Shown here one piece after another: positions 1 to 64,000 of a DNA stretch of 64,000 nucleotides. Origin of the DNA: Oscillospiraceae bacterium (GTDB lineage Bacteria > Bacillota > Clostridia > Oscillospirales > CAG-272). Every line of letters starts with the position of its first letter. Positions within the stretch are counted from its first letter, which is position 1. The translations under genes were made by a program, and so were the position numbers. The notes beneath the pieces were generated by a model, which saw only the letters and a list, made by a program, of their open reading frames with translations, ran no database searches and was not told the origin of the DNA. The stretch covers positions 17,619 through 81,618 of the forward strand of contig SVRZ01000005.1 of the NCBI GenBank assembly GCA_015064555.1, in the 5' to 3' direction.

Positions 1-244
1 ATATCGGAGTCACGCTGACTCTCTTATTTACAATCGGTATTCCGTAGGTATTTTCAAGATCCTCGCATACTCTGACAAGATTCCTCGCAGAGGTCATTAT
101 TTTATCGTACACCTTCTTTTCAAGCCTGTCGGGATCGTCCGAAATGCAGTCGAAAAGCGATATACCCATGGTTACCGTTCTGATATCAAGGTTTTCTTCC
201 CTGATCATACGAATGGTTTCAAGAATATCCTGTATGTTAAGCAT
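1..244 (-). CDS. UPF0210/DUF711-family protein, N-terminal 81 codons (gene runs off the window start)
   Basis: Own minus-strand translation from ATG at 244: [37 protein letters not shown]...[15 protein letters not shown], the conserved N-terminus of UPF0210 proteins. It lies directly downstream of an ACT/UPF0237 gene, the usual pairing. Absent from the ORF track because it is open-ended. Confidence 0.8.
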
Positions 245-255
245 CTTTCCCTCCG

Positions 256-525
256 TCAGATCCTGTGCATTGAATTGAATATATCCTCATGCATAACACG
301 GATATCCACACCGTTCTCGATGCCCATTTTCTGCATATCGGATGCGAAGGATGCGAAGCGGTCCGCAAGGCCGTCTATCTCAACGAGCATGGTCATAGCG
401 AAGAATTCCTTCATTACCGTCTGGCTTATATCTATGATGTTTGCGCCGTTTTTTGCGCACTCGGTGCTGACAAGCGAGATTATTCCGACCTTGTCCTTTC
501 CCGTAACGGTTATAATAGCTTTCAT
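256..525 (-). CDS. ACT-domain protein (UPF0237 family), 89 aa
   Basis: [38 protein letters not shown]... is a typical small ACT-domain protein. ATG at 525 is preceded by GGTGAGGTG. The track start at 534 is a GTG extension. Confidence 0.8.
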
Positions 526-661
526 AAAAAACACCTCACCTTATGTATTCTATACCGATATTTTACTATATATTCCTTATTTTCGCAATAGTTTCGGTTG
601 AAATTTTCCGTTTTGTATGGTAAAATAATATTTGAACAACACACTTTTATGGAGTATGCCT

Positions 662-1555
662 ATGAAAAGCGGAATCGTGGTATTAAAAAAAGAACAGGGA
701 ATGACCTCGCAGAGCGCGGTGAACAAGGTGAAGCGCATCTTCGGCGCCGACAAGGCAGGTCATACGGGTACGCTTGATCCCTTAGCAACAGGAGTCCTCC
801 CCGTCCTTATCGGAAGGGCGGTAAAGGCGAGTGAATATATGCTTTCGTCGGATAAATATTACCGCGCAACACTCAGACTGGGCATAACTACAGACACCGA
901 GGATATAACAGGCGAGGTCCTGACGAGAAGCGAGCTTATCCCCACCGAGGAGGCAGTGCTCGCCGCAGCACAGGATTTTGTCGGTGAATATATGCAGACA
1001 CCGCCTATGTACTCGGCACTCAAGGTCGGAGGCAGAAAGCTTTGCGACATCGCGCGCTCGGGCGGCGAGGTGGAAAGAGAGGCGCGCCCCGTCACGATAC
1101 ACAGTCTATCGGTAAAAAGGCTCACAGACCGCACCTATAGCCTGGACGTTCACTGCTCAAAGGGCACTTATATACGGACACTTTGTGCCGATATAGGCAA
1201 AAAGCTCGGCACAGGCGGAGTTATGGAAACGCTTGAAAGAACACACGCATCGGTATTTACCCTCAGCGATGCATACACGCTGGGAGAGCTTGAGGCGATG
1301 AGCGAAGCAGAGCGTGAGGATCTTATCGTCCCCGTAGAGCGCGTATTTATGAGTCTCAAAAACATAGAGCTTCCTCAGTTTTTTGAGAGGCTTGCCTCCT
1401 GCGGAGTGGAGATATATCTTCACAAGCTCTCCATTTCGCTTGAGTGCGGAGAGCGGGTAAGGCTCTCGGGCAAGGAGGGCTTCTTTGCCCTCGGAGAGGT
1501 TCGCGAATTTGAACAGGGGCTCGCAATAAAGCCAATAAAGCAATTTGGAGTATAA
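662..1555 (+). CDS. truB: tRNA pseudouridine(55) synthase TruB
   Basis: GIVVLKKEQGMTSQSAVNKVKRIFGADKAGHTGTLDPLATGVLPVLIG contains the TruB motif with the catalytic Asp (GTLDP). ATG at 662 has GGAG 7 nt upstream; the TTG at 632 in the track is probably an over-extension. Confidence 0.9.
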   Translation: MKSGIVVLKKEQGMTSQSAVNKVKRIFGADKAGHTGTLDPLATGVLPVLIGRAVKASEYMLSSDKYYRATLRLGITTDTEDITGEVLTRSELIPTEEAVLAAAQDFVGEYMQTPPMYSALKVGGRKLCDIARSGGEVEREARPVTIHSLSVKRLTDRTYSLDVHCSKGTYIRTLCADIGKKLGTGGVMETLERTHASVFTLSDAYTLGELEAMSEAEREDLIVPVERVFMSLKNIELPQFFERLASCGVEIYLHKLSISLECGERVRLSGKEGFFALGEVREFEQGLAIKPIKQFGV

Positions 1556-1566
1556 AGGAGAGTACC

Positions 1567-4500
1567 ATGGCTTGGACAAAGGAGCAACAGCTCGCAATAG
1601 ATACCCGCGACCGCACGCTTCTGGTGAGTGCGGCGGCAGGCTCGGGAAAAACCGCCACTCTGACCGAAAGAATAATTCAATCAATACTTGATGACAAGGA
1701 TCCGAGAGATATAGGCAGAATGCTCATAGTCACCTTCACCAACGCGGCTGTTGACGAGCTCCGCGAGAGGATAGGTCGCGCTATAAAAAAAGCAGCTCTT
1801 GAGAACCCGAAAAACACGCGTCTCGAGGAGCAGCTCCTGCGACTGAAGGATGCGAAAATTTTAACCATAACCGCCTTTTGCAACAGTATACTCCGCATGT
1901 CTGCAGAGAACGTCGGGCTCACTCCGTCATACAGAATAGCCGAGCCTGCCGAGGCGGGAATAATAGCCTCCTCGATCCTCGACGGGCTTATTGATGCGGC
2001 ATTTGAAAACGAGCTTACCGACGTCTGCTCTGCCGATGAATTCATCGAGCTTGCCGATTGCCTTGCCGGAGTCAAATACTCCGAGGCACTTTCGGAATCA
2101 ATAAAACTCATTTTTGAGAAGCTCACCTCTGCAGAAAAGGGGATAGATGCGCTTCTGCCTCTCGTCGAGGAATACGATCCCGATAAATTCGCCTCGGTTG
2201 AAGCGACACGCATCGGGGCTTATCTTACAAAATACGTACACAGGGTGCTCTCCGAATACCGTGATATATTCGGGCGGCTGCAAAGACGGGCATCCGACGC
2301 CAAGCTTGACACGGCAAACCTCGAGCGCCTCTGTGAATACTGCAAATATATAGATGATATGTCGAGGTGCGAAAGCTATAACAAAATGCGCGAGCTGACC
2401 CTCGCCTTCTCGCCTCGCTCGGTCTACAATTCAGGCAAGCTTGATCCGACGGATTTCTTCATTCTATTCAAGAATATACGCAAGTATTTCAGCGACGATA
2501 TAAAAAAGTTTAAGGATATATATTTCCTCTATTCCGAGGAAGAATGGCGTGATTCGTACACAAAGCTTTACAAATTGCTATCAATTTTCTATAAATTCCT
2601 TAAGAAATTCTATTCGGTATTTATGGAGGTCAAGCGCAAACGAGGTATATGTGAATTCTCCGACGTTGAGCGCTACGCCTACGAGGCACTCTGGGACGAG
2701 GGTGGCGAAAAGACCGAGCTCGCTCACGATCTTTCAAGAAAGTTTGACGCTATATACGTCGATGAATACCAGGATGTCAACAGTCTGCAAGCGAAGGTCT
2801 TTGAGGCTATAGCTACAGACACCAACCGCTTTATGGTTGGCGACATCAAGCAAAGCATATACGGCTTCCGAGCGGCGAAGCCCGAGATATTTGCCGATAT
2901 GAAGCGCACATACCCCGCTATGGGCAATGACGGAGACCACCCCTTCGCCTCGATATTTATGTCAAGCAACTTCAGATGCGACCGGGCTGTCGTTGATTTT
3001 GTTAACGGAATATTCGACACGGCATTCGGTCTTACTGGTGAAGGTATAGGCTACGCAAGCGGCGACAAGCTTGAATTTTCAAAAATATATCCGGATGGCC
3101 ACATACCTGTCGGTATACCGCCCGAGATACACGTTATAGAGAAGCCATCTTTGGTCTCATCGGGCTCAGATCCCGACACACTCCCCGACGAAATGCTTGA
3201 GGAGGAGTCCTCATCGGCTGACGCTATGGCGCGCTGTCTTGTTGCTAAAATATCCGAGCTTCTCAAATGCGGCAAAAAAGCCGACGGCACTCCCATCAAG
3301 CCGGAGGATATTGCGATACTCCTGCGCTCGGTAAACGGCAAGCAGGCAGCGGCTATATCCAGGGCTCTGGAAAGAGAGCGCATAGCGGCTGATATAACCG
3401 ACTCGAGCGACCTCTTTATGTGCGACGAGGTGCTTCTTGCCCTTTCCTACCTTTATTCGATAGATAATCCGCACAAGGACGTATACCTCGTTGCGCTTAT
3501 GTGCTCGCCGCTATTCGGCTTCACCGCAGACGAGCTCACAAGGATCAAAAAGGAAACCGACTGCGAAACCGTATGGGACGCCTTGACCGAATACGTACGA
3601 AAAAATCCGAGCTATACCCGCGGCAAGGATCTTATCGCCACTCTCACAGGCTACAGGCGGCTTTCCGAGGGGATGTCGACCGATGCCCTTCTCTCGCTCA
3701 TTTACCGCGAGAGCGGACTTCTCGCCCTGGCGGAAAAAAGCGGCGGCAGAGATAATCTTATGCTTCTGCACAACCATGCGCGCAAGTATGAGGAATCCGA
3801 CTTCAAGGGGCTCTACAGCTTTATAAGCTACGTGAACATGCTGATAGAAAACGAGGAAAGCTATCCCTCCGCAAAGACACGTGACAACGTGAGCTCGGTG
3901 AAGATAATGACGGTTCATAAATCAAAGGGACTTGAATTTCCCGTATGCTTCGTCGTATCTCCAACCCCCGGCGGTGGCAACGAGGGAAGAATAACCTTTG
4001 ACGAGGGCTTCGGCATCGCTATGAAGTACAAGGATGACAGCGGTCTTGCACTGGTTGACAATCCCGCCCGTCAGATCATCCGCCACTATATGGCAGAGCG
4101 TGAATTTGAGGAGGAGCTGCGCGTGCTCTACGTTGCACTCACGCGAGCAAGAGAGCAGCTTTACGTATACGGAGTATGCCCTTTAAAATCCACCGACGAA
4201 TATATGGACGGCATACTTACCACGCGCGATAATCTTTCCGATCATATCCTCAGAGGGGCGAAGGGGCTACTGGAGGTCATACTTCTGACCGCGAGCTGCG
4301 GCAAGACTGTGATAGAGTCCGACCGCACCGACATCCATCACGAACTTGACGAGTCTGTAGCTTCCTCAAGCGAAAGCAAGGACGTAAACGAAGTAACGGA
4401 AAAACACGAAAGCGAGAGCGCAAGTGCAGAGGAATACCTAAGCCGCTTCACCTTTGAGCACGAGCTTTCACACCTTGAAGCACTACCCGAAAAGGTATCC

Positions 4501-5229
4501 GTTTCAAGGCTTTCTCCCACGGTGCTTGATACAGTTGAGGACAGCTCTGTCGGCATAGACGAGCTTCTGCGTATTGAGGGCATTCTTACGGACGAAGCAA
4601 CGGAAGAAAACGAGATCGAGTCCGAAGGAGAGCAAAAGCAGATACTCCCATCATTTATGACCGGAACGTCCTCGGCTGAAAGTGCAAAGCGCGGAATAGC
4701 AACGCACACCGTTCTGCAGTTCTGCGACCTTGAAAAGATCGAGGCGAACGGAACGAGAGCCGAGCTGAAAAGGCTCACGGATCTGAAATTTATATCCGAG
4801 GAGGATATGAATCGCGTGAGGATAAACGAGATAGACCGCTTTATCGCCTCTCAGCTCTTCTCCGAGATGAAGGCAGCAAGCAAGCTCTATCGCGAGCTCC
4901 GCTTCAACGTCAAGCTCCCTGCCTCCCTCTTTACCGCAGACGAGGTCAAGGGCGAGCTGCTCTCGGACAGCGAAATACTCGTTCAGGGTGTTATAGACTG
5001 CATAATCGAGGATGCCAAGGGCAACCTTCATCTTATAGATTATAAGACAGACAGGCTCACCCGCGAGGAGCTTGCCGACACGCGACTTGGCGAGGAAAGA
5101 CTCATCGCCGCCCACCGCCTTCAGCTCTCATACTACCGCCGGGCAATAGAAATAATGTTCGGAAGACTGCCGAAGCGAGTCGGAATATATTCACTGCACC
5201 TCGGGCGCGAGATATCGGTTGACTTTTGA
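1567..5229 (+). CDS. addA: AddA-like ATP-dependent helicase/nuclease (UvrD/PcrA superfamily 1 helicase with C-terminal PD-(D/E)XK nuclease), 1220 aa
   Basis: Walker A AAAGSGKT, motif II VDEYQDVN, later helicase motifs (TVHKSKGLEF, LYVALTRAREQLY) and a C-terminal nuclease signature GVIDCIIED...LHLIDYKTD. An acidic Ser/Glu-rich linker separates the helicase and nuclease parts. Confidence 0.8.
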   Translation: MAWTKEQQLAIDTRDRTLLVSAAAGSGKTATLTERIIQSILDDKDPRDIGRMLIVTFTNAAVDELRERIGRAIKKAALENPKNTRLEEQLLRLKDAKILTITAFCNSILRMSAENVGLTPSYRIAEPAEAGIIASSILDGLIDAAFENELTDVCSADEFIELADCLAGVKYSEALSESIKLIFEKLTSAEKGIDALLPLVEEYDPDKFASVEATRIGAYLTKYVHRVLSEYRDIFGRLQRRASDAKLDTANLERLCEYCKYIDDMSRCESYNKMRELTLAFSPRSVYNSGKLDPTDFFILFKNIRKYFSDDIKKFKDIYFLYSEEEWRDSYTKLYKLLSIFYKFLKKFYSVFMEVKRKRGICEFSDVERYAYEALWDEGGEKTELAHDLSRKFDAIYVDEYQDVNSLQAKVFEAIATDTNRFMVGDIKQSIYGFRAAKPEIFADMKRTYPAMGNDGDHPFASIFMSSNFRCDRAVVDFVNGIFDTAFGLTGEGIGYASGDKLEFSKIYPDGHIPVGIPPEIHVIEKPSLVSSGSDPDTLPDEMLEEESSSADAMARCLVAKISELLKCGKKADGTPIKPEDIAILLRSVNGKQAAAISRALERERIAADITDSSDLFMCDEVLLALSYLYSIDNPHKDVYLVALMCSPLFGFTADELTRIKKETDCETVWDALTEYVRKNPSYTRGKDLIATLTGYRRLSEGMSTDALLSLIYRESGLLALAEKSGGRDNLMLLHNHARKYEESDFKGLYSFISYVNMLIENEESYPSAKTRDNVSSVKIMTVHKSKGLEFPVCFVVSPTPGGGNEGRITFDEGFGIAMKYKDDSGLALVDNPARQIIRHYMAEREFEEELRVLYVALTRAREQLYVYGVCPLKSTDEYMDGILTTRDNLSDHILRGAKGLLEVILLTASCGKTVIESDRTDIHHELDESVASSSESKDVNEVTEKHESESASAEEYLSRFTFEHELSHLEALPEKVSVSRLSPTVLDTVEDSSVGIDELLRIEGILTDEATEENEIESEGEQKQILPSFMTGTSSAESAKRGIATHTVLQFCDLEKIEANGTRAELKRLTDLKFISEEDMNRVRINEIDRFIASQLFSEMKAASKLYRELRFNVKLPASLFTADEVKGELLSDSEILVQGVIDCIIEDAKGNLHLIDYKTDRLTREELADTRLGEERLIAAHRLQLSYYRRAIEIMFGRLPKRVGIYSLHLGREISVDF

Positions 5230-5247
5230 CCGAGGATGTGGTAAAAT
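5219..5247 (+). promoter_or_regulatory. sigma-A-type promoter for the DtxR-family gene
   Basis: TTGACT (5219-5224), 17-nt spacer, TAAAAT (5242-5247) preceded by TGTGG, overlapping the 3' end of addA. Confidence 0.4.
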
Positions 5248-5273
5248 GATAAAAACGAAAAGGAGGATGCCTC

Positions 5274-5636
5274 ATGGCTTTACAGGAATCGGGAGAAATG
5301 TATCTTGAAAGCATATACGTTCTTTCGCAGACAAACGATTCGATACACGCAATAGACGTTTCGGGCTATATGGGATATTCAAAGCCCTCGGTGAGCCGCG
5401 CTATGGGTATCTTGAAAAAAGAAGGCTATATCACGGTGGACGCTGACGGTCACATTCATCTTACAGAAAGCGGTATATCGGTAGCAGAAACTATGTACCG
5501 TCGCCACACTCTTCTGACCGATTTTCTTACAAGGCTCGGCGTTGATGAAAAAATCGCCTCAAACGACGCCTGCAAAATAGAGCACGTTATCAGCGAAGAG
5601 TCCTTCAGTGCAATAGAAAAATATATGAATAAGTAA
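5274..5636 (+). CDS. DtxR/MntR-family metal-dependent transcriptional repressor, 120 aa
   Basis: SGEMYLESIYVL...SKPSVSRAMGILKKEGYI...HLTESG...YRRHTLLTDFLTRLGV...DACKIEHVIS matches the DtxR-family winged-HTH plus metal-binding/dimerisation helix pattern. Confidence 0.85.
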   Translation: MALQESGEMYLESIYVLSQTNDSIHAIDVSGYMGYSKPSVSRAMGILKKEGYITVDADGHIHLTESGISVAETMYRRHTLLTDFLTRLGVDEKIASNDACKIEHVISEESFSAIEKYMNK

Positions 5637-5727
5637 ATTTTAGTTTGCATTTCAGCTTGATATCCGACAGTGTAACGCCTTTATCAAAAGAGCCGTTATG
5701 GTTGCTTTTATTTGAATTCAATATAAT

Positions 5728-5790
5728 AAAATCCCGCTGCGTATCGACGTTGTCCCGGATGGACAACCGCACCGATACGCGGCGGGATTT
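5728..5790. terminator. long bidirectional rho-independent terminator
   Basis: AAATCCCGC-GCGTATCG...GTTGTCC/GGACAAC...CGATACGC-GCGGGATTT hairpin flanked by an A-run and T-run. It closes the DtxR gene (+) and the giant-1/peptide-A transcript (-). Confidence 0.7.
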
Positions 5791-5849
5791 GTTATTGAAG
5801 ATATTTCAGAGAAATTTTTCCGAGGTAATTTTGTCGGAAAGACGAAAAT

Positions 5850-5981
5850 TTATCCAAGGTCAAGATCCCAGATTCCGTCACTTTCCTCCTTGGGAGTCGT
5901 TTCGGTTCCGGGAGAGGAGGTTATGATATCCTCTGCCGAAAGCTCGATCACTTCAAGCTCGGGGGTATGATACTTTTTCAT
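5850..5981 (-). CDS. small acidic peptide A, 43 aa (MKKYHTPELEVIELSAEDIITSSPGTETTPKEESDGIWDLDLG), unknown function
   Basis: Below the ORF-track cutoff. ATG at 5981 has AAAGGAGA 10 nt upstream, beginning just after the TAA of the 2217-aa gene. A paralog lies at 35994..36122. The N-terminal halves differ mainly at third codon positions or by conservative changes, which is a coding-type pattern. Confidence 0.65.
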   Translation of the reverse strand: MKKYHTPELEVIELSAEDIITSSPGTETTPKEESDGIWDLDLG

Positions 5982-5999
5982 TTTTCATAATCTCCTTTC

Positions 6000-8900
6000 T
6001 TACTTGGCAACAGACTCTCTGTAAGCCTTCGCACTCTCGCAATACTTAGCGAAGCGTGAAACAAGCTTTGTGAGAGCATCGTTATTCTGTGTCGCTGCCC
6101 ATTCGTAATAACATCTGATATGGCAGGAATCGCTCTCACCGTTTACGGTGTAATCAACCGTTTCGGCAAGCTCGTATGCATAGAGCTTAACCTCGAGGTG
6201 TCTGCCGTTCTTATCGCTGCCTTCGGTTGCCGCAACCGCACTACCCTTTATCGAGAATGCGAAATCGGATGCATTATATCCGTCTGCAAGATAGAAGCGA
6301 AGAGCGGGGGTTGCATCGAGGTTATAGGTGACCGCAGTGATGCCGAGCGTGGGCTTTTCGGCACTTCCGCTCATCACGGGTATGCTCGTTTCGTCATAAT
6401 TCTCACCGAGAAGCGCGTCTATCTTTGCCATAGCCTCTGCATCCTCTGTGCCGAAGAATGTGTATGCCGCTCTGATATAGGAAAGAACGTCCTTTACAAG
6501 AGTCTTTTCGGTAGCCGAAGCCGAAGTATCGGAAAGAAGCTTTTCCGCGTACTTGGGAATCGAGAAGGTGAACGTACCTCTCATTACCTTTCCGTCGACG
6601 GTAAGGGTTGCCGTGAGCTTTATCTCTCTTGCCGCTTCTCTTGCACCGAGAGATACGGTTACAAGATAGTAGCCGTCCTTAACGGTAAGAGTCGAGAGGT
6701 CGAGAGCCGCACCGTCAAGGTTAAGAGCGGTGAGATTTGCGTTCATGGGAACGTAGATATTGAATATAAGCTCCGAGCCAAGAGTGATGCTTGACTTGGG
6801 AACGAAGGTCAGAGCCATCTTAGGAGTAAGTCTGTATACGGCTTTACCGTTCGTTGCCGAGGCTTTAACAAATATACACTCGATGCCGTTGGAGGTCTTA
6901 TAGACATTACTTACACCGGGAGCAGTTGCATTTTCGGGGAGGATCAAATCCACTGCATTTTTACCGAAAGCAAGAGTATCCGGAGATCCCTCTCCTTCAA
7001 CGCGCTCGGGACTGAAGGTTGCAAACTCAAAATACTTATCCGCAAATATCTGACCGCCGTTCACGGTAACGTTCACATCAAATTTATTACTGCTGCCGCC
7101 GTCTGCCATACCGAATAGATTTGTGATACTCGCACCCGTCGCATCAAAGGTACAGTCATTGAATACCATATTATACTTAGCGCCGTACGTTCCGTCGCTG
7201 AATGCAACCATAACAAGGCTTCCGCTATGATTGCTCGCGGCGGTGAAGGTTACACTGTCAAACGTTACGTTGAATTCCGCTCCAACGTTCTGCTTATTGT
7301 TGCTGTTAAAGCTGATAGGCGGATTAACCGAATGAGTAGTGTTAAGAGTTCCGTTTTTAACGGTTATATTGGCTGTAAATTCCTTATTATCTCTGCCGGA
7401 AAGATTAAAGAGATGATAGCTTCCTCTTGTAAGCGTATTTCCGTTCAGATCGATCGTAATATACTTCACGGTATAAAGATTCGCCGAGCTTGCGGTAGAG
7501 ATATGATCATCGCGAACGAGAAGCACCGTATTCTTCGATTCACTCGTATCGACCTTTCCGATTGCCTGACAGAAATCGTACCAGGTTGCATATGCCGTGT
7601 TGAAGATTCCGTTTTGGAAGAGCGCAAAGGGATATTTTGTAATATCAGCATACAGGAACGGAATTTCTCCGTATGCTGTAACAACGCTTTCTCCCAGTTC
7701 ATAAACAGCAGTTGTTCCGTCTGTTGAGATCAGCGCATAGCTTATTTTAGCATTACTGTTATAAACGTTTGTCGGTGCCGAGAGCGATGCGGGCATTTCA
7801 ATCTTGGCATATTTACCGTCTTCATTCTTTTCAAACTTCCACGTATCAGCTTCACCTTCGGCATATCCCGTTTTTCTCGTCATGAGCTTTCCGGTAAAGT
7901 CGGCATCGGATAATATTTCTCCGCCCTTGAAGACAACGTGCATTACGTGAGAATTGTTCGCATCAGCACCGGCAACAATGATATTAAAAGCCGAGGTGTG
8001 TGACGTCAGATCGAGCGTACAATTTTCAAATACGACGTCGGTTACACAAAGACCGGCAGCACTATCACCGGCTTCTATTATAGACCAGGTCGTCTTGTGA
8101 GTTATATTAACGTTGGTGAACGTTAATTTAAGATCCTGTCTTACCGATGCAGACTGATTAAGCAAGTTTGCAAGCCTGCGTCCCGCTATAACTATATTAC
8201 CGTTCTTTATATTAACGTTTACGGTATTTGCCTTGGATCCATGGTTGAACTGCATAATTTCCCTGTAGGAATACAACGTGTTACCGCAAAAGTCAACGTT
8301 AAGTGTACCCACAAGCTTATTATAAGTATTCGGTGTAGCGGTTGCTCTGTTTTCAAAATCTCTTCTTAAAACTACGGTAACCACGTCGCCGACATTTGTT
8401 GCGAGAGAAATTGCAGTAGGTATAACGCCTTCATTCTTGGAAGTATTCCAATTATCACCGGCACCTACGCATACCCCACCCTTGAAGATAAGGAAAGGAT
8501 ATGCTTCCTTGTCCAGGTACTCGGTAGGTATTTCACCGTATCCGGGAATATAGTTTTCTATAAGCGTATACGTTGCATTCGTTTCATCAGAGGAGAGCTT
8601 CACAAAAGCAACCCCCTCGCTGTTATAGGTCTTCGTGGGTGCTGCAACGCCCGAGGGCATGGTGAACTTGGTATAATTTCCCTCCGAATCGGGCTCAAAC
8701 CTGAAGGTATCTGCCTCGCCGGCAGGATAACCGGAATTCATCGACATCATGCTATCGGCGAAATTAACGTTTGATACAAATTCTCCGCCCTTGAATACCA
8801 CGTGCATCAAATGCGATTTAGAGGTATCATTATGCGATGTTATAAACGTAAAGGCACTTCCGGTATAATTCGTGAGATCAAACTTACAGTTATCAAATAT

Positions 8901-11900
8901 AATATCAGCGGCGCAAAGACCGGAGGTATTATCAACACCCTCCATCAAACTCCAGTTGGATCTGTAATCTATCGTTATGTCACTGAACGTCAGTTTAAGG
9001 TCTTGTCTTACGGTTGAAGACTGGTTCTGCATTGAAAGAAGACGTCTTGCCGTTATCTTTACAGTGCCGTTATAAATATTGATATTGACGGTGTTGGCAA
9101 CTTTATGATTGAACTGTATCAACTCTCTGACAGTAGTTATAGTATGATCGCCGAGATCTACGTTAAGCGTTCCGACAAGCTGATTATATACGTTAAGCGT
9201 GGTTGTCTGCGTGTGATTATAATCTCTTCTGAGAACAACCGTAACGACATCATCCTTGCTTGATGCCAATTCTATAGCATTAGCTATAACACCGTCGTAT
9301 TTACTTGTATTCCAAGCATCTCCCGCGCCTGCAAATTCACCGTTTTTGAATATAAGGAACGGATATGCCTCAGCATCGGAATACGAGTTGGGGATTATGC
9401 CGTATTCGGTTTCCACTCCGTTGGCATTTTTCCAATTACCGTTCTCATAAGTGTAATAAAACCCGTTTTCAACATTATAATACCGTGCACCGGAAACAGA
9501 AGGAACAAAGGTGGGTTTTCCGCTTCCGCTGTACCACACAACGTCAACTTCTGCAGAACGGATTGCTGCTATATTACCGTCTATAGCTGCAGCAGCGGAT
9601 TCGGCATTTTCGATAGTTACGCTCTCAACGTTTTCAACAGCATAAACAGCCGTTTTTCCGTCAACCGTGGTAGTTCCCGAAACGTAACGATATTCGTTTG
9701 TACCGGTATCACCGCCGGCATTGGTTACTGTTACGGAATAAGAATCCTTTATGTAGAGAGTAGATGTTACACCGGCGGTTGCGGCATTTTTGCCCGTAAT
9801 ACCGGCATATACCGATTTGGTGCTTATCCGATCAGGGCCCGCGCTTAAATTATAACATCCCTCTATAAGATAGGGATACTCCACAGCCTCAGTGGAGGCT
9901 ACATATGGGATCCAGGGAGCTCCTCCGAGTATACCTGCCCAATGAGTGTTTTTGGTCAGAGCTGAAACCTCGAAACAGAGATTTCCATCGTTGTAACAGT
10001 TGCTTATGTGAGCATAGCCTGCATAATCACCGCCCCATTTTGTCGTGGGAGATATGATTCCGGCAATTCCGCCATACATACAGGTTTCGGTTGCGCCGTT
10101 GTCACAGAGAGTCATACTGCCCGTGAAAGCACAGTTGCTTACGGTTGAGTTAAGTCCGAAGCTTCCGACGATACCGCCTCCGATACCGTAATCACCGCCA
10201 AACCTTATGCTCGCGGCAGATGTACAAGCATCGATAACCGTATTATGCGCCATACCGCATACAGACCCGAATCTGCCGCCTCTGGAAGCATTATCAAAAT
10301 TCATACCCGAGAGTGGGGAGATATCGTTTAAAACTATCCTTACGGTGTCTTTTATTTCACAGCCGGAAATAATATTGAATGCGGCAAAATTAGCGTCGGT
10401 AACAAGAGGTGAAGCCGCTCTTCCGACAATTCCTCCGGTAAGTCCCGCGCCTACGATCTCAACGTTCTCGATTACTACGTTTTCAACCGTTGCACCGAAT
10501 ATTACGCCAAACAGACCGTATCCGTATTTAACCGACGATTCGTACGCTCTGCCGAACGGATCTATAGTACCGTTCTTTATAGAATATCCGTTTCCGTCAT
10601 AGTGACCGCCGAATGCCGCCATATCGGATTCGCCGCCGAAATAGTAACCGATAGAGAATATGGACTGACCGTTAAGATCAATATCCTGAGTCTGCTCAAA
10701 ATACATTCCGTCAAGCGATGCGGACGTGCTCATTGAGATCTGCTCTGCCATCCAAAGAAGATTTCCGCCGTTTGCGATCTTATAAGGATCGTTTTCGGTT
10801 CCACTGCCCTCCGGAGATATGGAATTACTCATCCATCCGTCATCTTCTTCAATAATAGGAGCATCAGCCGCAAGATCTATAACCTTCGGATTTTTAAGAT
10901 ATACTTTTCTTACTGTTGAATAATACTCTATTGCCAGCTTATTTCCATCCTCCGAGAAGCGGAACATCGCAACCATCGCGGGAGCTGCGGCATCGCGATC
11001 AATACTCTGTGCGTTTACGAGTACCTGAGTTACGGTATTACCGAAATCTCCTTGCCTTTGCGAATAAACTATTTTATCAACATCGACGTGACCCGCGAGC
11101 ATCAGCTTGACATTTGCATGCTTGCTGACAAGGTTTTCCCAAAGGTATACTCCGCTATTTTTAGTACCGCAGTTTATATCACCGCTGTCAAGCGCAGTAC
11201 CGTCGCAATCAAGATATGCGTGTGTGGTAATAATAACGTTATGATCCTTGTGCTCTTCTCTTGCCAGCACCTCGTTTGCCCATGCAAATACGTTAGCATC
11301 GGCATTATAGGCAATATTCATTATAAGATACTTAGCATTACCTACGGCAAACGTGCGCCAGGTATTATTCACGCTGTTGCTCTTATACATTCCGCCGTGA
11401 TTGACAAACTGCGTAGTATATTCCGTATGTGATGCGAAATACGTATCAAAATCCACACCGTTGTCATGGTTTCCGGCAATAAGCGAATACTCAAGCTTTC
11501 CGTCCATAATGGTAATGGCGTGCTTTGCTACGTCCCACTCTGTAAACGTGCCCGAATCATTTCTTTCGTAATGTCCGCCGCCGGGCTCGGATGCATTTTC
11601 GATAAAAGCAAAGCTGCCTGCAGATGCAACGACTCCGCTTTTATCGGTTATATCGCCAAGACCGATAGAATACTTGATATTTTTCTCATCGATATTATCG
11701 ACGATATAATCGTATATGTAAGGAAGATTCTGAGGATAAAATCTTGTTATCTTCTGAGTATCACCTACGACCGCAAATGAATATGACGGAGCAAAGCCGT
11801 AAGACTTGCGCATTTCTTCCATCTCGGATTCGGAGATCCACGTTTTTTCGTAAAGAACGTCATATCCGTTTCCGCTGTCATCGGTTATATTTTTTCCGAT

Positions 11901-12653
11901 ATCGTTTTCATCAACGTCATAATAGAGGATAATATTATCGGTATCGAGATCGGCTTTGGTCATTGACAGGCCCTTCTCGTAATCAGCCAGGATCTCTGAC
12001 TCGGAGCGAACGTCGGAATATACCGCTACATCTCCAAGACCGCCCTTAAAGCATCCGTAATTGAGCTCTCTGTTATCTCCACCGAAAACAAAGCCGTTAG
12101 TGAGAACCTCTTCACTGATAGAGGAATTGAAATATTTACTCTCTTTTACGGCAGATCCGTTTATGTAACACGAAGCGATGCCGGATACATTGTCATAAAC
12201 GAAGGTAACGTACGCCCATTGATCTGTCGGCACTTTGGCATTTTCAAACTTTACATCATAATGAAGCTTGTTCTCGCCTTTATATTTTTTCTGGACGGAT
12301 ATCGTCGGAACTGCGCCTGCACCAATTGTGAAATCTATGCCGGATTCGCTCAGTCTGCCCTCGGTATTACCTATAATTGCACCAACATCCGACGATGCAA
12401 CCGATGAAGGTATATATACCCAAGCGCTGACCGTTTGAGGCATTTTTTCAAGATGCTTTTGTATTACGTAAGTTGCATCAGGATACGCATACTCAACTTT
12501 ATTGATCGTAAGCTTATCGTTCTGAAACTCAAAAGTAAGTCCCGGAATCTTATTATCCGCTGCTGAAGCAAATACAACCACTGCAGAAACGACTACCGCA
12601 GCAAGAAGCAAGGAAATAAGTAATCTTTTGGACTTAAATGCATTCTTTTTCAT
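6000..12653 (-). CDS. giant secreted multidomain protein 1 (2217 aa): signal peptide, LamG-like lectin, metallophosphoesterase, GLUG-like region, 3 tandem beta-helix-like modules, shared C-terminal domain
   Basis: N-terminus MKKNAFKSKRLLISLLLAAVVVSAVVVFASA. Laminin_G_3-like stretch (VSAWVYIP...CYINGSAV). Metallophosphoesterase motifs VVGDTQK, GLGDITD, AGNHDN, TTHAYLD, LAGHVD. GGIVG/GGIAG/NCY motifs typical of GLUG regions. Domain names come from motif recognition only. Confidence 0.9.
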   Translation of the reverse strand: MKKNAFKSKRLLISLLLAAVVVSAVVVFASAADNKIPGLTFEFQNDKLTINKVEYAYPDATYVIQKHLEKMPQTVSAWVYIPSSVASSDVGAIIGNTEGRLSESGIDFTIGAGAVPTISVQKKYKGENKLHYDVKFENAKVPTDQWAYVTFVYDNVSGIASCYINGSAVKESKYFNSSISEEVLTNGFVFGGDNRELNYGCFKGGLGDVAVYSDVRSESEILADYEKGLSMTKADLDTDNIILYYDVDENDIGKNITDDSGNGYDVLYEKTWISESEMEEMRKSYGFAPSYSFAVVGDTQKITRFYPQNLPYIYDYIVDNIDEKNIKYSIGLGDITDKSGVVASAGSFAFIENASEPGGGHYERNDSGTFTEWDVAKHAITIMDGKLEYSLIAGNHDNGVDFDTYFASHTEYTTQFVNHGGMYKSNSVNNTWRTFAVGNAKYLIMNIAYNADANVFAWANEVLAREEHKDHNVIITTHAYLDCDGTALDSGDINCGTKNSGVYLWENLVSKHANVKLMLAGHVDVDKIVYSQRQGDFGNTVTQVLVNAQSIDRDAAAPAMVAMFRFSEDGNKLAIEYYSTVRKVYLKNPKVIDLAADAPIIEEDDGWMSNSISPEGSGTENDPYKIANGGNLLWMAEQISMSTSASLDGMYFEQTQDIDLNGQSIFSIGYYFGGESDMAAFGGHYDGNGYSIKNGTIDPFGRAYESSVKYGYGLFGVIFGATVENVVIENVEIVGAGLTGGIVGRAASPLVTDANFAAFNIISGCEIKDTVRIVLNDISPLSGMNFDNASRGGRFGSVCGMAHNTVIDACTSAASIRFGGDYGIGGGIVGSFGLNSTVSNCAFTGSMTLCDNGATETCMYGGIAGIISPTTKWGGDYAGYAHISNCYNDGNLCFEVSALTKNTHWAGILGGAPWIPYVASTEAVEYPYLIEGCYNLSAGPDRISTKSVYAGITGKNAATAGVTSTLYIKDSYSVTVTNAGGDTGTNEYRYVSGTTTVDGKTAVYAVENVESVTIENAESAAAAIDGNIAAIRSAEVDVVWYSGSGKPTFVPSVSGARYYNVENGFYYTYENGNWKNANGVETEYGIIPNSYSDAEAYPFLIFKNGEFAGAGDAWNTSKYDGVIANAIELASSKDDVVTVVLRRDYNHTQTTTLNVYNQLVGTLNVDLGDHTITTVRELIQFNHKVANTVNINIYNGTVKITARRLLSMQNQSSTVRQDLKLTFSDITIDYRSNWSLMEGVDNTSGLCAADIIFDNCKFDLTNYTGSAFTFITSHNDTSKSHLMHVVFKGGEFVSNVNFADSMMSMNSGYPAGEADTFRFEPDSEGNYTKFTMPSGVAAPTKTYNSEGVAFVKLSSDETNATYTLIENYIPGYGEIPTEYLDKEAYPFLIFKGGVCVGAGDNWNTSKNEGVIPTAISLATNVGDVVTVVLRRDFENRATATPNTYNKLVGTLNVDFCGNTLYSYREIMQFNHGSKANTVNVNIKNGNIVIAGRRLANLLNQSASVRQDLKLTFTNVNITHKTTWSIIEAGDSAAGLCVTDVVFENCTLDLTSHTSAFNIIVAGADANNSHVMHVVFKGGEILSDADFTGKLMTRKTGYAEGEADTWKFEKNEDGKYAKIEMPASLSAPTNVYNSNAKISYALISTDGTTAVYELGESVVTAYGEIPFLYADITKYPFALFQNGIFNTAYATWYDFCQAIGKVDTSESKNTVLLVRDDHISTASSANLYTVKYITIDLNGNTLTRGSYHLFNLSGRDNKEFTANITVKNGTLNTTHSVNPPISFNSNNKQNVGAEFNVTFDSVTFTAASNHSGSLVMVAFSDGTYGAKYNMVFNDCTFDATGASITNLFGMADGGSSNKFDVNVTVNGGQIFADKYFEFATFSPERVEGEGSPDTLAFGKNAVDLILPENATAPGVSNVYKTSNGIECIFVKASATNGKAVYRLTPKMALTFVPKSSITLGSELIFNIYVPMNANLTALNLDGAALDLSTLTVKDGYYLVTVSLGAREAAREIKLTATLTVDGKVMRGTFTFSIPKYAEKLLSDTSASATEKTLVKDVLSYIRAAYTFFGTEDAEAMAKIDALLGENYDETSIPVMSGSAEKPTLGITAVTYNLDATPALRFYLADGYNASDFAFSIKGSAVAATEGSDKNGRHLEVKLYAYELAETVDYTVNGESDSCHIRCYYEWAATQNNDALTKLVSRFAKYCESAKAYRESVAK
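6811..9404 (-). repeat. three tandem ~288-aa protein modules inside giant 1 (each starts YG-x-IP-x-x-Y...YPF-x-x-F)
   Basis: Module starts YGIIPNSYSDAEAYPFLIFKNG (Tyr codon 9404), YGEIPTEYLDKEAYPFLIFKGG (8540) and YGEIPFLYADITKYPFALFQNG (7673), giving periods of 864 and 867 nt. Modules 1 and 2 align along their full length (VVTVVLRRD..., VRQDLKLTF..., HVVFKGGE...). Confidence 0.7.
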
Positions 12654-12725
12654 AAAATTCTCCTCCGTAATTGATATAATAAAGGTTTTTTATAATCCCT
12701 TTGGAAACATTTTACCACAAATTCA

Positions 12726-12754
12726 TTGACATTTTATGTTATATTTGATATAAT
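12726..12754 (+). promoter_or_regulatory. sigma-A-type promoter of AraC regulator 1
   Basis: TTGACA (12726-12731), 17-nt spacer, TATAAT (12749-12754), in the 132-bp divergent intergenic region shared with giant 1. Confidence 0.45.
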
Positions 12755-12785
12755 TTATGACAGAATTTAACCTATGAGGTGCTTT

Positions 12786-13583
12786 ATGCAATATTTTGAA
12801 AATATCAGAGAACACAACTCGCTTTTTTCCGTAATCAAGCACACAAAGGAACTAAAAAACGATTTTGCCTGCAAGCTTGAGATTCATATACAACCCACCA
12901 TAGAAATGGTGTACGTATCAGACGGAAGGTTCGACCTTCACATTAACGGAAGAACCGAAACGGTTCGCACCGGAGAAATAGGAATAGTTTTCCCCTTCCA
13001 GCCTCACGGATACGAAAGATACTCGGGAAGCGACTATATCAGATTCGATTTTGAATCCGAGCTTGCTATGGATTTTTTTAATTTAAAGCATAACGTAATA
13101 GGAGAGAAATCGGTATTCGCCGCGAGCGAAGTAACGCAATACATAATAAAAAAGCATTTCACAGAATCAAACAACCTCTCAAAGCTTAATATCCAAAGCC
13201 TTCTTTATTCCGCTTTGGCCGATTTTACCGATCAGATCAAGCTCGTTCCTTTGGGAAAGGATAATAACGTTCTGATAAAAGCCATAACCTACATAAGATC
13301 CAATATGGATAAATCCTTGCAGATGAATGACGTTGCAAAAGCGCTGGGTTATAGCGAAAGCTATTTTTCAAGAGCTTTAAATAAAAACGCCGGCTTTGGC
13401 TTTAACACGCTTCTTGCTATGATAAGAATAGAGAGCGCAAAAAAGTTTCTGCGGGAAACCGACAAAACAATTCTCGAAATAGTCCTTGAATGCGGATTCG
13501 GAAGCGAACGCAGCTTCTATAGGCAGTTCAGAGACATAACCGGAGAAACACCGCTGAAATACAGAAATGATCTTTATCAATGA
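12786..13583 (+). CDS. AraC-family transcriptional regulator with N-terminal cupin-type sensor domain, 265 aa
   Basis: The C-terminus (MNDVAKALGYSESYFSRALNK...ILEIVLECGFGSERSFYRQFRDITGETPLKYR) is a double AraC HTH. The N-terminus (IEMVYVSDGRFDLHINGRTETVRTGEIGIVFPFQPHGY) is cupin-like. ATG at 12786 has GAGGTG upstream. Confidence 0.85.
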   Translation: MQYFENIREHNSLFSVIKHTKELKNDFACKLEIHIQPTIEMVYVSDGRFDLHINGRTETVRTGEIGIVFPFQPHGYERYSGSDYIRFDFESELAMDFFNLKHNVIGEKSVFAASEVTQYIIKKHFTESNNLSKLNIQSLLYSALADFTDQIKLVPLGKDNNVLIKAITYIRSNMDKSLQMNDVAKALGYSESYFSRALNKNAGFGFNTLLAMIRIESAKKFLRETDKTILEIVLECGFGSERSFYRQFRDITGETPLKYRNDLYQ

Positions 13584-13653
13584 AAAAATAAGAGGCTCTG
13601 TCATTAAGAGTTGAAACGGTGATGAACGTTAAAGATTTCATAGCATAAAAATG

Positions 13654-13697
13654 TAACCGAGGTATTGCGAAAACGATACCTCGGTTATATTTTGTTT
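13654..13697. terminator. bidirectional rho-independent terminator
   Basis: TAACCGAGGTAT / ATACCTCGGTTA 12-bp perfect stem with T-rich tails on both strands, between the convergent AraC (+) and PocR-AraC (-) genes. Confidence 0.6.
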
Positions 13698-13774
13698 GGT
13701 TATGCCCGGATACTTAAGCCGGGGGTTATTCGGTTATGAGCGAACAGAGAATGCTTATCACGGCACTCGGCGTT

Positions 13775-14587
13775 TCAAAGCCGCTTTCTGTATTTCATTG
13801 GAGATATCCCGTACACCGCCTTGAACGAGCGGCTGTAATATGCGGGATCTGTAAAGCCCACCGATTCGGCAACCTTTTCTATCGAGAGACTGTCATCCGC
13901 AAGAAGCTCGAGCGAGCGCTTTATACGTGTTGAGCGGATATATTCGCCGAGCGTGCAGCCGAAGCCCTCGCGGATGCTTTTATATATTCCGCTCGGTGAC
14001 ATATGAATGCCGCGCGATACCGATTCGACCGTCATCCGCTCGCAAAGATGCTCATCGATATAATCGGCTATAACGGCTGCGCTCTGCTTCGACTTCGACC
14101 TGACCATATTTTCAAACATTATATACTTTGTAAGCATGGTGGCTATGTTGATTACCGACTCTATCATTTCTTCATTATAAAGAGGAAGCGAGCGGTAGCA
14201 CTCATCTATACTCTCCTTATCTATCGAGAAGGCGTATGCGTCATCGCACGGATCCGGGTTCTTTCTTATCTGACCTATCATAAGAATGCCAACCGTTTCA
14301 TTCCTGTGAAGGAGAGGTATCGCTATATCCAGAAGCCCCGCACCGCATATATGGCGCGCTACCTGACCTGTTTCGCGGCACCGCTTTATAAGTGCGCTAT
14401 TCGATTTAGCGCAAACGCGCTTACCCTTCTCTGTGCTTGCCACAAGACTGCAATAGCGGCAAACGCCCGAGCCGCGGAAGGTTATCCGCCTGCCGTCGGT
14501 ATCGTAAAGCGTGATGGATATACCCGTCGCACGGTTAAAATCGTACACGGCATCCTCAAGCTTTTTTAAATCGTATGTATGGAGCAT
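13775..14587 (-). CDS. PocR-sensor-domain AraC-family regulator, 270 aa
   Basis: The N-terminus (FNRATGISITLYD..GR......C..C...........C...........G....H.C.AGL.DIAIPL......VG.LMIGQIR) matches the PocR ligand-binding domain. The C-terminus is an AraC HTH (SVSRGIHMSPSGIYKSI...VAESVGFTDPAYYSRSFKAVYGISPMKYR). ATG at 14587 has GGAGGTGAG upstream. Confidence 0.85.
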   Translation of the reverse strand: MLHTYDLKKLEDAVYDFNRATGISITLYDTDGRRITFRGSGVCRYCSLVASTEKGKRVCAKSNSALIKRCRETGQVARHICGAGLLDIAIPLLHRNETVGILMIGQIRKNPDPCDDAYAFSIDKESIDECYRSLPLYNEEMIESVINIATMLTKYIMFENMVRSKSKQSAAVIADYIDEHLCERMTVESVSRGIHMSPSGIYKSIREGFGCTLGEYIRSTRIKRSLELLADDSLSIEKVAESVGFTDPAYYSRSFKAVYGISPMKYRKRL

Positions 14588-14761
14588 AATTCTCACCTCC
14601 GTTATCATTATAACGGTTTATCAAAATTTGTCAAGGATTTTTCGGGAAAGTGTAAAATAATCCAAAAAATTAACACAATCCTACCTTGTAACAAAAGAGA
14701 CCTTGGTGGTATAATTTGATTGAGCATGGCTCATCCTAAAAAACAAAGCGAGGTTTTTGAT

Positions 14762-17700
14762 ATGAATGAAAGTATTAAAAAGGTCGAACTCAGAATAGAA
14801 GAGGTCGGTATCGTTACCTACCCATTCGTTGAGCCCGAGGAGATGCCGATGTTTTCCGAAACGGCAAACCATCAGGGCACTACCGGAAATCCCTATCCCG
14901 TAAGAGCAACCTCCGGAGTTATAATTGACAGAAGCGAAGAGATGCCCTGGACAAAGATCACCCTCGAAAATGATTACATAAGAGTTGCCGTTCTCCCCGC
15001 ACTCGGCGGAAGAATATGCGAGGCATACGATAAAAAGACCGGCTATGATTTCCTTTACCGCCAGCACGTAATAAAGCCTGCCATGATAGGCGTTTACGGT
15101 CCCTGGACGTCGGGAGGCCTTGAATTTAACTGGCCCTTCCACCACCGCCCCTCAACACTTATGCCGCTTGATTACCATACCGAGGAGCTTGACGACGGAA
15201 CTGCGATAGTATGGCTCTCAGAGCATTCGCCCTCCGACCGCACCAAGGGAATGGTTGGCATGGTTCTCCGCCCCGATTCATCATATTTCGAAACAAGGGT
15301 GATAGTGACCAACAGGACCTCGGATAAGCATAATTTCCTCTGGTGGGAGAATGCCGCAGTCGCGGTACACGAGGAATACAGACTTATTTTCCCACCCGAC
15401 GTTACCTGGGTGCATCACCACAACGATGCAAGCCACACCACCTTCCCGATAGCCGAGGGGCAGTACGGCGCGGATGCCATAACCGAGCCTAAGGATATAA
15501 GCTGGCATAAAAACTCGCCCGTTGCGACATCTTATTTCGCAGGTCCCTCAAAGTATGATTTCTTCGGCGGCTACGATTACAGGCGCGGATGCGGAGTGCT
15601 CCACGTTGCCGATCATCACGTTGCCCCCGGAAAGAAGATGTTCACCTGGGGATACGGTCAGAATGCCGACACCTGGGAAAAGAAGCTCACCGATTACGAC
15701 GGCCCGTATGCCGAGCTGATGGCAGGAAGCTATACCGACGATCAGCCCGATTTCACATGGCTTATGCCATACGAGAGCAAGTGCTTCTCGCAGTTCTGGT
15801 ATCCTACGGCGGGTATAGGCTACGTGTCCTTTGCTAACCTTGATGCCGCCGTTGCAATAGACCGCGAGATAGGCGAGATACGCTTCAACTCCACACGCGA
15901 AGTGAAGGGTGCGCATATAACCGTTTCCAAAGAGAACGGAGAGATCCTTCTCGATGCGGTATCGGATATATCCCCCTCCGAGCTTGTAAGCTATAAGCTT
16001 GATATTCCCGAAAATACTCACCTGACCGTTAAGGTCGTCTGTGACGGCATAGATATTCTCTCCTACACCGAGGAGGATGCCGACTACGTGCACATTCCCG
16101 AGAACAGAGGCGAGATACCTACTCCCGATAAGCTCAGCACGGTTACGGATATAATGATCGCAGGCGAGCATCTTGATCAGTACCGCAGTCCGCTCCACAA
16201 GCCTGATGCATACTATCTCGAGGCTCTTCGCCGCGAGCCCGACCACCTCCCCGCGCACAAGGCGCTCGGTGAATACTATACACGTACCGGCAGATTTGCC
16301 GATGCACTCGTTTATCTCGATAGCGCGTGGAAGCTCGAATGCAGATATAACCGGAATCCCGAGGATGGCTCTGTCGGCTATCTGCGCGGACTCTGCCTCA
16401 AAAATCTCGGACGCACCGACGAGGCGTACGATGCCTTCCGTCACTCTGCCTGGTCGGCTAACACGGTCAGCGCGGCTATGACTGCCGCCGCCGCTATCGA
16501 CGGTATCAGAGGAAATTACGGCGAAATGTATAACCATGCATTGACTGCTATTGAGAAGGAAATGCGCCACCCCGTGGCGAGAGTATACGCCGCACTTGCC
16601 GCCTTGAAGCTCGGCAGACGCCGCGAGGCGGGCGAGCTTTGCCGCCTTGCCATAAAGCTTGACTGCCTCAATCAGCTTGCGCGCTATGCCCTCACGGTAA
16701 TTACCGGTAAGGGCAAAAGCGAATTCTTCTGCTCGCTCCATTCAAGCCCCGCGCAGACCTGTCTTGATATCGCATTTGATCTTATAGATGCAGGATTTAT
16801 CTCCGAGACGGCAGAGCTGCTCAACGGAGTTCTCAAAATCGCACCGGACGATGCTATAGTCCGTTACACTCTTGCATACTGCTACGACCTGATCGGTGAC
16901 GAAAATAACGCGAAAAAGCAAAGAAAACTTAGCAAAAAGAACAAAATCGTCGAGTCATTCCCGATAAGGCACGGAGAGCTTAAAGTACTCAGAGCGGCGA
17001 TTGATGCTGATGAGTGCGACGGCTTTGCCGCATATCTGCTCGGCTGCCAGGTCTATAATGCGAGAGAATATTCCCTCGCGGCAGAGCTGTGGGAAAGAGC
17101 CGTAAAATACGAGCCTGACTTCTATATTCCCTACCGCAATCTTGCTCTCGTTTATTTCAATCACCTGAACCGACCCGAGGATTCGGCGCGCCTTCTCCGC
17201 CGCGCCTTAGAGCTTAAGCCGAAGGATCCCATGCTCCTGTCCGAGATAGCAAAGGTTATGACCAGCCTTGGCAAGGATATGGCGGCAAACGCGGAATTCT
17301 TAATGGCAAATATGCCAAGCGTGCCGAATGATCAGATAATTCTATCTATCACAGAGCTTTATAACAATGCATTTATGTTTGACGAGGCTGAGGCGCTTAT
17401 GCGCTCTCATAGCTTCACACCCGCAGAGGGCGAGGAATTTATCATAGCAGAGCCTTATATGTATTCCTGTCTCTGCCGCGGACGTATCGCTCTTGGGGAG
17501 GGCAGATATGAGGACGCGCTTGAAATGTTCAGGCGTGCACAGGCGCTCCCCGAAAATCTTCACGTAGGCTTCTGGAATATGAGCGTGCTTATCCCTTACA
17601 AGTATAACGAGGCATACGCACTCACCCTGCTCGGAAGAAAGGATGAGGCAAACGTCATCATCGACGAGCTTGTGAACCTCAAGAACGTAGGCATGTGGAA

Positions 17701-18028
17701 TATGGGCGGCGAATTCGTTTATTATTCTGCCATGTCGGTACGCCTTGCAGGAGAGGATATGCGTGCCAAGTCGATAATGAGAAGCGCGATACTCTCCTGG
17801 GAAAAGGAGCTTGAGAGCGGCTGCAGATATCACAAGGAGATAACAAGGCTCTTCGGTTGCTTCGTCGGTGATTACACCACTCTCCGTCTCTCTGCATTGA
17901 ACGGAATGCTCGGCTACGGAAGGCTCTTTGACGGCGATGAAGCCTCGGCACGTGCTTACTTTGAGCGCTCTATGGAGCTCGCTCCCTCGCGCAAGATAGC
18001 ATTTGAGCTTGAATTATTGAATCGATAA
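14762..18028 (+). CDS. DUF5107-like N-terminal domain fused to TPR repeats, 1088 aa
   Basis: The N-terminal ~400 aa (YPF.E.E..PMF...NPYPV...ITLENDYIRV.VLP.LGGRI....DK..GYDFLY...VIKPA..G..GPW.SGG.EFNWP.HHRP) resembles DUF5107 family members. The C-terminal two thirds has repeated TPR-like helices (YY.RTGRF.DAL.YL..A...). Confidence 0.75.
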   Translation: MNESIKKVELRIEEVGIVTYPFVEPEEMPMFSETANHQGTTGNPYPVRATSGVIIDRSEEMPWTKITLENDYIRVAVLPALGGRICEAYDKKTGYDFLYRQHVIKPAMIGVYGPWTSGGLEFNWPFHHRPSTLMPLDYHTEELDDGTAIVWLSEHSPSDRTKGMVGMVLRPDSSYFETRVIVTNRTSDKHNFLWWENAAVAVHEEYRLIFPPDVTWVHHHNDASHTTFPIAEGQYGADAITEPKDISWHKNSPVATSYFAGPSKYDFFGGYDYRRGCGVLHVADHHVAPGKKMFTWGYGQNADTWEKKLTDYDGPYAELMAGSYTDDQPDFTWLMPYESKCFSQFWYPTAGIGYVSFANLDAAVAIDREIGEIRFNSTREVKGAHITVSKENGEILLDAVSDISPSELVSYKLDIPENTHLTVKVVCDGIDILSYTEEDADYVHIPENRGEIPTPDKLSTVTDIMIAGEHLDQYRSPLHKPDAYYLEALRREPDHLPAHKALGEYYTRTGRFADALVYLDSAWKLECRYNRNPEDGSVGYLRGLCLKNLGRTDEAYDAFRHSAWSANTVSAAMTAAAAIDGIRGNYGEMYNHALTAIEKEMRHPVARVYAALAALKLGRRREAGELCRLAIKLDCLNQLARYALTVITGKGKSEFFCSLHSSPAQTCLDIAFDLIDAGFISETAELLNGVLKIAPDDAIVRYTLAYCYDLIGDENNAKKQRKLSKKNKIVESFPIRHGELKVLRAAIDADECDGFAAYLLGCQVYNAREYSLAAELWERAVKYEPDFYIPYRNLALVYFNHLNRPEDSARLLRRALELKPKDPMLLSEIAKVMTSLGKDMAANAEFLMANMPSVPNDQIILSITELYNNAFMFDEAEALMRSHSFTPAEGEEFIIAEPYMYSCLCRGRIALGEGRYEDALEMFRRAQALPENLHVGFWNMSVLIPYKYNEAYALTLLGRKDEANVIIDELVNLKNVGMWNMGGEFVYYSAMSVRLAGEDMRAKSIMRSAILSWEKELESGCRYHKEITRLFGCFVGDYTTLRLSALNGMLGYGRLFDGDEASARAYFERSMELAPSRKIAFELELLNR

Positions 18029-18100
18029 AGCTGATCGCAGCAGCTTTAACATATATTCAGGCAACATTCATCAAGCTACAAAAACATCACTAACAAAAAA

Positions 18101-18143
18101 AGAGAGAACAAAACGGTTTCATCCGCAATGTTCTCTCTTTTTC
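18101..18143 (+). terminator. rho-independent terminator
   Basis: AGAGAGAAC / GTTCTCTCT stem followed by TTTTTC, about 70 nt after the stop at 18028. Confidence 0.6.
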
Positions 18144-18204
18144 TGTTACTTCAATAGCTTATCCGTAAATCGCGCGCCGATGCGAAAACCCGATCACAAG
18201 GCTA

Positions 18205-18741
18205 TCATTCAACTATCTCTTTGAAGGTTATGGTTGAATAGAGTCCATCCTGGTAATGCGTATGCGCATTATGGATAACGTAAACGTAATCGGTATGTAT
18301 CTCTATCCTTATCGGATAGGTATAGCTGCCGGTCTTGTCGGTGGCGGTAAGCATAAGGACGTTTCCTATCCTCTCGCCCTTGGTGGGAGGGAGAGGAAAC
18401 GTGTTGGTATAATCTATTATCTCGACGGTGTCCTCCGAGGAAAATTCTACAATTATATCATTGTAGATCTTCTTTATTTCCTTTTCCATCGTGGTGTTTT
18501 TTATCTCGTCCTTATCCCTGATGTCGATATCGGAATATATATACTGCTTACCCGAAACCGATATAGCGGCACCCGTATCTATCGGATCTTTGAATCGGTT
18601 ATCGTATGGATTGTACTTATATTCCCATTTATCGCGGGGGGCTGAGGGAGGAGTCTTCTCCTCGCCGCCGCCCTTGCAGGATACCAAAAGAGATATGATC
18701 AGCGTCAGTACCGTGATGGCTGAGATCAGTCTTTTCATCAT
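18205..18741 (-). CDS. lipoprotein of unknown function, 178 aa
   Basis: [22 protein letters not shown] with lipobox LVSC. The start overlaps the uxuA stop (ATGATGA), implying translational coupling. Confidence 0.75.
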
Positions 18742-19793
18742 TTTGCAAGACTCTTTTCAAGAGCCTCGAAGAGTCCGTTTATATAGGTCGCGCCGAGAGC
18801 ACGGTCGAAGAGTCCGTAGCCGGGCTTTCCCGTTTCGCCCCAGACCATTCTGCCGTGGTCGGGACGGACGTAGCCGTCAAAGCCGTTCTCTGCGAGCGCC
18901 TTAACTATCTCGTACATATCGAGTGAGCCGCAGGAGGAAAGATGCGCTCTCTCCTCAAACGAGCCGTCCTCCATAAGCTTTACGTTACGGATGTGCATAA
19001 ATGCAATTCTGTCCATCTCGGCATACTTGCGAACCATCTTCACGATATCGTTTGTCTTTGCACATCCGAGAGAGCCTGTGCAGAGGCAAAGGCTGTTTGC
19101 GGGGCTGTCAACGATCTTAAGGAATCTATCAAGATTCTCCTCACAGGTGATGATCCTGGGAAGACCGAAGATGGGGTATGGCGGATCATCGGGATGGATC
19201 GCCATTCTCACGCCACATTCCTCTGCAACGGGAATGACCTTCTTCAAGAACTTTTCAAGATTTGCCCAGAGTCCCTCCTCGCCTATCTCACCGTATGCGG
19301 TGATAAGCTCGCGGACCTCGTCCTGGCTATAGCTGGAATCCCAGCCGGGAAGATGGATATCGTCCTTAAGAGGATCGAGACCGCGCATCTGATCCCAATA
19401 CATTACAAGGCTGGTGGAGCCGTCCGGATGCTTCTTATCAAGCTGAGTACGAGTCCAGTCGAATACGGGCATGAAGTTATAGGTCACGCACTTGATGCCG
19501 TACTTCGCGCATCTGCGGATATTCTCGCAGTAAACCTCGAGAAGCTCGTCCACTCTGCCTCTGCCAAGCTTTATATCCTCGTGAACGGGGATGGACTCAA
19601 CAACGTCGAATACAAGACCGTGGCTCTCGCACTGCTCCTTCATCTTCTTAAGGCTCTCCTCGCCCCATACCTCACCGGGCTTTACGTCGTATACCGCAGA
19701 AACGATAGAACGCATACCGGGGATCTGAGAGATATATTCAAGCGAAATGGGATCGCTTTCTCCGTACCAACGGAAGGACATTTTCATTTTCAT
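18738..19793 (-). CDS. uxuA: mannonate dehydratase
   Basis: [27 protein letters not shown]......GEVW is the conserved UxuA N-terminus. Length is 351 aa and it reads as a xylose-isomerase-like TIM barrel throughout. Confidence 0.9.
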
Positions 19794-19853
19794 TATATCT
19801 GACCTCTTTTCTTTGTTTCAATTCATTTTCAGTGTGACTATTCACTATAAGGT

Positions 19854-19882
19854 ATTATAAACTAAAATTAGTTCTATGTCAA
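19854..19882 (-). promoter_or_regulatory. sigma-A-type promoter for uxuA
   Basis: On the minus strand: TTGACA (19882-19877), 17-nt spacer, TATAAT (19859-19854). Confidence 0.45.
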
Positions 19883-19964
19883 CAAATAAAAATTTTTTGT
19901 TAGGATTTTTTAATAAAATCGTGCTCTTCATACCTCTACCCCTCTTATTCAATCATTAAAGGGC

Positions 19965-19993
19965 TTGACATTACCGGCTATCTATTTTATAAT
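19965..19993 (+). promoter_or_regulatory. sigma-A-type promoter for the binding-protein lipoprotein gene
   Basis: TTGACA (19965-19970), 17-nt spacer, TATAAT (19988-19993). Confidence 0.45.
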
Positions 19994-20030
19994 ATTGGTA
20001 TAGATTACTAAGGCTAAACAGGTAACAGAG

Positions 20031-21053
20031 ATGAAAAAAATAATTACCTTATTGATGCTTATCGCGCTTACGCTTACTGCTACCTCCTGCGAAGGAAAAA
20101 GCACCGCGCGGGTTGCGGTGCTATGGAGCAATATCAGCGATACTGCTAATCTGTCAGATGAATTTGACAATGCGATGCGCTTCAAAAACATAAAGTACAT
20201 ACGCTATGACGCAAAGGGCAGCGAAGCAGCTCTTATCAAGCAAGCGCAGGAGGCTATCGGAAACGGTTCGCCGGCGCTTATCGTAAACTGCAGGTATGAT
20301 ACCACCGCCGCAGCGGTAATAGCCTTGGCAAAGAGTGCAGGGATCCCCGTCATTTTTATGGCATCCAATGTTTCTGCCGAAGCTCTTTCGCTTTACGATA
20401 AGTGCTATTCGGTGGCATCTGACAGCTCTGCTCTATATGAAACACTCGGCGAGCGCATAGCAAAGGACGTTATTAATCGCTATGAAAAATACGACCAAAA
20501 CGGTGACGGAAATATAAGCTACGTTGCATTCGGATTTGCCGCGACGGCAGCTATAACGATTAACGAGAGATTGAACGAAGCCGGCCTTCCCCATCTTATG
20601 CCGATCGCTCACGATCCTCTTAAAACCGAGGCTGAAAATATAACCTCTATCTTTTCCGGCTATATCGGCCCGAGCAATCCTCCGGTTGAGCTTATTATAA
20701 CCCCCAATGACGATGCTATTGAGGAGCTGCTTCTCGCCCTGCGAGATCACGGATTTAACCGAAAAAGCCCGAAAACCGATCTCATCCCTCTTTATACCGT
20801 CGGCGCCTCTGCAAACGCAGGTAAGCTTATCGACACCAAGGACGAAGAGGAGCGCGAGGCTTACTCGGTTATGAGCGCTATCGACGATGGATTCCTCTCC
20901 GCGGCGGCTCTCGAGGACGATGATACCCTCGCAAAAACCGCAGCCCGCGTTCTCCGTAACCTCCTTAAGGACAAGGACGCTTTCGCAAAGATCGATAAAT
21001 CCCTTACTCCCGAAGGAAATCAGGTTTCGGTCAAGTATACTATATACGGTTGA
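20031..21053 (+). CDS. lipoprotein, periplasmic-binding-protein type I (sugar-binding-like) fold, 340 aa; no adjacent ABC permease or ATPase
   Basis: Lipobox LTATSC. The alternating beta-alpha pattern (RVAVLWSN...IKYIRYDAKG...QAQEAIGNGSPALIVN...GIPVIFM) resembles MglB/RbsB-type binding proteins. The family call is tentative. Confidence 0.6.
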   Translation: MKKIITLLMLIALTLTATSCEGKSTARVAVLWSNISDTANLSDEFDNAMRFKNIKYIRYDAKGSEAALIKQAQEAIGNGSPALIVNCRYDTTAAAVIALAKSAGIPVIFMASNVSAEALSLYDKCYSVASDSSALYETLGERIAKDVINRYEKYDQNGDGNISYVAFGFAATAAITINERLNEAGLPHLMPIAHDPLKTEAENITSIFSGYIGPSNPPVELIITPNDDAIEELLLALRDHGFNRKSPKTDLIPLYTVGASANAGKLIDTKDEEEREAYSVMSAIDDGFLSAAALEDDDTLAKTAARVLRNLLKDKDAFAKIDKSLTPEGNQVSVKYTIYG

Positions 21054-21091
21054 TAAATACCGTAGATAAACCATTTGTCATATAATACGAA

Positions 21092-21138
21092 AGAGCCTGC
21101 CTGAGATGCATTTCGCATCTCAGGCAGGCTCTGTTTTT
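21092..21138. terminator. bidirectional rho-independent terminator
   Basis: Perfect 18-bp stem AGAGCCTGCCTGAGATGC / GCATCTCAGGCAGGCTCT with a 5-nt loop, followed by GTTTTT. Confidence 0.75.
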
Positions 21139-21376
21139 AACTAAGACTGCCAGTTAGTATAACTTTTATAGCATAGGTAATCATTGCAACAAATGTAAAA
21201 ATAAAGTAAATTGTACGATGCGTATCGAAATCCAGCGGAGGATTAAATATGTTGAAAAATCGTTCTGCGGCATTTTCACCTAAAAGAATTTCTGTTACAA
21301 AAAACGGAGAGCCAAGAACTAGCACTGCAATAGATATAAAATTAATCACAGAAATTATCGTTTTAATAACTGTCAT
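21137..21376 (-). CDS. small two-TM membrane protein, 79 aa (hypothetical)
   Basis: Internal start MTVIKTIISVINFISIAVLVLG... at 21376 with AGGGGGG upstream. The longer track ORF would overlap the upstream gene by 77 nt. The region is AT-rich. Confidence 0.4.
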   Translation of the reverse strand: MTVIKTIISVINFISIAVLVLGSPFFVTEILLGENAAERFFNIFNPPLDFDTHRTIYFIFTFVAMITYAIKVILTGSLS

Positions 21377-21416
21377 ACTAATGACCCCCCTATTGTAAGC
21401 TGTAGAAATACTTTCT

Positions 21417-21737
21417 CTATCGAGTAGCGTAAAAATAGTTCCCCCTGAAATTCTTCTGCACGTTTTCATCCGAATCAAAATGAAAATCAACATCTTTGAC
21501 CGGGCTCGGAAAATAACCGTTATCCTTCAAGTAATTGATGAAGATTTCTTTTATTTGCTTCTTGGCATCATCTGTTATCAAGCTCAATTCCTTTTCTGTT
21601 TTCCAATAAATAAATGCCATATACGAGTTGTCGAAGTCAAAATAGAAATCTAAAATTTTGAAAATCTTAAAATTATAATTTTGATTCAAAATATTCATCA
21701 TCTTATCAGCCGTCTTATCAGCCGTAAATGGACTCAT
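21417..21737 (-). CDS. hypothetical 106-aa cytoplasmic protein (immunity-protein-like by context)
   Basis: ATG at 21737 preceded by AAGGAG. It lies immediately downstream of the RHS-core remnant. No family was recognised. Confidence 0.5.
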   Translation of the reverse strand: MSPFTADKTADKMMNILNQNYNFKIFKILDFYFDFDNSYMAFIYWKTEKELSLITDDAKKQIKEIFINYLKDNGYFPSPVKDVDFHFDSDENVQKNFRGNYFYATR

Positions 21738-21809
21738 AGGTTAAAATCTCCTTTTATAACAACCCCAAATGCATCAGTTCTTTGAGATAAGAATTAGTGT
21801 ATTCGGTGC

Positions 21810-21992
21810 TCAATTTAACAAATTTCCTTCCGGATCTGCATACATCACAGGATTGTTACTGCAATAAGCATACAGGTTATAGCTATTCAGATCACCGTTG
21901 GCGCCGAGGTAAGATGGTGCATCCGGCGAAATAAACCTACCTGTTCTACCGTCGTAGTATCTTGAATTTAGGTAATAGATTTCAATGACTTT
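21810..21992 (-). pseudogene. orphan RHS/YD-repeat core tip (no start codon, no toxin domain)
   Basis: Own translation: (R)KVIEIYYLNSRYYDGRTGRFISPDAPSYLGANGDLNSYNLYAYCSNNPVMYADPEGNLLN*. YYDxxxGRFxxxD plus NxYxYxxNNPxxxxDPxG is the conserved end of RHS shells. In-frame TGA and TAA lie just upstream. Confidence 0.7.
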
Positions 21993-22713
21993 TCTTTATC
22001 AAAATCACAATAGCCAATATGAAGACAACGGAATAAGTCATATCAAAATACTGAATCAGAACGCACAGACCATCGTCATTATAAATGCATTCAGCATCAG
22101 ATGCATCGGATGAATAAATTTTAATGTATGAATCTTCCAGTGTTGGGGCTGTGAAATAAGGAGGAAGTTCTAACACAAGCTGATTATTGTCGCCCAGATA
22201 GAATGCTTTTGTTTCATATAACCCACGATTTAATTCTGCTAATTCATCTTTTTTTTCATCATACTCTTCAAAAGATAAATAATCAGAATCTATTTCCTCT
22301 CCGTTTTTGTTGATGCGGAGATAATTTCTGCAACGAGAAGCTATCAATTCAATTTCATCATTTCCTATAGCGCCGCAATAAACGGTGGTTCCGTATGTTA
22401 CATTTATAATTAGAGTGTGTGAATATGTGCCGTTTTCATCGTAGATTACTACATTGTTACCAAATCTTACAAAAAACGACCCATCATCCCAAGCATCGGC
22501 CTGATCAAATGTTTCTTTTCTATTTTTTACTATATTTTGATAGATAGAGTCTTCATTTGTAAAATACTCTTCGTTCGTTACAGTAATTATAAAAGAAACA
22601 GTTTCTTCTAAGTCAGGTGGTTGGGATGGTGTTAACAAATCAAATTCAAATATTAATAACCCCAAAATAAGTATTACAACTAAATTTCTTAAAATATTAC
22701 TGATTTTATCCAT
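21982..22713 (-). CDS. hypothetical 243-aa protein with N- and C-terminal TM helices
   Basis: N-terminal ILRNLVVILILGLLIF and C-terminal VVFILAIVILI hydrophobic helices. AT-rich codon usage differs from the neighbouring genes. Confidence 0.55.
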   Translation of the reverse strand: MDKISNILRNLVVILILGLLIFEFDLLTPSQPPDLEETVSFIITVTNEEYFTNEDSIYQNIVKNRKETFDQADAWDDGSFFVRFGNNVVIYDENGTYSHTLIINVTYGTTVYCGAIGNDEIELIASRCRNYLRINKNGEEIDSDYLSFEEYDEKKDELAELNRGLYETKAFYLGDNNQLVLELPPYFTAPTLEDSYIKIYSSDASDAECIYNDDGLCVLIQYFDMTYSVVFILAIVILIKKSH

Positions 22714-22753
22714 GAAACAGCCTTCTCCTTCGCGTCATACACATTAAATGATA

Positions 22754-23155
22754 TTAAGGTTTAATTATTCCTCTTGCGATAGAGTTATCGTAAATAAGCC
22801 TGAGGAAGGAATATACACCAAAAACAACAAATTCATATCTCCAGAACCAGGACTCCGGAAAGAAAATATCGCATATCAGAAAGCAAGCACTTGTAAAAAT
22901 AGTAATTGCTGCGTGTATATAGGATAGATACGCCATAAATCTATAGTCCGGCTCGTAATATTCTTTAAAGGCAAATACCCAAAACATTCTTTGGAAGAAG
23001 GACCAATTTTTCTTGTAGTGCTTGTAGGCTCTGTTCCAGGATTTTCCGTGCCCATGCCTTCTGCGATAAGCACACGCTATAAATACGGCTCTGGCGTAGA
23101 GATCACAGAATAGAAAGCAATAGATATGCCCTCCAACCATAGCGAATCTGTACAT
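22754..23155 (-). CDS. hypothetical 133-aa membrane protein
   Basis: Hydrophobic, aromatic-rich ORF in the AT-rich island. No family was recognised. Confidence 0.4.
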   Translation of the reverse strand: MYRFAMVGGHIYCFLFCDLYARAVFIACAYRRRHGHGKSWNRAYKHYKKNWSFFQRMFWVFAFKEYYEPDYRFMAYLSYIHAAITIFTSACFLICDIFFPESWFWRYEFVVFGVYSFLRLIYDNSIARGIIKP

Positions 23156-23544
23156 ATACCGTTATGATTCCTCCTGTATCATCAATTGAGGTATCTAACA
23201 AAGCACCCGTACCTCCGATAATAGCATTGCCGATAATCTGTCCAGGAAGTTCTTTTCATACCGGGGCGCATACCCCTGGGGCAAGGTAAGATACGCAAAA
23301 GAGCACAGAACCACCGTGTCCGACGGTGATTCAAGGCAAGCGAACCTTATCCGAATAAGGCCTCGCTTGCGTAAGAAAACGCGCGGATAGATCTCCTATG
23401 CTCTAAATTTATTATACATTAAATGGAATTTTTTCGCAATAGCTTTTTATCGCCTGCGATGTAAAAATTTAAGGAAAATTTTTGTGCATATTACCGAAGC
23501 ACCGGAAGTAGGCAGGCGATATAGCATTTTTTTACAGAACCGAT

Positions 23545-23590
23545 AAAATAACAGTCGGACACTCCAAATTTGCATCCGGGGTGCCCGACT
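23545..23590 (-). terminator. rho-independent terminator of the B12-regulated operon
   Basis: On the minus strand, AGTCGGGCAC / GTGTCCGACT stem (one mismatch) followed by TTATTTTAT. Confidence 0.5.
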
Positions 23591-23615
23591 ATTGCTTATC
23601 ATTCTATCGGATTTT

Positions 23616-24167
23616 CTATGTAGCAGATCTTTTTTCAAGCCTTGTAATAAGGCGGGAAAGAGGCTCTATAAGAAAGCCTACGGCGAAATTGCCTGCGGCA
23701 TGGATAGCATCGAATGGAAGTCCCGCTATGATCCAGGCTATCATTCCGCGAAGATCAAGCCCGAACATCACCGCCTGAGCCGGGGCATAGAGCGTTCCGT
23801 AAAGGAGTCCGTGGAGCGCACATACCACCGGATAAACCATACACGCGGTACGCGCATTCATATTCCTTGGCAGGAGCATAGTCACTCCCCAGAGCAGAGT
23901 CCATATATAAAGATACGGAACCCACCACATATTGAAGCCGGCGTAAAGCCCGTTGAGCAGCACGTAGATATAGATAGGTATCAGCGCCTTTTTGCGGTAG
24001 ACTATGGTATAGGTCATAGTCAGCGCGCCTAAAAGATGAACGTTCGGAATAGCCTCCATCACCAGCTTGGATATAAGCATTATAGCTCCCAGCATAGGGA
24101 AGATCACCATCTCACGAACGGTTATCCTTGCTTTATTTTGTGTACGTAAGCTCATAATGACCGCCAT
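23616..24167 (-). CDS. ECF-transporter S component (substrate-capture subunit), probably cobalamin-related by context
   Basis: Small protein (183 aa by the track start) with about six hydrophobic helices and a C-terminal LPFDAIHAAGNF motif typical of ECF S components. It overlaps the upstream DUF4430 gene. The start is ambiguous (24167 or 24155). Confidence 0.6.
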   Translation of the reverse strand: MAVIMSLRTQNKARITVREMVIFPMLGAIMLISKLVMEAIPNVHLLGALTMTYTIVYRKKALIPIYIYVLLNGLYAGFNMWWVPYLYIWTLLWGVTMLLPRNMNARTACMVYPVVCALHGLLYGTLYAPAQAVMFGLDLRGMIAWIIAGLPFDAIHAAGNFAVGFLIEPLSRLITRLEKRSAT

Positions 24168-24567
24168 CGGCTATCTCAAGGTAAGATATTCCGACGATTG
24201 CGTATTCGCCATCCACCGAGAGAGCCCAATAGCTCCTGTCAACATCGTAATCGGCAAGGATACCGTTTACCTTCTTGACATAAAGACCGTATGCACCGTC
24301 CTCGCCCTCGATAAGATCGTGCTCAAGAAGAGCATCTGCAAGTATTTTCTTATCGGTCTTGATAGTAAAGGTGACCGATTCCTCTCCCGCCTTTACCTCG
24401 ACCTCTATAGTCTTATCTCCTTTACCTAGCGTAACGTCGCGGCGGTAGGTGGCATTCTCCCAAAGGCCATCTGCGTCAACCGTATTGCAGGCTGCGGCGA
24501 AGAGAAGCATAAGTGCGGCAATGAGTGCCATAGCGGCAGCTCTCGTAACGAATTTCATTTTTTCCAT
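24133..24567 (-). CDS. DUF4430-like lipoprotein (transcobalamin beta-domain-like), 144 aa
   Basis: Lipobox LFAAAC. V.V......E....F.I.TD...L.DAL.......GE....G.Y...V.G...D......YW...V.GE....G resembles DUF4430. The start was chosen at MEKMKF (24567). Confidence 0.65.
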   Translation of the reverse strand: MEKMKFVTRAAAMALIAALMLLFAAACNTVDADGLWENATYRRDVTLGKGDKTIEVEVKAGEESVTFTIKTDKKILADALLEHDLIEGEDGAYGLYVKKVNGILADYDVDRSYWALSVDGEYAIVGISYLEIADGGHYELTYTK

Positions 24568-24604
24568 TTTTTTGTTTATTCCTTCCTCTTGATCTTTCAA
24601 GAAG

Positions 24605-24815
24605 GATAAAGTAAAAGCGCCTCCCCCAGAGAAGGCGCAAAAATACCGCTCCTATACAAGCGAAGTAAAGCGCCTCCCCATCTGCCCGGGAGATTCTTTT
24701 ACGGATCGCGAATAAGGAAGCATTCCGACTTGAGCGCGATAGCGCTGATACGGCAATGGCTGTTGCTACGGATTCTCACCGTTATTTCCTTCCGAATACG
24801 CGTTTATTCCTTTTT
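24605..24815 (-). promoter_or_regulatory. probable cobalamin riboswitch with terminator/antiterminator expression platform
   Basis: The minus-strand RNA contains GGAAGGAAAUAAC-GGUGAGAAUCC-GUAGCAACAGCC...GCCGUA...CAAGUCGGAAUGCUUCC. The GGUGAGAAUCC core and AAGUCxGAAxxCxUxCC 3' element match cobalamin aptamers. The central CAGCCCCCGCUACUG-type segment is divergent. A terminator GCGCCU/AGGCGC + UUUUACUUU follows, and a duplicated GGGGAGGCGCUUUAC could form the alternative pairing. Confidence 0.55.
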
Positions 24816-24953
24816 GACACACCAATTATATCACAGCCTTTTTGTTTTTGCAATAGACTATTCGCTTTTTGGTAATTTTTATATCTAAAGATAATTTTTA
24901 CTACCGCTCGATTTGTTAAAATCATATAAAGTTGATTTTTTTACCCGAAATTA

Positions 24954-24982
24954 TTGATTTTTCTCAAAAAAAGTGCTATAAT
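24954..24982 (+). promoter_or_regulatory. sigma-A-type promoter of feoAB
   Basis: TTGATT (24954-24959), 17-nt spacer, TATAAT (24977-24982). Confidence 0.5.
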
Positions 24983-24988
24983 TTAAAT

Positions 24989-25006
24989 AGTTAGCATAGG
25001 CTAACT
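24989..25006. promoter_or_regulatory. 7-4-7 palindrome AGTTAGC-ATAG-GCTAACT, candidate DtxR-family operator
   Basis: Perfect inverted repeat starting 7 nt after the -10 box. The half-site TTAGC/GCTAA resembles the DtxR/IdeR box core (TTAGGTTAGCCTAACCTAA). Confidence 0.4.
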
Positions 25007-25066
25007 CATATAATAAACAAACTGCGGCAGGCTCTGCCGCTGACAAAAGAAGGAAAGAAACGGTAA

Positions 25067-25294
25067 ATGAAAACTCTTAAAGACGTTAGGATCGGAGGCT
25101 CGGCTAAAGTGATAAAGCTTCACGGCGAGGGCCCCGTTCGGCGCAGAATAATGGATATGGGTATAACGCGCGGTATAAGCATCTCGGTGCGCAAGGTTGC
25201 TCCGCTCGGCGATCCCATAGAGGTGACCGTGCGCGGATATGAGCTTTCGCTCAGGAAGGCGGATGCCGAGATGATCGAGGTGGAAATCATATGA
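25067..25294 (+). CDS. feoA: ferrous iron transport protein FeoA
   Basis: A 75-aa SH3-like FeoA (VIKLHGEGPVRRRIMDMGITRG..I.V...AP.GDPIEV.VRGYELSLRK..A..I.V) overlapping the feoB start. Confidence 0.9.
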   Translation: MKTLKDVRIGGSAKVIKLHGEGPVRRRIMDMGITRGISISVRKVAPLGDPIEVTVRGYELSLRKADAEMIEVEII

Positions 25295-27519
25295 GCATTA
25301 AGATCGCACTTGTCGGCAACCCGAATTGCGGTAAGACGACTCTTTTCAATGCCCTGACAGGCTCGAACCAATACGTAGGCAACTGGCCCGGCGTTACGGT
25401 TGAGAAAAAGGAAGGGCGCATAAAGCGGCATGACGATGCCATTCTCACCGATCTTCCCGGTATATACTCGCTATCTCCCTATACCCCCGAGGAGGTAGTT
25501 GCGCGCGATTATCTTACGGTCGAGCGCCCCGATGCGATACTCAACATTGTTGACGGAACTAATCTTGAGAGAAATCTCTATCTCACCTCTCAGCTCTCCG
25601 ACCTCGGAATACCTATGGTCATCGCCATCAATATGATGGATATAGTAACCAAGAACGGTGATAAGATCGACACCGAGCGCCTCTCGCGCGAGCTCGGATA
25701 CCCTGTGGTTGAAATATCCGCGCTCAAGAGTGACGGAATACTCGATGCGGCAGAGCTTGCTATATCGGCGGCAGGAGGTCCTCTCCCCGGAACGCGCCAT
25801 GATTTTTCAGGCAGCATTGAGCACATTCTCGCTCATATTGAGGAGGCGGCAGTTCACCATATGCCCGAGGAGGTGCAGAGGTGGTACTCAATCAAGATCT
25901 TCGAGCGCGATCCGAGAATACTCGACGAGCTGAAGCTTGATGAGAGCGTGATCGCACATATCGAAACCGATATAAAGAAGGCGGAGATGCGCTTCGACGA
26001 TGATGCAGAGGCTATCATCATCAACGAAAGATATAAGTACATAACCGACATAACCTCGCGCTGCTATAAGAGAAAGAACGAAGGAAGACTCAGCATCTCC
26101 GAGAGGATAGACCGTGTCGTTACGAACAGATGGGCGGCGCTTCCTATCTTTGCGGGAGTGATGTTCCTCGTTTACTTCCTCTCTATCGGCTCTATAGGCG
26201 GCTTCACCGTCACGTTTATGAATGAAGGTCTCTTCGGCTCCTTTGCCGAGACCTATCCCGAAACCTTCATGGAGAGCTGGGTAAGCATCCCCGAGCTCTT
26301 TGATAAGCTTCTCCTTGACAGTATGGGCACACCGATAATAGCCCCGTGGCTCTACTCGCTGATAATGGACGGTATCCTCGGCGGTGTTGGCGCGGTGCTC
26401 GGCTTTGTTCCTCAGATGCTCATACTATTTATGCTCCTCTCTATTCTCGAGGACTGCGGATATATGTCACGCGTGGCATTCATTATGGACAAAGTATTCC
26501 GTCATTTCGGGCTCTCGGGCAAGTCGTTCATCCCTATGCTCGTAGCTACAGGATGCGGCGTTCCCGGCATTATGGCATCGCGCACAATCGAGCAGGAAAG
26601 AGACAGAAGAATGACGGTTATGACGACCGGATTTATCCCCTGCGGTGCAAAAATGCCGCTCGTTGCCATGATAGCGGGCGCGCTCTTCGGAAACAGTCCC
26701 CTGATCGCTACATCGGCATACTTCATCGGAATATCGGCAGTAGTTATATCGGGTATAATCTTAAAGAAGACTAAGCCCTTCGCAGGAGATCCCGCGCCAT
26801 TCGTTATGGAGCTGCCGGCATACCACGCGCCCCTGGCTTCAAATATTGCGAGAACCACCTGGGACCGCGGCTGGTCCTTCATAAAAAGAGCAGGAACCGT
26901 CATCTTCACGGCAAGCGTTATCATCTGGGTGCTGAACAGTATATCATTCGATGGTGGCATCCACTATATAACCGAGCTTCGCCCTGGAGGCTCTGTTCTT
27001 GAAATACTCGGCTCTGTCGTTGCATGGCTGTTCAAGCCGCTCGGCTTCGGTAACTGGCAATCGGCGGTGGCAACCATACTCGGTCTGCTCGCTAAGGAGG
27101 AGATCGTCGGAGTATTCGGAACTCTGTCCGAGCAGCTCGCAAGCAGCGGCGCCGTATCCGGTGCTGCCGACACCTTCTCGATAATCGGTACAGAATTCTT
27201 CGGTGGCTCAAAGCTTTCGGGCTTCTCATTCCTCGTTTTCAACCTTCTCTGTGCGCCCTGCTTCGGTGCTATGGGTGCCATAAAGAGAGAGATGAACAAC
27301 GGATGGTGGTGCGCGTTCACGCTCATTTATATGACCGTTTTTGCTTACGCGACTTCCTTCTGCATCTACCAGCTCGGCTCGCTTCTTTCGGGCCCGCTTC
27401 ACTGGTGGGAGCCGATAACGGGTGCTGTTTCGCTCGCAATAATCGGCTTCACGGTCTACCTTATGATAAGAAAAAATCCACACACAGCCACTCTTAAAAA
27501 AGCAGAGTCGGCAAAATAA
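25291..27519 (+). CDS. feoB: ferrous iron transporter FeoB
   Basis: N-terminal G-domain (ALVGNPNCGKTTLFNALTG, DLPGIYSL, NMMD) followed by a polytopic membrane domain; 742 aa. Confidence 0.95.
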   Translation: MSIKIALVGNPNCGKTTLFNALTGSNQYVGNWPGVTVEKKEGRIKRHDDAILTDLPGIYSLSPYTPEEVVARDYLTVERPDAILNIVDGTNLERNLYLTSQLSDLGIPMVIAINMMDIVTKNGDKIDTERLSRELGYPVVEISALKSDGILDAAELAISAAGGPLPGTRHDFSGSIEHILAHIEEAAVHHMPEEVQRWYSIKIFERDPRILDELKLDESVIAHIETDIKKAEMRFDDDAEAIIINERYKYITDITSRCYKRKNEGRLSISERIDRVVTNRWAALPIFAGVMFLVYFLSIGSIGGFTVTFMNEGLFGSFAETYPETFMESWVSIPELFDKLLLDSMGTPIIAPWLYSLIMDGILGGVGAVLGFVPQMLILFMLLSILEDCGYMSRVAFIMDKVFRHFGLSGKSFIPMLVATGCGVPGIMASRTIEQERDRRMTVMTTGFIPCGAKMPLVAMIAGALFGNSPLIATSAYFIGISAVVISGIILKKTKPFAGDPAPFVMELPAYHAPLASNIARTTWDRGWSFIKRAGTVIFTASVIIWVLNSISFDGGIHYITELRPGGSVLEILGSVVAWLFKPLGFGNWQSAVATILGLLAKEEIVGVFGTLSEQLASSGAVSGAADTFSIIGTEFFGGSKLSGFSFLVFNLLCAPCFGAMGAIKREMNNGWWCAFTLIYMTVFAYATSFCIYQLGSLLSGPLHWWEPITGAVSLAIIGFTVYLMIRKNPHTATLKKAESAK

Positions 27520-27533
27520 AAGAAAGGAAAAAT

Positions 27534-27704
27534 ATGCCTGAATATCTACCTACCGTAATAGTGGCGGGTATTGTCGCCGCCCTGTTTATAGCGGTAACGG
27601 CTAAAATGATAATCGACAAGAAAAAAGGAAAATCCTCGTGCTCCTGCGGCGGAAATTGCGGAGCTTGCGGGCTCTGTTCATATAAAGACAGCAGCAAAGA
27701 TTAA
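27534..27704 (+). CDS. FeoB-associated Cys-rich small membrane protein, 56 aa
   Basis: Own translation: MPEYLPTVIVAGIVAALFIAVTAKMIIDKKKGKSSCSCGGNCGACGLCSYKDSSKD. It has one TM helix plus a CxCxxxCxxCxxC tail and starts 14 nt after the feoB stop with AAAGGAAA upstream. Below the ORF-track cutoff. Confidence 0.75.
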   Translation: MPEYLPTVIVAGIVAALFIAVTAKMIIDKKKGKSSCSCGGNCGACGLCSYKDSSKD

Positions 27705-27720
27705 CCTTTGATTATGCCAA

Positions 27721-27769
27721 GAGGCTTTCTCGGATGCGAAAATCTGCATTTGAGAAAGCCTCCTTTTTT
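27721..27769 (+). terminator. rho-independent terminator of the feo operon
   Basis: GAGGCTTTCTC / GAGAAAGCCTC 11-bp stem followed by CTTTTTTAAT. Confidence 0.7.
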
Positions 27770-27803
27770 AATTATATTTGCTTCCAAAATAAACAAAAAT
27801 CTA

Positions 27804-27832
27804 TTGATTTTTCCGAACAAAAATATTATACT
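27804..27832 (+). promoter_or_regulatory. sigma-A-type promoter of the GH2 gene
   Basis: TTGATT (27804-27809), 17-nt spacer, TATACT (27827-27832). Confidence 0.4.
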
Positions 27833-27879
27833 AGGGATAGCAAGCACCGATCCAACGATACACCGAAAGGACAGCATAT

Positions 27880-30027
27880 ATGAAATTTTATCAGACTTGG
27901 CAAGGACGCGCACTCGGCACCGAAAATTCCGAGTGGTTCTCCGCGAGCGTGCCCGGAAATATTCAGAAGGACTATGCCGTGGCAAACGGCTTTGCCGATT
28001 GGCAGTATGCGGACGGATACAAGCAGTTCCTTCCTCTTGAGGATCTCGATTGGGAATACCGCGCCTCTCTTTCATTTGAGAAAAAGGAGGGCGAGCGTGT
28101 TTATTTTGTAACCGAAGGTATCTCATACAAATACGATATACTGCTCGGCGGCGAGGTTATATATTCATACGAGGGAATGTTCAAGCCCGCGAGGATAGAT
28201 ATCACCGACAGACTTACAGACTCCGAAAACATACTTACGGTTCATATATATCCTCACCCCAAGAGCAGCCGCGGCTGCCGCGGCACGCGTGACGAGGCAA
28301 ACGAGTCCTGCATACCTCCCGTTATGTACGGCTGGGACTGGAATCCGAGACTCCTTATGTCCGGAATGTGGGACGAGGCTTATATCGAAACGCGTGACAG
28401 CTCTTATATATCGGATACAGAGGTGCTCTGCCGACTCTCTGACGATATGACGGTGGGCTTTGTCGATGCCTCCTGGCTCTGCGGCGAGGACTGCGAGCTT
28501 ATACTCCTTGACCACGAGGGCAATGAGGTCTTTCGCGGACGCGAGCGCAGCTTTACCGTGACACGCCCCAACCTCTGGTGGTGTAACGGACAGGGCGAGC
28601 CCTATCTTTATACCTGGATAATAAGGAATAGCCGACACGAGGTAAGCGGAAATATAGGATTCCGCAAGATCCGCTTGGTTCGTAACACGGGCGCTAACGG
28701 TCCGGCAGAGTTCCCGAAGAGCAGATACGAAGCTCCGATAACCGTGGAGCTTAACGGAAGAAGAATATTCGCAAAGGGCTCAAACTGGGTAAATCCCGAG
28801 CTTTTCTGGGGCGATATAACAGAGGAAAGATATCGGACTCTTATATCCTTAGCCAAGGATTGCAATATGAATATATTCCGTATGTGGGGCGGTGCGGGTG
28901 CACCCAAGAAAAGCTTCTATGATATCTGTGACCGCGAGGGAATAATGATATGGCAGGAGTTTATGCTCGCCTGCAACGAATATATTGACACGGGTAGCTA
29001 TATGCAGGTGCTTGAGAAGGAAGCCACCGCTATAATAAAAAAGTTCCGCGCACACCCCTCTCTCGCCTTCTGGTGCGGAGGAAACGAGCTGTTCAATTCC
29101 TGGTCGGGTATGGATGAGCAATCATATCCGTTAAGACTGCTTAACAAGCTCTGCCTTGAGCTCGACTACGACCGTCCGTTTATATACACGTCCCCCCTCT
29201 TCGGTATGGCACACGGCGGATACGTCTTCTATTCCGAGGATCAGGGCGGTGACGCCTTCAATCAGTTCATAAGAAGCAATAATACCGCTTACACCGAATT
29301 CGGTATTCCCTCTCTTGCAGACGCCGACACCCTGAAGGAGATCATACCCGAAAATGAGCTCTTCCCCGTCGTTAAGACGGCGGCATGGACGGCGCATCAC
29401 GCCTTTGGCGCGTGGGGAGATAAGCGCTGGCTCTGTGCCGAGGTTATGGAAAAATATTTCGGCAAGGCAGACTCGCTCGAGGAGCTTCTCCGTCAATCTC
29501 AATGGCTCCAATGCGAGGGCTATCGCGGTGCATTTGAGGAGATGCGCCGCCAGTGGCCGCACTGCAGTATGGCTATAAACTGGTGCTATAACGAGCCCTG
29601 GAAAACGGCAGCAGGCAACGAGCTTATCGCCTATCCCGAAAGGCCGAAGGCGGCATACGAATACGTCAAGCTCGCGCTTCGCCCTACCCTCTTCAGCGCA
29701 AGGATACCCAAAATAGACTGGCGCGCAGGCGAATGCTTCGAGGCTGAGCTCTGGCTTCTGAACGATGCACCGAGCGATGCATCGGGCAAGGTGAGGGCTA
29801 CCCTCACCGTCGGCACCGAGAGCTATGAGCTCATCGAATGGGAGGCTTGCGTCACCCGGGGAGAAAACAGACGCGGACCTACAGTGCGTATGACTCTTCC
29901 CGATCTCGGTTACTCCTCTATTATCACCCTCACACTTTCGTCCGAGAATGCAGGCACAGAAAGTAAATATGAGCTTCTCTATTACCCGAAGAAGCCCCGT
30001 AGCGCAGTTCGTATACTTAATATGTGA
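27880..30027 (+). CDS. glycoside hydrolase family 2 protein (beta-mannosidase/beta-galactosidase-like), 715 aa, no signal peptide
   Basis: N-terminal sugar-binding jelly roll (W..A.VPG....D...), then a TIM barrel with NMNIFRMWGG and the acid/base segment FWCGGNE typical of GH2. Confidence 0.8.
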   Translation: MKFYQTWQGRALGTENSEWFSASVPGNIQKDYAVANGFADWQYADGYKQFLPLEDLDWEYRASLSFEKKEGERVYFVTEGISYKYDILLGGEVIYSYEGMFKPARIDITDRLTDSENILTVHIYPHPKSSRGCRGTRDEANESCIPPVMYGWDWNPRLLMSGMWDEAYIETRDSSYISDTEVLCRLSDDMTVGFVDASWLCGEDCELILLDHEGNEVFRGRERSFTVTRPNLWWCNGQGEPYLYTWIIRNSRHEVSGNIGFRKIRLVRNTGANGPAEFPKSRYEAPITVELNGRRIFAKGSNWVNPELFWGDITEERYRTLISLAKDCNMNIFRMWGGAGAPKKSFYDICDREGIMIWQEFMLACNEYIDTGSYMQVLEKEATAIIKKFRAHPSLAFWCGGNELFNSWSGMDEQSYPLRLLNKLCLELDYDRPFIYTSPLFGMAHGGYVFYSEDQGGDAFNQFIRSNNTAYTEFGIPSLADADTLKEIIPENELFPVVKTAAWTAHHAFGAWGDKRWLCAEVMEKYFGKADSLEELLRQSQWLQCEGYRGAFEEMRRQWPHCSMAINWCYNEPWKTAAGNELIAYPERPKAAYEYVKLALRPTLFSARIPKIDWRAGECFEAELWLLNDAPSDASGKVRATLTVGTESYELIEWEACVTRGENRRGPTVRMTLPDLGYSSIITLTLSSENAGTESKYELLYYPKKPRSAVRILNM

Positions 30028-30040
30028 TAAATTGGGATTC

Positions 30041-30088
30041 AAAAAACACCGATATTGCACACAATTGTTTGCAGTATCGGTGTTTTTT
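30041..30088. terminator. bidirectional rho-independent terminator
   Basis: AAAAAACACCGATATTGC ... GCAGTATCGGTGTTTTTT (one mismatch) between the convergent GH2 (+) and giant 2 (-) genes. Confidence 0.7.
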
Positions 30089-30148
30089 GACTTTTTACGC
30101 ATCTGCGACTAAGCTCACAGATCCGCTTTTAATTCATTTTTTCGTAGG

Positions 30149-33100
30149 TTATCCGAGATACTTAGATACCGCGGCACTATAGGCAGCAGCATCGCCGTCC
30201 GACGCCGCACAGATCTCTATATCATAGAGGAATACGTTCATCTGAAGAGCGCCTATATTGAAGCGTGCAAGATTGGGAGTATCAAACTGCTGAACTAGCA
30301 CGCCGTTTATATACCAATATGCCTTGCCTTCATTTACAACTATAGCCCACTCAAGCGTAATACCATTGGTAGCATCGTAGATATTAGCGCAGTCGGCATC
30401 GCTTTGTTGTCCGTTATACATATAGCCTGCGCCAAAGGTACCGTTGCTGTCGCTATCCCAGAGCAGGAATCTGCAGCCACTAGCAAAGCTGAACTGAAGA
30501 TGTCCGTTTGTGCCGAACTTTGTAATGTCAAGCTTACCGCTTACAACATAGTTGTTGGTAAGTGCATTTCCCGATGCATCGGTGTAGGTTCTGCCGCTTG
30601 CGGTTATATCGCCGCCCTGGCCGTATTTCTGTATGCTGAGCGCATTTTCAAGATATCTTGCCGCCTCAACAGAATACAAATCTGCATTCTCCGATTTTAC
30701 AAATATCTCAATATTTGAAACAGTAACGTTCATATTCTGCGCGCCGATATTGAATTTATCAAGAGTGGGAGCCGCAAAGATCTTCATAAGCTCGCCGTTG
30801 ATGTACCAATATGCCTTGCCTTCATTCACAACAACTGCCCACTCAAGGATAAGACCGTTGGTGGTATCATAGGTAGCAATCTTTGCCGTGTTCTCATTGG
30901 TGTGCTTACCGTTTTCCTGATATCCTATTCCTATATCTCCCAAACTATCAGAATCCCAGAGGATAAATCTGTTGCCGCTGCCCACAAGGAACTGAAGGTG
31001 CGCATTGTTCTTCTTGAGCTCGGTAATGTTAAGAATACCTCTTACAACGTAGTTGTTGGTGAGCGCTTTTCCGGAAGCATCGGTGAAGGTCTTTCCGTTG
31101 GCGGTTATATTGGAATTATTATCGTAATGCTGCAGGTCAACGCCAAGAGCAGAATATTTCGCTACCTCGGCGTAATAAGCAGCCTCATCCTCTGCCTTTA
31201 CGTAAATCTCAATATCCGAGAACAGAGCATTCATCTGAACAGCGCCTACGATAAAGTACTCAAGATTCGGAGTCGCAAATCTCTTTTCAAGATTGCCGTT
31301 TATATACCAGTACGCCACACCGCTGTTGACGACCACGGCAAAATCAAGAGTAAGTCCGTTGCTCGCATCATAGAGCGTAATGCCGGATTCGGTATCGCTC
31401 ACGTGAGAGTTATTCTCGGTGTAGCCGGCGCCAAGCTTGCCGTCGTTATTGCTGTCCCAGAGAAGGAACCTGTAGCCCGAGCCAAGCCTGATCTGAATAT
31501 AAGGATTATCCTTGCCGATAGCACTGATATCGAGCTTGCCCTTTATTACGTAATTATCGGTAAGATCATCTCCGCTTGCATCGGTGAAGGTCTTGTTGGT
31601 AACAGATACGCAACCCGAGGTCTCAAGGTTTACAACGTCACCCACATAGCGAGCAGCATGAGCGTTGTATGCCGCCACGTCATCCGGGTCGTCCGACTTC
31701 ACGCTGACCTCTACGTCGTAGACAATGGAGTTCGCGTTTTCACCGCCGATAAGGAAGTATGCGGGGGTGTAGGACTCGAACGTATGCACAAGCTGTCCGT
31801 TGATATACCAATAAGCCTTTCCGCTTTCATCGGTTATAACCGCCCAGTTTATAACAAGGCCGTCATTTCCGTCATAAAGAGTTTTTACCGTATTATCGCT
31901 TGCGCTTCCGTTGCCAAGATATCCTGCGGCGAATTTTCCGTCGCCATTTATATCCCAGAAAACGAATCTGTAGTTCTGATGCATTCTGAAATGAACGTAT
32001 ACGTTAGCGCCCGGAGTATAGTGAGTAATAACGAGTTTTCCGCTCGCTACGAAGGGACCGGTAATATCATTGCCGTTTTTATCCTTGTATTTGATTGCCG
32101 AAAGACCGTTGATGTAAGCCGCATCACTGCGAGTGACGCCTCTCGCCTCGTCCAGGGCAAGCTTCATAAGATCGTATGCAACAAGGCTGGGATGCGAAGC
32201 ATCCGATGAGGGATACATATTCTTATTGATGGTTTCGTTATTGCCGTAGAAGATCGGAGTGGTATCAACGTATACCAGCCAATCGGTGCTCTCAGCGAGT
32301 GCCTTTATTGCCGCATTTACCGCAGGAGCCTTAACGAAGGAGGACTCGTAGCGGTTGGAATTCTCATCATCGGCAGTCTTCTTGGGATCAACGCTGAAGT
32401 AATAGATCTTAGCCTCGGGAAGCCTTGCGTGATATTCATTGAACAATGCAGTCAATCTCGCAACGAACTCATCCACGGTAAGAGAGCCGTGATGCATATC
32501 GTTGTGACCGATATGAACTACTATCTCCTTCGGCTCCATAGGATAAACGATACGCTCGGAGGCTATCTCAAGCTGATGTATCTGAGAGGAGGAGAGTCCC
32601 ATAAGGAATGCCTTTTCTCCTGCGAAGTCCTGATAGAAGTCCTTCCAGAAAGGAGGCGTCTCCATCGTGTAGCCGTCAAAGTAAGAGTCACCGACAAAGA
32701 TCGTTGCACCCTTATTCTCTTCCTTTATTATGTTTTCCTCATAGTACTGAATCTTCGTTTCGGCATTTATATTGCCGTTATAGGTCGATACCTTGACCGT
32801 AGCGGTCGCGGTATGATATTCGGTGGTGGCGGTAACAGTTACGTTCACCGCAGAATTGAATATTCCCTTTGCGAATATCTTGCCGTTCTCAACGAATACG
32901 TTGGGGGTATCGGTTGTGTAGGTAACCGAGCCGTTATACCAGGATTCGCTGAATACAGGGATTATATCCTTGCCGGGATAGTTCGAATATATCTCGGTGG
33001 GTGCGGTGAGCGTCATCGTTCCGTATGCATTGGGATCGGGATCCTTAATGCCGCAGAGCGTGCATTTGCCCATCGCAAATTCGTGCTGACAGCTATCGAT

Positions 33101-35776
33101 ATCATTGACCTTATCTCTGTAATCCGCGGCACTCTCGCAATACCTTGCGAAGCGCTCGACAAGCTTTACAAGGTTATCGTTATTCTGAGTCTTTGCCCAT
33201 TCGTAGTAGCACCTGATATGGCAGGAGTCGGACTCTCCATTCACGGTGTAGTCAACCGTTTCTGCCATTTCGTATGCATAGAGCTTTACCTCAACGTACT
33301 TGCCGTTTTCGTCAATGCCCTCCTCTGCCGAAACCGCACTACCATTTATTGAGAATGCAAAGTCGGATGCCGTAAAGCCGTCTGCCAGATAGAATCTGAG
33401 TGCCGGCTTAGCCGTGAGGTTGTAGGTCACGGACTTGATACCGAGAGTGGGCTTATCTGCACTGCCGTTCATCACGGGAGCACTGCTTTCATCATAATTC
33501 TCACCAAGGAGTGCATCGATCCTCGCCATAGCCTCGGCATCGGTCGTGCCAAAGTATGCGTACGCTGCTCTTATGTAAGAAAGAACGTCCTTGACGAGAG
33601 TTTTTTCGAGATCGGTAAGAAGATTGTCATCATCGACGATCTTCTTTGCATACTTCGGAATCGAGAAGGCGAACGTGCCCTTCATTACCTTGCCGCCAAC
33701 GCTGAGTGTTGCAACAAGCCTGATCTCTCTTGCCGCCTCACTTGCTCCGAGCGGAACGGTAACAAGACAGTAGCCGTCCTTTTCGGTAAGAGCCGAAATA
33801 TCAAGAGCCGCACCGTCAAGGCTGATGGCGGTAAGCTCCGGAATGTTCGGAACGTAGATATTGAATACAAGCTCCGAGCCAAGTATGATGCTTGCCTTGG
33901 GAACAAACGTCGATGCCGCCTTCGGAGCAAGTCCGTAAGTCGCGGTGACTCCGTTATCGGATGACTTTACGAATACGAGCTCTCCGCCGTTTACCTCACT
34001 CACAGCCGGCTTTTTCGCCGAAGGTATCTCGAGGGTGGTATAATTGCCGCCCTCAGGCTTTGTTAAGGTGATCGAGGAGCCGGCATTTGCATTCTCCATC
34101 TCCGCGAAAACGATCTGCGAGCCGGAGGTGATGATCTTACCGCCGCTTATTTTAGCGGTGGTCGTACAATGCGCGTCGGTCATATCAAACATATTGAGAG
34201 TATAGGATATTTTCGAAAGATCGAATACGCAATTGTTGAAGGTGATGTTAAGGAACTGCGTGGGATCTGCCGCCGCGAATGAGTTATAGCAGATGAGGTC
34301 GGTTGTGGTCGCACCTTCCGCGAGGGCGATGGTCACTCCGTCGAAGGTGAAGTTGAAGCCATTGCCTCCGGGATATTTGCCACTGGGATTCCAGCTCGAA
34401 AGCTTCATAAGAGCAGTTGAGCCAAGAACAACCTTACCGTTCTTTACTGTAATATTGGTATCGTAAGCAGTCTTTTTCTGCGCCGAGAACATAATTCTGT
34501 CGGTCGAGGTGAACGTAAAGCCGTTTAAATCGAGTGTAACACCGTATGTCTGGCTTAAGTTATTATACTGACTTTCCGCATAGGTGAAATCGCGGCGCAT
34601 AAGGATAACAGAGCCTGCCGCCTTTGAGCTGTGGAGCGCGCTGGCGGTCGCATCCTTAGCGAACAGCCCATATGCACCCACGAAGCTTCCGTTACGGAAC
34701 ACTGCGAAGGGGTATTTATCAACATCCTTATAGCTGCCGGGAATTACACCGTAAGGAGTTATGATCTCGCTGACGGTAAGCTCATATTTATCGGTCGAGC
34801 CCTCCACCTTGGTGAAGCAGACCCTGCTGCCTCCGTCCTCGGTGAGGAAGGTATCCGTGATAGGCTCATAGTCACCCTTTACGGTGAGAGTGGGAAGGCT
34901 GCCGTCAGAGCCGACACCCACAAGAAGACTCTCGTTGCTGTTGCCGTCATAAAGGGTTATATGAGCAAGATCTGCGGTTATTATCTCTCCGCCGTTGATC
35001 CTGACGTCAACGTTGAGCACGTTGTTTCCGTCTGCCGCGGCAAATACCGTCATATTCTTATCCGTTCTGGTATAGCCCGAGAGATCAATAGTGCAATCAT
35101 TTAACGTAATAACCGTTCGGGTGCCGCACGTGCTTGCATTACCCGTCCAGGTGGTGTGAATAAGGTGTCCCCAGAAATCGCCCGTGGTGCCGGCGCTTTC
35201 CGAAACTCCGATGGTTATACCATCGTAGGTCACGTCGAATTTCTTTTCACCCGCATCGGTGCCTGTAAAGATCTGAGTATCAACAAATGCGATCATACCC
35301 ATAAGCATCTTGCCGTTGGTGATCTTTATCTTTGTGGTATAAGACGCCACAGGATAATCAGCTACAAGATCAAGACCTGTATACTCGTTTGTGAAGGTGT
35401 GACCTCCGAGGTCAATAAGTATATTGGTCGCCGTGTTTATTGATGGCGGAGTGCCGTTATTGTAGTTGGTAAAGTCGCGTCTTAAAAGAAGCTGCGCCTC
35501 GTGCTCGGTATGTTCCTCGCCGCTTACCGCATTCTGGAGAGCATATAATGCATCCTTCCAGGTGGAGTAAGCACCAACGAACCGATTCTCGGAGAATACC
35601 GCAAGCGGGAACGCATCTGCATCGGCATATTCATCACCGATAGTACCGTACGTTGTCACAAGATCTGCATCCGAGTTTCCGCTGTCGCTCGCAAGCACGG
35701 GGATAACACCGCATATGCAAAGCGCAACGAAAAGCAAAAGAAATGTCAGACGTCTGATGATTTTATGCTGGTTCAT
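30149..35776 (-). CDS. giant secreted multidomain protein 2 (1875 aa): signal peptide, 2 beta-helix-like modules, shared ~270-aa domain (internal here), Cys knuckle, Ig-like segment, SGNH/GDSL hydrolase, 4 LamG-like repeats
   Basis: Start MNQHKIIRRLTFLLLFVALCICGVIPVLA at 35776 (AGGAAG upstream); the track start at 35842 is an extension. SGNH blocks FVGDSYFDG, HIGHNDM and SDASHPS. Shared domain FVPKASIILGSELVFNIYVP...RFARYCESAADYR. Confidence 0.9.
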   Translation of the reverse strand: MNQHKIIRRLTFLLLFVALCICGVIPVLASDSGNSDADLVTTYGTIGDEYADADAFPLAVFSENRFVGAYSTWKDALYALQNAVSGEEHTEHEAQLLLRRDFTNYNNGTPPSINTATNILIDLGGHTFTNEYTGLDLVADYPVASYTTKIKITNGKMLMGMIAFVDTQIFTGTDAGEKKFDVTYDGITIGVSESAGTTGDFWGHLIHTTWTGNASTCGTRTVITLNDCTIDLSGYTRTDKNMTVFAAADGNNVLNVDVRINGGEIITADLAHITLYDGNSNESLLVGVGSDGSLPTLTVKGDYEPITDTFLTEDGGSRVCFTKVEGSTDKYELTVSEIITPYGVIPGSYKDVDKYPFAVFRNGSFVGAYGLFAKDATASALHSSKAAGSVILMRRDFTYAESQYNNLSQTYGVTLDLNGFTFTSTDRIMFSAQKKTAYDTNITVKNGKVVLGSTALMKLSSWNPSGKYPGGNGFNFTFDGVTIALAEGATTTDLICYNSFAAADPTQFLNITFNNCVFDLSKISYTLNMFDMTDAHCTTTAKISGGKIITSGSQIVFAEMENANAGSSITLTKPEGGNYTTLEIPSAKKPAVSEVNGGELVFVKSSDNGVTATYGLAPKAASTFVPKASIILGSELVFNIYVPNIPELTAISLDGAALDISALTEKDGYCLVTVPLGASEAAREIRLVATLSVGGKVMKGTFAFSIPKYAKKIVDDDNLLTDLEKTLVKDVLSYIRAAYAYFGTTDAEAMARIDALLGENYDESSAPVMNGSADKPTLGIKSVTYNLTAKPALRFYLADGFTASDFAFSINGSAVSAEEGIDENGKYVEVKLYAYEMAETVDYTVNGESDSCHIRCYYEWAKTQNNDNLVKLVERFARYCESAADYRDKVNDIDSCQHEFAMGKCTLCGIKDPDPNAYGTMTLTAPTEIYSNYPGKDIIPVFSESWYNGSVTYTTDTPNVFVENGKIFAKGIFNSAVNVTVTATTEYHTATATVKVSTYNGNINAETKIQYYEENIIKEENKGATIFVGDSYFDGYTMETPPFWKDFYQDFAGEKAFLMGLSSSQIHQLEIASERIVYPMEPKEIVVHIGHNDMHHGSLTVDEFVARLTALFNEYHARLPEAKIYYFSVDPKKTADDENSNRYESSFVKAPAVNAAIKALAESTDWLVYVDTTPIFYGNNETINKNMYPSSDASHPSLVAYDLMKLALDEARGVTRSDAAYINGLSAIKYKDKNGNDITGPFVASGKLVITHYTPGANVYVHFRMHQNYRFVFWDINGDGKFAAGYLGNGSASDNTVKTLYDGNDGLVINWAVITDESGKAYWYINGQLVHTFESYTPAYFLIGGENANSIVYDVEVSVKSDDPDDVAAYNAHAARYVGDVVNLETSGCVSVTNKTFTDASGDDLTDNYVIKGKLDISAIGKDNPYIQIRLGSGYRFLLWDSNNDGKLGAGYTENNSHVSDTESGITLYDASNGLTLDFAVVVNSGVAYWYINGNLEKRFATPNLEYFIVGAVQMNALFSDIEIYVKAEDEAAYYAEVAKYSALGVDLQHYDNNSNITANGKTFTDASGKALTNNYVVRGILNITELKKNNAHLQFLVGSGNRFILWDSDSLGDIGIGYQENGKHTNENTAKIATYDTTNGLILEWAVVVNEGKAYWYINGELMKIFAAPTLDKFNIGAQNMNVTVSNIEIFVKSENADLYSVEAARYLENALSIQKYGQGGDITASGRTYTDASGNALTNNYVVSGKLDITKFGTNGHLQFSFASGCRFLLWDSDSNGTFGAGYMYNGQQSDADCANIYDATNGITLEWAIVVNEGKAYWYINGVLVQQFDTPNLARFNIGALQMNVFLYDIEICAASDGDAAAYSAAVSKYLG
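30152..32116 (-). repeat. four tandem ~160-170-aa jelly-roll (LamG/ConA-like) repeats at the C-terminus of giant 2
   Basis: The recurrent pattern TFTDASG..LT.NYV..GKL.I........LQF....G.RF.LWDS...G..G.GY.....(E/S)GKAYWYING.L...F..P.L..F.IGA..MN....IEI occurs four times to the stop codon. Confidence 0.75.
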
Positions 35777-35798
35777 TTTTTTCTTCCTTTCACAGATA

Positions 35799-35827
35799 AT
35801 TCTAAAAATCGAAGGGTAAAACCGCAA
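35799..35827 (-). promoter_or_regulatory. possible internal promoter for giant 2
   Basis: On the minus strand: TTGCGG (35827-35822), 17-nt spacer, TAGAAT (35804-35799), about 22 nt upstream of the ATG. Confidence 0.35.
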
Positions 35828-35993
35828 ATTGCGAACTTTCATTTACAAATATGTGGTTTTATTTATCGGTCGGTCGTCATGATCCTCGGGCGCGGAAAGC
35901 TTTCCGCTATCCCCGATTCTTTATTAAGCATTATCCGGCACCGATGCAAACAGATCTTCATCCTGTCGCATCTGATTTTTCGTCGCAACGGGA

Positions 35994-36122
35994 TCAAATA
36001 TCAAGATCCCAGATTCCGTCGCTCTCCTCCTTGGGAGTCGTTTCGGTTCCGGGAGAGGAGGTTATGATATCCTCTGCCGAAAACTTTACAATCTCAATTT
36101 CGGGATCAACGTATTTTTTCAT
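35994..36122 (-). CDS. small acidic peptide B, 42 aa (MKKYVDPEIEIVKFSAEDIITSSPGTETTPKEESDGIWDLDI), paralog of peptide A
   Basis: ATG at 36122 has AAAGGAGA 9 nt upstream and lies 34 nt after the TGA of the 2788-aa gene. Below the ORF-track cutoff. 80/82 nt are identical to peptide A over the 3' half. Confidence 0.65.
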   Translation of the reverse strand: MKKYVDPEIEIVKFSAEDIITSSPGTETTPKEESDGIWDLDI

Positions 36123-36156
36123 CTTGTTTTCTCCTTTCATTTTCCATTGTCAGCTT

Positions 36157-39100
36157 TCAATTTTCAACTCCGATTACAGCACGTCTGTAATCGGCTGCAC
36201 TTTCGCAATACTTAGCGAAGCGCTCTACGAGCTTTACAAGATTATCGTTGTTCTCTGACTTTGCCCATTCATAGTAGCATCTGATGTGGCAGGAGTCAGA
36301 CACGCTGCCTACCGTGTATTCAACAGTGCCTGCCATCTCGTATGCATAGAGGACTACCTCAAGATATGATCCGTCTGCATCCGAGCCCTCGGTTGCGCTG
36401 ACTTCATTTCCGTTTATACTAAACGTGAAGTCATCCGGCTCGAAGCCGTCTGCCAGATAGAATCTGACAGCAGGCTTCGCGGTGAGGTTATAGGTAACCG
36501 CACTTACGCCAAGGGTGGGCTTTTTCTCGCTCCCGCTCATCGCAGGAGCCTGTGTTTCGTCATAGTCTTCACCGAGGATCGCGTCTATCCTGTTGATAGC
36601 CGCCTCATCCTCTGTGCCAAAATATGCATATGCTGCTTTGATGTACGAAAGAACGTTCTTTACAAGAGTCTTTTCGGTCTGGGAGATCAATTCATCCGCA
36701 AGAACCTTCTCTGCATATCTCGGAATCGAGAAGGTGAAGGTTCCCTTCATATCCTTCTCGCCTGTGCTGAGGGTTACAACAAGCAGAATATCTCTTGCTG
36801 CCTCTTTTGCGCCGAGATTTACGGATACAAGATAATATCCATCCTTCTCGGTAAGAGTGCCGATATCGACGGTCTCGCCGTCAAGAGTAAGAGCTACAAG
36901 GCTCTCTGCCTTGGGAACGTAGATATTGAAGACAAGCTCCGAGCCGAGAGTGATGCTCGCCATAGGAACGAACTCTCCGGCAGAGGTGTCCGCAAGCCCG
37001 TAAACGGTGTAATCACCGTCACTTCCCGTCCTGACGAATACCTTAGCTCCGCTCACGGTTGATATAGCGCCGGATATTGCCGTGCCGTCCTTGGACATAA
37101 GCACAAGATCGGCAGCGAATACTACAGAGCTGTCCTCGTTGGTAAGATCATCCGATATGGAGATTTTACCGAAGCCGCTTCCCTTTATAACGCATCCCGA
37201 TACGGTAACGGTAACGTCGATGAGTCCCGACGGATCGTTTACGTCGAAGACGACGAGCTTCTCAAGGTCGCCCGTATCTATGGTGCAATTTTTAAGGCTG
37301 AGGTTCGCATAGGTATTCACCGCATTGGACTGATTCTCAACCGCACTGAAGAGTGCCGAGGGAGCATATCCGGGAAGAATGCCTATATTTACGTTCTCAA
37401 GCGTTATGTTGAAGTTCTTGTTGCCGGGATAGTTTCCGTTTGCCGCCCAGCTGTCAAATAAGACTATCGGGTTTTTACCTGCGAGAAGTGTTCCGTTTAT
37501 AACGGTGACCGAGCTGTTATAATTCGTCTTCTTCTGTGCATAGAGCCAAGCGTTAGATCCGGTCTGCTTCATCGAAACGGTGAAGCCGCCGAGGTCGATG
37601 GTGATCGATCCGTTTGTCTGGCTGAGATTGTTATACTTATTCTCGGTATAATCAACGTCGCGTCGAAGAAGTATTACCGAGCCGTCCGACTTTGACCTAT
37701 GAAGCGCACTGTCCTTGGCATCCAGACCGAATATCGCGGTTGCGAACACGAACTTTCCGCCACGGAATACGATATAGGGATAATCCTCAGCCGAGGTATA
37801 TCTCGCAGGGATATATCCGTACTTCGTCCACTCCGAGGGAGCGAGCCTGTATACACCGTTGGTCTCGGGGACGAAGCTTCCCTCTCCTCCCTCTATAGGC
37901 AGGGCGAGCGTGCCGGGATCGGCAGAGGACTCCAATGCAAGATGCTTGCCATCCGAGCCCTTACCGAAGTAAAGGGTTGAGCCGCAGGCGGTGCTGAGAG
38001 TATAGATGGTCACGTTTGTAAGAGTATTTACCTTTATCTTACCGCCGTTTATTCTGACGGTGGCATTTATCATTACAGACGAGGTGTTGCTGAAGTTTAA
38101 TACATTGATCGGCGAGGTGGGAGCCACGGTCTTGAAATCAAACGTACATCCGTTGAAGATGTATTCGATAGGTGCGGTTCCCGAGGTCGTCTTTGCGGTA
38201 ACGGGAGCATTTACGAGATTTTGGGCAGTTGCACCGCTCATAAGACCAAAGGTCACGTTATCAAACTGCCATATGCTGGTTTTGCCGGCTATGGCATTAT
38301 TACCGACCGTATCGTTGCATATCGAATTGATAACAGCCGCCTTTCCAACGTAAAGTCCGCCATTCTTCACTATGAACGTGCTTGGGAATATCTTTTCATC
38401 GCCCGAGTCGCCCCAGCCCTTGGAGGTGTAATCGAAGAAGGGTTTATCCGAGGATGCATTCTGGTAAAGCGAATTTCCGTCGAGGTCTATAATAACGGTT
38501 CCCTGCGCCTGAGCAAGATTGTTGAAATACTCACCGTCCATAACGGTGTAATCGCGTCTGAGTATTATGATTGCGGTAGCCTCGTTTGCACCGTAGGTCT
38601 TATTGACGGGATCCCATACGTTGGGCTTGAGAACGGTGTATACTGCTCCGCTCATCGCACCGCCGCTTTGTGCACCGTAAAGCTTGGTGTATGCGCCTAC
38701 CCAGCTATACGTGCCGTTCACACACTTGAGGACCACGAAGGGATAGGTCTCAACCGATGCATATGCGCCGGGAATAGCTACTCCGTAAGAGGTCGTAAGC
38801 GAGGTGAGAGTATAAAGCGTTTCGGTGCTTCCCGTGCTCGTCTTGGCATATACCATATTACCCTTATCGGTAGGAACGTCACCCGAGGAAACGCTTGCGC
38901 CGTTGGGCACGTAAAGCTCGGTATAATTACCGTTCGTATCGGGAAGGAAGGTTACGGACGAGCCGTAGGTCGACTCTGTAGCAAGAAGCTGGGATGCCGT
39001 CATAGAGGTCGCGGTTATCTTTCCGCCCGTGACGGTTACGGTGTTCTTTGTCCAATTGCCCGAGGGAACTGCCGCATTGAAGAGCTTTGCACCCGAGGGA

Positions 39101-42100
39101 GCATTGGTTACAAGGTCAAAGGTACAGTTATTGAAGTTTACGAAGAAGGGTCCGGGCTGGGTACAGGTTCCGCTCTTGCTTCCATAAGAGAACAAGAGAT
39201 CCGTGGCGGTTGCACCTGCCGCATATCCGAAATCAACTCCCTCGAAATTCAGGGTGAAGTGCTTGCCTGCGATAGCGCCGTTTCCTACGCTTTCCCAGGT
39301 GGAGAGCTTCATTATCGACTGATCGAGCGCCTTAAGCTTACCGTTCTTTACCGTTATTGTGGAATAGAACATCTTTTCGTCGCCCGAGCCGCTCCAGCCC
39401 TTGGTCTGAAGTCTGCCGAAGATGCCGTAGGTATCCGCGGAGCCCTCGGAAAGAGTGTGTCCACCGAGATCAACGGTTACGGTACCCTGGATCTGAGCCG
39501 CGTTTTCAAAGTTATCTGACGAAGTAGTGGTGTAGTCGCGGCGCATCAGCACTACCGCAGAAATCTCATTTTCGCCGTAGGTCTTATTGACGGGATCCCA
39601 TACGTTCGGTGTGTACATATAGGTCTTCGCCCCATCCATCGCCTGCCTGAAGGTCTTATATCCCTTATAGAAGCCCACATCCGAGGTGAACACCACAAAG
39701 GGATAGGTCTGTACCGAAGCGAATTCTGCCGAAATAGGACCGTATTCGGTCATGTTGGTATTTTCCTTAAGCTCGTAAACGGTATCCGAAGCACCCGAGC
39801 TTACCTTCGAGAAGTAATAAGCCTTTCCGTCTGCCATGTAATCGGTATAGGCGAGGGTGACATCGTTCGGAAGGACGTAGGAAAGATAACTGCCGTCGCT
39901 TCCCTTACCGAAGCTTACAGACGAGCCGTAGTTATCGGTTCCGTAATAGACCGGAACTACCTTCGAGGTGCTGTTCGCAACTATCTTACCGCCGTTTACC
40001 TCTATGGAAAGATTTATGAACTTGCCGTCGGTCGCGGTAGTGAAGAGTCTCATTGCATTTGCCGAGGACTTGGTTCTCAGATCGAAGGTACAATCGTTAT
40101 AAACCGTCCTGAACCGTGCGGGAAGAATCGCGCCGCTTGCATTATCAAAGTGAGTAAGAAGGCTTATCGAATTTACGTTATCGTTAACACCAAAGGTAAC
40201 GTTATCATAGATAAGAGTTATAAGTTTGCCCGCTATAGCTCCGCCGCCTATGCTGTCCCAGGTGTTAAGGTTTACTATGCCCTGGTTATAGGCAAGCATC
40301 GTTCCGTTTCTGAACTCAAGCGTTACGGGGAACAGATCATTGCCTGCCGCACCGCTGAAGCCCTTTGCCGTTGCATTGATAAGCGGCTTGGTTACACTTC
40401 CTGCGGAGAGAGTATATCCTCCGAGATCCACAACAGCCTCACCCTGAATATGAGCGAAGTTATCGAAGTATTCACCGCTTATGAGATTGTAATCTCTTCT
40501 CATAACGGCATATGCCTTGAGAGGAGTGTTACCGTAGCTCGTTCCGTCCCAGGGATTGATAAGATAGTTCTTTATCGCGCCCATAACGCCGCCCGAGCCG
40601 TTCGAGCCGAGCCAGCTGTTATACGCACCGATGAACATTCCTTTTTCATTAAAGAGAACGAAGGGATATGCAACCGGGTCGGAATACTCCTCGGGAACAA
40701 GACCGTACGGAGTTGCAAGATCGCTTTTCTGTATGGTATAGGTCGCGATATTCTTGCTGTGTGAGTCGTATGCAAAGGACTGTATTTCTCCGTCCTTACT
40801 TACACCTGTTGCAGGAAGCTTGTTTCCGATGGAGCTGTGAAGGGTGGTATATGCACCGTTCTCATCCGCAATGAAGCTTGCCGACGTAAGAGAATCGAAC
40901 AGGCCGATACCTAGGAACTTATCGGTGCTTATGCTTCCGCCCGCCATCTCATAGCTTACCGCGAGGGGATATTCTCCGGAGGAGAAGAGAGAAACGGGAA
41001 CCTCGGTGTTATATCCGAAGCGGAAGTCAACCTCCACGTTATCCATACTGATATTTACCGTAGCCGCGCTCGCAGACTCAATGGTCTTTGCAGTCATAAG
41101 CTCGCGCAGATCGGAGCCTTTTTTGTTGACTATTACGAGATCCTCAAGAACAATATTGAAGATCTTGCCCTTGCCGCCCGAGGTCGATCCCGCGTAGCCG
41201 ACAAGAGGAGCATCGGAAAGATAGATGCTTCCGTTCTTTACCGTTATATTTGTGGTGCCGGTCTTGTTTGCGGCTGCGTGAATGAGAGGATTCTCGGAAT
41301 CGGTATAGATCTTATATCCGTTAAGATCAAGAGTCACAGAGCCGAGAGCCGCCCAGCCGGTATAATCGTCCGAATCGGTAAGGGTATAATTCTTGTTAAG
41401 GGTAACCGTTCCACCGTTGCCCGCTGCCGCGAGCGCCGCAGAGAGGGTGGGATAATAGCTTTCGCCTACCTTGAATGCATCGGTCGTGCCGTTATTCTTG
41501 TAGTCGCCGCCGCGGACACCGAGAACGAGAGCCGCAGCATTCTTATCGGATAGGGTAATATCGGTGACCGTTTCGATCACGGTGAGATCGCTCACGTAGA
41601 TGGGCGACTCATCCGAGCCCGTTGCACCGAAGCGAACAGTGAGCTTCTTCGCCGCAAGAGCCTCCTCGCCGTACATAGGCTCGTATACAACGTAATCAAA
41701 GCCTACTGTCATCCACTCGCCGGGCTTGGTCATAAAGTTGTAGCTCGGAACGTTATGGTCGTAAGCACCGTTTGCCTTTCCGCTTGCATCGGCATACGCA
41801 CCGTTAAGAGACATCTGAATAACTCTTGCATCGGTATCGTATACTCTCATGGTTATTCTGTATCTTCTGCCGATATCCGCATCGGTAAGAGCCTTTCCGC
41901 CGAGGGCGGAGTTACTCACGAATGCCATAGTGGCATTTGAATAGAAGGTTTCGTACGCGTACTGCTGTTTTCCGTTCGCATCAACGTTGATGCCTACCTT
42001 CATCTCTGCCGCCTCGGTTCCGTCGGGAGCGGTGGAGATGGTCACAGGTACGTACTTCTGAAGAGTTATCGAGGAAAGAGCCGACTGTGCGTTGAATTTA

Positions 42101-44523
42101 AGCTCATACTTATTCTCGCCTGCAGTCTTTGCGGGGGAAAGAAGGAATACAAGACGTGTGCTCGCATCAGCCTCGAGCACGTATGCGGAAACGTCTACCT
42201 CATAGTATCCGTCACCACTGAGACTTACAGAGCCCAGAAGCTCACCGCGCACGGATGCATCGGGATCTGCCTCATTGTAGCTCTCGACAGCATAAAGCTC
42301 GGCGATATTTGCCGCATTTCCGTCAGCATGGAATCTTATACGGGCATCTGCCGCATCGGAACTATCCGGAGCTGTAATGATAAGGTAAGAGCCGAGAGCT
42401 CCCTTTACCACAGTCATATCGGAGGTTACCTCCGCCTCTGTGTAGAAGGAAGCGGTATATTCCTCACCAATAGCCACACCGTTATCTCCCGCGAAGGTAG
42501 CAGGTACGGTGAGGATATATTCGGTATCCGAAAGGAGAGTATCGGGGGTGAAGGTCCATTCAAGGCCGCCGCGAGCGGAGCTCCAGCTACCGCTTGCCAC
42601 ATCACCGCCGGACGAGATAAGAGTTATCTTCTCTATATCGGATGCAAGGACAGCACCTGAGAATTTGATGGTTATAGGATCTGTGGTTCCCATATTGCCA
42701 TTTCCCGCCGCGGGAATGGTATGGATGACCTTTACCCGATCGTTTTTCAAATAATAGTTTGCAAATGCAAACATAGCATCGTAGGTATCGAAGCCGTACT
42801 GATAGTCGGGACCGTATGCAAAGGTATGTCCGAGATCGACTATAACATACATAGAAGGGATGTCGAGAGATTTGGTCACCTCAGCAAAGAGATTGTTGGT
42901 AACCGAGAAGTCATCGCGCAGATGGAGCGCAGAGAATACAGGGGCGTGCCCCTCGGTTATATCCTCATACTGGCTGCCGTTAGATGCATATATCCAGCTG
43001 GCATAGGAGAGTATCTCGTGAGTTACACCGTTTTTATCGGTATAGGTAAGCCAGGGCTGAAGCTCGCCGCCGTCTATCGTAACACCGTTCTTTACGTAGT
43101 CCTCGCGGATACCGTTCTGATAACGGGTTTCATCCCTATGTCCCGCGAACTGACGCTTGGAGGTGTAGTCATTGATGCGCGCATCAATGAGCGCCTCAAG
43201 CTCTGCCTTTGTGTATAGAGATGCGTCCTCGACCGTGTGATTTCTGACCTCTGCCTCACCGAGGAAGGTGAACCATCCACCCTTGGAGTTACCGAAGACA
43301 CCTATCTTTTCAACATCAAAGGAATACGTACCGGGATCTGTATACGTAAGATAACGCAAGAATCTCATAGCCGCGGTGTTTATCTTCTTATCGTTGTACA
43401 GATGAAGTCCGTAGTTCATACGGTCGCCCGTGAGAGCGCCCTCTGAGGTTCTGCCGTCGTAATACTTCCAGTAATCCGACTGTGCCATAGGCTGATAGAG
43501 ATAATCAAACACGGCACCCGCATATCCGTTAAACAAGAATCCGTTATGCTGAGGACGGAGTCCCGAGCTGGTACTTGCCGTCGAGAGGTACTCACTAGAG
43601 GAGGCAAGAACCGCGATCGGAACGGGATCGAGCGGCTTATCCACCGTGGTCGTCGGATAAACAACGTGCATATAGAGATTCAGGTCTATTGGAGTGCCGT
43701 CAGGTCCTACGCAATCGGTGACGTCAAGCGCAAGAGTGTGCGTAAGCTTGACATAATTTGCGTTCTCTGCCGTTGCCGCTACGGGATTCTTGAGAGCCGA
43801 GTCGCTGTACCACTGAGGTGCAGATCCGTCAAGTCCGTTCTGCGTTGCCTTCTGCTCTCCGAGAGAATTGCGCCAGTAAACAGACTTATCTCTATACCAT
43901 CCGCGAAGGTCGGTATTCCAGTTTTCAACTATCTTTTCGAGCGTTCCGTCCGCACCGTGCTTGTCAGCCTCCCAGAATACCTTTCCGTAGAGAAGATCGT
44001 AGCCTGCGGGTACTATGAAATTGTCGCTGTACGAGCCCGAGGGAAGATAGGTCTTATCGGTGAAGAATCCACCGCTGGCAAACTGAACTCTGATAGTCTG
44101 CGCAGACCAATCAAGTGCGGGTGAGACCGCCTTCTCGTGATTCTTGTAGTCAAGAACCGAAACTATGTAGCCGCGTTCGAGCATAGACTCTATTATCTCG
44201 GTATCGGTTTTCGAGCCTATCCTTTCGGTTTTGGTATTTACCACGTAAATCACAAGAGGCGTGCCGTTATATCCGGTCTTAGCCTTACCGTGAGTGCCGT
44301 AATCGTAGAACGTGGTCACCTCGACGGGTATGCCTATATATCCGTCGTTTGATTGCGCTACCGTATTGCCTATCTGCTTTTCTGCAAATTTCTCTTTTAT
44401 GGCAGCAGACGCATCATTCTCGTCCGAGCTGCCGGCAAAGACAGTAACGGCAAATATTGCCGCCACAACGAGAACAAGCGCAAGCAGAATAGCTAACGTG
44501 CGCGATAGCTTTCTTTTTTTCAT
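36157..44523 (-). CDS. giant secreted multidomain protein 3 (2788 aa): signal peptide, alpha/beta-hydrolase-like head, Big_5 (SbsA-Ig)-like domain, beta-sandwich region, 5 beta-helix-like modules, shared C-terminal domain
   Basis: Start MKKRKLSRTLAILLALVLVVAAIFAVTVFA at 44523 (GGAGAGAG upstream); the track start at 44649 is an extension. Nucleophile elbow GVFGNSKGGW (G-x-S-x-G). Ig-like segment TIPAAGNGNMGTTDPITIKFSGAV...YILTVPATFAGDNG. C-terminal FVPMASITLGSELVFNIYVP...RFAKYCESAADYR. Confidence 0.9.
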   Translation of the reverse strand: MKKRKLSRTLAILLALVLVVAAIFAVTVFAGSSDENDASAAIKEKFAEKQIGNTVAQSNDGYIGIPVEVTTFYDYGTHGKAKTGYNGTPLVIYVVNTKTERIGSKTDTEIIESMLERGYIVSVLDYKNHEKAVSPALDWSAQTIRVQFASGGFFTDKTYLPSGSYSDNFIVPAGYDLLYGKVFWEADKHGADGTLEKIVENWNTDLRGWYRDKSVYWRNSLGEQKATQNGLDGSAPQWYSDSALKNPVAATAENANYVKLTHTLALDVTDCVGPDGTPIDLNLYMHVVYPTTTVDKPLDPVPIAVLASSSEYLSTASTSSGLRPQHNGFLFNGYAGAVFDYLYQPMAQSDYWKYYDGRTSEGALTGDRMNYGLHLYNDKKINTAAMRFLRYLTYTDPGTYSFDVEKIGVFGNSKGGWFTFLGEAEVRNHTVEDASLYTKAELEALIDARINDYTSKRQFAGHRDETRYQNGIREDYVKNGVTIDGGELQPWLTYTDKNGVTHEILSYASWIYASNGSQYEDITEGHAPVFSALHLRDDFSVTNNLFAEVTKSLDIPSMYVIVDLGHTFAYGPDYQYGFDTYDAMFAFANYYLKNDRVKVIHTIPAAGNGNMGTTDPITIKFSGAVLASDIEKITLISSGGDVASGSWSSARGGLEWTFTPDTLLSDTEYILTVPATFAGDNGVAIGEEYTASFYTEAEVTSDMTVVKGALGSYLIITAPDSSDAADARIRFHADGNAANIAELYAVESYNEADPDASVRGELLGSVSLSGDGYYEVDVSAYVLEADASTRLVFLLSPAKTAGENKYELKFNAQSALSSITLQKYVPVTISTAPDGTEAAEMKVGINVDANGKQQYAYETFYSNATMAFVSNSALGGKALTDADIGRRYRITMRVYDTDARVIQMSLNGAYADASGKANGAYDHNVPSYNFMTKPGEWMTVGFDYVVYEPMYGEEALAAKKLTVRFGATGSDESPIYVSDLTVIETVTDITLSDKNAAALVLGVRGGDYKNNGTTDAFKVGESYYPTLSAALAAAGNGGTVTLNKNYTLTDSDDYTGWAALGSVTLDLNGYKIYTDSENPLIHAAANKTGTTNITVKNGSIYLSDAPLVGYAGSTSGGKGKIFNIVLEDLVIVNKKGSDLRELMTAKTIESASAATVNISMDNVEVDFRFGYNTEVPVSLFSSGEYPLAVSYEMAGGSISTDKFLGIGLFDSLTSASFIADENGAYTTLHSSIGNKLPATGVSKDGEIQSFAYDSHSKNIATYTIQKSDLATPYGLVPEEYSDPVAYPFVLFNEKGMFIGAYNSWLGSNGSGGVMGAIKNYLINPWDGTSYGNTPLKAYAVMRRDYNLISGEYFDNFAHIQGEAVVDLGGYTLSAGSVTKPLINATAKGFSGAAGNDLFPVTLEFRNGTMLAYNQGIVNLNTWDSIGGGAIAGKLITLIYDNVTFGVNDNVNSISLLTHFDNASGAILPARFRTVYNDCTFDLRTKSSANAMRLFTTATDGKFINLSIEVNGGKIVANSTSKVVPVYYGTDNYGSSVSFGKGSDGSYLSYVLPNDVTLAYTDYMADGKAYYFSKVSSGASDTVYELKENTNMTEYGPISAEFASVQTYPFVVFTSDVGFYKGYKTFRQAMDGAKTYMYTPNVWDPVNKTYGENEISAVVLMRRDYTTTSSDNFENAAQIQGTVTVDLGGHTLSEGSADTYGIFGRLQTKGWSGSGDEKMFYSTITVKNGKLKALDQSIMKLSTWESVGNGAIAGKHFTLNFEGVDFGYAAGATATDLLFSYGSKSGTCTQPGPFFVNFNNCTFDLVTNAPSGAKLFNAAVPSGNWTKNTVTVTGGKITATSMTASQLLATESTYGSSVTFLPDTNGNYTELYVPNGASVSSGDVPTDKGNMVYAKTSTGSTETLYTLTSLTTSYGVAIPGAYASVETYPFVVLKCVNGTYSWVGAYTKLYGAQSGGAMSGAVYTVLKPNVWDPVNKTYGANEATAIIILRRDYTVMDGEYFNNLAQAQGTVIIDLDGNSLYQNASSDKPFFDYTSKGWGDSGDEKIFPSTFIVKNGGLYVGKAAVINSICNDTVGNNAIAGKTSIWQFDNVTFGLMSGATAQNLVNAPVTAKTTSGTAPIEYIFNGCTFDFKTVAPTSPINVLNFSNTSSVMINATVRINGGKIKVNTLTNVTIYTLSTACGSTLYFGKGSDGKHLALESSADPGTLALPIEGGEGSFVPETNGVYRLAPSEWTKYGYIPARYTSAEDYPYIVFRGGKFVFATAIFGLDAKDSALHRSKSDGSVILLRRDVDYTENKYNNLSQTNGSITIDLGGFTVSMKQTGSNAWLYAQKKTNYNSSVTVINGTLLAGKNPIVLFDSWAANGNYPGNKNFNITLENVNIGILPGYAPSALFSAVENQSNAVNTYANLSLKNCTIDTGDLEKLVVFDVNDPSGLIDVTVTVSGCVIKGSGFGKISISDDLTNEDSSVVFAADLVLMSKDGTAISGAISTVSGAKVFVRTGSDGDYTVYGLADTSAGEFVPMASITLGSELVFNIYVPKAESLVALTLDGETVDIGTLTEKDGYYLVSVNLGAKEAARDILLVVTLSTGEKDMKGTFTFSIPRYAEKVLADELISQTEKTLVKNVLSYIKAAYAYFGTEDEAAINRIDAILGEDYDETQAPAMSGSEKKPTLGVSAVTYNLTAKPAVRFYLADGFEPDDFTFSINGNEVSATEGSDADGSYLEVVLYAYEMAGTVEYTVGSVSDSCHIRCYYEWAKSENNDNLVKLVERFAKYCESAADYRRAVIGVEN
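36976..40707 (-). repeat. four tandem ~320-aa protein modules inside giant 3 (YG-x-x-P...YPF-V-V/L-F starts), preceded by one divergent copy
   Basis: Module starts YGLVPEEYSDPVAYPFVLF (Tyr codon 40707), YGPISAEFASVQTYPFVVF (39744), YGVAIPGAYASVETYPFVVL (38787) and YGYIPARYTSAEDYPYIVF (37821), giving periods of 963, 957 and 966 nt. Internal motifs recur: VDLGG.TLS, TVKNG.L, FNNCTFDL, VTV.GGKI. Confidence 0.7.
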
Positions 44524-44605
44524 TTTTCTCTCTCCTTTTATAATTTTACTTGACTCTAAGTAGAATAAGTTCGTGATATCATTATACACGCGTAAAGAAA
44601 AAAAG

Positions 44606-44637
44606 TATGACAAAAGCACGCATATCTTATGACAAAA
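44606..44637. promoter_or_regulatory. direct repeat TATGACAAAA x2 (22-nt register) in the giant-3/AraC-2 divergent region, candidate AraC-type operator
   Basis: Exact 10-mers at 44606-44615 and 44628-44637, upstream of the giant-3 start on its promoter side. The function is inferred only. Confidence 0.3.
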
Positions 44638-44774
44638 CTTTAGGTGCATACAGTTGTATAGTCAAATAAAACAAAAGGAAATACAGAAAATTGTTGCTTT
44701 TTAACAAAAAGCCGCCTGTTATATTTGATACAGGGATAATTCACCGGGGCGCTCTGAAAAAGTTAAGACAAAAC

Positions 44775-44803
44775 TTGACATATGTTCTTAGCGGTGGTAT
44801 AAT
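44775..44803 (+). promoter_or_regulatory. sigma-A-type promoter of AraC regulator 2
   Basis: TTGACA (44775-44780), 17-nt spacer, TATAAT (44798-44803). Confidence 0.5.
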
Positions 44804-44831
44804 GAAGAAAAAGGCACGAAAGGAGTGTCAT

Positions 44832-45719
44832 ATGCTGCAGATACAGACCTCAAATTGCTTTAGCGAGGGCACACTGCGCTCCACCACGAAAATAGGCAGA
44901 TATGCTATAGGAAATCACATACACCAGAACACCGAGATCGTATTTGTAAAAGAGGGCGAGATAGACGTTACTATAGACGGAAGAAAAGAGAGAGCACGGA
45001 CAAACGACGTTATAATAATAGCCCCATTCTCGGTTCATTCGTTTCACACGGAGAAGTACGTAAACGCCTGGATAAGCGTTTTCTCAAACAATTTCATATC
45101 CGATTTCATAGGTGTTGACGGCTCATATTTCTACGGTGAGCGCGCAGTTTTCACCCCCACGGAGGAGCTTCGCAATTACTTTTGCGGAAGGCTCTTTGAC
45201 ACGGCGGAGGATATAATTGCTCCCGCCGAGGCACAGGTCAGAAAAATAAAGGCCATGCTCTACCCCATATTTGAGGAATACACCGCGTCGGTCCCTCAGA
45301 CACGCACACCCCCGAAAAGCAATGCACTCTCCGCCGCCCTGACGTATATGCAGAAGCATTATAAGGAGAATCTTTCGCTCACCGACGTTGCAAGAAGCTT
45401 AGGATATAATCCCACCTATCTTTCGCACACGCTCGGCGAGCTCGGAGGAATAAATTTCAGAACGCTTCTCAATTCGTTCCGCGTAGAGGAAGCGAAGCAG
45501 ATGCTCCTATCGAAAAAGCACAAGATGATAGATATCGCTATGGAATGCGGCTTCAGCTGTGAGCGCTCGTTTTACCGCGCATTTATGGCAATAACCGGAG
45601 TAACGCCGGGAGAATACGTTGAGTCCCGTCCGGATGCCGAATTTATCACCGTCGGCGGTGATAAGACCGTCTACAATATGGGTGTGCGCCTGCCGATAGA
45701 CGACCTGAACGGTCATTGA
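44832..45719 (+). CDS. AraC-family transcriptional regulator with cupin-type sensor domain, 295 aa (paralog of 12786..13583)
   Basis: ATG at 44832 with AAGGAG 6 nt upstream; the track start at 44691 is an extension. Cupin part HIHQNTEIVFVKEGEIDVTIDGRKERARTNDVIIIAPFSVHSF. C-terminal AraC HTH LTDVARSLGYNPTYLSHTL...IDIAMECGFSCERSFYRAFMAITGVTPGEY. Confidence 0.85.
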   Translation: MLQIQTSNCFSEGTLRSTTKIGRYAIGNHIHQNTEIVFVKEGEIDVTIDGRKERARTNDVIIIAPFSVHSFHTEKYVNAWISVFSNNFISDFIGVDGSYFYGERAVFTPTEELRNYFCGRLFDTAEDIIAPAEAQVRKIKAMLYPIFEEYTASVPQTRTPPKSNALSAALTYMQKHYKENLSLTDVARSLGYNPTYLSHTLGELGGINFRTLLNSFRVEEAKQMLLSKKHKMIDIAMECGFSCERSFYRAFMAITGVTPGEYVESRPDAEFITVGGDKTVYNMGVRLPIDDLNGH

Positions 45720-45892
45720 GCACTCCCGGCGCATAAAGCACGTATTCTGCTCAGTAGATCTAAGCACAATGCACGCGTTCTTCTCGGTCGATCGGAACAC
45801 GATGCATTTATATTACACACGCCGTTATCCGGATTAAAGATCGAATTCGCACAGACCTTATCAAAATGAAGATCGGATTAAATATGATACAA

Positions 45893-45937
45893 ACAAAACA
45901 AGGTTGCTCGGTGATCCACCGAACAACCTTGTTTTGT
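45893..45937. terminator. bidirectional rho-independent terminator
   Basis: ACAAAACAAGGTTG-c-TCGGTG...CACCGA-a-CAACCTTGTTTTGT long hairpin between the AraC-2 (+) and alaS (-) genes. Confidence 0.75.
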
Positions 45938-45978
45938 ATATAAATGTTTACTTTTACGCCGATTTTGCGTTTTTAAAA

Positions 45979-48600
45979 TTACTTAGCAAGAATAACTTCG
46001 ACCATAGCGAGAGCATCGGGTATCTTGTCAATATCCTTACCGCCGCTCATTGCCGAATCAGGTCTTCCGCCGCCCTTTCCACCGCAGACGGCAGATATTT
46101 CACGGAGAATATTTCCCGCATGAGCACCCATCTTCACTGCCTCGGAGCCTGCCGCCGCAACGAAGTTGAGCTTGCCGTCGGAAACGATGGCAAATACCAC
46201 AACACCGTCCGCATGCTTTGCCTTGAAGGTATCGCAAAGACCTCTTGCCGCATCGGGGCGAACGTCATCAAGCCTTGCTGCAAGGAGCTTGTATGCACCG
46301 ACTGTCTTGACCGTATCCATAAGAGATGCCGTTTTAAGCTCGGAGAGGCGCGAGTTTGCGCTCTCAAGCTCTCTTCTCATATCCTTTAGCTGAGTCTGCA
46401 GAGCCGATGCCTTTGTAGCTATTGCGTGTGTATTCTGAACCTTAAGCTCGCGTGCCGTGTCAAGAATAAGCGCATCCTTTTCTGCAAGGAGCTCGAGAAC
46501 TCCGAGTCCTGTAGTTCCCTCTATTCTGCGGACGCCCGCTGCAACACCGGTCTCGGAAAGTATCTTGAAAAGACCTATATTTCCGGTGCTCTGAACGTGT
46601 GTTCCTCCGCAGAGCTCGGTAGACTCTGTACCTATCTTAACGACTCTTACAGTATCACCGTACTTTTCTCCGAACAGTGCCATAGCACCCATAGCTCTTG
46701 CGGATGCTATATCGGTGACGGTGGTGGAGCACTCCTCTGCTCTGAGGATGCTCGCGTTTACTATAGCCTCAACGCGTGCTATTTCCTCAGCCGTCATAGC
46801 CGACAGATGAGAGAAGTCGAAGCGCACACGCTTCTCATCAACATAAGATCCCGCCTGCTCAACGTGAGTGCCGAGCACCGAACGGAGAGCCGCCTGAAGA
46901 AGGTGGCAGGCAGAGTGATTTCTTCTTATTGCATCGCGTCTTGCCGCATCTATTTTAAGAGTAACGGTATCGCCCACCTTGAGCATACCAGACTCAATGC
47001 GCGCCTCATGGAGATACACGCCGTTAGTCTTCTTGGTATCGGTCACTGCAGCCGAAAGACCGTCAGCCTCGATAACGCCACTGTCACCTACCTGACCGCC
47101 GCCCTCGCCATAAAATACAGTCTTATCGAGAACCACGGTGCACTCACCCTCGCTCACGAAATCTACCGCCTCGTCATCCGTGATGATCGAGAGCACCTTC
47201 GCGGAGCACTCGTTCTCGGTATATCCGAGAAATTCGGTCGCGGGAAGGTTCTCGATTATGGACTTCGAGGAATCAGACCAGCCGGATATATTTCCTCTTG
47301 CCTCTCTCGCTCTCGTCTTCTGCTCCTGCATAAGAGCGGTAAACTCCTCCTCGTTTATGGAAAGTCCGCTCTCCTCTGCGATCTCACGGGTGAGGTCGAT
47401 GGGGAAGCCGAAGGTGTCGTAAAGCTTGAATGCATCCGCACCCGAAATGGTGGTATTTCCTGCGGCGCGAACGCCGTCTATTATACCCGAAAGAATAGCA
47501 AGTCCGGAATCAACGGTAACGTTGAAGCGGTCCTCCTCAAGCGAGATGACCTTAAGTATATACTCGCTCTTTTCGACAAGCTCGGGATATGCGCTCTCGT
47601 TCTGCGAGATAACCACGCGGCAAAGCTCGGTCATAAACTTGCGGTTGATGCCGAGAAGCTTTCCGTGGCGGCAGGCACGTCTGAGTATTCTTCTGAGAAC
47701 GTAGCCTCTGCCCTCGTTCGAGGGTATAACACCGTCGCATATCATAAAGGTAGCGCTTCTTATATGGTCTGTAACGACTCGGATGGAAACGTCGTTTGCC
47801 TTATCACAGCCGTAGGTCTTGCCGGATATCGTGCAGACGGTATTGAGAATATTACGGACGGTGTCCACCTCAAAGAGGTTGTCCACTCCCTGCATAACGC
47901 AGGCAAGACGCTCAAGTCCCATTCCGGTATCTATATTCTTCTGTGCAAGCTCTGTGTAATTGCCGTTTCCGTCGTTATTGAACTGCGAGAATACGTTGTT
48001 CCAGATCTCCATAAATCTGTCACAGTCACAGCCGGGCTTACAGTCGGGCGAGCCGCATCCGTACTTCTCGCCTCTGTCAAAGTATATCTCGGAGCAGGGG
48101 CCGCAGGGACCTGAGCCGTGCTCCCAGAAGTTATCAGCCTTACCGAGCTTTACTATCCTCTCGGCGGGAACGCCGATAACGTCACGCCAGAGGGTGTATG
48201 CCTCGTCATCCTGCTCGTAGACGGATGGCCAGAGAAGCTCACCGGGGATCTCAAGAGTAACGGTGAGAAATTCCCAAGCCCATGGAATAGCCTCGTTCTT
48301 GAAATAGTCACCGAACGAGAAGTTACCAAGCATCTCGAAATATGTGCCGTGGCGCGCCGTATGACCTACGCGCTCAAGGTCGGGAGTTCTTATGCACTTC
48401 TGACAGGTGCAGACACGTGTACGCGGAGGGACCTCCTCACCCGTAAAGAATTTCTTCATAGGCGCCATGCCCGAATTTATGAGCAGAAGCGACTTATCAT
48501 TATTGGGAACGAGCGAGAAGCTGGGCAGACGAAGATGCCCCTTGCTTTCAAAGAATGCGAGATATTTTTCGCGAAGCTCGTTTAAAGACGTCCATTTCAT
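45979..48600 (-). CDS. alaS: alanine--tRNA ligase
   Basis: 873 aa. MKWTSLNELREKYLAFFESKGHLRLPSFSLVP..D.SLL.INSGM.P.K..F.G, the class II catalytic core, the editing-domain HxxxH/CxxxH motifs (HSACHLLQ, LCGGTHV) and a C-terminal DHHA1-like region. Confidence 0.97.
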   Translation of the reverse strand: MKWTSLNELREKYLAFFESKGHLRLPSFSLVPNNDKSLLLINSGMAPMKKFFTGEEVPPRTRVCTCQKCIRTPDLERVGHTARHGTYFEMLGNFSFGDYFKNEAIPWAWEFLTVTLEIPGELLWPSVYEQDDEAYTLWRDVIGVPAERIVKLGKADNFWEHGSGPCGPCSEIYFDRGEKYGCGSPDCKPGCDCDRFMEIWNNVFSQFNNDGNGNYTELAQKNIDTGMGLERLACVMQGVDNLFEVDTVRNILNTVCTISGKTYGCDKANDVSIRVVTDHIRSATFMICDGVIPSNEGRGYVLRRILRRACRHGKLLGINRKFMTELCRVVISQNESAYPELVEKSEYILKVISLEEDRFNVTVDSGLAILSGIIDGVRAAGNTTISGADAFKLYDTFGFPIDLTREIAEESGLSINEEEFTALMQEQKTRAREARGNISGWSDSSKSIIENLPATEFLGYTENECSAKVLSIITDDEAVDFVSEGECTVVLDKTVFYGEGGGQVGDSGVIEADGLSAAVTDTKKTNGVYLHEARIESGMLKVGDTVTLKIDAARRDAIRRNHSACHLLQAALRSVLGTHVEQAGSYVDEKRVRFDFSHLSAMTAEEIARVEAIVNASILRAEECSTTVTDIASARAMGAMALFGEKYGDTVRVVKIGTESTELCGGTHVQSTGNIGLFKILSETGVAAGVRRIEGTTGLGVLELLAEKDALILDTARELKVQNTHAIATKASALQTQLKDMRRELESANSRLSELKTASLMDTVKTVGAYKLLAARLDDVRPDAARGLCDTFKAKHADGVVVFAIVSDGKLNFVAAAGSEAVKMGAHAGNILREISAVCGGKGGGRPDSAMSGGKDIDKIPDALAMVEVILAK

Positions 48601-48635
48601 GGATTCATTCTCCTTAAATATATATTAACCCGTTT

Positions 48636-48665
48636 ATTTTAGCACAAGTACGCGGTGAATGTCAA
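48636..48665 (-). promoter_or_regulatory. sigma-A-type promoter of alaS
   Basis: On the minus strand: TTGACA (48665-48660), 18-nt spacer ending TGC, TAAAAT (48641-48636). The leader is only ~35 nt, so there is no T-box. Confidence 0.5.
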
Positions 48666-48715
48666 GACAAAAGACCGAAAAGAAAAGAAAATATTAATAA
48701 AATCCTTTTATCCGG

Positions 48716-48744
48716 TTGAATTTTTATATTTATGTTGGTATAAT
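48716..48744 (+). promoter_or_regulatory. sigma-A-type promoter of the DMT transporter gene
   Basis: TTGAAT (48716-48721), 17-nt spacer, TATAAT (48739-48744), followed by a ~120-nt leader. Confidence 0.5.
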
Positions 48745-48866
48745 GAAATCAAAACAAGGACGCCTCATTTGCCGTGACAGCCGCAATTTTAAGTCTTCGG
48801 TGATCGGTATATCCGTTCCGGGGCCTCTCCGATCCCGTTATACACGACATTCCACAGGAGATAAAT

Positions 48867-49724
48867 ATGCTGAACGCAATTTTACTTATCGTCGCCATCG
48901 TAGGCGTCACGGTGCAGAACGTAACAAGAAAAAGCTACAACAGATCGTCACGGGGCGGCACCTTTACCTTCTCCGCCGCATCGATTTTATTTGCACTTTT
49001 GATATTTCTGATAACCTCGGGCGGCAGGCTTCGCTTTACAGGCGCAATCCTTCCCTACTCCCTCGTCTTCTCGGCAGCTTACTGCACCGCCATCGTATTT
49101 GCCTTTCTTGCGATAAAGCACGGCTCGCTCTCTCTAAGTTCTCTTATCATCCAATACTCGCTTATCCTGCCTACCGTGTTCGGTTTTATACTTTGGGACG
49201 AAGCGATAAAACCGGGCGGCATCGTTGGAATAATACTCCTTCTCATCTCTCTTGCGATGATAAACAAGGAGGAAAAGAGCGAGAAAAAAAGCATCACGCC
49301 ACGATGGATCATCTTCGTTCTGCTTGCATTCTTTGGTAACGGTGCCTGCTCGACAGTGCAGAAGGCTCAGCAGCTATCTTCATCGGCAGAATACAAAAAT
49401 GAGTTTATGATACTCGCGCTTCTGATAAGCCTTGCCGTCATGACCATGATGGCACTCATAACAGAACGCAAGGAGCTTTCTTACAATCTGAAGTCGGGCG
49501 TGCTATCATACAGCATCTGCGGTCTTGCAAACGGTGGGGTGAACCTGCTTGTGCTCCTTCTTTCGGCAAGAATGGCGGCATCGGTAATGTTTCCGATAAT
49601 ATCCGCCGGGGGAATAGTTGCCGCGTACGCGGTATCAACCCTTGTTTATAAAGAAAAAATGTCACGCACTCAGACTGCAGGCTTGATAGTCGGAATATTG
49701 TCAATAATAGCTTTAAACCTTTAA
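48867..49724 (+). CDS. DMT-superfamily (EamA-like) transporter, 285 aa
   Basis: About ten hydrophobic helices in two similar halves, a size and duplication typical of EamA-domain permeases. GGAG lies 6 nt upstream of the ATG. Confidence 0.7.
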   Translation: MLNAILLIVAIVGVTVQNVTRKSYNRSSRGGTFTFSAASILFALLIFLITSGGRLRFTGAILPYSLVFSAAYCTAIVFAFLAIKHGSLSLSSLIIQYSLILPTVFGFILWDEAIKPGGIVGIILLLISLAMINKEEKSEKKSITPRWIIFVLLAFFGNGACSTVQKAQQLSSSAEYKNEFMILALLISLAVMTMMALITERKELSYNLKSGVLSYSICGLANGGVNLLVLLLSARMAASVMFPIISAGGIVAAYAVSTLVYKEKMSRTQTAGLIVGILSIIALNL

Positions 49725-49786
49725 TTTTGTAAATAATTATTGTCTTTTATTGCAGTTTCAAGAATATACATCGTGCGCCGCACGCG

Positions 49787-49855
49787 AAAAAACAAAGCAC
49801 CGCCTGCAATGTCCGCTTTCATCCGGGCTATAAAGGCGATGCTTTGTTTTTTCTT
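49787..49855 (+). terminator. rho-independent terminator
   Basis: AACAAAGCACCGCC ... GGCGATGCTTTGTT stem with a large loop, followed by TTTTTCTTT. Confidence 0.5.
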
Positions 49856-50007
49856 TATCCGTGCCCCGGGTCCGGCAAAAAATACCGTTCGCTTTCCGGC
49901 TCGGTCAGCCTTCCTTTTTTGCGTAAAGCAAGCGACAAAATGTGTGTTTTTCTCCTATTTTAATATTTTTTAATATGTAAAGTTACATTAAATTAACGTA
50001 AAAAACC

Positions 50008-50036
50008 TTGAAAGTCGCAAATCTCTGTGTTACAAT
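50008..50036 (+). promoter_or_regulatory. sigma-A-type promoter (extended -10) of the five-gene membrane/ABC/Ig-like operon
   Basis: TTGAAA (50008-50013), 17-nt spacer ending TGT, TACAAT (50031-50036). Confidence 0.5.
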
Positions 50037-50163
50037 CGGTTACAGCGCCCAATCGGGCGAGCGCATTATTATAAAATATTTACGATAACAATGAGGTAAT
50101 TTACCTATCTAACTTATTTAATCTTCCATATTCAAACTACATCCATTATTGAACGGAGCTCTT

Positions 50164-51594
50164 ATGTATCAGATAATAGTTTTCTCGCTCTCCGCACTGC
50201 TGACGGCAAGCATTCTTCTCGCCTTCCGCCGCGTTGAGGATGAAAGATTTGACAAATTCTTGAAATGGCTTACCATGGCATTCTGCGCCGTGGGCTTCTT
50301 CCGCTTTGTGCTTTCCGATTCCTTCATTTACGTTATAAACGGAGGCTGGTTCAACGGCGAGTATTATAAGACTACCGACGTTTTGCAGAGCATTCTGCGC
50401 TGGGGATATTATTCCTCCTACTCGGTGCTGCCGGTAGCGGCGATATGCAAAGGGCGCTTCTTCCGCAGTGTTTCATCCTATTACTGCCTCCCCTTCGCTA
50501 TATTAACCACCGTATTCTTCAACGAGCATATGGAGTATTTCCTCTCGGATATGGGACACGGGGTTCACACCTCTTCGACCTTCAGGTACGTATACTTTGT
50601 TCTGGAGCTTGTGATCGCGATCACCATCCCTCTCCTTATCCAGCTGAGATACAAGCACGTGATAAACCTCCGCGACAAAAAAGAGGTGATCAACTTCTTC
50701 ACAGGGCTCCTCTTCCTCATCCCCGCAACGATGCCGGTGTACGTAGCGCAGTCCTTCGTTGGATATAGAGTAAATACGCCGCCAATGTTCGGCAATTTTC
50801 ACATAACCTGGATAGTATTGCTCTTCGTTGTAACGGTAGCGCTCTATTACGCCTTCCGCTTCAAAAGCTACAAGGAGAGGTATCAGCTCTGCCTGTTCCT
50901 CACGATCCTTCTGTTCTTCCACTACGACTCGCTCTATCTTATGGGCATGACGATAAAGCGTCTGCCCTTCCAGCTATGTAATATTGCATCCTATTTCTAC
51001 ATTATAGCACTTGCATTTGATCTCAAAAAGATGTTCCAGTTCTGCTTCCTTGCCAATATGGTGGGAACGCTTATTGCGATCCTTATGCCCGACTTCTCTG
51101 TCGGAAGCTTCGGATTCTGGAACATGCATTACATATTCGAGCATTCTCTCGTTCTTATAATTCCTGCGATGGTAATGGGACTCAGGATACACCCGCGTAT
51201 CGACAGGAAGAGTCTTAAATATTTCTTCATAGGCTTCACCGCCTACTTCATGTTCGCATTTATCATGGGAACGGTGCTGAACGGATATTCGGATATAACC
51301 GGTGAGAAGGTCAACTACTTCTTTATGTTCGACCTTGATATGGCATTCGACTATTTCCCCTTCCTTAAATTTATTGAAAGGTACCCCGTTTCCTTCGGAA
51401 GGTTTGAATTTTACCCCTTCATCGTGCTTATCATCTACGTTGCTTTCTCACTCCTGTCATGTCTTTTCTATCTTGTGGTAAAGTTCGCCTACAAGCTTGA
51501 GGACGATCACCTTGAGCTTCGCCGCTCGGGAATAGAGCTCTACGAGCGCATAACGAAAAAAACCTCGAAAAGACCTAAGTACTTCATTGATTGA
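50164..51594 (+). CDS. polytopic integral membrane protein, 476 aa, function unknown (possibly YwaF/TMEM164-like)
   Basis: More than 10 predicted hydrophobic helices. ATG at 50164 with GGAG upstream. The family suggestion rests only on a central LPFQLCN-type motif and is weak. Confidence 0.65.
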   Translation: MYQIIVFSLSALLTASILLAFRRVEDERFDKFLKWLTMAFCAVGFFRFVLSDSFIYVINGGWFNGEYYKTTDVLQSILRWGYYSSYSVLPVAAICKGRFFRSVSSYYCLPFAILTTVFFNEHMEYFLSDMGHGVHTSSTFRYVYFVLELVIAITIPLLIQLRYKHVINLRDKKEVINFFTGLLFLIPATMPVYVAQSFVGYRVNTPPMFGNFHITWIVLLFVVTVALYYAFRFKSYKERYQLCLFLTILLFFHYDSLYLMGMTIKRLPFQLCNIASYFYIIALAFDLKKMFQFCFLANMVGTLIAILMPDFSVGSFGFWNMHYIFEHSLVLIIPAMVMGLRIHPRIDRKSLKYFFIGFTAYFMFAFIMGTVLNGYSDITGEKVNYFFMFDLDMAFDYFPFLKFIERYPVSFGRFEFYPFIVLIIYVAFSLLSCLFYLVVKFAYKLEDDHLELRRSGIELYERITKKTSKRPKYFID

Positions 51595-51614
51595 ATCACG
51601 AAAGGCAGTTAAAT

Positions 51615-52340
51615 ATGCTTGAGATAAAGAATCTTACAAAGAGATACGGCGACTCTGCCACAAACGCCGTCGAGGACCTTTCGGTCACGCTGAAGCCCGG
51701 AGAGATATTCGGATTCTTAGGGCCGAACGGTGCGGGAAAGAGTACAACCATAAAGAGCCTTGTCGGAATATACCCCTTCCAGGAGGGCGATATACTCGTA
51801 GACGGAGTTTCGATCAAGACCGATCCTCTGGCGGCAAAGCGGATGATAGGCTACGTATCGGATAACCATGCGGTATTCGAGCGTCTTACCGGATGCGAAT
51901 ATGTAAATCATATAGCAAATCTCTACGGCGTTGCTCCCGAGGATGCAAAAGCGCGCACCGAACCACTTCTCGATGCCTTCAAGCTCCGCGCCGCCTTCCA
52001 CCGCCCGATAAAGAGCTATTCTCACGGTATGAAGCAGAAGATCTCGGTAATAGCCGCGCTCGTTCATAACCCGAAGCTCTGGGTGCTTGACGAGCCGCTT
52101 ACCGGACTTGATCCTCAGAGCACCTATCAGCTGAAGAAGGTAATGCGCCAGCATGCCGAGGCGGGAAATACCGTATTCTTCAGCACTCATATACTCGACG
52201 TTGTTGAAAATCTTTGCGACAGATGCTGTATTATAAAGGAAGGTAAGCTTCAGGGCGTTTACGACCTTGCCGAACTGAAGGCAAGCGGCGAGTCGCTCGA
52301 GGAGATCTTCGTCAGCGTCATCGGTGAGGAGGACCAATGA
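51615..52340 (+). CDS. ABC transporter ATP-binding protein, 241 aa
   Basis: Walker A GPNGAGKST, signature YSHGMKQK, Walker B LWVLDEPLTGLD and H-loop FSTH. Confidence 0.9.
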   Translation: MLEIKNLTKRYGDSATNAVEDLSVTLKPGEIFGFLGPNGAGKSTTIKSLVGIYPFQEGDILVDGVSIKTDPLAAKRMIGYVSDNHAVFERLTGCEYVNHIANLYGVAPEDAKARTEPLLDAFKLRAAFHRPIKSYSHGMKQKISVIAALVHNPKLWVLDEPLTGLDPQSTYQLKKVMRQHAEAGNTVFFSTHILDVVENLCDRCCIIKEGKLQGVYDLAELKASGESLEEIFVSVIGEEDQ

Positions 52341-53938
52341 AGACGGTTCTTTCACTTCTGAAGCTTCAGATGGACAATAAGAGCGACCTCTTGAAAACCG
52401 CAACCCCGAGAACGATGCTCCCTGCCGTTGCGCGAGTTCTGGTCATTCTTATTCTCTCCTATCTCGGCGTGAGCTTCGGCTTATCGAAGATATTCTCACT
52501 CGGTCTTTTAGGCAACCGCGAGCTGCTTTCGCTCGTATTGCTTGCGACTCAGATCATCTCGCTGATATTCGCCGTCGGAAACATCATCAACACGATGTAT
52601 ATGAGCCGCGATAACGAGCTGCTTTTCTGTCTGCCCGTCACGCCCAATCAGCTTTTTATATCGAAGCTTCTTATGATCTACGTAAACGAGCTCTGGGTGA
52701 ATGCTATGATATCCATTCCTCTGTTCGTCACACTCGGAAGCTTTTCGAAATTCGGTATAACCTATTATATTTCAACAATTCTGCTCCTTCTGATACTTCC
52801 CATACTCCCCATCGTGCTTGCTGCATTCCTGAGCATTCCGATAATGGGCGTGATAAAATTTCTGAAGAGTCATTCGCTTTTGTCGATCATAGCGATATTC
52901 TCGCTCGTTGCCGCATGCCTGTGGCTCTACATCAGCTTAATAGGCAGCATCGCCGCCGACTTCAATATTGCCGACAAGCAGTATGAAACGGTGCGCGCGC
53001 TCAACGAAAGCATACTGACAATAGGTAAAAAAATCCCAATCTACTACCCGATAGCAGGCGCTATGCTCAGCTTCGGCCTCTGGTATTACTACCCCATCTT
53101 CATAGCAGGATGTGCACTTCTTTCGGTGCTTACCGTTCTTTTCACAAGATACTTCTTCTTCAAAACGGCTACCGCCACCTTCGAAAACACCGTAAAGAGC
53201 GATCCCAAGGAAAAGACCTTCAAGAAAAGAGGTATCATCCCAAGCCTTCTTCTGAAGGAGATACTCTGCGTATTCCGCTCGCCTGCGGACGTTTTTGAAT
53301 ATTTCCTGTTCACCATCCTGATGCCGTTCATCGTATTCTCATACGACAAGCTGCTTATGTCTATAACGGTAAATCAGGCGGGAGTGAATATGATATCCGG
53401 AGCGCACGTTATGGTCGTTGCCATACTCGCCATGCTCTCGAACATCTCCTCCGCCTCTGCCATCTCGCGTGACGGCGGTAACTTCCATACCTCAAAGACC
53501 ATCCCTGTCGATTATTACACTCAGATGCTGGTGAAGTTCCTCTTTAACGGTATCTTCACGCTTGCCGCGCTTACCGTAACGGCTGTGGTATCGGCATTCA
53601 TCTATCCTTTGTGGCAGATCCTGCTCGGCACGCTTGCCGTGATCTTCGCCGCGATAGGTCACATAGCCTTCTCGATAGACACCGATATAAAGAATCCCAC
53701 CGTCTACAACGGCGGAAACGAGGGCTCCTCCACCGTGAGCAAAAGCACCCCCATAAGCCTTATATACGGTCTTGTAGTCGGATTCGCGATGGGACTTACG
53801 GTAATCCTGATGTCCTCTTTGGAAAACGCAGTAATCCCTTATATTATCATCATCGCAGCGGCATTCGTATTTATGATATACAGAGTGTATACTCTCATTC
53901 TCAGAATAAACCTCAGATACGATAAAATAGAAATGTGA
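52337..53938 (+). CDS. multi-pass ABC exporter permease-like protein, 533 aa
   Basis: The ATGA overlap with the ATPase stop implies translational coupling. About 10-12 hydrophobic helices, resembling the uncharacterised putative-ABC-exporter permeases. Confidence 0.65.
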   Translation: MKTVLSLLKLQMDNKSDLLKTATPRTMLPAVARVLVILILSYLGVSFGLSKIFSLGLLGNRELLSLVLLATQIISLIFAVGNIINTMYMSRDNELLFCLPVTPNQLFISKLLMIYVNELWVNAMISIPLFVTLGSFSKFGITYYISTILLLLILPILPIVLAAFLSIPIMGVIKFLKSHSLLSIIAIFSLVAACLWLYISLIGSIAADFNIADKQYETVRALNESILTIGKKIPIYYPIAGAMLSFGLWYYYPIFIAGCALLSVLTVLFTRYFFFKTATATFENTVKSDPKEKTFKKRGIIPSLLLKEILCVFRSPADVFEYFLFTILMPFIVFSYDKLLMSITVNQAGVNMISGAHVMVVAILAMLSNISSASAISRDGGNFHTSKTIPVDYYTQMLVKFLFNGIFTLAALTVTAVVSAFIYPLWQILLGTLAVIFAAIGHIAFSIDTDIKNPTVYNGGNEGSSTVSKSTPISLIYGLVVGFAMGLTVILMSSLENAVIPYIIIIAAAFVFMIYRVYTLILRINLRYDKIEM

Positions 53939-53948
53939 GTCAGATATA

Positions 53949-54866
53949 ATGAAAAAAATAATACTACTGATCTTAGCGATACTGCCGATAGTTCTGCTGG
54001 TCGTTATCGCCTTTGCAGGTCAGATATTATCGCTCTACAACCATATACCTGTAGAGAGCGTTCAATTTGTTGACCGAATGAACAATCCGTATACGAACGA
54101 ATACGTATTTGCGATAAATCAGAAGTCCACGAAGGCAACGCGAATTATGATATACCCCGAGCTTGCCACAAACAAGAACGTTAAGTACTCTTCCTCTGAT
54201 GAAAAAATCTGTACGGTCGATGAGAACGGTGTTATCGCCGGGCTTCATTACGGCACGGCGACCGTCATGGTCAAGACCGACGATGGCGGCAAGATCGCTA
54301 CCCTTAACGTAGTCGTAAAGGCGGACGTTCCGTATGACGTTACCCTCTCCGAGGAAAAGCTCGATATGACCGTGGGAGGAATACATCAGCTTACCGCCGT
54401 TGTAGACGCACCCGTTGCGGTTATAAAGGACGTCACCTACGAATCGAGCGATCCCTCGGTAGTTGAGGTCGATGCCACGGGTAAGCTTACAGCCAAGGCT
54501 CCCGGCACAGCCATCGTCACCGTAGTTACCGTCAGCGGTGAGCTTACCGATACCTGCGAGGTAACGGTCACCGAGGGCGAGCTTCCGATATACTTCGATT
54601 TCTCGGGCAACGATGCAGTCAGATTTATAAACGGATATTACGTATTATCAACCGACAGCCTGAATATGAGAGAGTATCTCCGCACGAGCGCGGAAATCGC
54701 GCCCGAGGACGTTACCATCTCGCTTTATTCGGGAAGTGCGGCATCCCTCTCGGGTGATGTGCTCACCTTCACGAAGACCAACGGAATAGTCACTTTGAGA
54801 GTATACGCGACCGAAGGTGACAAGACAGTCGGTCTTATTGAGATAAGCGTTATTTACAGTCCTTAA
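53949..54866 (+). CDS. membrane-anchored protein with two Big_2-type Ig-like domains, 305 aa
   Basis: N-terminal TM helix ILLILAILPIVLLVVIAFAG. Big_2 signatures VKYSSSDEKICTVDENGVIAGLHYGTATVMVKT and VTYESSDPSVVEVDATGKLTAKAPGTAIVTVVT. Confidence 0.75.
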   Translation: MKKIILLILAILPIVLLVVIAFAGQILSLYNHIPVESVQFVDRMNNPYTNEYVFAINQKSTKATRIMIYPELATNKNVKYSSSDEKICTVDENGVIAGLHYGTATVMVKTDDGGKIATLNVVVKADVPYDVTLSEEKLDMTVGGIHQLTAVVDAPVAVIKDVTYESSDPSVVEVDATGKLTAKAPGTAIVTVVTVSGELTDTCEVTVTEGELPIYFDFSGNDAVRFINGYYVLSTDSLNMREYLRTSAEIAPEDVTISLYSGSAASLSGDVLTFTKTNGIVTLRVYATEGDKTVGLIEISVIYSP

Positions 54867-54904
54867 TTTTTAAACAAATATATTAAAAGCAAAAGGAGAA
54901 AAAA

Positions 54905-57900
54905 ATGAAAAATCTGGTCAAAAAGATTTCACTCTTGCTGATCGTTTTTGCACTTGGATTCACCTTCCTTGCAGCCTGCGACAATTTGGGCGGCACGCAG
55001 CAGCCTGACGGCGGCGAAGGCGAAAACAATCAGGGCGGCAGCAACACTATCGTTTACTCGTTTGAGCTTCAGGTTGACAAGACTGTCGTCAATCGCGGCG
55101 ACAAGGTAACTCTGAATGCCGTTCTCAAATCCGTAAACGGCGAAGAGCCCGCATCCGACGAGGTCGAATACATAATCGTCGAGGGTGCGTCGCTCGCATC
55201 AGTTTCGGGTAACGTTCTCACGGTAAACAACACCGCGAAGAACGGCGACGTTATCAAGGTAAAGGCTCGCGAGGGCGCTACCGATTCCGCACCCGTTACC
55301 CTTACGGTAAGCATCCCCGCTACGGAGATCACGCTTTCCGCACAAGGAGTGACGAACCTCACTCAGGGACTGAGCGTTGTGCTCACCCATACCGTTGCAC
55401 CCGAGGGCGCATCCGATAAGGTAGACCTCGTTATTACAGAGGGCTCGGATTCGGCAGTTATCGTCGGAAACGTTCTTGTTGTCAATGCGAATGCCGAGAC
55501 AGGCGCCGTCATCAAGGTAAAGGCGGTTGCAGGCGAGGTAGAGAGCAACGAGCTCTCCTTCACAGTGGGCTATCCTCTGCAGTCACTCACCGCCGTTTCG
55601 GCACTTACCAACATTGTAGCAGGCAACTCTGCTCAGCTTGCAGTAACACTCAATCCTCAGAATGCTACCAACGGCAGCTACGTATGGCAGATCACCGAGG
55701 GTAATGACTACGCAGTCGTTTTAGGCGACGTTCTTACCGTGAACCAGAACGCTCCCACGGGTGCCATCGTTAAGGTAAAGGCAGTTGCGGGCGCGATATC
55801 GAGCAACGAGCTCTCCTTCACAGTGGGCTATCCTCTGCAGACGCTCAACGTTTCGCTTCTCGGCTCTGCAAATATAAAGAACGGCAACTCTGCCCAGCTT
55901 GCAGTAACGCTTGATCCTCAGAATGCTACCAACGGCAGCTACACATGGGAGATCACCGAGGGCGCAGATTATGCAACCATCATAGGCAACATTATCACCA
56001 TAAATGAAGATGCTCCCATAGGTGCATCGGTCAAATTCGTTGCCGTTGCCGGCAGCATCAGAAGTAACGAGATCCACGTTATAGTAGGAACTCCCGTTGA
56101 ATCGATCACAGCATCGAGCGCGATAAGCGGCGTGCTTGACCGCGGCGCAAGCTATCCCCTCTCCGTTTCGGTTACCCCTACCGGTGCAAGCGCCGATAAC
56201 GTCACCTGGGTAGTCGAGGAGGGCGGCGAATACGCAAGCGTCAGCTCCGGACTTCTCTTCATTAACAGCAATACCCCCGCAGGAACCAAGGTAACCGTCT
56301 ACGCAACCAGCGGTAGCGTAAAGAGCAATTCGCTCACCTTCACCGTAGGTGTAGTTCTTGAGAGCATAGAGATATCTCTTATAGGCTCCTCCAACGTAGA
56401 TCCCGACGGATCCCGCACACTTTCCGTAACTCTCAATCCCGCAAACGCCAGCGATACCACCGTAAACTGGGTTATCTCCGACGGTGCTGATTACGCAAGC
56501 ATAATGGGCGGCACTCTCTCTATCAAATCCGATGCTCCCATCGGTGCAAAGATAAGCTTCCATGCCGAGATCGGCGAGGTAAAGAGCAACACCGTTACAG
56601 TCACCGTAGGTACTCCCATCGAGTCCATCGTTATAGAGGCGATCGGCTCTACCGAGGTCGTAAAGGGTAACACCGTAGGCCTCTCTGCAGAGCTCACTCC
56701 CTCCGGCGCATCGGCATCCCTCCTTGAGTGGATGATCGTTGACGGCGAGGAATTCGCTACCATCAAGGGCAGCACCCTTATAGTTAACAGCAATGCCGAA
56801 ACAGGCGCTACGATAAAGGTAAAGGCTAAGTTCTACGACGTTGAGAGTAACGAGCTTTCCTTCACCGTTATGGCAACTCAGGAGGAGATAAACGCCTCCA
56901 AGTATATGCTCGGCGTATCTTCAAACAGCATACGTCTTGACAAGAAGGGCACATCCTCTCCCAAGCTCGTTGCAAACGTCATAGACGGTAACTTCCAGGC
57001 CGTAACCGATCTTAATCTTCAGTTCACCATTCTCAGCGGAGAGCAGTATCTTGCGCTCAGTCAGGACGGCTACGTATGCTCCTTCACCGCGCTCGGCCAC
57101 GGTAATGCCGAGGTCGAGGTAAGAATTCTCGGTACAGAGATCGCCGAGACCGTTTCGGTTGAGGTCATCGTTCCTCCGGAATCCATCTCTCTTCCCGACG
57201 TATTCGTTGAAAGACCCGGCTTCGATTACAACTTCTCGCTCAAGGATCCTATCTCCGGAAATACCGAGAAGCTTCCCTTCCTCCCCATCGTCCGCGGCGA
57301 TGCGCTTGCCTGCACCGAGCTCGGATACTCCTTCCTCCATGAGTCGGGTGCATCCGGAGCAGAGGTAGCGGTTTACGAGGACGGCAAGATCACCTTCAAG
57401 AAGACCGGACGCATTACGGTTATCGTAAGCTCGATGTCCGGAAGCCTTCATGAGGCACAGACCACCTATTCCTTCAACATCAACGAGGGCTACAACGTTG
57501 AGACCTTCGAGGAGCTCAGCTACGTTATAGAGCGCGACGATTTCAAGGGCTACAAAGGCGAGGCGATCAATATTGTAGTGCTTGAAAAACCCGTAAATAA
57601 CGTAAACGATTACAAATACGGCTTCGCTCTTGTTCCGAGCATAGCGCTCAACACCCCCGCGTCCGAGCAGCCGATAGCAAAACTTATAAGAGCATATACC
57701 ACGTATAACGGACACAATGTAAACGTCAGAATTCAGACGGTAAACAACAGCCTGCACATAAACGGTAACAATCACTCGATAGATGCTTCGCAGGTAAAGA
57801 CATTCACACTCGCGGAATACGAGGCATATGCCGATGACTACGGCTTGACCGGTGTTGAAAGATTCCCCAACTACAGCTCCCTGTTCTCGGTCGAAGCATG

Positions 57901-58741
57901 GGCTAGCGGCGGTGCCGGATCCGATCCCACCGTTGACAACCAGACCTACAGCGTAAAGATCTACGACCTTGATGTTAAGGGTAATGCTCCCATAGATTTC
58001 GACCCCAGGGAACTCGGCTCTACTGACGGTTCATTTGTAGGAGGCTTTGAATCGGGTATCTCGATAGGCTCAAGAGAATACAACGTGCATTACTACATCG
58101 ATGCAGATAACCTCACTGCATCCGCGTTCAAGAACGGACTCAAGTTCAACTCTATCGTCGGAAACGGTGTTATCTCAAATCTCCATGCCTACAATTGCTA
58201 TTCCACCGGTGTGGTAGTTGCCTCCAGTATCGTTACACTTGAAAACCTCAAGCTCGGTCTTTGCGGAGCTACCGGCATTGAGCTTGCTCCCGAGGAGTGC
58301 ACAATGGCAGGCATCAACGACAACGAGAACAGTAAGATCACCATTATGGGTACGGTGGATGCTTCTACCAACCTCAATGCAGGAAATACCACCTACTTCC
58401 AGAACTACACGATCCAGGGTGCTACCGTTCCTCAGATAATCACGCTGAATACTCAAAACTATGCCGCAAATCAGGTAAATCACATAAGAAATTCTAACGG
58501 TCAGTTCATCTTCGTTTCCCTGCTCTTCTACGATCTCAAAACTCTATCGCCTAACACGAGTGTAGTTGAGTATCCCGCTTACCAGAAGGGCGGAATCATA
58601 GATATAAGCCAGCTGCCTACAGAAGGCATCGACACCGAGCACCAGTTCATAAAGATGGATATCTACGCTCCCATCACAGGTGTTGGAACTGTTAAGGTAG
58701 GAGAAGCATACTTCTATAACCACAACTATTCAGCAGATTGA
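54905..58741 (+). CDS. large lipoprotein (1278 aa) with 8 tandem Ig-like repeats, further Ig-like domains and a C-terminal parallel-beta-helix-like region
   Basis: Lipobox FLAAC. ~86-aa repeats carry the pattern A.L.V.L.P.NA.....W.I.EG..YA.I.G..L.....AP.GA.VK..A..G...SN.L.F.V. The C-terminus carries NG..I.N, IELAPEE and ITIMGTVDAS-type turns. Confidence 0.8.
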   Translation: MKNLVKKISLLLIVFALGFTFLAACDNLGGTQQPDGGEGENNQGGSNTIVYSFELQVDKTVVNRGDKVTLNAVLKSVNGEEPASDEVEYIIVEGASLASVSGNVLTVNNTAKNGDVIKVKAREGATDSAPVTLTVSIPATEITLSAQGVTNLTQGLSVVLTHTVAPEGASDKVDLVITEGSDSAVIVGNVLVVNANAETGAVIKVKAVAGEVESNELSFTVGYPLQSLTAVSALTNIVAGNSAQLAVTLNPQNATNGSYVWQITEGNDYAVVLGDVLTVNQNAPTGAIVKVKAVAGAISSNELSFTVGYPLQTLNVSLLGSANIKNGNSAQLAVTLDPQNATNGSYTWEITEGADYATIIGNIITINEDAPIGASVKFVAVAGSIRSNEIHVIVGTPVESITASSAISGVLDRGASYPLSVSVTPTGASADNVTWVVEEGGEYASVSSGLLFINSNTPAGTKVTVYATSGSVKSNSLTFTVGVVLESIEISLIGSSNVDPDGSRTLSVTLNPANASDTTVNWVISDGADYASIMGGTLSIKSDAPIGAKISFHAEIGEVKSNTVTVTVGTPIESIVIEAIGSTEVVKGNTVGLSAELTPSGASASLLEWMIVDGEEFATIKGSTLIVNSNAETGATIKVKAKFYDVESNELSFTVMATQEEINASKYMLGVSSNSIRLDKKGTSSPKLVANVIDGNFQAVTDLNLQFTILSGEQYLALSQDGYVCSFTALGHGNAEVEVRILGTEIAETVSVEVIVPPESISLPDVFVERPGFDYNFSLKDPISGNTEKLPFLPIVRGDALACTELGYSFLHESGASGAEVAVYEDGKITFKKTGRITVIVSSMSGSLHEAQTTYSFNINEGYNVETFEELSYVIERDDFKGYKGEAINIVVLEKPVNNVNDYKYGFALVPSIALNTPASEQPIAKLIRAYTTYNGHNVNVRIQTVNNSLHINGNNHSIDASQVKTFTLAEYEAYADDYGLTGVERFPNYSSLFSVEAWASGGAGSDPTVDNQTYSVKIYDLDVKGNAPIDFDPRELGSTDGSFVGGFESGISIGSREYNVHYYIDADNLTASAFKNGLKFNSIVGNGVISNLHAYNCYSTGVVVASSIVTLENLKLGLCGATGIELAPEECTMAGINDNENSKITIMGTVDASTNLNAGNTTYFQNYTIQGATVPQIITLNTQNYAANQVNHIRNSNGQFIFVSLLFYDLKTLSPNTSVVEYPAYQKGGIIDISQLPTEGIDTEHQFIKMDIYAPITGVGTVKVGEAYFYNHNYSAD
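55058..56870 (+). repeat. eight tandem ~258-nt (86-aa) coding repeats
   Basis: For example, AGCAACGAGCTCTCCTTCACAGTGGGCTATCCTCTGCAG occurs at 55544 and again at 55802 (offset 258 nt). Adjacent copies 3 and 4 are nearly identical at the DNA level; the other copies are more diverged. Confidence 0.8.
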
Positions 58742-58785
58742 ATCATTTTTGCCAATAAATGATTACATTTAAGGCATAAAACCGA

Positions 58786-58822
58786 CTATCCCGAGCCTGT
58801 AAAGACTCGGGATAGCTTTTTC
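58786..58822 (+). terminator. rho-independent terminator of the operon
   Basis: CTATCCCGAG / CTCGGGATAG perfect 10-bp stem with a 10-nt loop, followed by CTTTTTCTTT. Confidence 0.75.
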
Positions 58823-58864
58823 TTTAGGTTTAGTATTTGTGAAGATAAAAATGGCAAAATACTC

Positions 58865-58893
58865 TTGAATTTTTCTTTCATATGTGGTAACAT
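58865..58893 (+). promoter_or_regulatory. sigma-A-type promoter of bcp
   Basis: TTGAAT (58865-58870), 17-nt spacer ending TGG, TAACAT (58888-58893). Confidence 0.4.
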
Positions 58894-58959
58894 AAGCATA
58901 AGAAGATAAATTGAAGGACTCAGACAGAGCCGATAAAAATAAAAAAGGAGATAAATACA

Positions 58960-59412
58960 ATGCTGAATATAAATGACAAAGCCCCCGAATTCACCCTGAA
59001 GGATAAGGACGGAAAAGAGGTAAGACTATCAGACTTTATCGGTAAAAGAATCGTTTTATATTTTTATCCCAAGGATAACACCCCGGGCTGTACCCGTCAG
59101 GCGTGTGCATTTGCGGGCATTTACGGGGAGTTCCAGAAGAAGGGCGTTGAGGTGATAGGCATCAGCCGCGACAGCATCGCATCTCACGTAAAATTTGCGG
59201 AAAAATACAATCTTCCCTTCACCCTGCTTTCGGATCCCGAGTTGGAGGCAATAAAGTCATACGGCGTCTGGCAGGAGAAGAAGATGTACGGCAAGACGAG
59301 CTTTGGCGTCGTGCGTACTACCTTTATCATAGATAAAGACGGCCGCATCGAGAAAATAATGCCCAAGGTCAAGCCCGACACAAATGCCGCAGAGATCCTC
59401 GAATGGCTTTGA
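58960..59412 (+). CDS. bcp: thioredoxin-dependent thiol peroxidase (peroxiredoxin Bcp)
   Basis: APEFTL.D..G..V.LSDF.GK..VLYFYPKDNTPGCT.QAC.F contains the peroxidatic Cys motif; 150 aa. Confidence 0.9.
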   Translation: MLNINDKAPEFTLKDKDGKEVRLSDFIGKRIVLYFYPKDNTPGCTRQACAFAGIYGEFQKKGVEVIGISRDSIASHVKFAEKYNLPFTLLSDPELEAIKSYGVWQEKKMYGKTSFGVVRTTFIIDKDGRIEKIMPKVKPDTNAAEILEWL

Positions 59413-59514
59413 TGCGGTAAAAATCGAAAATAACGGAGATCGATTATGAAAATGTACCTACGAGGAAAACGGTGAGAATCCCGAGCTCGTGATTTATAAG
59501 AAAAGATAAGAAAA

Positions 59515-59556
59515 TGCCGATGAGGAATCGAAAAAGAAACCTCATCGGCACTTTTT
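59515..59556. terminator. rho-independent terminator between convergent genes
   Basis: TGCCGATGAGG / CCTCATCGGCA 11-bp stem followed by CTTTTTAT. Confidence 0.7.
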
Positions 59557-59566
59557 ATGTGATTTT

Positions 59567-59944
59567 TTAAAAATACGGTCCACACAAATCGCATTCGTGC
59601 GTTTTTATGTATGTCCAGGAATAATCCTTTGCAACCACGTAAAATTCAACAGTCCATTTATCAATTTTCTCAGCGGTGTTATACCTAGCCGGCAACCTAT
59701 CCTTAACTCCCTCTGTACCGTATTCGTCACAGCAAATGACTTCACTTTTATCTGCCGCGTCGAATGCTTGTCTGGCATCGTTACCTACTAAAAGATTTTC
59801 GTTTCTAATATGCTCCCAAGAGAAAACGTGCCAAATGAACTGCCCTTTTACATGTTCTTCGATATCCCTTTTGTCGACATCTTTTGCAAAATGACGTAAC
59901 CATTGATTCTTGAATCTTTCTTTTGACATTGAAAATTTAGCCAC
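59567..59944 (-). CDS. hypothetical cytoplasmic protein, 125 aa (possibly DUF4275-like)
   Basis: An intact ORF closely packed behind the upstream gene. The family guess comes from the W..HVFSW......L.G..A...F pattern only. Confidence 0.5.
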   Translation of the reverse strand: MAKFSMSKERFKNQWLRHFAKDVDKRDIEEHVKGQFIWHVFSWEHIRNENLLVGNDARQAFDAADKSEVICCDEYGTEGVKDRLPARYNTAEKIDKWTVEFYVVAKDYSWTYIKTHECDLCGPYF

Positions 59945-59948
59945 AAAA

Positions 59949-60320
59949 TCACCTTCTTCTCTTTAATTTACTTCTCGTCAAGTCATAACTAATACCAAGA
60001 AGCCAGGAGATTGTATTATCATCACACTCTGAAAGCGCAACGGTCAACCAGTGCGTTTTATTCATGTGATAAGCACGGTAGATACCCGGCTCAATCCCTG
60101 CAAGTGATTCAATTACCTCCGGAGCGCACTTCAGATTAACTACGTCGATCTTTTCGTCCCCATCGTGACCTATTTTCCTTTCCCCTATATTCATCGCAAG
60201 TGCAAACCACTTGCCACTCTCGTGGCGAAAAACTCCGGTCTCAAAATCCTCTTCAAAAGGATAATCTGCTCTTATGCTGTATGTATCAAAGACAAGCTCT
60301 TCAAATTCTTTACGAGTCAT
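59949..60320 (-). CDS. MmcQ/YjbR-family DNA-binding protein, 123 aa
   Basis: YPFEEDFETGVFRH..SGKWFAL........IDVVNLKC.P.....L....GI..AYHMNK.HW.TV.L is characteristic of YjbR-like proteins. Confidence 0.8.
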   Translation of the reverse strand: MTRKEFEELVFDTYSIRADYPFEEDFETGVFRHESGKWFALAMNIGERKIGHDGDEKIDVVNLKCAPEVIESLAGIEPGIYRAYHMNKTHWLTVALSECDDNTISWLLGISYDLTRSKLKRRR

Positions 60321-60524
60321 AAAATCCCCCCAAAAAATCTTGATGAGACCATTATATCACAAAATATGCTCTCGTTCAATATTTACAAGAATATTGCCTT
60401 TTGCTTTTGTGTTCCAAAAGGTTGACAAATCTCCAAAATAGATGTATAATATAGTGCGCAAAAGCGAACGGTAATACAGTTCGCACTTGCGAATAATACA
60501 AAACGCCTGTTTGAGAGGTTAAAA

Positions 60525-61759
60525 ATGGATCATATAAGCATAGATGAAGCCGCTAAAAAATGGGGGCTTTCAAAAAGATTTGTACAGGTTCTCTGTGCTA
60601 ACGGAAGAATAGAAGGTGCAATGCGCTTCGGGCGCGCCTGGATGATTCCGAAGAACGCGAAGAAGCCTATCGACGGTAGAACGAAGGCGGCAAGAGCTGA
60701 GAACGATGCCGATATGCCCCTTCCCCGCAAAACCCCGTTTCTCTATATGAGTGACCTGTACAACACTCCCGGAACTGCCGATAAGGTTGGTGAAAGTCTT
60801 GCATATAACCACGAGGCCGAGGTTCTTTTCAAGGCTGAGGTTGCCTACTCTCGCGGTGAGATAGATAGGGTTTACGATATCGCAAACTACCTTCTCGGAA
60901 AGCACTCGGGATTTTACGCAGTTCTTTCCGCAGGTATGCTCCTTGCGCAGTGCGCAATATGGAAGGGTGACATCAATATGTGGCGTAAAGCGAAGGTACA
61001 TATCGCCGAAGCACCCGCGAAGAGCGACCTTGACCGTGATGCTATGCAGCTTGCCATAAGTGCCGTAGATACTATGCTATATAACGTAGAAAACTTTCCG
61101 AAATGGTTCAAAAAAGGCAGTTTTGAGCCTCTTCATAAGGATGCATACCCGGCAGCAAAGGTGTATTACGCTAAATATTTGTACGCCTTCGGTTACGCTG
61201 TGGCAATGGGACTTCACAGAGTGAAAGGAACAGAGGGCCTTTATATCATGTCCGTAATCTCTTATGCAGTCGAGCCGATGATCTCTTGGGCGAGACCAAT
61301 AATACGGTTATGTCCGAGATATATTTGCGACTTACCTGTGCCGCGATATACCACAACTGCGGCAAGGAGACGGATGCAATATGCCATATTGATAAAGCAA
61401 TAGCACTCGCTCTGCCCGACAAATTATACGGAGTTCTTGCCGAGTATTGCCGCGCTCTGGATACCCTTATGGAAAAGAGATTGTCCCTTATCTGTGAGGA
61501 TGCTTGGCGTGAAGTCAAAAGGCTCTATAAGATTTATAACGAAGGCTGGTCAAAGCTCTCGGGAACAGTCAGAGGAAGGAAGATTCTGACAACGCTTTCC
61601 GATAAGGAGCGTGAGATAGCAAAGCTCGCAGCCTTCGGAATGACCAATCCCGAGATTGCCGAGAAGCTCCATCTTTCACTCTCGGTCGTTAAGCAAGCGG
61701 TGCGAATCGTATCCGAAAAATCAGGATTGCCGAGGGCGGAATTCGCCGCGATTTTGTAA
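60525..61759 (+). pseudogene. LuxR-family regulator (N-terminal HTH_17-like domain, helical middle, C-terminal LuxR HTH) apparently split by a frameshift near 61.28 kb
   Basis: ORFs 60525..61403 and 61286..61759 overlap by 118 nt in different frames. The second has no credible SD or ATG, and its frame is open back to 61175. The C-terminus LSDKEREIAKLAAFGMTNPEIAEKLHLSLSVVKQAVRIV is a LuxR/GerE HTH. This could be a sequencing error rather than a true pseudogene. Confidence 0.5.
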
Positions 61760-61872
61760 TTTTATATATCCAAAACACGCCTGAAAAGATATATAAATTT
61801 TCCTTTCAAGCTAAAAACGACCTGAAAATCAAACCTAAAAAAGTGATTTTAGGTAATACCACAAACTAAAAT

Positions 61873-61916
61873 AGTCTGCTATACTGTTATCAAAGACAGT
61901 GTAGCAGACTTTTTTT
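61873..61916 (+). terminator. rho-independent terminator
   Basis: AGTCTGCTA-t-ACTGT ... ACAGT-g-TAGCAGACT stem followed by TTTTTTG. Confidence 0.75.
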
Positions 61917-61962
61917 GAAGAAGCTTATTAAAAATTATATTTTGAACAAAGGAAGTGAGATT

Positions 61963-64000
61963 ATGAAAATTTGGAATATGAATTCTTTCTCAAGACACAA
62001 GACGCGGATTTTAGCTTTACTTATCGCAGTAATGCTACCGTTGCTTTTCGCTTGCGCGAAGGACGGTCAGGATAACGGCGGTAATAACGCTCATACTCAC
62101 GCTTACACGGAAAAGCTGCCTTGGTTAGAAGAATCCGTTATTACGGATAGGACCTGTGTACAGGAGGGCGAATACTATTATGTGTGCACCTGTGGAGCGG
62201 TAGGAACGGAAACCTATACCGTAGGCGTTACTCCCCATCAATTCTACGAGCGTATTGAGGATGATGCTCACCTTGCATCCGATGCAACCTGCATTGATCC
62301 GAAACGGTATTATTACGAATGCTCGGAATGCTCTGCAATATCCGATGAACTGACCTTCTTTTCCGGCCACCGCGCAGAGCATAAATACGTTGATAACACC
62401 TGCGTATACGGCTGCGGGGATGAATTGAACAAATACACTCTTTCCGAAAACGAAGAGTACTATACTCTGACAAATTACAGAGAAAATACATCGGTTGTAA
62501 CAGTTCCCCAAAAATACAAGGGGCTGCCCGTTAAAGCCATCGGCGAGCATGCGTTCGGCTCGGTCGATGTCAAAGAGGTTATTTTGCCGTCAAGCGTTGA
62601 TACGATACATGGTCACGCCTTCTATGATCATAAAACATTGGAAAAAATCAACCTGGAATCTGTTGCATATATAGGAGAACACGCATTTTACAACTGCGAG
62701 ATGCTCGCTGAAGCAGATTTAGTCAATGCCGTAACGCTCGGTAAATATTGCTTCAGCGGCGCGGGACTTTCCGAAGTAACTATTCCCGAGGGAGTTATCG
62801 AAATCGGTACAAATGCATTCTCTTTCTGCGGAAAGCTGACAAAAATAAATTACCTGGCTGTAAACTGCGCAGATCTTGAAAACTTAGAGAGCATAGTCAA
62901 AAATCAAGATGCAGGCGCACCTTATATATGCCTTTATATAGGAAATAAGGTAGAAAAAATACCCGACAATATGTTTTCTTATTCAAAGCTCAGCAAAATC
63001 GAATTTGCCCCCGACGGTGTTTGTCATACCATCGGTCAAAGAGCCTTTAACAGCTTTAGCGGTGAAATGCCTCTCGAGCTGACTACAGTAGAAAGCATCG
63101 GTGAGTATGCGTTTGCAAATAGCGGATTAACCGAGCTGACTCTCGGCGGAAAAATAAACGTTGTCGGAAATTCAGCCTTCTCGCATTGTGAAAGGCTGAC
63201 GAAGGTTGTCTTAGCGGCAAACGGAGGCGGGTTTGGCGACCATCTGTTTGCAAGCGGTGCCGATTCTGTTGATATTTATTATCTCCATAACGGTGATGAG
63301 CCTCTCCGCAGAGCTCTGTGGAGCTGCAATGCAGATCTTATCATTGGTAAGGACGTAAAAACAATCCCTGCCAATTTTGAAGAAGGCGGAGTCGTAACCC
63401 TGAGATTTGAAGACGGTGCGTCTGACGTAAGCATCGGAGAAAAGGCTTTTATCTCTTCGGTAAGCGGTGTTCTTGACCTTTCTCCCGTCACATCCATAGG
63501 CTCGCGGGCGTTTTACAGAACAGGTATTGAAGCTCCTCTGACACGAGTTATTATCGGTGAAGATCTTGAAAGCATCGGTGCTTATGCTTTTGGCGAGGTT
63601 CAGGAGGTATTGTTCCTTGCCGAATACTGCGCTGACGTTATAAACTCAGACGCTGCGATTCCCTCAGCCGAAAGTATTACTATAGGAAAAAACGTTAGAA
63701 GAATACCGGGAAGTCTTCTTTACGGCGCGAATGTGAAAAGCATTTCCTTTGAAAGCGGTTCCATTTGTGAAGAAATAGGAGAAAAAGCGTTTTATAACGC
63801 AAAAATACCGGGATTCTCGCTCCCGTCAAGCGTAAAAACCATAGGTGCGTACGCCTTTGAAAATGCAAGCGGTGTTACCGAAAAGCTGGATCTTAACGGC
63901 GTAACGACCTTTGGTGCATATGCATTCAGAGACTATGAGGGAGAAATTGATATAAGCAATTCATCGGCAGCATCGATAGCAAGATACGCGTTCAATGGCG
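61963..64000 (+). CDS. BspA-type leucine-rich-repeat (LRR_5-like) lipoprotein with Cys/His-rich N-terminal knuckles; open-ended at the window edge
   Basis: Own translation from ATG 61963 (GGAAGTGAG upstream) has no stop through 64000. Lipobox LLFAC. It then reads HTHAY...C....YYYVCTCG / C.....YYYECSEC / HKYVDNTCVYCG, followed by many I.IP..V..IG..AF..C..L repeats. Absent from the track because it is open-ended. Confidence 0.8.
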   Translation, partial: MKIWNMNSFSRHKTRILALLIAVMLPLLFACAKDGQDNGGNNAHTHAYTEKLPWLEESVITDRTCVQEGEYYYVCTCGAVGTETYTVGVTPHQFYERIEDDAHLASDATCIDPKRYYYECSECSAISDELTFFSGHRAEHKYVDNTCVYGCGDELNKYTLSENEEYYTLTNYRENTSVVTVPQKYKGLPVKAIGEHAFGSVDVKEVILPSSVDTIHGHAFYDHKTLEKINLESVAYIGEHAFYNCEMLAEADLVNAVTLGKYCFSGAGLSEVTIPEGVIEIGTNAFSFCGKLTKINYLAVNCADLENLESIVKNQDAGAPYICLYIGNKVEKIPDNMFSYSKLSKIEFAPDGVCHTIGQRAFNSFSGEMPLELTTVESIGEYAFANSGLTELTLGGKINVVGNSAFSHCERLTKVVLAANGGGFGDHLFASGADSVDIYYLHNGDEPLRRALWSCNADLIIGKDVKTIPANFEEGGVVTLRFEDGASDVSIGEKAFISSVSGVLDLSPVTSIGSRAFYRTGIEAPLTRVIIGEDLESIGAYAFGEVQEVLFLAEYCADVINSDAAIPSAESITIGKNVRRIPGSLLYGANVKSISFESGSICEEIGEKAFYNAKIPGFSLPSSVKTIGAYAFENASGVTEKLDLNGVTTFGAYAFRDYEGEIDISNSSAASIARYAFNG

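Follow-up and report, generated by a model that had tools for sequence, protein, structure and literature searches.

A common C-terminal domain of giant secreted proteins from Oscillospiraceae-like Clostridia is usually encoded together with a small acidic peptide

The window analyzed here, a 64-kb stretch (64,000 nucleotides) of contig SVRZ01000005.1 from an Oscillospiraceae bacterium, carries three giant genes on its minus strand. Giant 1 (6000..12653; 2217 aa; NCBI record MBE6634868.1, labelled “hypothetical protein”) comprises a signal peptide, a LamG-like and metallophosphatase-like N-terminal part, three all-beta repeat modules of ~285 aa each and, at its very end, the domain with which this work is concerned, hereafter the CTD. 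This architecture recurs in the relative L011, in which Pfam detects Laminin_G_3 and Metallophos. Giant 2 (30149..35842; 1897 aa, or 1875 aa with the NCBI start codon) consists of a signal peptide, two repeat modules, an internal CTD and a tail of 992 residues, while giant 3 (36157..44649; 2830 aa) combines a signal peptide, an esterase-like region, a Big_5 domain, four repeat modules and a terminal CTD. The tail of giant 2 runs from a Cys knuckle directly after the CTD (SCQHEFAMGKCTLCG) through an Ig-like stretch and a GDSL/SGNH region to four terminal repeats. A preliminary description of this DNA had allotted ~950 residues to the tail, made up of an SGNH domain and LamG-like repeats; this length was too short, the SGNH/GDSL assignment was correct (Pfam, 4.5e-11), and the four repeats are not recognized by Pfam.

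Two AraC-family regulators (cupin plus HTH_18) lie on the plus strand, one divergent from giant 1 (12774..13583) and one divergent from giant 3 (44691..45719). The arrangement at giant 1 is a recurrent one, found also at loci L004, L011, L012, and L037. Elsewhere in the window, a 1278-aa Big_2 protein (54905-58741) contains no CTD and is accompanied by no peptide gene of the kind described below, and the sole ABC transporter (51591-53938) is without a C39 peptidase domain.

The CTD is a segment of 259-276 aa common to the three giants at 66-75% identity. Copy 1 (6003..6830, minus strand; aa 1942-2217) forms the C-terminal end of giant 1, and copies 2 and 3 lie within giant 2 (33098..33931, minus strand) and at the C-terminal end of giant 3 (36160..36996, minus strand). 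The motif cores, all on the minus strand, map to 6030-6806 (aa 1950-2208 of giant 1), 33128-33907 (aa 646-905 of giant 2), and 36196-36972 (aa 2560-2818 of giant 3), in agreement with the positions first proposed for a shared domain of ~270 aa. Compared with copy 1 over ~276 columns, the other two copies give pairwise identities of 75% and 66%, with a mean column identity of 83%. Judged by tblastn E-values (1e-138 and 3e-121), this similarity lies far beyond chance, and as the three proteins are otherwise different, its occurrence in all of them argues that the domain is real.

After the final “YR” of the domain, 5 residues remain before the stop codon in giant 1 and 8 in giant 3, and both genes are followed by a small peptide gene, just as the preliminary description had it (a stop within ~10 residues, then the peptide). 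Peptide gene 1 (5850..5981, minus strand; 43 aa, MKKYHTPELEVIELSAEDIITSSPGTETTPKEESDGIWDLDLG) starts with an ATG 18 nt past the stop of giant 1, preceded at 10 nt by the Shine-Dalgarno sequence AAGGAG (5992..5997, minus strand). Peptide gene 2 (35994..36122, minus strand; 42 aa, MKKYVDPEIEIVKFSAEDIITSSPGTETTPKEESDGIWDLDI) has its ATG at 36122, 34 nt past the stop of giant 3, and the same AAGGAG 8 nt upstream (36131..36136, minus strand). No terminator was found between giant and peptide gene, and none of the sequence downstream of giant 2 encodes such a peptide, also as described. Peptide 1 is 100% identical to a public protein (P0039). We considered a fusion of giant and peptide by read-through or frameshifting but rejected it: the relative frame of the two genes changes from locus to locus, and every peptide comes with a Shine-Dalgarno sequence of its own.

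The likeness of the three copies might be the mere trace of recent duplication or recombination among paralogues, with no modular meaning. In fact, the 3' two-thirds of both window peptide genes are near-identical in DNA, and comparison of the window with its syntenic relative L010 reveals recombination at the domain. However, the domain has thousands of homologues at 30-75% identity, attached to unrelated cargo and from many samples, and it is predicted to adopt a compact fold with confidence, so we regard this explanation as already refuted.

Structure prediction, one of the checks initially proposed, gave a confident and compact AlphaFold model of copy 1 (pLDDT 93.1, pTM 0.88), and the same fold was obtained when the domain was modelled within its module context. 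The model reveals two tandem units, each an 8-strand Ig-like beta-sandwich followed by helices, and the two halves can be aligned to each other (hhalign, E=1.9e-4). As modelled, the CTD is an autonomously folding domain, a tandem duplication of an Ig-like sandwich plus helices with both copies packed into one unit.

The best PDB fold matches found by Foldseek are the NEAT-linker-NEAT region of IsdH/IsdB and the Ig-helix-Ig region of myomesin (E~2e-4, prob 0.94-0.99; identity 10-14%). In all of them, as in the CTD, a helical segment separates one beta-sandwich from the next, a likeness that is topological only. The arrangement of the CTD differs from that of IsdH/IsdB and myomesin, since these whole-domain matches reach a TM of only 0.18-0.24 at an rmsd of 18-22 Å, and the CTD is closed off by an additional helical segment. 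Nor does the CTD group with the NEAT domains, given that it has no NEAT match in Pfam and that Foldseek yields an rmsd of ~19-22 Å and a TM of 0.18-0.22, where a global superposition would call for TM > 0.5. We note that the helices of the model carry invariant polar and aromatic residues (E108, D114, Y118, Y263, S266, and Y270), a pattern that would fit a functional surface better than a spacer. With a pI of 4.4-5.0, the domain is acidic, unlike wall-binding modules, which are typically basic.

Searches with the domain against Pfam, NCBIfam, and PDB sequences returned no match, and PDB profile searches yielded noise only (E>=0.29). The CTD is a domain without earlier classification, and the profile search suggested in the preliminary description identified no known enzymatic or carbohydrate-binding family. 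An exhaustive profile search at a threshold of E<=1e-3 defined a family of 2,593 representative clusters. Among the best 150 representatives of these 2,593, the protein continues for no more than 10 residues past the domain in 126, and the domain is internal in 16%, so that "always terminal", which the preliminary description put up for checking, is too strong. Signal-peptide-like N-termini are present in 99 of 121 full-length-looking representatives, and an LPXTG motif with a hydrophobic tail in 0/121. The cargo next to the domain includes Metallophos, SASA, GDSL, GH32, fucosidase, GDPD, LamG, and F5/8-C. The bearers of a C-terminal domain are enzymes with a signal peptide, among them glycosidases, esterases, and phosphoesterases. 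No match to the domain was obtained by tblastn in phage and plasmid collections. We find that a large family of multi-domain exo-enzymes with Sec signals, from uncultured gut and rumen Oscillospiraceae-like Clostridia, has the CTD as its shared and predominantly C-terminal module. The results support the view that it is a discrete shared module and, by sequence, apparently neither an enzyme nor a member of a known carbohydrate-binding family.

The peptide gene recurs with the domain. It is found 13-38 nt after 12 of 14 full C-terminal domain copies (the two window copies counted), and in these cassettes it carries its own ribosome-binding site. Conversely, at every locus selected by the peptide and with enough upstream sequence, the preceding gene encodes the domain, again at a gap of 13-38 nt. 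Six short metagenome loci picked by domain patterns alone all contain the peptide (6/6); a scan of genome contigs gave one locus. The association thus holds in both directions in other genomes and metagenomes. Even the most divergent domain copy examined (33% identity) is accompanied by a peptide, with a conserved N-terminal half and a different C-terminal half, and L004 shares only signal peptide and CTD with the window giants, yet has the peptide. Family size, C-terminal bias, varied cargo, and the case of L004 together argue for a shared tag on diverse cargo.

The pairing is not universal. Two more distant C-terminal domain copies, at L003 and L044, have no peptide gene, and "always followed by a small ORF", likewise put up for checking, is also too strong. 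In L010, the domain is internal and the peptide gene is still present, placed after the whole gene, with ~665 residues translated between domain and peptide gene. A chimeric profile that joined the final 80 aa of the domain to the peptide revealed no natural fusion of the two (best query coverage 66%). In sum, closer relatives of the domain are encoded as a fixed bicistronic cassette with an acidic peptide of 42-46 residues, and the evidence points to a real and novel domain-peptide cassette, an undescribed two-part module. Neither of the outcomes named beforehand as fatal to the idea, identification of the domain as a known enzyme or carbohydrate-binding family and lack of the association elsewhere, occurred; overall, the first interpretation, of a domain that retains proteins at the surface or binds a partner, possibly the peptide, is partly supported, as regards the discrete module, its C-terminal preference, and its association with the peptide, surface retention being conjectural.

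The recurrent regulators raise the question of whether the peptide could instead be a regulatory read-out of a fully transcribed and translated giant mRNA of 2,000-2,800 codons, acting on the AraC regulator or another sensor, its link to the domain being indirect. An AraC-family regulator does lie beside the giant in every cassette with a visible giant 5' flank, and most of these regulators have a cupin/AraC ligand-binding domain, which was not detected upstream of the first L012 giant. However, an AraC neighbor is also found at the peptide-less domain gene of L003, and this reading does not explain why the peptide tracks the domain rather than giants in general, the Big_2 protein of the window having neither. 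We know of no precedent for peptide-sensing cupin-AraC proteins, and consider a read-out role very improbable.

The peptides form a family of 815 clusters. They are acidic (pI 4.1) and have neither a signal peptide nor a hydrophobic segment. Their dN/dS is 0.05-0.3 wherever dS can be estimated, with pS of 0.35-0.9 against pN of 0.05-0.27, and the peptide is under purifying selection. A conserved, strand-prone N-terminal half (MKKYxxPELEIIEL...DIITTS) is followed by a more variable C-terminal half (GTETTPK..DGIWDLD). Six peptides scanned against Pfam and NCBIfam gave nothing above noise; literature searches found no papers on the peptide sequence motifs and, by keyword, nothing relevant on small ORFs after giant surface proteins.

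Within the N-terminal half, Y4-x-x-P7-x-[L/I/F/M]9 is invariant in 95/95 close 43-aa peptides and coincides with the leader motif [Y/W]xxPx[L/V/I/F/A] that is bound by RiPP recognition elements (RREs; PMC13381572). The peptide may accordingly be an independent RiPP-like or signalling precursor that shares the operon, its conserved leader being read by machinery for maturation and export encoded elsewhere in the genome, and the CTD being a carbohydrate-binding or structural Ig-like module without contact to it. Similarly to the precursors of lasso peptides and linear polyphosphorylated peptides (LPPs; PMC13381572), it has a conserved N-terminal half, a changing C-terminal half, and no signal peptide. 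The distant peptide of L043, with its N-terminal half kept and its C-terminal half variable, follows the classic leader/core pattern, and NCBIfam gives a weak match to the paeninodin lasso leader (E=0.1). On the side of the domain, single sandwiches of the model locally resemble BhCBM56 and the beta-glucan-binding N-domain of GNBP3 (Foldseek prob 0.94-0.99, TM 0.45-0.53, E~0.25), and the cargo enzymes are carbohydrate-active; Pfam scans of the domain and its homologues gave no CBM match.

However, the window contains no RRE/PqqD, lasso cyclase, B2 protease, LanM, YcaO, or PCAT gene, and no such maturation genes occur among the called neighbors of peptide-selected loci, where the sole radical-SAM/SPASM gene is in L011. 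The LPP maturation set (signal-peptidase-like SpI, kinase, NTP transferase) is likewise absent from the window and from these neighbors; more generally, the window peptides have no adjacent gene for an RRE, protease, cyclase, kinase, or exporter, and the annotation of related loci lists none either. The NF033524 model (lasso_PadeA_fam) scores 12.4 bits, where its cut-off is 27, and matches the leader part only. Unusually for a RiPP, the C-terminal “core” is more conserved than the leader in the close family, and the one constant neighbor of the peptide, across otherwise unrelated cargo, is the domain-bearing gene. The lasso rule requires Thr at -2, G/A/S/C as core residue 1, and D/E at core positions 7-9 (cf. 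PMC10368454). A core that begins at the invariant G25 would have E32 and E33 at positions 8 and 9 and Ser23 at -2, and one that begins after T21-S22 would have no acidic residue at positions 7-9. Since no maturation gene accompanies the peptide, we rejected its assignment to a RiPP cluster, whether of the canonical lasso type or another. A double-glycine PCAT leader, which has GG/GA/GS at -2/-1 and hydrophobic residues at -4, -7, -12, and -15, was likewise rejected: cleavage after S-P-G25 would leave hydrophobic residues at -7, -12, and -15 but Pro at -2 and Thr at -4, and no C39-peptidase ABC transporter is encoded in the window. Taken together, we consider an independent precursor rather unlikely, though a serious contender.

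We tentatively favor, while holding it somewhat short of probable, a reading in which the CTD is a docking or “address” module and the peptide is its ligand. The domain, its family and position, the cassette, and selection on the peptide are shown; binding, its mode, and a role in retention are inferred. In this reading, the peptide would use its N-terminal half to add a strand to the domain against the conserved helices, leaving its C-terminal half exposed. What becomes of the enzyme once it is made would then depend on the complex, which would either hold it at the cell surface or bring it together with another partner. As stated in the preliminary description for LPXTG, SLH, dockerin, and choline-binding signatures, no model of these or of CWB2, LysM, or WxL matches any giant at E<=0.1 in Pfam; none was detected in the isolated domains at E<=10, nor in 41 and 36 homologues, nor by NCBIfam. 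Giants 1 and 3 end 5-8 residues beyond the last helix of the domain.

Several observations argue against docking. Unlike the giants, which are Sec substrates, the peptide is made without a signal peptide; Sec does not translocate non-covalent complexes, and no peptide exporter is encoded near the window cassettes. Domain and peptide are both acidic, and searches by fold and sequence relate the domain to no known wall-binding module. Giant 2, L003, and L044 have the domain without the peptide, the domain of L010 is internal, and no natural fusion exists among the sequences searched.

The lack of a signal peptide would be expected if the peptide were a dedicated cytoplasmic chaperone or inhibitor, made by coupled translation, that keeps the domain export-competent or masked and itself stays behind, by analogy with the inhibitors staphostatin, Spi, and IFS of secreted enzymes and with the assembly chaperones encoded just after phage tail-fibre genes. 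The gap of 13-38 nt and the separate Shine-Dalgarno sequence imply co-transcription and near-stoichiometric synthesis, and the preference for the C-terminus would follow from a strict pairing with the domain translated last. However, nothing about this Ig-like and helical domain hints at an enzymatic or harmful activity, giant 2, L003, and L044 have copies without a peptide, the ~665 intervening residues of L010 separate the presumed partners, and phage or plasmid homologues are lacking. To our knowledge, there are no dedicated Sec chaperones of 43 aa. We find this role improbable.

Docking could also be combined with the leader motif: an RiPP-type YxxPxL peptide would be read by an Ig-like and helical receptor domain in place of a PqqD-like RRE, and the complex would tether, assemble, or switch surface enzymes. 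This combination we judge unlikely as it stands. If true, it would amount to a peptide-dependent display or address system of uncultured Oscillospiraceae without a described counterpart.

Comparison with known systems places the docking reading in context. One likeness is to the dockerin and X-module-dockerin of cellulosomes in Clostridia and Ruminococcus, which are also mostly C-terminal, non-catalytic modules on varied secreted carbohydrate-active enzymes. The docking role is presumed in the case of the CTD, and its Ig-like sandwich followed by helices loosely resembles the X-Doc module. However, the CTD has no duplicated calcium-binding loops and is ~4x larger, its candidate ligand is a free 43-aa peptide from the same operon instead of a cohesin on a scaffoldin, and no dockerin or cohesin model matches the giants, the isolated domains, or the homologues. 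The CTD of Type IX secretion in Bacteroidota is likewise a conserved beta-sandwich tag at the C-terminus of many large secreted enzymes and serves as an address label. That tag is a single sandwich of ~80-100 aa, removed by the sortase-like PorU in diderm hosts, whereas the present domain is bipartite, 270 aa long, found in monoderm Clostridia, without homology to it, and paired with a peptide encoded in trans.

A small, acidic, signal-less partner encoded directly downstream and matched with the C-terminal part of a secreted or large fibrous protein is also known from staphopain-staphostatin, SPN-IFS, SpeB-Spi, and phage tail fibres with their chaperones. In these pairs, the partners are folded proteins of 80-200 aa and the targets are enzymes or trimeric fibre tips, in contrast to the 43-aa peptide and non-enzymatic domain described here, and no homology of domain or peptide to these inhibitor or chaperone systems was found. 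We also rejected a polymorphic toxin/immunity pair, in which a variable C-terminal toxin follows a conserved N-terminal delivery region: here the C-terminal domain is conserved and the N-terminal cargo varies, and the fold is not toxin-like; only the small downstream gene fits.

Oscillospiraceae of the rumen and gut are major degraders of fibre and glycans and are mostly uncultured. The present analysis defines a large unannotated domain family of 2,593 representative clusters, all those seen being labelled “hypothetical”, and, likewise without annotation, a family of small proteins with 815 clusters that is the cassette partner of the closer domain members. Both bear on how very large exo-enzymes without dockerins, SLH domains, or sortase signals are held or released. 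Should the peptide prove to be a RiPP or signal, its precursor genes would be unusual in being welded to exo-enzyme operons, far from maturation genes. If domain and peptide are a docking pair, they would represent a new way of addressing secreted enzymes, and protein engineering might gain a compact peptide/receptor pair.

The three very large minus-strand open reading frames of the window (giants 1 to 3, numbered by rising coordinate) share a segment of ~270 aa, the domain. Giant 1 (6000-12653, 2217 aa) carries it at residues 1950-2208 (window 6030-6806), giant 2 (30149-35842, 1897 aa) at residues 646-905 (33128-33907), and giant 3 (36157-44649, 2830 aa) at residues 2560-2818 (36196-36972). 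The preliminary description had placed the copies correctly by motif, and motif search, alignment and tblastn (E = 1e-138 and 3e-121 between copies) all agree on them. Over ~276 columns of a three-way alignment, the other two copies are 75% and 66% identical to copy 1, with a mean column identity of 83%. As had been described, the stop codon follows the final “YR” of the domain within 10 residues in giants 1 and 3 (5 and 8 residues, respectively) and a peptide gene comes next, while giant 2 has a long SGNH tail and no peptide gene; that tail, however, comprises 992 residues rather than ~950. The tail begins with a Cys knuckle (SCQHEFAMGKCTLCG) and continues through an Ig-like stretch and a GDSL/SGNH esterase (Pfam, 4.5e-11) to four C-terminal repeats unrecognised by Pfam. 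The absence of SLH, LPXTG, dockerin and choline-binding signatures also holds, with no SLH, sortase-anchor, dockerin or choline-binding model matching any of the three giants. In the public deposit of the source, a metagenome-assembled Ruminococcaceae/Oscillospiraceae bacterium (locus tags E7617_), each giant is labelled “hypothetical protein”.

Two further elements lie next to the domain. All-beta repeat modules of ~280-320 aa occur in 3, 2 and 4 copies in giants 1, 2 and 3 (6834-9413, 33935-35671 and 37000-40716, minus strand); they open with “YGxIPxxYxDxxxYPF..F” and also hold “DLxGxT”, “V.NG” and “FxNCxFD”. They match nothing in Pfam, and modelling a module together with the domain (AlphaFold) gave no convincing fold relative in the PDB; they make up a further unclassified module. 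The Cys knuckle of giant 2 (CxHx(6)CxxCG, residues 916-930, window ~33050-33095) stands directly after the domain, is followed by “GTMTLTAPxxIYSNYPGKD” ahead of the Ig-like and SGNH parts, and may be a small zinc-binding linker. It recurs in the internal-domain relatives P0007 and L010 (a homologous protein and a related locus) and in 2 of 23 internal representatives checked (P0181, P0236).

The profile searches and structure prediction proposed in the preliminary description yielded a confident fold outside Pfam, NCBIfam and PDB sequences. Pfam (E up to 10), NCBIfam and PDB sequences gave no recognisable match with single sequences, with profiles or with each of 41 homologues individually. 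The AlphaFold2 model, built from a 41-row alignment, is confident and compact (pLDDT 93.1, pTM 0.88) and orders an eight-strand beta-sandwich (12-89), three helices (91-141), a second eight-strand sandwich (164-236) and two helices (238-275). A second model including the preceding repeat module (pLDDT 87.6) left this fold unchanged. The segment is therefore an autonomous domain. Compared profile against profile, its two halves align over 101 collinear columns (E=1.9e-4, probability 48%), and the domain is therefore probably an internal duplication. The best PDB folds, IsdH/IsdB NEAT-linker-NEAT and myomesin Ig-helix-Ig (Foldseek, E~2e-4), reach TM-scores of 0.18-0.24 and so share the order of elements alone. 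Taken singly, the sandwiches show local matches to CBM56 and the GNBP3 beta-glucan-binding domain, and a viral structure library returned generic Ig matches (Foldseek). The domain is acidic (pI 4.4-5.0), and its family-wide conserved helix positions include the polar or aromatic E108, D114, Y118, Y263, S266 and Y270, a conservation that may mark a functional surface.

A word-indexed search found 38 homologues, mostly fragments, while an exhaustive HMM search over 1.84 billion representatives returned 2,593 at E<=1e-3, 935 at <=1e-10 and 372 at <=1e-30. The size and diversity of this family rule out that the similarity among the giants is a mere trace of recent duplication. Homologues are preferentially rather than always terminal: in 126 of the 150 best representatives (median protein length 1,561 aa) no more than 10 residues follow the domain, and it is internal in the other 24, whose tails are either Cys knuckle/Ig/SGNH as in giant 2 or ~420 aa opening with “NYVDENGN...GYYTRDLY”. 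Signal-peptide-like N-termini are present in 99 of 121 full-length-looking representatives, and an LPXTG motif with hydrophobic tail in 0 of the same 121. Cargo among 36 members includes Metallophos (8), Laminin_G_3 (5), F5/8 type C (5), SASA (5) and GDSL (3) domains as well as GH32, alpha-L-fucosidase, GDPD and 3-keto-disaccharide hydrolase; a single conserved tag is therefore shared by exo-enzymes of many kinds. We thus find a large family, preferentially C-terminal and carried by secreted enzymes. No homologues were found in phage and plasmid collections; the sources of related loci are gut metagenomes, of ruminants and others, and “Clostridia bacterium” MAGs.

Peptide genes 1 (5850-5981, minus strand, after giant 1) and 2 (35994-36122, minus strand, after giant 3) are real small ORFs and 81% identical to each other. 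Both have AAGGAG 8-10 nt ahead of the ATG, and no terminator separates giant and peptide gene in either cassette; no such ORF was found downstream of giant 2. Over their final 81 nt (5853-5933 and 35997-36077, minus strand), the two genes show 3 differences, all synonymous, in contrast to their differing 5' thirds and to adjoining domains only 66% identical in protein; gene conversion or a nucleotide-level constraint is possible. A profile built from five peptides retrieved 815 clusters (90% identity, 42-50 aa), none of those listed with a functional annotation. The consensus, MKKYxxPELEIIELxxxDIITTSPGTETTPK[DE][DE]xDGIWDLD[LI]G, has a pI of ~4.1, usually no Cys and no hydrophobic segment. Between loci, pS is near saturation (0.35-0.9) while pN is low (0.05-0.27), and the gene is therefore protein-coding and under purifying selection.

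Linkage was examined both ways, from loci picked by the domain and from loci picked by the peptide. At L004, the only GTDB genome match (domain-selected), the peptide gene lies 20 nt past the stop of a 1101-aa protein with discoidin-like repeats that has only the signal peptide and the domain in common with the window giants. The domain-selected L005 and L009 also have it, as do 6/6 metagenome loci found by domain patterns only. At L043, the most divergent copy examined (33% identity), a 42-aa ORF begins 13 nt past the stop (1709-1837); its N-terminal half is kept (MKNYISPDFEIITVAACDVITTS) and its C-terminal half, ending ...GYGQYGW, is unrelated, a pattern that would resemble leader and core. 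Conversely, all 9 distinct peptide-selected cassette types (L010, L011, L012 x2, L013, L021, L031, L036, L037) have the domain in the immediately upstream gene, across gaps of 13-38 nt and with varying cargo. The preliminary description had asked whether a small ORF always follows; it follows 12 of 14 full C-terminal copies, two window copies counted, but was not found at L003 and L044 (~40% identity). It is likewise missing after a 5'-truncated copy (L005 1227-1889, also L006-L008; 220 aa, beginning within the first sandwich), probably a recombination remnant, which sits ~200 nt after a complete cassette with a terminator-like hairpin next.

The locus L010 (1-10132; GCA_054292785.1, JAZPKZ010000094.1) is syntenic with the window (GH2, FeoB, DUF4430, DUF5107). 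Where the window has giant 3, peptide and giant 2 (30149-44649), L010 has one gene for a 3434-aa protein whose front resembles giant 3 and whose SGNH tail resembles that of giant 2, joined through a single domain copy; the peptide comes after the whole gene. This suggests that recombination within the shared domain reshuffles cargo. Together with the other loci, it indicates that the peptide tracks domain-containing genes, the domain being usually but not necessarily at the very end. The bicistronic cassette with a conserved peptide under selection is thus real and reproducible in other genomes, and this association sustains the partner link within the earlier proposal of a surface-retention module or peptide interaction site.

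Peptide residues Y4, P7 and L/I/F/M9 are invariant in 95/95 close members and reproduce the [Y/W]xxPx[L/V/I/F/A] leader motif bound by RiPP recognition elements of lasso and linear polyphosphorylated peptides (PMC13381572). A paeninodin lasso leader model matched below threshold (NCBIfam, E=0.1, 12.4 bits against a cut-off of 27). Yet the 64-kb window encodes no RRE, cyclase, leader peptidase, YcaO, lanthionine synthetase or peptidase-ABC exporter, nor does any appear among called genes listed beside peptide-selected loci; the peptide therefore resembles an RRE-type leader and fails membership in known RiPP classes. A 284-aa radical-SAM/SPASM protein (L011 3229-4083) lies two genes upstream of one cassette, with no such gene seen in the window or remaining loci. 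We consider it somewhat unlikely that the peptide is a RiPP-like or signalling precursor in its own right, matured by machinery encoded elsewhere in the genome, with the domain as a CBM-like or structural module.

In every case with the 5' flank visible, an AraC-family regulator stands beside the giant (window 12774-13583 and 44691-45719, plus strand; L004 2695-3597, minus strand; L011, L012, L031, L037), mostly divergent from it; most of these regulators combine HTH_18 with a ligand-binding domain of cupin or AraC type. Regulator, giant and peptide therefore form the recurring unit. Feedback of the peptide on this regulator is very improbable. At 13775-14608 (minus strand) there is another AraC regulator, of the PocR type. 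Downstream of an ABC transporter (51591-53938), two secreted-looking proteins of 305 and 1278 aa (53949-58741, plus strand) carry Big_2 repeats and a weak pectate-lyase-like adhesive-domain match; neither domain nor peptide is found there, so large surface proteins here are not generally accompanied by the peptide. At L004, from a goat-colon MAG, the cassette is followed ~900 nt further on by a gene for a TIR-domain protein (8078-8920; TIR_2, 2.8e-15), which probably serves defence and is unrelated to the cassette.

In the best-supported reading, which we favour tentatively, the domain would serve for docking or addressing, with the peptide as its ligand; the conserved strand-prone N-terminal half of the peptide would be the docking element. 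This reading explains why the domain is the peptide's only constant partner across unrelated cargo, the long-range conservation of that N-terminal half, the probable production from one transcript, and the conserved polar residues on the helices. Against it, the giants carry Sec signal peptides but the peptide has no export signal, the two partners are both acidic, and certain domain copies lack a peptide; no natural fusion was found in searchable data. That the peptide is a dedicated cytoplasmic chaperone or mask of the last-translated domain we regard as improbable. Retention of the enzymes at the cell surface, suggested because the module sits at the usual anchor position on enzymes without another anchor, is doubtful, though conceivable by analogy.

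Functional analogues are the shared C-terminal address modules dockerin/X-Doc, SLH and the T9SS C-terminal domain, together with “secreted protein plus small downstream partner” pairs and RiPP leader/receptor recognition. The domain belongs to none of these, and among their testable features only the leader motif of the peptide is present; both families are absent from Pfam, NCBIfam, PDB and the searchable literature. We provisionally class the domain with the non-catalytic address modules of secreted enzymes; its candidate peptide partner, encoded in trans, is without precedent. We rate as unlikely the possibility that the two make up a peptide-dependent system of display or recognition that is truly new; what a specialist would not expect is a signal-less, leader-like peptide strictly coupled to the C-terminal domain of Sec-secreted giants.

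Follow-up and report, generated by a model that had tools for sequence, protein, structure and literature searches.

Layout and Composition of the Island

In the window, the whole 64-kb stretch of DNA that was analysed, an AT-rich island of RHS relics occupies about 2.1 kb of the minus strand (~21130–23260). The host is an uncultured Oscillospiraceae/Ruminococcaceae MAG from the ruminant gut, to which the proteins MBE6634874–MBE6634878 (locus tags E7617_01560–01580) belong. Neighbours of the island are a binding-protein gene (20031–21053) and the gene of a 183-aa membrane protein (23616–24167). The four small ORFs of the island, orf133, orf243, orf106 and orf79, are intact, lie in the same orientation and carry an upstream Shine-Dalgarno sequence each. 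A promoter-like site lies ahead of the group, and a strong terminator hairpin follows it. The remaining sequence includes a truncated RHS core tip and relics of two toxin domains, CT1 and CT2. The preliminary description of this DNA, which had placed ORFs of 243 and 106 aa and two further small membrane ORFs here and considered the region visibly AT-rich, is borne out on both points: the GC content of 21133–23258 is 0.349, the lowest among 619 overlapping 2.1-kb windows of the 64 kb (mean 0.477, sd 0.036). The membrane character proposed there also agrees with hydropathy analysis, by which the 243-aa ORF has two TM segments, the 79-aa and 133-aa ORFs are membrane proteins as well and the 106-aa ORF has no TM segment.

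Searches of Pfam, NCBIfam and PDB sequences returned no curated family for the four ORFs, for either toxin type or for the orf243 family. No Rfam match was obtained in the island or its leader at gathering or E-value thresholds, and a search of the island found no tRNA. The ORF list contains no recombinase, integrase or mobile-element gene in the island or its flanks, and flanking direct repeats beyond chance were not found around the island.

A tblastn search of the 64 kb with a 1837-aa RHS query found no rhs gene and matched only the tip and one short relic. The large ORFs of the window are not RHS either: the 2217-aa ORF has no family match, and those of 1897, 2830 and 1220 aa are GDSL, Big_5 and UvrD/AddA-like, respectively. 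The absence of a full-length rhs gene from the 64 kb had been correctly noted before. It had been called unusual as well, which does not hold for the clade: 8 of 79 related genome loci likewise have bounded orphans only, with no rhs within 8–10 kb upstream.

Ten independent metagenome contigs, derived from several samples, contain the island with the same junctions at 99.4–100% identity. All of these contigs are near-clonal, and therefore conservation within the species tells little about selection. The strain comparison proposed in the preliminary description thus gave the island in ten near-clonal contigs but no empty site, as every contig that has the flanking genes also has the island.

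The RHS Core Tip and the CT2 Deletion

The RHS repeat-associated core tip relic lies at 21810–21992 on the minus strand and extends from the last YD repeat through DPEG. The minus-strand translation of 21810–22040 reads stop, LIPLSSYWLL, stop, F, stop, stop, RKVIEIYYLNSRYYDGRTGRFISPDAPSYLGANGDLNSYNLYAYCSNNPVMYADPEGNLLN, stop. Three in-frame stops therefore fall within 12 codons upstream of the tip and a further one four codons past DPEG; the peptide, the upstream stops and the four residues after DPEG are as had been read before. An RHS-core profile search had been suggested at that time, and the tip (60 aa, 21813–21992) matched NCBIfam TIGR03696 (Rhs_assc_core) with 56 bits and E 4.4e-15, above the curated cutoff of 32.5, the match spanning only positions 29–75 of the 76 in the profile. 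The match to Pfam TEN_YD-shell was faint only. The DPxG motif that demarcates the cleaved toxin is present (PVMYADPEGN) and aligns with the motif of loci L020, L095, L099 and L103. At the nucleotide level the tip is 86–92% identical to the tips of L095, L099 and L103, and its dN/dS is 0.10.

At its 5′ side the tip is cut short at the end of orf243. RHS homology starts at 21985–21992, where the junction, abutting the orf243 stop codon, is formed by GATAAAGA, which is common with RHS sequence. The tip has no in-frame ATG, GTG or TTG and, as a core fragment without initiation signals, resembles an orphan of the Poole type in this respect; the surviving shell end in this orphan module is the last 53 codons. 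The marks of a functional RHS toxin, a long YD-repeat shell in frame with a start and a C-terminal toxin domain, are both absent from the tip. GenBank annotates it as a 58-aa CDS (MBE6634876.1), whose start is a non-canonical codon replacing isoleucine. This CDS is a pseudogene fragment.

Comparison with L095, an intact orphan module, resolves what happened downstream of the core. Two blocks of homology, window 21979–21819 with L095 915–1075 and window 21831–21390 with L095 1544–1978, overlap in a deletion junction at 21819–21831 (minus strand) that shows the microhomology GGAAA..ATTTG. The 481 bp of toxin-coding DNA that L095 has in between are absent from the island, and the frame is shifted (481 mod 3 = 1). 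What is left of the CT2 toxin is its C-terminal relic at 21754–21822 (minus strand), the last 22 codons and stop, reading FVKLSTEYTNSYLKELMHLGLL and out of frame with the tip. It is 64–68% identical over 25 aa to the C-termini of the toxin ORFs of L093, L094, L095 and L098. The toxin CT that Poole-type orphans retain between motif and immunity gene is therefore not retained here. The former label of the fragment as a toxin tip has to be given up, as read against L095 its toxin is gone through the internal deletion.

Directly following, orf106 (21417–21737, minus strand) is intact, soluble and preceded by an AAAGGAG Shine-Dalgarno sequence; hydropathy shows no TM segment. It seems to be absent among the NCBI proteins of its MAG. 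Homologues with 49–75% identity lie 17–18 nt after the RHS-core+toxin ORFs of L093, L094, L095 and L098. As in Poole-type orphans, orf106 thus takes the immunity position and is conserved with the toxin type of these four loci. From this conserved gene adjacency alone we infer that orf106 is the putative cognate immunity protein of the deleted CT2. The dN/dS against the L095 homologue is 0.27, by which measure purifying selection has acted on orf106 since the two diverged. Its AlphaFold2 model has a pLDDT of 69.7, and Foldseek against the PDB gave nothing below E 0.07.

An origin by RHS C-terminal displacement had been suggested for the region. Displacement alone does not account for the present state, which includes the 481-bp deletion.

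The CT1 Relic and orf133

What remains of CT1, the C-terminal toxin domain of an RHS gene since lost, lies at 23172–23255 of the minus strand, with a stop upstream at 23256–23258. It reads LPGQIIGNAIIGGTGALLDTSIDDTG, of which 26 codons at 23172–23249 match residues 1722–1747 of the full-length RHS of L020, in the post-core toxin region of that protein. The identity is 62%, with an E-value of 0.002 for the whole window and 3e-4 against 1.6 Mb of loci, for a relic that is short and glycine-rich. This second relic had been missed in the preliminary description.

The position of the CT1 relic is syntenic with L020, being directly upstream of orf133, the homologue of the gene downstream of the L020 RHS. 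An intact membrane protein with an AGGAGG Shine-Dalgarno sequence is encoded by orf133 (22754–23155, minus strand), and hydropathy gives at least two TM segments. It is 50.5% identical over 95 aa (E 6e-28) to a 161-aa ORF starting 5 nt after the full-length RHS of L020. The order in L020, which is the canonical RHS arrangement, is full-length RHS, the 161-aa ORF, an orphan tip with toxin and a further small ORF. We infer, again from conserved gene adjacency alone, that orf133 is the putative immunity protein for CT1. The adjacent full-length rhs of Poole-type orphans is not found in the 64 kb searched; that such a gene once stood here is shown by the CT1 relic. In keeping with orphan immunity, both orf133 and orf106 are homologous to toxin-adjacent genes, which elsewhere always come after RHS toxin ORFs, and both toxins are reduced to relics.

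orf243, orf79 and the Boundaries of the Island

The product of orf243 (21982–22713, minus strand) is predicted to be a bitopic membrane protein with a beta-propeller-blade-like ectodomain. Its two strong TM segments are at residues 3–31 and 215–241. The family comprises 12 representatives of 228–253 aa. A second islet in the genome of this MAG holds a paralogue, P0022 (E7617_00680). The AlphaFold2 model (pLDDT 84.6, pTM 0.77) gave local low-TM matches only in Foldseek against the PDB, to propeller blades of the NHL/WD40 type; structure searches with the orf106 and orf243 models found no known immunity fold. None of 167 RHS-centred loci contains a member of the family.

The distal end of the island is taken up by orf79 (21137–21376, minus strand), which has two TM segments. 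Gene callers start the 118-aa ORF (21137–21493) at 21376, leaving 79 aa. We rejected the 118-aa ORF as a real gene, since it overlaps orf106 at its N-terminal side and conservation is confined to the 79-aa portion. A paralogue of orf79 with 90% identity, P0044 (E7617_06920), belongs to L099, another RHS locus in this MAG, where it occupies the distal end after an RHS 3′ end and a 139-aa ORF. The DNA block 21400–21129 matches L099 1690–1979 at 87% (290 nt), and the homology stops at 21129. Just there, at 21092–21132, a perfect 18-bp inverted repeat forms a bidirectional terminator-like hairpin, which closes both the island and a convergent binding-protein gene. The immunity role that the preliminary description had attached to the 243-aa and 79-aa ORFs found no support in homology, the orf243 family being present in 0 of the 167 RHS-centred loci.

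Upstream of the island, a conserved non-coding element of 147 nt (23353–23498, minus strand) is 91% identical to L182 3153–3299, which precedes the second AT-rich islet of the same MAG. It holds a sigma-70-like promoter, TTGCGA-17-TATAAT (23411–23439, match 10/12), promoter-like sites being no commoner than in shuffles (10 found, 9.2 expected). Between this site and the island extends a putative structured leader or short RNA (23296–23406, minus strand) with an MFE of −46.7 kcal/mol (z = −4.74, 200 shuffles), which ends in a terminator-like hairpin with a U-run (23308–23332). Only the 5′ half of the leader is conserved in L182. The 147-nt element may have been the promoter of the lost rhs gene and may now drive expression of the immunity genes.

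RHS Remnants in the Same MAG and in Related Genomes

In the second islet of the MAG the 147-nt element and the orf243 paralogue are accompanied by a homologue of an RHS-adjacent lipoprotein and an RHS shell relic. Elsewhere in the same MAG, the RHS 3′ end of L099 carries a tip of identical amino-acid sequence to that of the island, with 91.6% nucleotide identity over 154 nt. A matching core of this kind was what the preliminary description had proposed to look for in the rest of the genome.

In the 79 related genome loci, 66 bounded orphans were counted vs 33 full-length genes. Toxin-less tips, with a tail of ≤25 aa, make up 6 of 124 related tips, typical tails being 120–475 aa; such tips, with small ORFs after them, were found repeatedly in other genomes. 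RHS orphan arrays appear to be very common in uncultured ruminant-gut Oscillospiraceae.

Origin and Possible Function

The island likely goes back to an RHS (YD-repeat) polymorphic-toxin locus, of which the 3′ end and one downstream orphan module remain, with the toxins lost and the immunity genes kept. The relic or immunity-reservoir reading of the preliminary description is thereby supported, by the RHS-core HMM match and by the homologues of orf133 and orf106 after RHS toxin ORFs elsewhere. The delivery gene and both toxin domains, CT1 and CT2, have been lost. In the proposed function, the remaining orf133 would neutralise a membrane-acting toxin of the CT1 type and orf106 a cytoplasm-acting toxin of the CT2 type, so that resistance to RHS toxins delivered by neighbours would be kept by a cell that presumably no longer makes either toxin itself. 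Such loci would be accompanied by orf243 and orf79. The island probably still protects against toxins of neighbours.

Instead, the island could be a dying RHS remnant without present function, with ORFs intact only because the deletions are recent. Two toxin relics and a truncated tip are what such neutral decay would leave, the low dN/dS of the tip (0.10) fits recent truncation, near-clonal carriers provide no population evidence of selection and orf106 is apparently uncalled in the NCBI annotation. Nevertheless, all losses struck toxin or delivery sequence and never the four ORFs or their ribosome-binding sites. With the purifying selection on orf106 vs L095 (omega 0.27), the same outcome at the second islet of the genome and the recurrence of toxin-less tips with small ORFs in other genomes, decay without function seems quite unlikely. 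It is unlikely, too, that the 147-nt element and the orf243-family protein form a unit unrelated to immunity into which RHS pieces and immunity genes recombined later. The two occur together at two loci of the MAG (the element at 91%), the family is missing from the 167 RHS loci and the tip abuts the orf243 stop codon at the shared GATAAAGA; however, the association with RHS debris is itself recurrent, because both islets hold RHS relics and homologues of RHS-adjacent genes, and the orf243 family has no known independent function (no curated family, local PDB matches only).

Another role was considered in which the tip and the orf79 block act as homology arms for cassette swaps with the active RHS locus of the same genome. 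This is very unlikely, since no toxin is left between the arms to donate, only the immunity gene could be transferred and the identity of the arms to L099 (tip 91.6% over 154 nt, orf79 block 87% over 290 nt) is modest for homologous recombination, though orphan rhs modules in Salmonella offer a precedent (PMC3967940, PMC3150448). It is scarcely credible that the tip is a genuine 58-aa gene, or that misassembly or a false frameshift broke up a longer rhs gene to give the locus. Against the GenBank entry MBE6634876.1 stand the non-canonical start replacing isoleucine, the three in-frame stops upstream and a product amounting to two thirds of a shell-closing domain without shell; the 481-bp gap vs L095 is too big for a sequencing-scale error and the junctions are identical in ten independent contigs. 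Continuity of the tip with a longer rhs gene, or its creation by misassembly, was accordingly rejected.

The preferred reading, an RHS remnant that kept its immunity genes, makes the island a base-pair-resolved case of a contact-dependent toxin locus turning immunity-only. Toxin sequence was lost twice independently, once through the microhomology-flanked deletion of 481 bp, and the immunity genes stayed untouched. A broader proposition is that islets of this kind are a selected, recurring architecture in gut Clostridia, equipped with a promoter and purged of rhs and toxins, in which the 147-nt rhs promoter/leader is kept to drive the immunity genes and the orf243 family serves as a generic defence component. 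We regard this as speculative and rather improbable; if true, immunity islets would be the Gram-positive counterpart of the AID clusters of Bacteroidales, arising by in-situ decay. Three unannotated families, the orf106 family, the orf133 family and the L095-type toxin, are flagged as toxin/immunity candidates.

Comparison with Known Systems

The retention of orphan immunity genes is an established phenomenon (PMC3150448, PMC5361080, 10.1101/471110, PMC10539506). In Enterobacteria, orphan rhs-CT/rhsI and cdiA-CT/cdiI modules are found downstream of rhs/cdi genes (Poole et al. 2011, PMC3150448; Koskiniemi et al. 2014, PMC3967940) and are thought to be both an immunity repertoire and a recombination reservoir (PMC3150448, PMC3967940). 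Similar to these modules, the island has a core fragment up to the demarcating motif, no start signals, a small ORF with its own RBS thereafter and AT-rich composition. In contrast to them, the toxin part between motif and immunity gene has been deleted (481 bp, frame-shifting), an adjacent full-length rhs is absent and the host belongs to gut Clostridia of the Gram-positive type. This bears on the question of Poole et al. (PMC3150448) why orphan toxin fragments are usually kept if immunity genes are merely collected; here, the toxin fragments were lost.

In the T6SS of Vibrio cholerae, orphan immunity arrays arise from sequential effector displacement (Kirchberger et al. 2017, PMC5361080), and orphan Rhs immunity was described in Serratia (PMC10539506). 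As in these arrays, for which non-kin protection was proposed, immunity genes outlive the cognate effector and are found with short 3′ remnants of it. The arrays are located inside active T6SS effector loci, whereas in the island the delivery gene is lost and the toxins are RHS C-terminal domains of unclassified type. The AID/rAID clusters of gut Bacteroidales (Ross et al. 2019, 10.1101/471110; Azhieh et al. 2025, PMC12247911), which protect against contact-dependent toxins, share with the island stand-alone, toxin-free immunity genes, a gut bacterial host and foreign composition. Unlike these clusters, the island has neither the recombinase/mobile genes nor the repeated cassettes that mark the rAID type, contains two credible immunity genes only and visibly stems from in-situ decay of a toxin locus, not cassette capture.

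The lost parent gene belongs to the family of WapA/YD-repeat and T7SS-associated Rhs toxins of Bacillota (e.g., PMC12704120, PMC10327511), with a shell, a core up to DPxG, a polymorphic C-terminal toxin and a downstream immunity gene. In contrast to these whole toxins, the island keeps only the last two thirds of the core domain and no N-terminal region to tell the export route. Orphan-immunity biology, so far mostly that of Proteobacteria and Bacteroidales, is extended in this way to uncultured Oscillospiraceae of the ruminant gut. Taken together, the island is an orphan-immunity relic of an RHS array, a known type of relic.

Gene content and integrity of the island

In the GC profile of the window, 21133-23258 has a GC content of 0.349, which is the minimum of 619 overlapping 2.1-kb windows (mean 0.477, sd 0.036). 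The AT-richness noted in the preliminary description was thus borne out, and so were the small minus-strand ORFs around the tip, the RHS core relic at 21810-21992 (-). By hydropathy, orf133 (22754-23155) has at least two transmembrane segments, orf243 (21982-22713) has two, orf106 (21417-21737) has none and orf79 (21137-21376) has two; the start of orf79 is that of the gene callers, and a 118-aa ORF reaches 21493. All the ORFs are co-oriented on the minus strand, with a promoter-like site on one side and a terminator, a perfect 18-bp hairpin (21092-21132), on the other. Every immunity-position ORF is intact together with its ribosome-binding site, and the delivery gene and both toxin domains (CT1 and CT2) have been lost via truncation and deletion. 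An assembly artefact was ruled out by the 99.4-100% identity of the island and its junctions in ten metagenome contigs, independent of one another and drawn from several samples.

A tblastn search with an 1837-aa RHS protein returned the tip and one further short relic only, confirming that the 64 kb are devoid of an rhs gene; the window's large ORFs fall into other families or match no family. Among them, a 2217-aa ORF (6000-12653, minus strand) is conserved across this species' metagenome contigs and had no match in Pfam or NCBIfam. Two other very large ORFs lie near it, one of 1897 aa with a GDSL lipase domain (30149-35842) and one of 2830 aa with a Big_5 domain (36157-44649).

In GenBank, the island proteins are MBE6634875-MBE6634878 (locus tags E7617_01565-01580, 'MAG: Ruminococcaceae bacterium' / Oscillospiraceae). 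The tip is recorded as a 58-aa hypothetical protein, MBE6634876.1, whose annotated start is non-canonical and replaces an isoleucine codon; its reading as a genuine 58-aa gene or as an artefact was rejected. The intact orf106 lacks an NCBI source in the protein collection, and the locus tags run from E7617_01565 to 01570 with none in between. The species of the island was not found among the GTDB representatives scanned, where the nearest tips (78-81% amino acid identity) come from goat, sheep and deer gut Clostridia MAGs.

The RHS core relic and the deletion of the CT2 toxin

Translation of 21810-22040 (-) reproduced the tip peptide described earlier, with three in-frame stops at most 12 codons upstream and a stop four codons past DPEG. 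Its 60 residues match NCBIfam TIGR03696 (RHS repeat-associated core domain, curated cutoff 32.5 bits) with 56 bits and E 4.4e-15 over profile positions 29-75 of 76; the match to Pfam TEN_YD-shell is only faint. The toxin part of a functional RHS protein is missing from the island.

How the toxin was lost can be read from comparison with L095, a related metagenome locus. DNA alignment gave 86.4% identity between 21979-21819 and L095 915-1075, and 80.1% between 21831-21390 and L095 1544-1978, the two blocks overlapping by 13 nt in the window. The junction reads ...GATCCGGAAGGAAATTTG|TTAAATTGAGC..., and its counterpart in L095 consists of GGAAATTTG followed by the toxin, with GGAAAAACATTTG ahead of TTAAATTGAG. 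The blocks indicate that 481 bp of toxin-coding DNA is missing between short direct repeats. As 481 mod 3 = 1, the frame is shifted, and the NLLN and stop past DPEG are the last codons of the toxin read out of frame. In their own frame these codons are kept as FVKLSTEYTNSYLKELMHLGLL and a stop (21822-21754), 64-68% identical to the ends of four intact toxins, with the Shine-Dalgarno site and orf106 unchanged 3′ of this remnant. On the other side of the tip, RHS homology begins at 21985-21992, right at the orf243 stop codon, and GATAAAGA is common to both partners, which suggests that the 5′ truncation is another microhomology junction. The dN/dS of the tip is 0.10, so it was constrained for most of its divergence and the decay is comparatively recent.

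Homologues of orf106 form a small family (49-75% identity). In all loci with enough sequence (L093, L094, L095 and L098) they start 17-18 nt after an ORF that holds a complete Rhs-associated core (TIGR03696, 67-82 bits) and a C-terminal domain of ~183 aa of one conserved type; in L096 and L097 the next orphan comes after the homologue. Since adjacency to this toxin type is fixed, orf106 is predicted to be the cognate immunity gene of CT2. A dN/dS of 0.27 over 104 codons indicates purifying selection relative to the L095 homologue. As orf106 is soluble, its target probably acts in the cytoplasm, and orf106 would probably neutralise such a CT2-type toxin. Related metagenomes contain intact CT2-type toxins (L095, L103), whose tips are 87-92% identical at the DNA level.

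The 5′ end of orf106 carries a perfect 12-nt tandem duplication (TCTTATCAGCCG twice, 21701-21724, minus strand), encoding TADKTADK, which the homologues do not have. In L093, L094, L095, L098 and L103, the hydrophobic, glycine-rich region past DPxG ('PFF..TAAVDYIPDKEFDLHWGWYV') is common to toxins with differing C-terminal domains (L095 vs L103), which suggests a conserved pre-toxin or translocation segment with a variable warhead after it; no curated family matched this segment or the variable domains in these five loci. At L093 10671-15489, the orphan RHS module and orf106 homologue adjoin a rolling-circle Rep (REP_ORF2-G2P), a tyrosine integrase and a serine recombinase, a hint that orphan RHS modules can travel with integrative elements.

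A second toxin relic next to orf133

The locus L020, from a water-deer rectum Clostridia MAG, has the canonical arrangement: a full-length RHS (at least 1837 aa) ending in the core motif and a glycine-rich C-terminal domain, a 161-aa membrane ORF beginning five nucleotides past it, a 260-aa orphan composed of shell end, tip and another toxin, and a 141-aa ORF. orf133 is 50.5% identical to the 161-aa ORF over 95 aa (E 6e-28). Directly 5′ of orf133, 23249-23172 (-) encodes LPGQIIGNAIIGGTGALLDTSIDDTG, which is 62% identical to residues 1722-1747 of the L020 RHS, inside the toxin region (E 0.002 over the whole window, 3e-4 against 1.6 Mb of loci); a stop at 23256-23258 precedes it. This match, at the position predicted by synteny, reveals a second toxin relic, CT1, which the preliminary description had missed. 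Since orf133 is a membrane protein, its target is probably membrane-acting, and orf133 would probably protect against a glycine-zipper-rich toxin of the CT1 type.

Related loci in the same genome

orf79 has a 90% identical paralogue in the same MAG (E7617_06920), at the far end of the RHS locus L099, where an RHS 3′ end (at least 359 aa, open at the contig edge) is followed by a 139-aa membrane ORF and the paralogue. The L099 tip has the same amino acid sequence as the tip of the island (DNA 91.6% identical over 154 nt), and the match across the orf79 block (87% identity, 290 nt) runs up to the terminator hairpin of the island. The genome thus has at least one RHS-type gene with a core that matches the relic. 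L099-L102 hold an unclassified toxin; their contigs break within the RHS shell, as expected of a repeated gene.

The orf243 family is small, with 12 representatives of 228-253 aa at 50% clustering, and has an N- and a C-terminal hydrophobic helix throughout. The AlphaFold2 model of orf243 is confident (pLDDT 84.6, pTM 0.77) and shows a beta-rich ectodomain, with only local PDB resemblances to NHL/WD40 propeller blades (TM-scores 0.2-0.28). No member was found in 167 RHS-centred loci (1.6 Mb), which leaves the immunity role suggested earlier for orf243 unsupported. A 2.9-kb metagenome contig (L013) matches 2632 nt of the window with 100% identity and then, at 22570, passes abruptly and in frame into an open, unrelated extension of 105 codons at the N terminus of orf243 (L013 1-316); the protein P0002, whose junction lies near residue 128, is a third N-terminal variant. 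These variants are either real mosaics or chimeric assemblies.

The orf243 paralogue P0022 (E7617_00680) lies in a second AT-rich islet of the same MAG (GC 0.31-0.39; L181-L186, E7617_00675-00685), flanked by a DAHP synthase gene and an ABC transporter. This islet, which appears immunity-like, also holds a 161-aa membrane ORF, a 25-codon RHS YD-repeat relic (L182 3981-4055) 76% identical to the RHS of L104, and a 133-aa lipoprotein. At least 15 loci have a homologue of the lipoprotein (166 aa) directly 3′ of an RHS toxin ORF; for instance, the lipoprotein ORF of L116 begins at 10997, after a 1719-aa RHS that ends at 10978. L181 is without the lipoprotein gene, so the islet differs between strains.

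Upstream of both islets lies a 147-nt non-coding element (23498-23353, minus strand, and L182 3153-3299), whose 91% identity is much higher than that of the orf243 paralogues (71% in DNA). Within it lies the region's best sigma-70-like site (TTGCGA-17-TATAAT, 23439-23411). The 111 nt past this site (23296-23406, minus strand) fold unusually stably (-46.7 kcal/mol, z = -4.74), end in a terminator-like hairpin and U-run, and look like an sRNA or attenuating leader; they have no match in Rfam, and the second islet conserves only their 5′ half. From these features we infer that the element is a promoter/leader. Paralogues of rhs typically share 5′ regions, and the element may have belonged to lost rhs paralogues, in which case the immunity genes would have been left under an rhs promoter. 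Alternatively, it could be a repeated intergenic element.

Frequency of toxin-less and orphan tips

The survey covered 79 genome loci that had been retrieved with the tip and hold 124 tip occurrences. Full-length RHS proteins, in which the tip ends an ORF with at least 1000 codons upstream, accounted for 33; there were 66 bounded orphans, 23 tips cut by contig ends and six toxin-less tips (tail of at most 25 residues). Bounded orphans only, with no rhs within 8-10 kb upstream, were found at eight loci, and L064 and L083 combine this feature with a toxin-less tip. These counts indicate that orphan arrays are abundant in these Clostridia and that both features recur. The absence of a nearby rhs gene, regarded as unusual in the preliminary description, is thus shared by 8 of the 79 loci, and the window exemplifies such arrays clearly but is nothing out of the ordinary.

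Interpretation and comparison with known systems

The gene order and pattern of loss are best read as those of a locus that would work like an orphan-immunity locus, derived from an rhs orphan array. The cell would stay resistant to RHS toxins still delivered by relatives in the same gut community, and would keep this resistance without the toxin cost or the risk of self-intoxication. An islet founded on orf243 that later gathered RHS debris would be compatible with the 147-nt element at both islets, but it is unlikely given the RHS relics in both. Still less probable is neutral decay, for which the clonality of the island carriers speaks, as the damage pattern is selective and is seen again at the second islet. 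The reading offered at the outset, a relic or a reservoir of immunity genes, is supported. A role as a recombination reservoir is the most doubtful of these alternatives because the island has no toxin to donate.

Of interest in the orphan-immunity reading are that the deletion is resolved to the base pair, that a second toxin relic is present, that the toxin and immunity families are uncharacterised, and that the 147-nt element and the orf243 family recur. The proposed retention of the island ORFs matches the logic of an 'immunity repertoire' that was put forward for orphan modules (PMC3150448) and has been shown to hold for orphan immunity in V. cholerae, Serratia and Bacteroidales (PMC5361080, PMC10539506, 10.1101/471110, PMC12247911). 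The island differs from a classical orphan rhs-CT/rhsI module, in which the toxin part is present, and from the rAID clusters, which are defined by a recombinase that the island does not have.

Follow-up and report, generated by a model that had tools for sequence, protein, structure and literature searches.

Two small peptide genes lying 30 kb apart on the minus strand of a contig from an Oscillospiraceae bacterium share a short stretch of almost identical DNA inside coding sequences that have otherwise diverged, and the question raised by this locus is what process has made or kept the two stretches alike. Both genes fall within the window, by which we mean the whole 64,000-nucleotide piece of DNA that was analyzed. 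The first, pepA (5850..5981, minus strand), encodes a 43-aa peptide, MKKYHTPELEVIELSAEDIITSSPGTETTPKEESDGIWDLDLG, and starts 18 nt past the stop codon of giant A (6000..12653, minus strand), a 2217-aa secreted protein with an N-terminal signal peptide and a conserved C-terminal domain at ∼6003 to 6839; an intrinsic terminator on the 3′ side of pepA (5722..5790, minus strand) consists of a long hairpin and then a U-run (−42.7 kcal/mol, z = −6.9 vs shuffles). The second, pepB (35994..36122, minus strand), encodes 42 aa when counted from its MKKY start, the gene-caller start being an upstream ATG at 36140 with a product of 48 aa, and begins 34 nt past the stop of giant B (36157..44649, minus strand; 2830 aa, secreted, with a signal peptide, a Big_5 domain and a C-terminal domain at ∼36160 to 36999). 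Each peptide gene has a Shine-Dalgarno-like AGGAG. AraC-family regulators are encoded on the plus strand divergently from giant A (12774..13583; cupin + HTH_18, in a layout that recurs at other loci) and from giant B (44691..45719).

The shared block occupies 5860..5941 in pepA (minus strand; second base of codon 14 to second base of codon 41, encoding SAEDIITSSPGTETTPKEESDGIWDL) and 36001..36082 in pepB (minus strand; +41 to +122 from the ATG). As the initial annotation had it, the two copies differ at just two positions and are identical at 80 of 82; on the plus strand the differences are A at 5880 vs G at 36021 and T at 5883 vs C at 36024, and in the mRNA sense (minus strand) the codons read GAA AGT in one copy and GAG AGC in the other, so that both changes are synonymous. 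The central 36-mer of the block occurs exactly twice in the window, with 0 occurrences expected (100 shuffles). In a global alignment of 5600–7400 with 35750–37560, 40-nt windows over the block are 88 to 100% identical, vs 55 to 92%, mostly ∼70%, in the homologous flank that codes for the C-terminal domain and ∼45% in the non-homologous flanks, a sliding profile that bears out the contrast with neighboring DNA described from the sequence beforehand. We count 12 mismatches between 6118–6157 and 36284–36323, rather than the 13 given there. The 5′ parts of the peptide genes, which encode the leader, had been called heavily diverged and are indeed only 60% identical.

The contrast extends to synonymous sites. 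Where the two peptides have the same amino acid, the codons are identical at 2 of 6 positions in the 5′ parts vs 23 of 25 in the block, and pS between pepA and pepB is 0.11 in the block and ∼0.96 in the leader. Relative to the codon identity of the adjacent domain (114/179, 64%) the probability of at least 23 of 25 identical codons is 0.0014, and relative to the family-wide rate within genomes (54%) it is 5e-5; since the flanking domain already reaches 64%, the contrast at the block is less extreme than raw identity suggests. Within-genome paralog pairs have a mean block identity of 77%, with 54% identical codons at conserved residues, and the pepA–pepB pair is among the top 1% of such pairs.

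The peptides belong to a family that is under strong constraint as protein. A protein search returned 60 relatives of 41 to 65 aa, all unnamed, with the invariant pattern DIIT[ST]SPGTET...DGIW; the residues that do not vary among these relatives are D18, I20, S23, G25, T26, E27, T28, G36, I37, W38, D39 and L40. A scan of species-representative genomes located 64 loci in ∼10 metagenome-assembled genomes (MAGs) of uncultured Clostridia/Eubacteriales, three of which hold at least 21, 20 and 10 copies. Over core codons 18 to 40 of 63 distinct copies dN/dS is 0.04 to 0.06 (∼0.05 for the pepA core), which agrees with the earlier proposal of peptide genes with a selected core, and 41 of 51 copies have a Shine-Dalgarno-like motif. 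pepA and pepB are real, small translated ORFs. Searches of Pfam, NCBIfam and PDB sequences with the peptides gave only sub-threshold matches to the leader, and a literature search on the peptide motif strings found no relevant paper; the family is undescribed: neither Pfam nor NCBIfam has a model for it, and it goes unnamed in every source.

pepA and pepB (A and B) were aligned with two further paralogs of the same species and the same samples, C (P0012; L075-80, followed by a cellulase-like gene) and D (P0013; L081-86), with positions given relative to the ATG. At all 42 informative sites between −73 and +37, A stands alone and B, C and D agree, and from about −90 to +40, across the spacer and leader, B, C and D are virtually identical. 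The next 28 nt (+41 to +68; 36055..36082, minus strand, equal to 5914–5941 in pepA), TTTCGGCAGAGGATATCATAACCTCCTC, are identical in all four paralogs and are uninformative. Within +69 to +101 the grouping switches: at all four informative sites A agrees with B and C with D (TCT vs TCG, AAG vs AAA, GAG vs GAA and AGx vs AAC), and at the two that follow, +102 and +123, A is once more alone against B, C and D. A minimal conversion tract of 33 nt (36022..36054, minus strand), holding the four sites, can thus be delimited in pepB, and its maximal borders are set by a B-unique site at +40 on the 5′ side and the site at +123 on the 3′ side, so that the maximal pepA-type tract coincides with the 82-nt block. 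The tract alters residue 35 from Asn, as in C and D, to Ser, as in A and B. Sites before and inside the block at which B is like A or like C number 3/42 vs 6/1 (Fisher test, p = 2.7e-5, post hoc), the A-type patch comprising only four informative sites and the breakpoints having been picked after viewing the data.

The pairwise comparisons describe a family in which paralogs resemble each other in patches. C and D are 96 to 100% identical from −400 to +60, A and C are 90 to 98% identical from −341 to −190, and B is 94 to 100% identical to C and D from −91 to +34. The initial annotation had envisaged a GENECONV-type check, and a simple home-made permutation test of this kind answered it in part: fragments were found for B–C, B–D, C–D and A–C (p ≤ 0.0008), but the best A–B fragment lies outside the block (p = 0.05), which is not singled out because protein constraint leaves few variable sites there. 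Similar mosaics confined to the core were seen in pairs formed by L001, L002 and L023, neighboring copies on one contig of another MAG.

Based on the informative sites, the Fisher test and the codon identity, pepB is of C/D type except for an A-type patch of 33 to 82 nt. The first of the two explanations offered initially, a recent gene conversion confined to the patch, is thus upheld, the 5′ flank and leader grouping with C and D and the patch with pepA. We consider it very probable that a short, recent gene conversion between paralogs 30 kb apart left this block as its trace, on top of strong purifying selection at the protein level, and the tract is one of several in this peptide family. 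The most parsimonious direction of transfer is from pepA, or an A-like copy, to pepB, and the donor may be an unsampled paralog other than pepA. pepB is identical in all six assemblies that contain it, and no strain with an unconverted pepB is among them; P0019, examined as a candidate for such a gene, proved to be a locus C allele lying at the end of a contig.

How the tract could have formed can be sketched. Selection on the peptide would keep stretches of 20 to 30 nt identical among paralogs, and these stretches would permit short conversion tracts of the RecA type; the 28-nt stretch common to all four genes is a likely 5′ homology anchor of the conversion. For pepB, a member of the B/C/D subgroup, the source of the 33- to 82-nt patch would be pepA or a similar copy, with homologous recombination of the RecA type as the probable route; an A-type tract would in this way have recently overwritten part of the gene and then reached fixation in the population sampled. 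Among bacterial paralogs, gene conversion and concerted evolution are familiar from tufA/tufB, rRNA operons and surface-protein gene families. The pep genes resemble these cases in having a short, non-reciprocal patch of near identity within diverged paralogs, a switch of signal at its borders, and several such patches; they differ in that the pepB tract is very short (33–82 nt) and sits in a 43-codon gene whose protein constraint itself supplies the anchors. Evidence of programmed variation from silent cassettes was not found in the pep family.

The other explanation offered initially was that selection acts on the nucleotides or the RNA. The candidates that we considered for it are a regulatory CCUCC...GGAGG hairpin, an internal Shine-Dalgarno-like pause site, and a binding site for a protein or sRNA. 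The block does contain AAGGAGG and a complementary CCUCC, and its identity is far above that of its flanks. However, over 63 distinct homologous blocks pS is saturated (0.66 within genomes and 0.74 between them), paralogs with identical cores differ in codons throughout the block, and C and D have no GGAGG arm, with AAAGAAGAA in place of AAGGAGGA. The self-complementary arms noted at the outset are present as motifs, but the stem that they would form is absent from the minimum-free-energy fold and is not kept in homologs: it is intact in 58% of cells, its pairs being kept in 6 to 62 of 63 sequences and the middle pair in 6 of 63. The fold of the block itself (−25.2 kcal/mol, z = −1.2) is equaled by 29 of 200 shuffles. 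RNAalifold gave an empty consensus structure for the 63 blocks, candidate structures had 58 to 65% of cells paired with no compensatory pattern, and folding and covariation, the checks named for this explanation, therefore yielded neither an unusual fold nor covariation. Rfam had no match in the window and likewise none in the repeat element, apart from a tRNA in L034. With synonymous sites saturated and no conserved RNA structure, we reject nucleotide- or RNA-level selection as highly improbable. It is the synonymous sites in homologs, together with the extra paralogs, that separate it from gene conversion, and the patch of near identity between the paralogs needs no RNA explanation.

Two explanations without any transfer of sequence were also weighed against gene conversion. 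The modules might be old duplicates in which the block has diverged more slowly through amino acid constraint and codon bias, as would suit a core that is nearly invariant as protein and flanks whose conserved residues already have 64% codon identity. Amino acid constraint does not shield synonymous sites, however, and paralog pairs with identical cores average only 54% identical codons and 77% identical nucleotides; there is, moreover, phylogenetic incongruence across +40/+69, and C/D-type flanks around an A-type core require recombination. We regard this account as improbable. An assembly artefact, with repeats inducing chimerism in a metagenome-assembled contig, is a natural worry for a multicopy family in which at least one contig (L129) begins inside the repeat with a mixed allele and the protein P0145 has the look of a chimera joined at a shared AEIEIVK. 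The patch, though, is internal and shorter than typical assembly k-mers, and the pepA and pepB loci recur unchanged, each between its own unique flanks, in 4 and 6 independent metagenome assemblies made by different pipelines (same species, several goat-gut-type metagenomes), which excludes an artefact for practical purposes and makes it the least probable of the explanations considered for the block. Gene conversion acting on a protein-constrained core is the reading carried forward here.

The genes that carry the block form part of a larger unit. At 51 loci a long ORF ends a median of 20 nt 5′ of the peptide gene, and wherever upstream DNA is available this ORF nearly always ends in a homolog of the C-terminal domain of the giants (30–53% identity). 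Ten further contexts have the same order of AraC regulator, 1,000- to 3,400-aa protein, peptide and unrelated convergent genes, the giants at these loci having no or few Pfam domains (GDSL, GDPD, LamG, Big_5). An all-against-all census of neighboring ORFs identified giants and AraC regulators as the only recurrent families, and even for distant members of the peptide family, whose tails are different, the preceding gene encodes a large protein with the C-terminal domain. The peptide gene is co-transcribed with the gene for the giant secreted protein and is probably translationally coupled to it. Joining of the two products by read-through or frameshifting was considered and rejected: giant A and pepA are in the same frame, but two in-frame stops lie between them, and the gaps at other loci are not multiples of three. 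A natural fusion was suspected in P0145 (401 aa, with the peptide at its end), but its full-length relative P0242 has no peptide, and P0145 is for that reason probably a chimera at the shared AEIEIVK. In L087/L088 a radical SAM/SPASM gene lies upstream of the module; it was considered as a maturase and set aside, as it occurs in no other locus.

The domain that the giants have in common measures ∼280 aa. It is C-terminal in giants A and B (66% identical to each other) and internal in giant C (30149..35842, minus strand; 1897 aa), which lies downstream of pepB and in which the domain (∼32987–33838; 76% identical to that of giant A) lies ahead of a GDSL lipase and repeats; giant C has no peptide gene on its 3′ side. 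Searches with the domain gave no match in Pfam, NCBIfam or PDB sequences. The AlphaFold2 model (pLDDT 92) predicts an Ig-like sandwich, a helical linker, a second Ig-like sandwich and a C-terminal helical hairpin, for which Foldseek against the PDB identified only generic two-Ig-plus-helical-linker matches (IsdB/IsdH and myomesin, TM ∼0.2) and no functional lead.

Clues to the nature of the peptide come from its more distant relatives. Searching 1.8 billion representative proteins with the peptide profile retrieved at least 586 clusters (50% identity) at E ≤ 1e-3, all with the N-terminal consensus MKKYxxPEhEhhEhxxxD[VI]ITTSxG and with widely different C-terminal tails, down to 7 to 10 residues. 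The window-type profile matched P0241 with 43 bits (E = 2.7e-6 in 1.8e9 proteins). A second class of genomic context is found in human-gut contigs (L112-L128), where clusters with one or two Cys-rich precursors each (e.g. MEKYAKAQMEVIEFEAEDVITTSGCNG...) encode a TetR regulator, an HprK/ScmC-like protein, a radical SAM/SPASM maturase, an S26-like peptidase, an ABC exporter and NTP_transf_5. The maturase is a 451-aa protein that is TIGR04463-like (6.7e-37), and the maturases of these clusters resemble TIGR04463, Clo7bot and CefB-type enzymes. The precursors score 27 to 33 bits against the window-type profile and share with the window peptides the N-terminal ∼25 residues, M[EK]KYxxxxhEhIEFxxEDVITTSxG, but their cores are Cys-rich and they lie between the radical SAM maturase and the S26-like peptidase plus ABC exporter, whereas the window peptides are Cys-free, have no such enzymes nearby and stand each behind a giant secreted-protein gene.

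Locus L094 holds a member of 57 aa, to which the window-type profile gives 43 bits, downstream of the 3′ end of an ORF of uncharacterized product; past a terminator there follow genes for an acyltransferase, an ABC exporter, a lipoprotein, an HprK-like protein, a PqqD protein and an S26-like peptidase. This locus is an ambiguous exception to the maturase-free context of the window-type peptides.

The L112-L128 and L094 matches imply that the window peptides are, over their N-terminal half, homologs of bona fide RiPP leaders, and weak, leader-only matches to the lasso (PadeA) and sactipeptide (StsA) models fit this homology. Among the giant-type loci (∼100 loci, ∼860 kb) and in the window, no homologs of RiPP-cluster proteins were detected, bar a generic ABC ATPase match, and Cys is present in 0 of 64 window-type cores. 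Systems of the prochlorosin type combine many dispersed precursor genes with one maturase. The pep genes are similar in that tens of precursor-like genes with a conserved leader are scattered through each genome (∼21, 20 and 10 copies in three MAGs). Unlike the hypervariable C-terminal part of the prochlorosins, however, that of the peptides is nearly invariant within a genome, and every copy is tied to a giant-protein gene, with no maturase among the giant-type loci.

Comparison with lasso peptides gave a partial resemblance. The lasso leader motif is defined as YxxPxL at −17 to −12 with Thr at −2 (PMC10368454). In the PGTET subfamily we find Y4-x-x-P7-x-L/I9 and, taking G25 as +1, Tyr at −21, Ser at −2 in 64 of 64 sequences and T/S at −3; G25 is present in 64 of 64, E/D at +8 in 63 of 64 and Trp in the tail in 64 of 64, which is lasso-compatible as a pattern only. 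The peptides resemble Firmicute lasso precursors (the paeninodin family, and candidates from rumen Butyrivibrio and Bacillus; PMC7533575) in a YxxPxL-type leader motif and a small hydroxylated residue near the leader end, and also in a Gly, an Asp/Glu eight residues on and a bulky aromatic residue in the tail (PMC10368454), but the spacing from motif to cleavage site is off by four and Ser replaces Thr at −2 (PMC10368454, PMC7533575). The NCBIfam lasso_PadeA model scored 12.4 bits against a cutoff of 27, over residues 2 to 14 only, and two published Firmicute lasso precursors gave no score against the family profile. Neither a lasso cyclase (Asn-synthetase-like) nor a B1/B2 leader peptidase was found in the Pfam tables of the neighbors or among the recurrent neighbor families.

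Two proposals for the function of the peptides were compared, and neither reaches more than tentative standing. The one that we rank highest, as possible though not probable, is that they are dispersed RiPP precursors matured and exported by one enzyme set encoded elsewhere in the genome, with the N-terminal 24 residues as a leader that would be bound by a PqqD-type recognition element and PGTET...GIWDL as the core. The profile matches to P0241 and to the Cys-rich precursors in radical SAM/SPASM clusters, the weak leader-only matches to the PadeA and StsA models, and the lasso-compatible arrangement of YxxPxL, G25, the acidic residue at +8 and the tail Trp (PMC10368454, PMC7533575) all point this way. 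Maturation in trans has to accommodate the absence of the cluster enzymes from the giant-type loci and the window, a core with no Cys, and the many giant-linked relatives whose tails are only 7 to 10 unremarkable residues; a lasso product in particular sits poorly with Ser for the usual Thr at −2, Tyr at −21 rather than −17, and published Firmicute precursors that do not score against the profile. Ranked after it, and doubtful, is the proposal of an unmodified partner made ∼1:1 with the giant by translational coupling, which would bind the C-terminal domain (e.g. as an added β-strand) and act as a chaperone for export or assembly or as a subunit, or would report giant expression to the AraC regulators. 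Here the strict, ancient linkage of the peptide to the ORF with the C-terminal domain (51 loci, median gap 20 nt) carries weight, as do the domain homology detectable even for distant peptide subfamilies, the AraC gene as the sole other recurrent neighbor, and the fact that the most conserved part of the superfamily is an N-terminal, β-strand-like segment and not the tail. The peptide, however, has no signal sequence and the giants have Sec signal peptides, and the domain model consists of complete Ig-like domains with no obvious missing strand. Some other role is the third reading.

Drawing these lines together, we put forward as no better than a speculative proposal that the peptide gene and the C-terminal domain constitute an undescribed two-gene module, of which uncultured gut Clostridia have tens of copies in each genome and in which a RiPP-leader-type peptide is made in lock-step with every giant surface protein. 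In one version the dispersed genes would all encode precursors of a single modified peptide for the whole genome, possibly a G25–E32 macrolactam or a lasso-like product, whose output reports or coordinates giant expression; in the other, a leader-like domain would have been recruited, without modification, as a partner for the C-terminal domain or for the AraC regulator. Were this two-gene module real, short conversion tracts such as the 82-nt block would help to keep all cores compatible with a single partner.

Gene conversion among the members of a multigene family is an ordinary process and explains the block that drew attention to this locus, but the family that hosts the block is undescribed and unusual, as it connects RiPP-type leader peptides with giant secreted proteins in gut and rumen Clostridia. 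If the peptide is matured in trans or binds the domain, it would represent a new way to couple a peptide product to the expression of a surface protein, and would provide a handle on the biology of very large uncharacterized proteins.

The C-terminal-domain coding regions of the giant secreted-protein genes are also mosaic, as seen when those next to pepA and pepB (window 6003-6839 and 36160-36999, respectively) are compared with the further peptide loci of the same species, paralogs C and D (L075 and L081). In positions relative to the peptide ATG, the pepA locus and paralog C are 90 to 98% identical from -341 to -190, paralogs C and D are 96 to 100% identical from -400 to +60, and from about -643 to -431 the pepB locus resembles the pepA locus, relative to paralog C. 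An allele of paralog C lies at the very start of contig L129 (positions 1-161) and carries the pepB-type T at +40 (Phe14), with GGA replacing GGG. This mixed allele is either a further micro-conversion or an assembly join within the repeat. On the opposite strand, open reading frames run over both copies of the near-identical block, one of 93 aa (window 5645-5926, plus strand) and one of 100 aa (35765-36067, plus strand), and both end alike (...QDPRFR.(F/S)PPWESFRFRERRL). We rejected these ORFs as evidence for a gene; the common C terminus only mirrors the near-identical block.

The variants of the conserved peptide core (TTPKEDN...WDF, TPWYEEN...WDL/WEV, and TTPKEES...WDL) are mostly, but not strictly, genome-specific, as a comparison of L021 with the other copies of the multicopy MAG JAZONS illustrates; one JAZONS copy, for instance, is of the TPWYEES type that otherwise characterises the MAG JAZRDI.

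Directly 3' of the peptide genes, several MAGs carry a repeat element of ∼125 nt (CCCCTGACCACTwCCGTGTCG...CGTGGGACTTCGCTTCnAAAAACG..CGTTTTnGTGCGCTCACC) that includes a terminator-like hairpin and belongs to no Rfam family. We located it at L028:448-612, L036:1788-1968, L064:1-108, L026 ∼4200-4300, L031 ∼4350-4460, and twice in L034 (4490-4600 and 4690-4790). In L028, L036, and L064, the repeat is followed by a second, 5'-truncated copy of the peptide core, and in L034 by truncated copies of a tRNA gene. It resembles a small insertion element with conserved multicopy targets, whose 3' ends it either duplicates or replaces. Further truncated core fragments directly follow full-length peptide genes at L011:4147-4227 and L035:∼4029-4223, with the endings …GIWDFDLA* and …GIWDFDIS*. 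The spacer before them differs from the ∼125-nt repeat and carries the hairpin CCCCTTCCCCCGCTGGGGAAGG. Unequal recombination at the conserved core may have left these fragments behind.

In many copies from JAZONS and a third multicopy MAG, JAFQPR (L008, L009, L011, L012, L015, L018-L020, L023, L027, L028, L033, and L035), the spacer that separates the giant gene from the peptide gene is itself conserved, ∼45 nt ahead of the peptide's start. Its translation reads ...MQNSKCRMQNEKNE..., and the peptide that follows starts with MSY, not MKKY. A related NSKCRM stretch is present in JAZRDI copies and in the protein P0054. The conserved spacer may be a regulatory or repeat sequence.

In one module of giant gene and peptide gene, the AraC regulator is directly preceded, on its upstream side, by a gene for a radical SAM/SPASM protein of 287 to 297 aa (L087:6184-7047 and L088:1-810). 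No other locus was found to carry this gene, and a link between the protein and the peptide is unproven.

In giant C (window 30149-35842), the conserved domain is internal, shares 76% identity with the giant A domain, and is followed by a GDSL lipase domain and four ∼170-aa repeats. No peptide gene follows giant C; pepB instead lies ∼150 nt upstream of it. In a related organism (L097/L098), a single module of AraC regulator, giant gene, and peptide gene adjoins truB, an addA-like helicase gene, and alaS. Comparison with window 632-5636 and 44691-48600 shows that the same genes flank a segment of ∼40 kb in the window, which contains three giant genes, two peptide genes, and sugar-utilisation genes. 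AraC/giant/peptide modules seem to have a hotspot of expansion in this segment.
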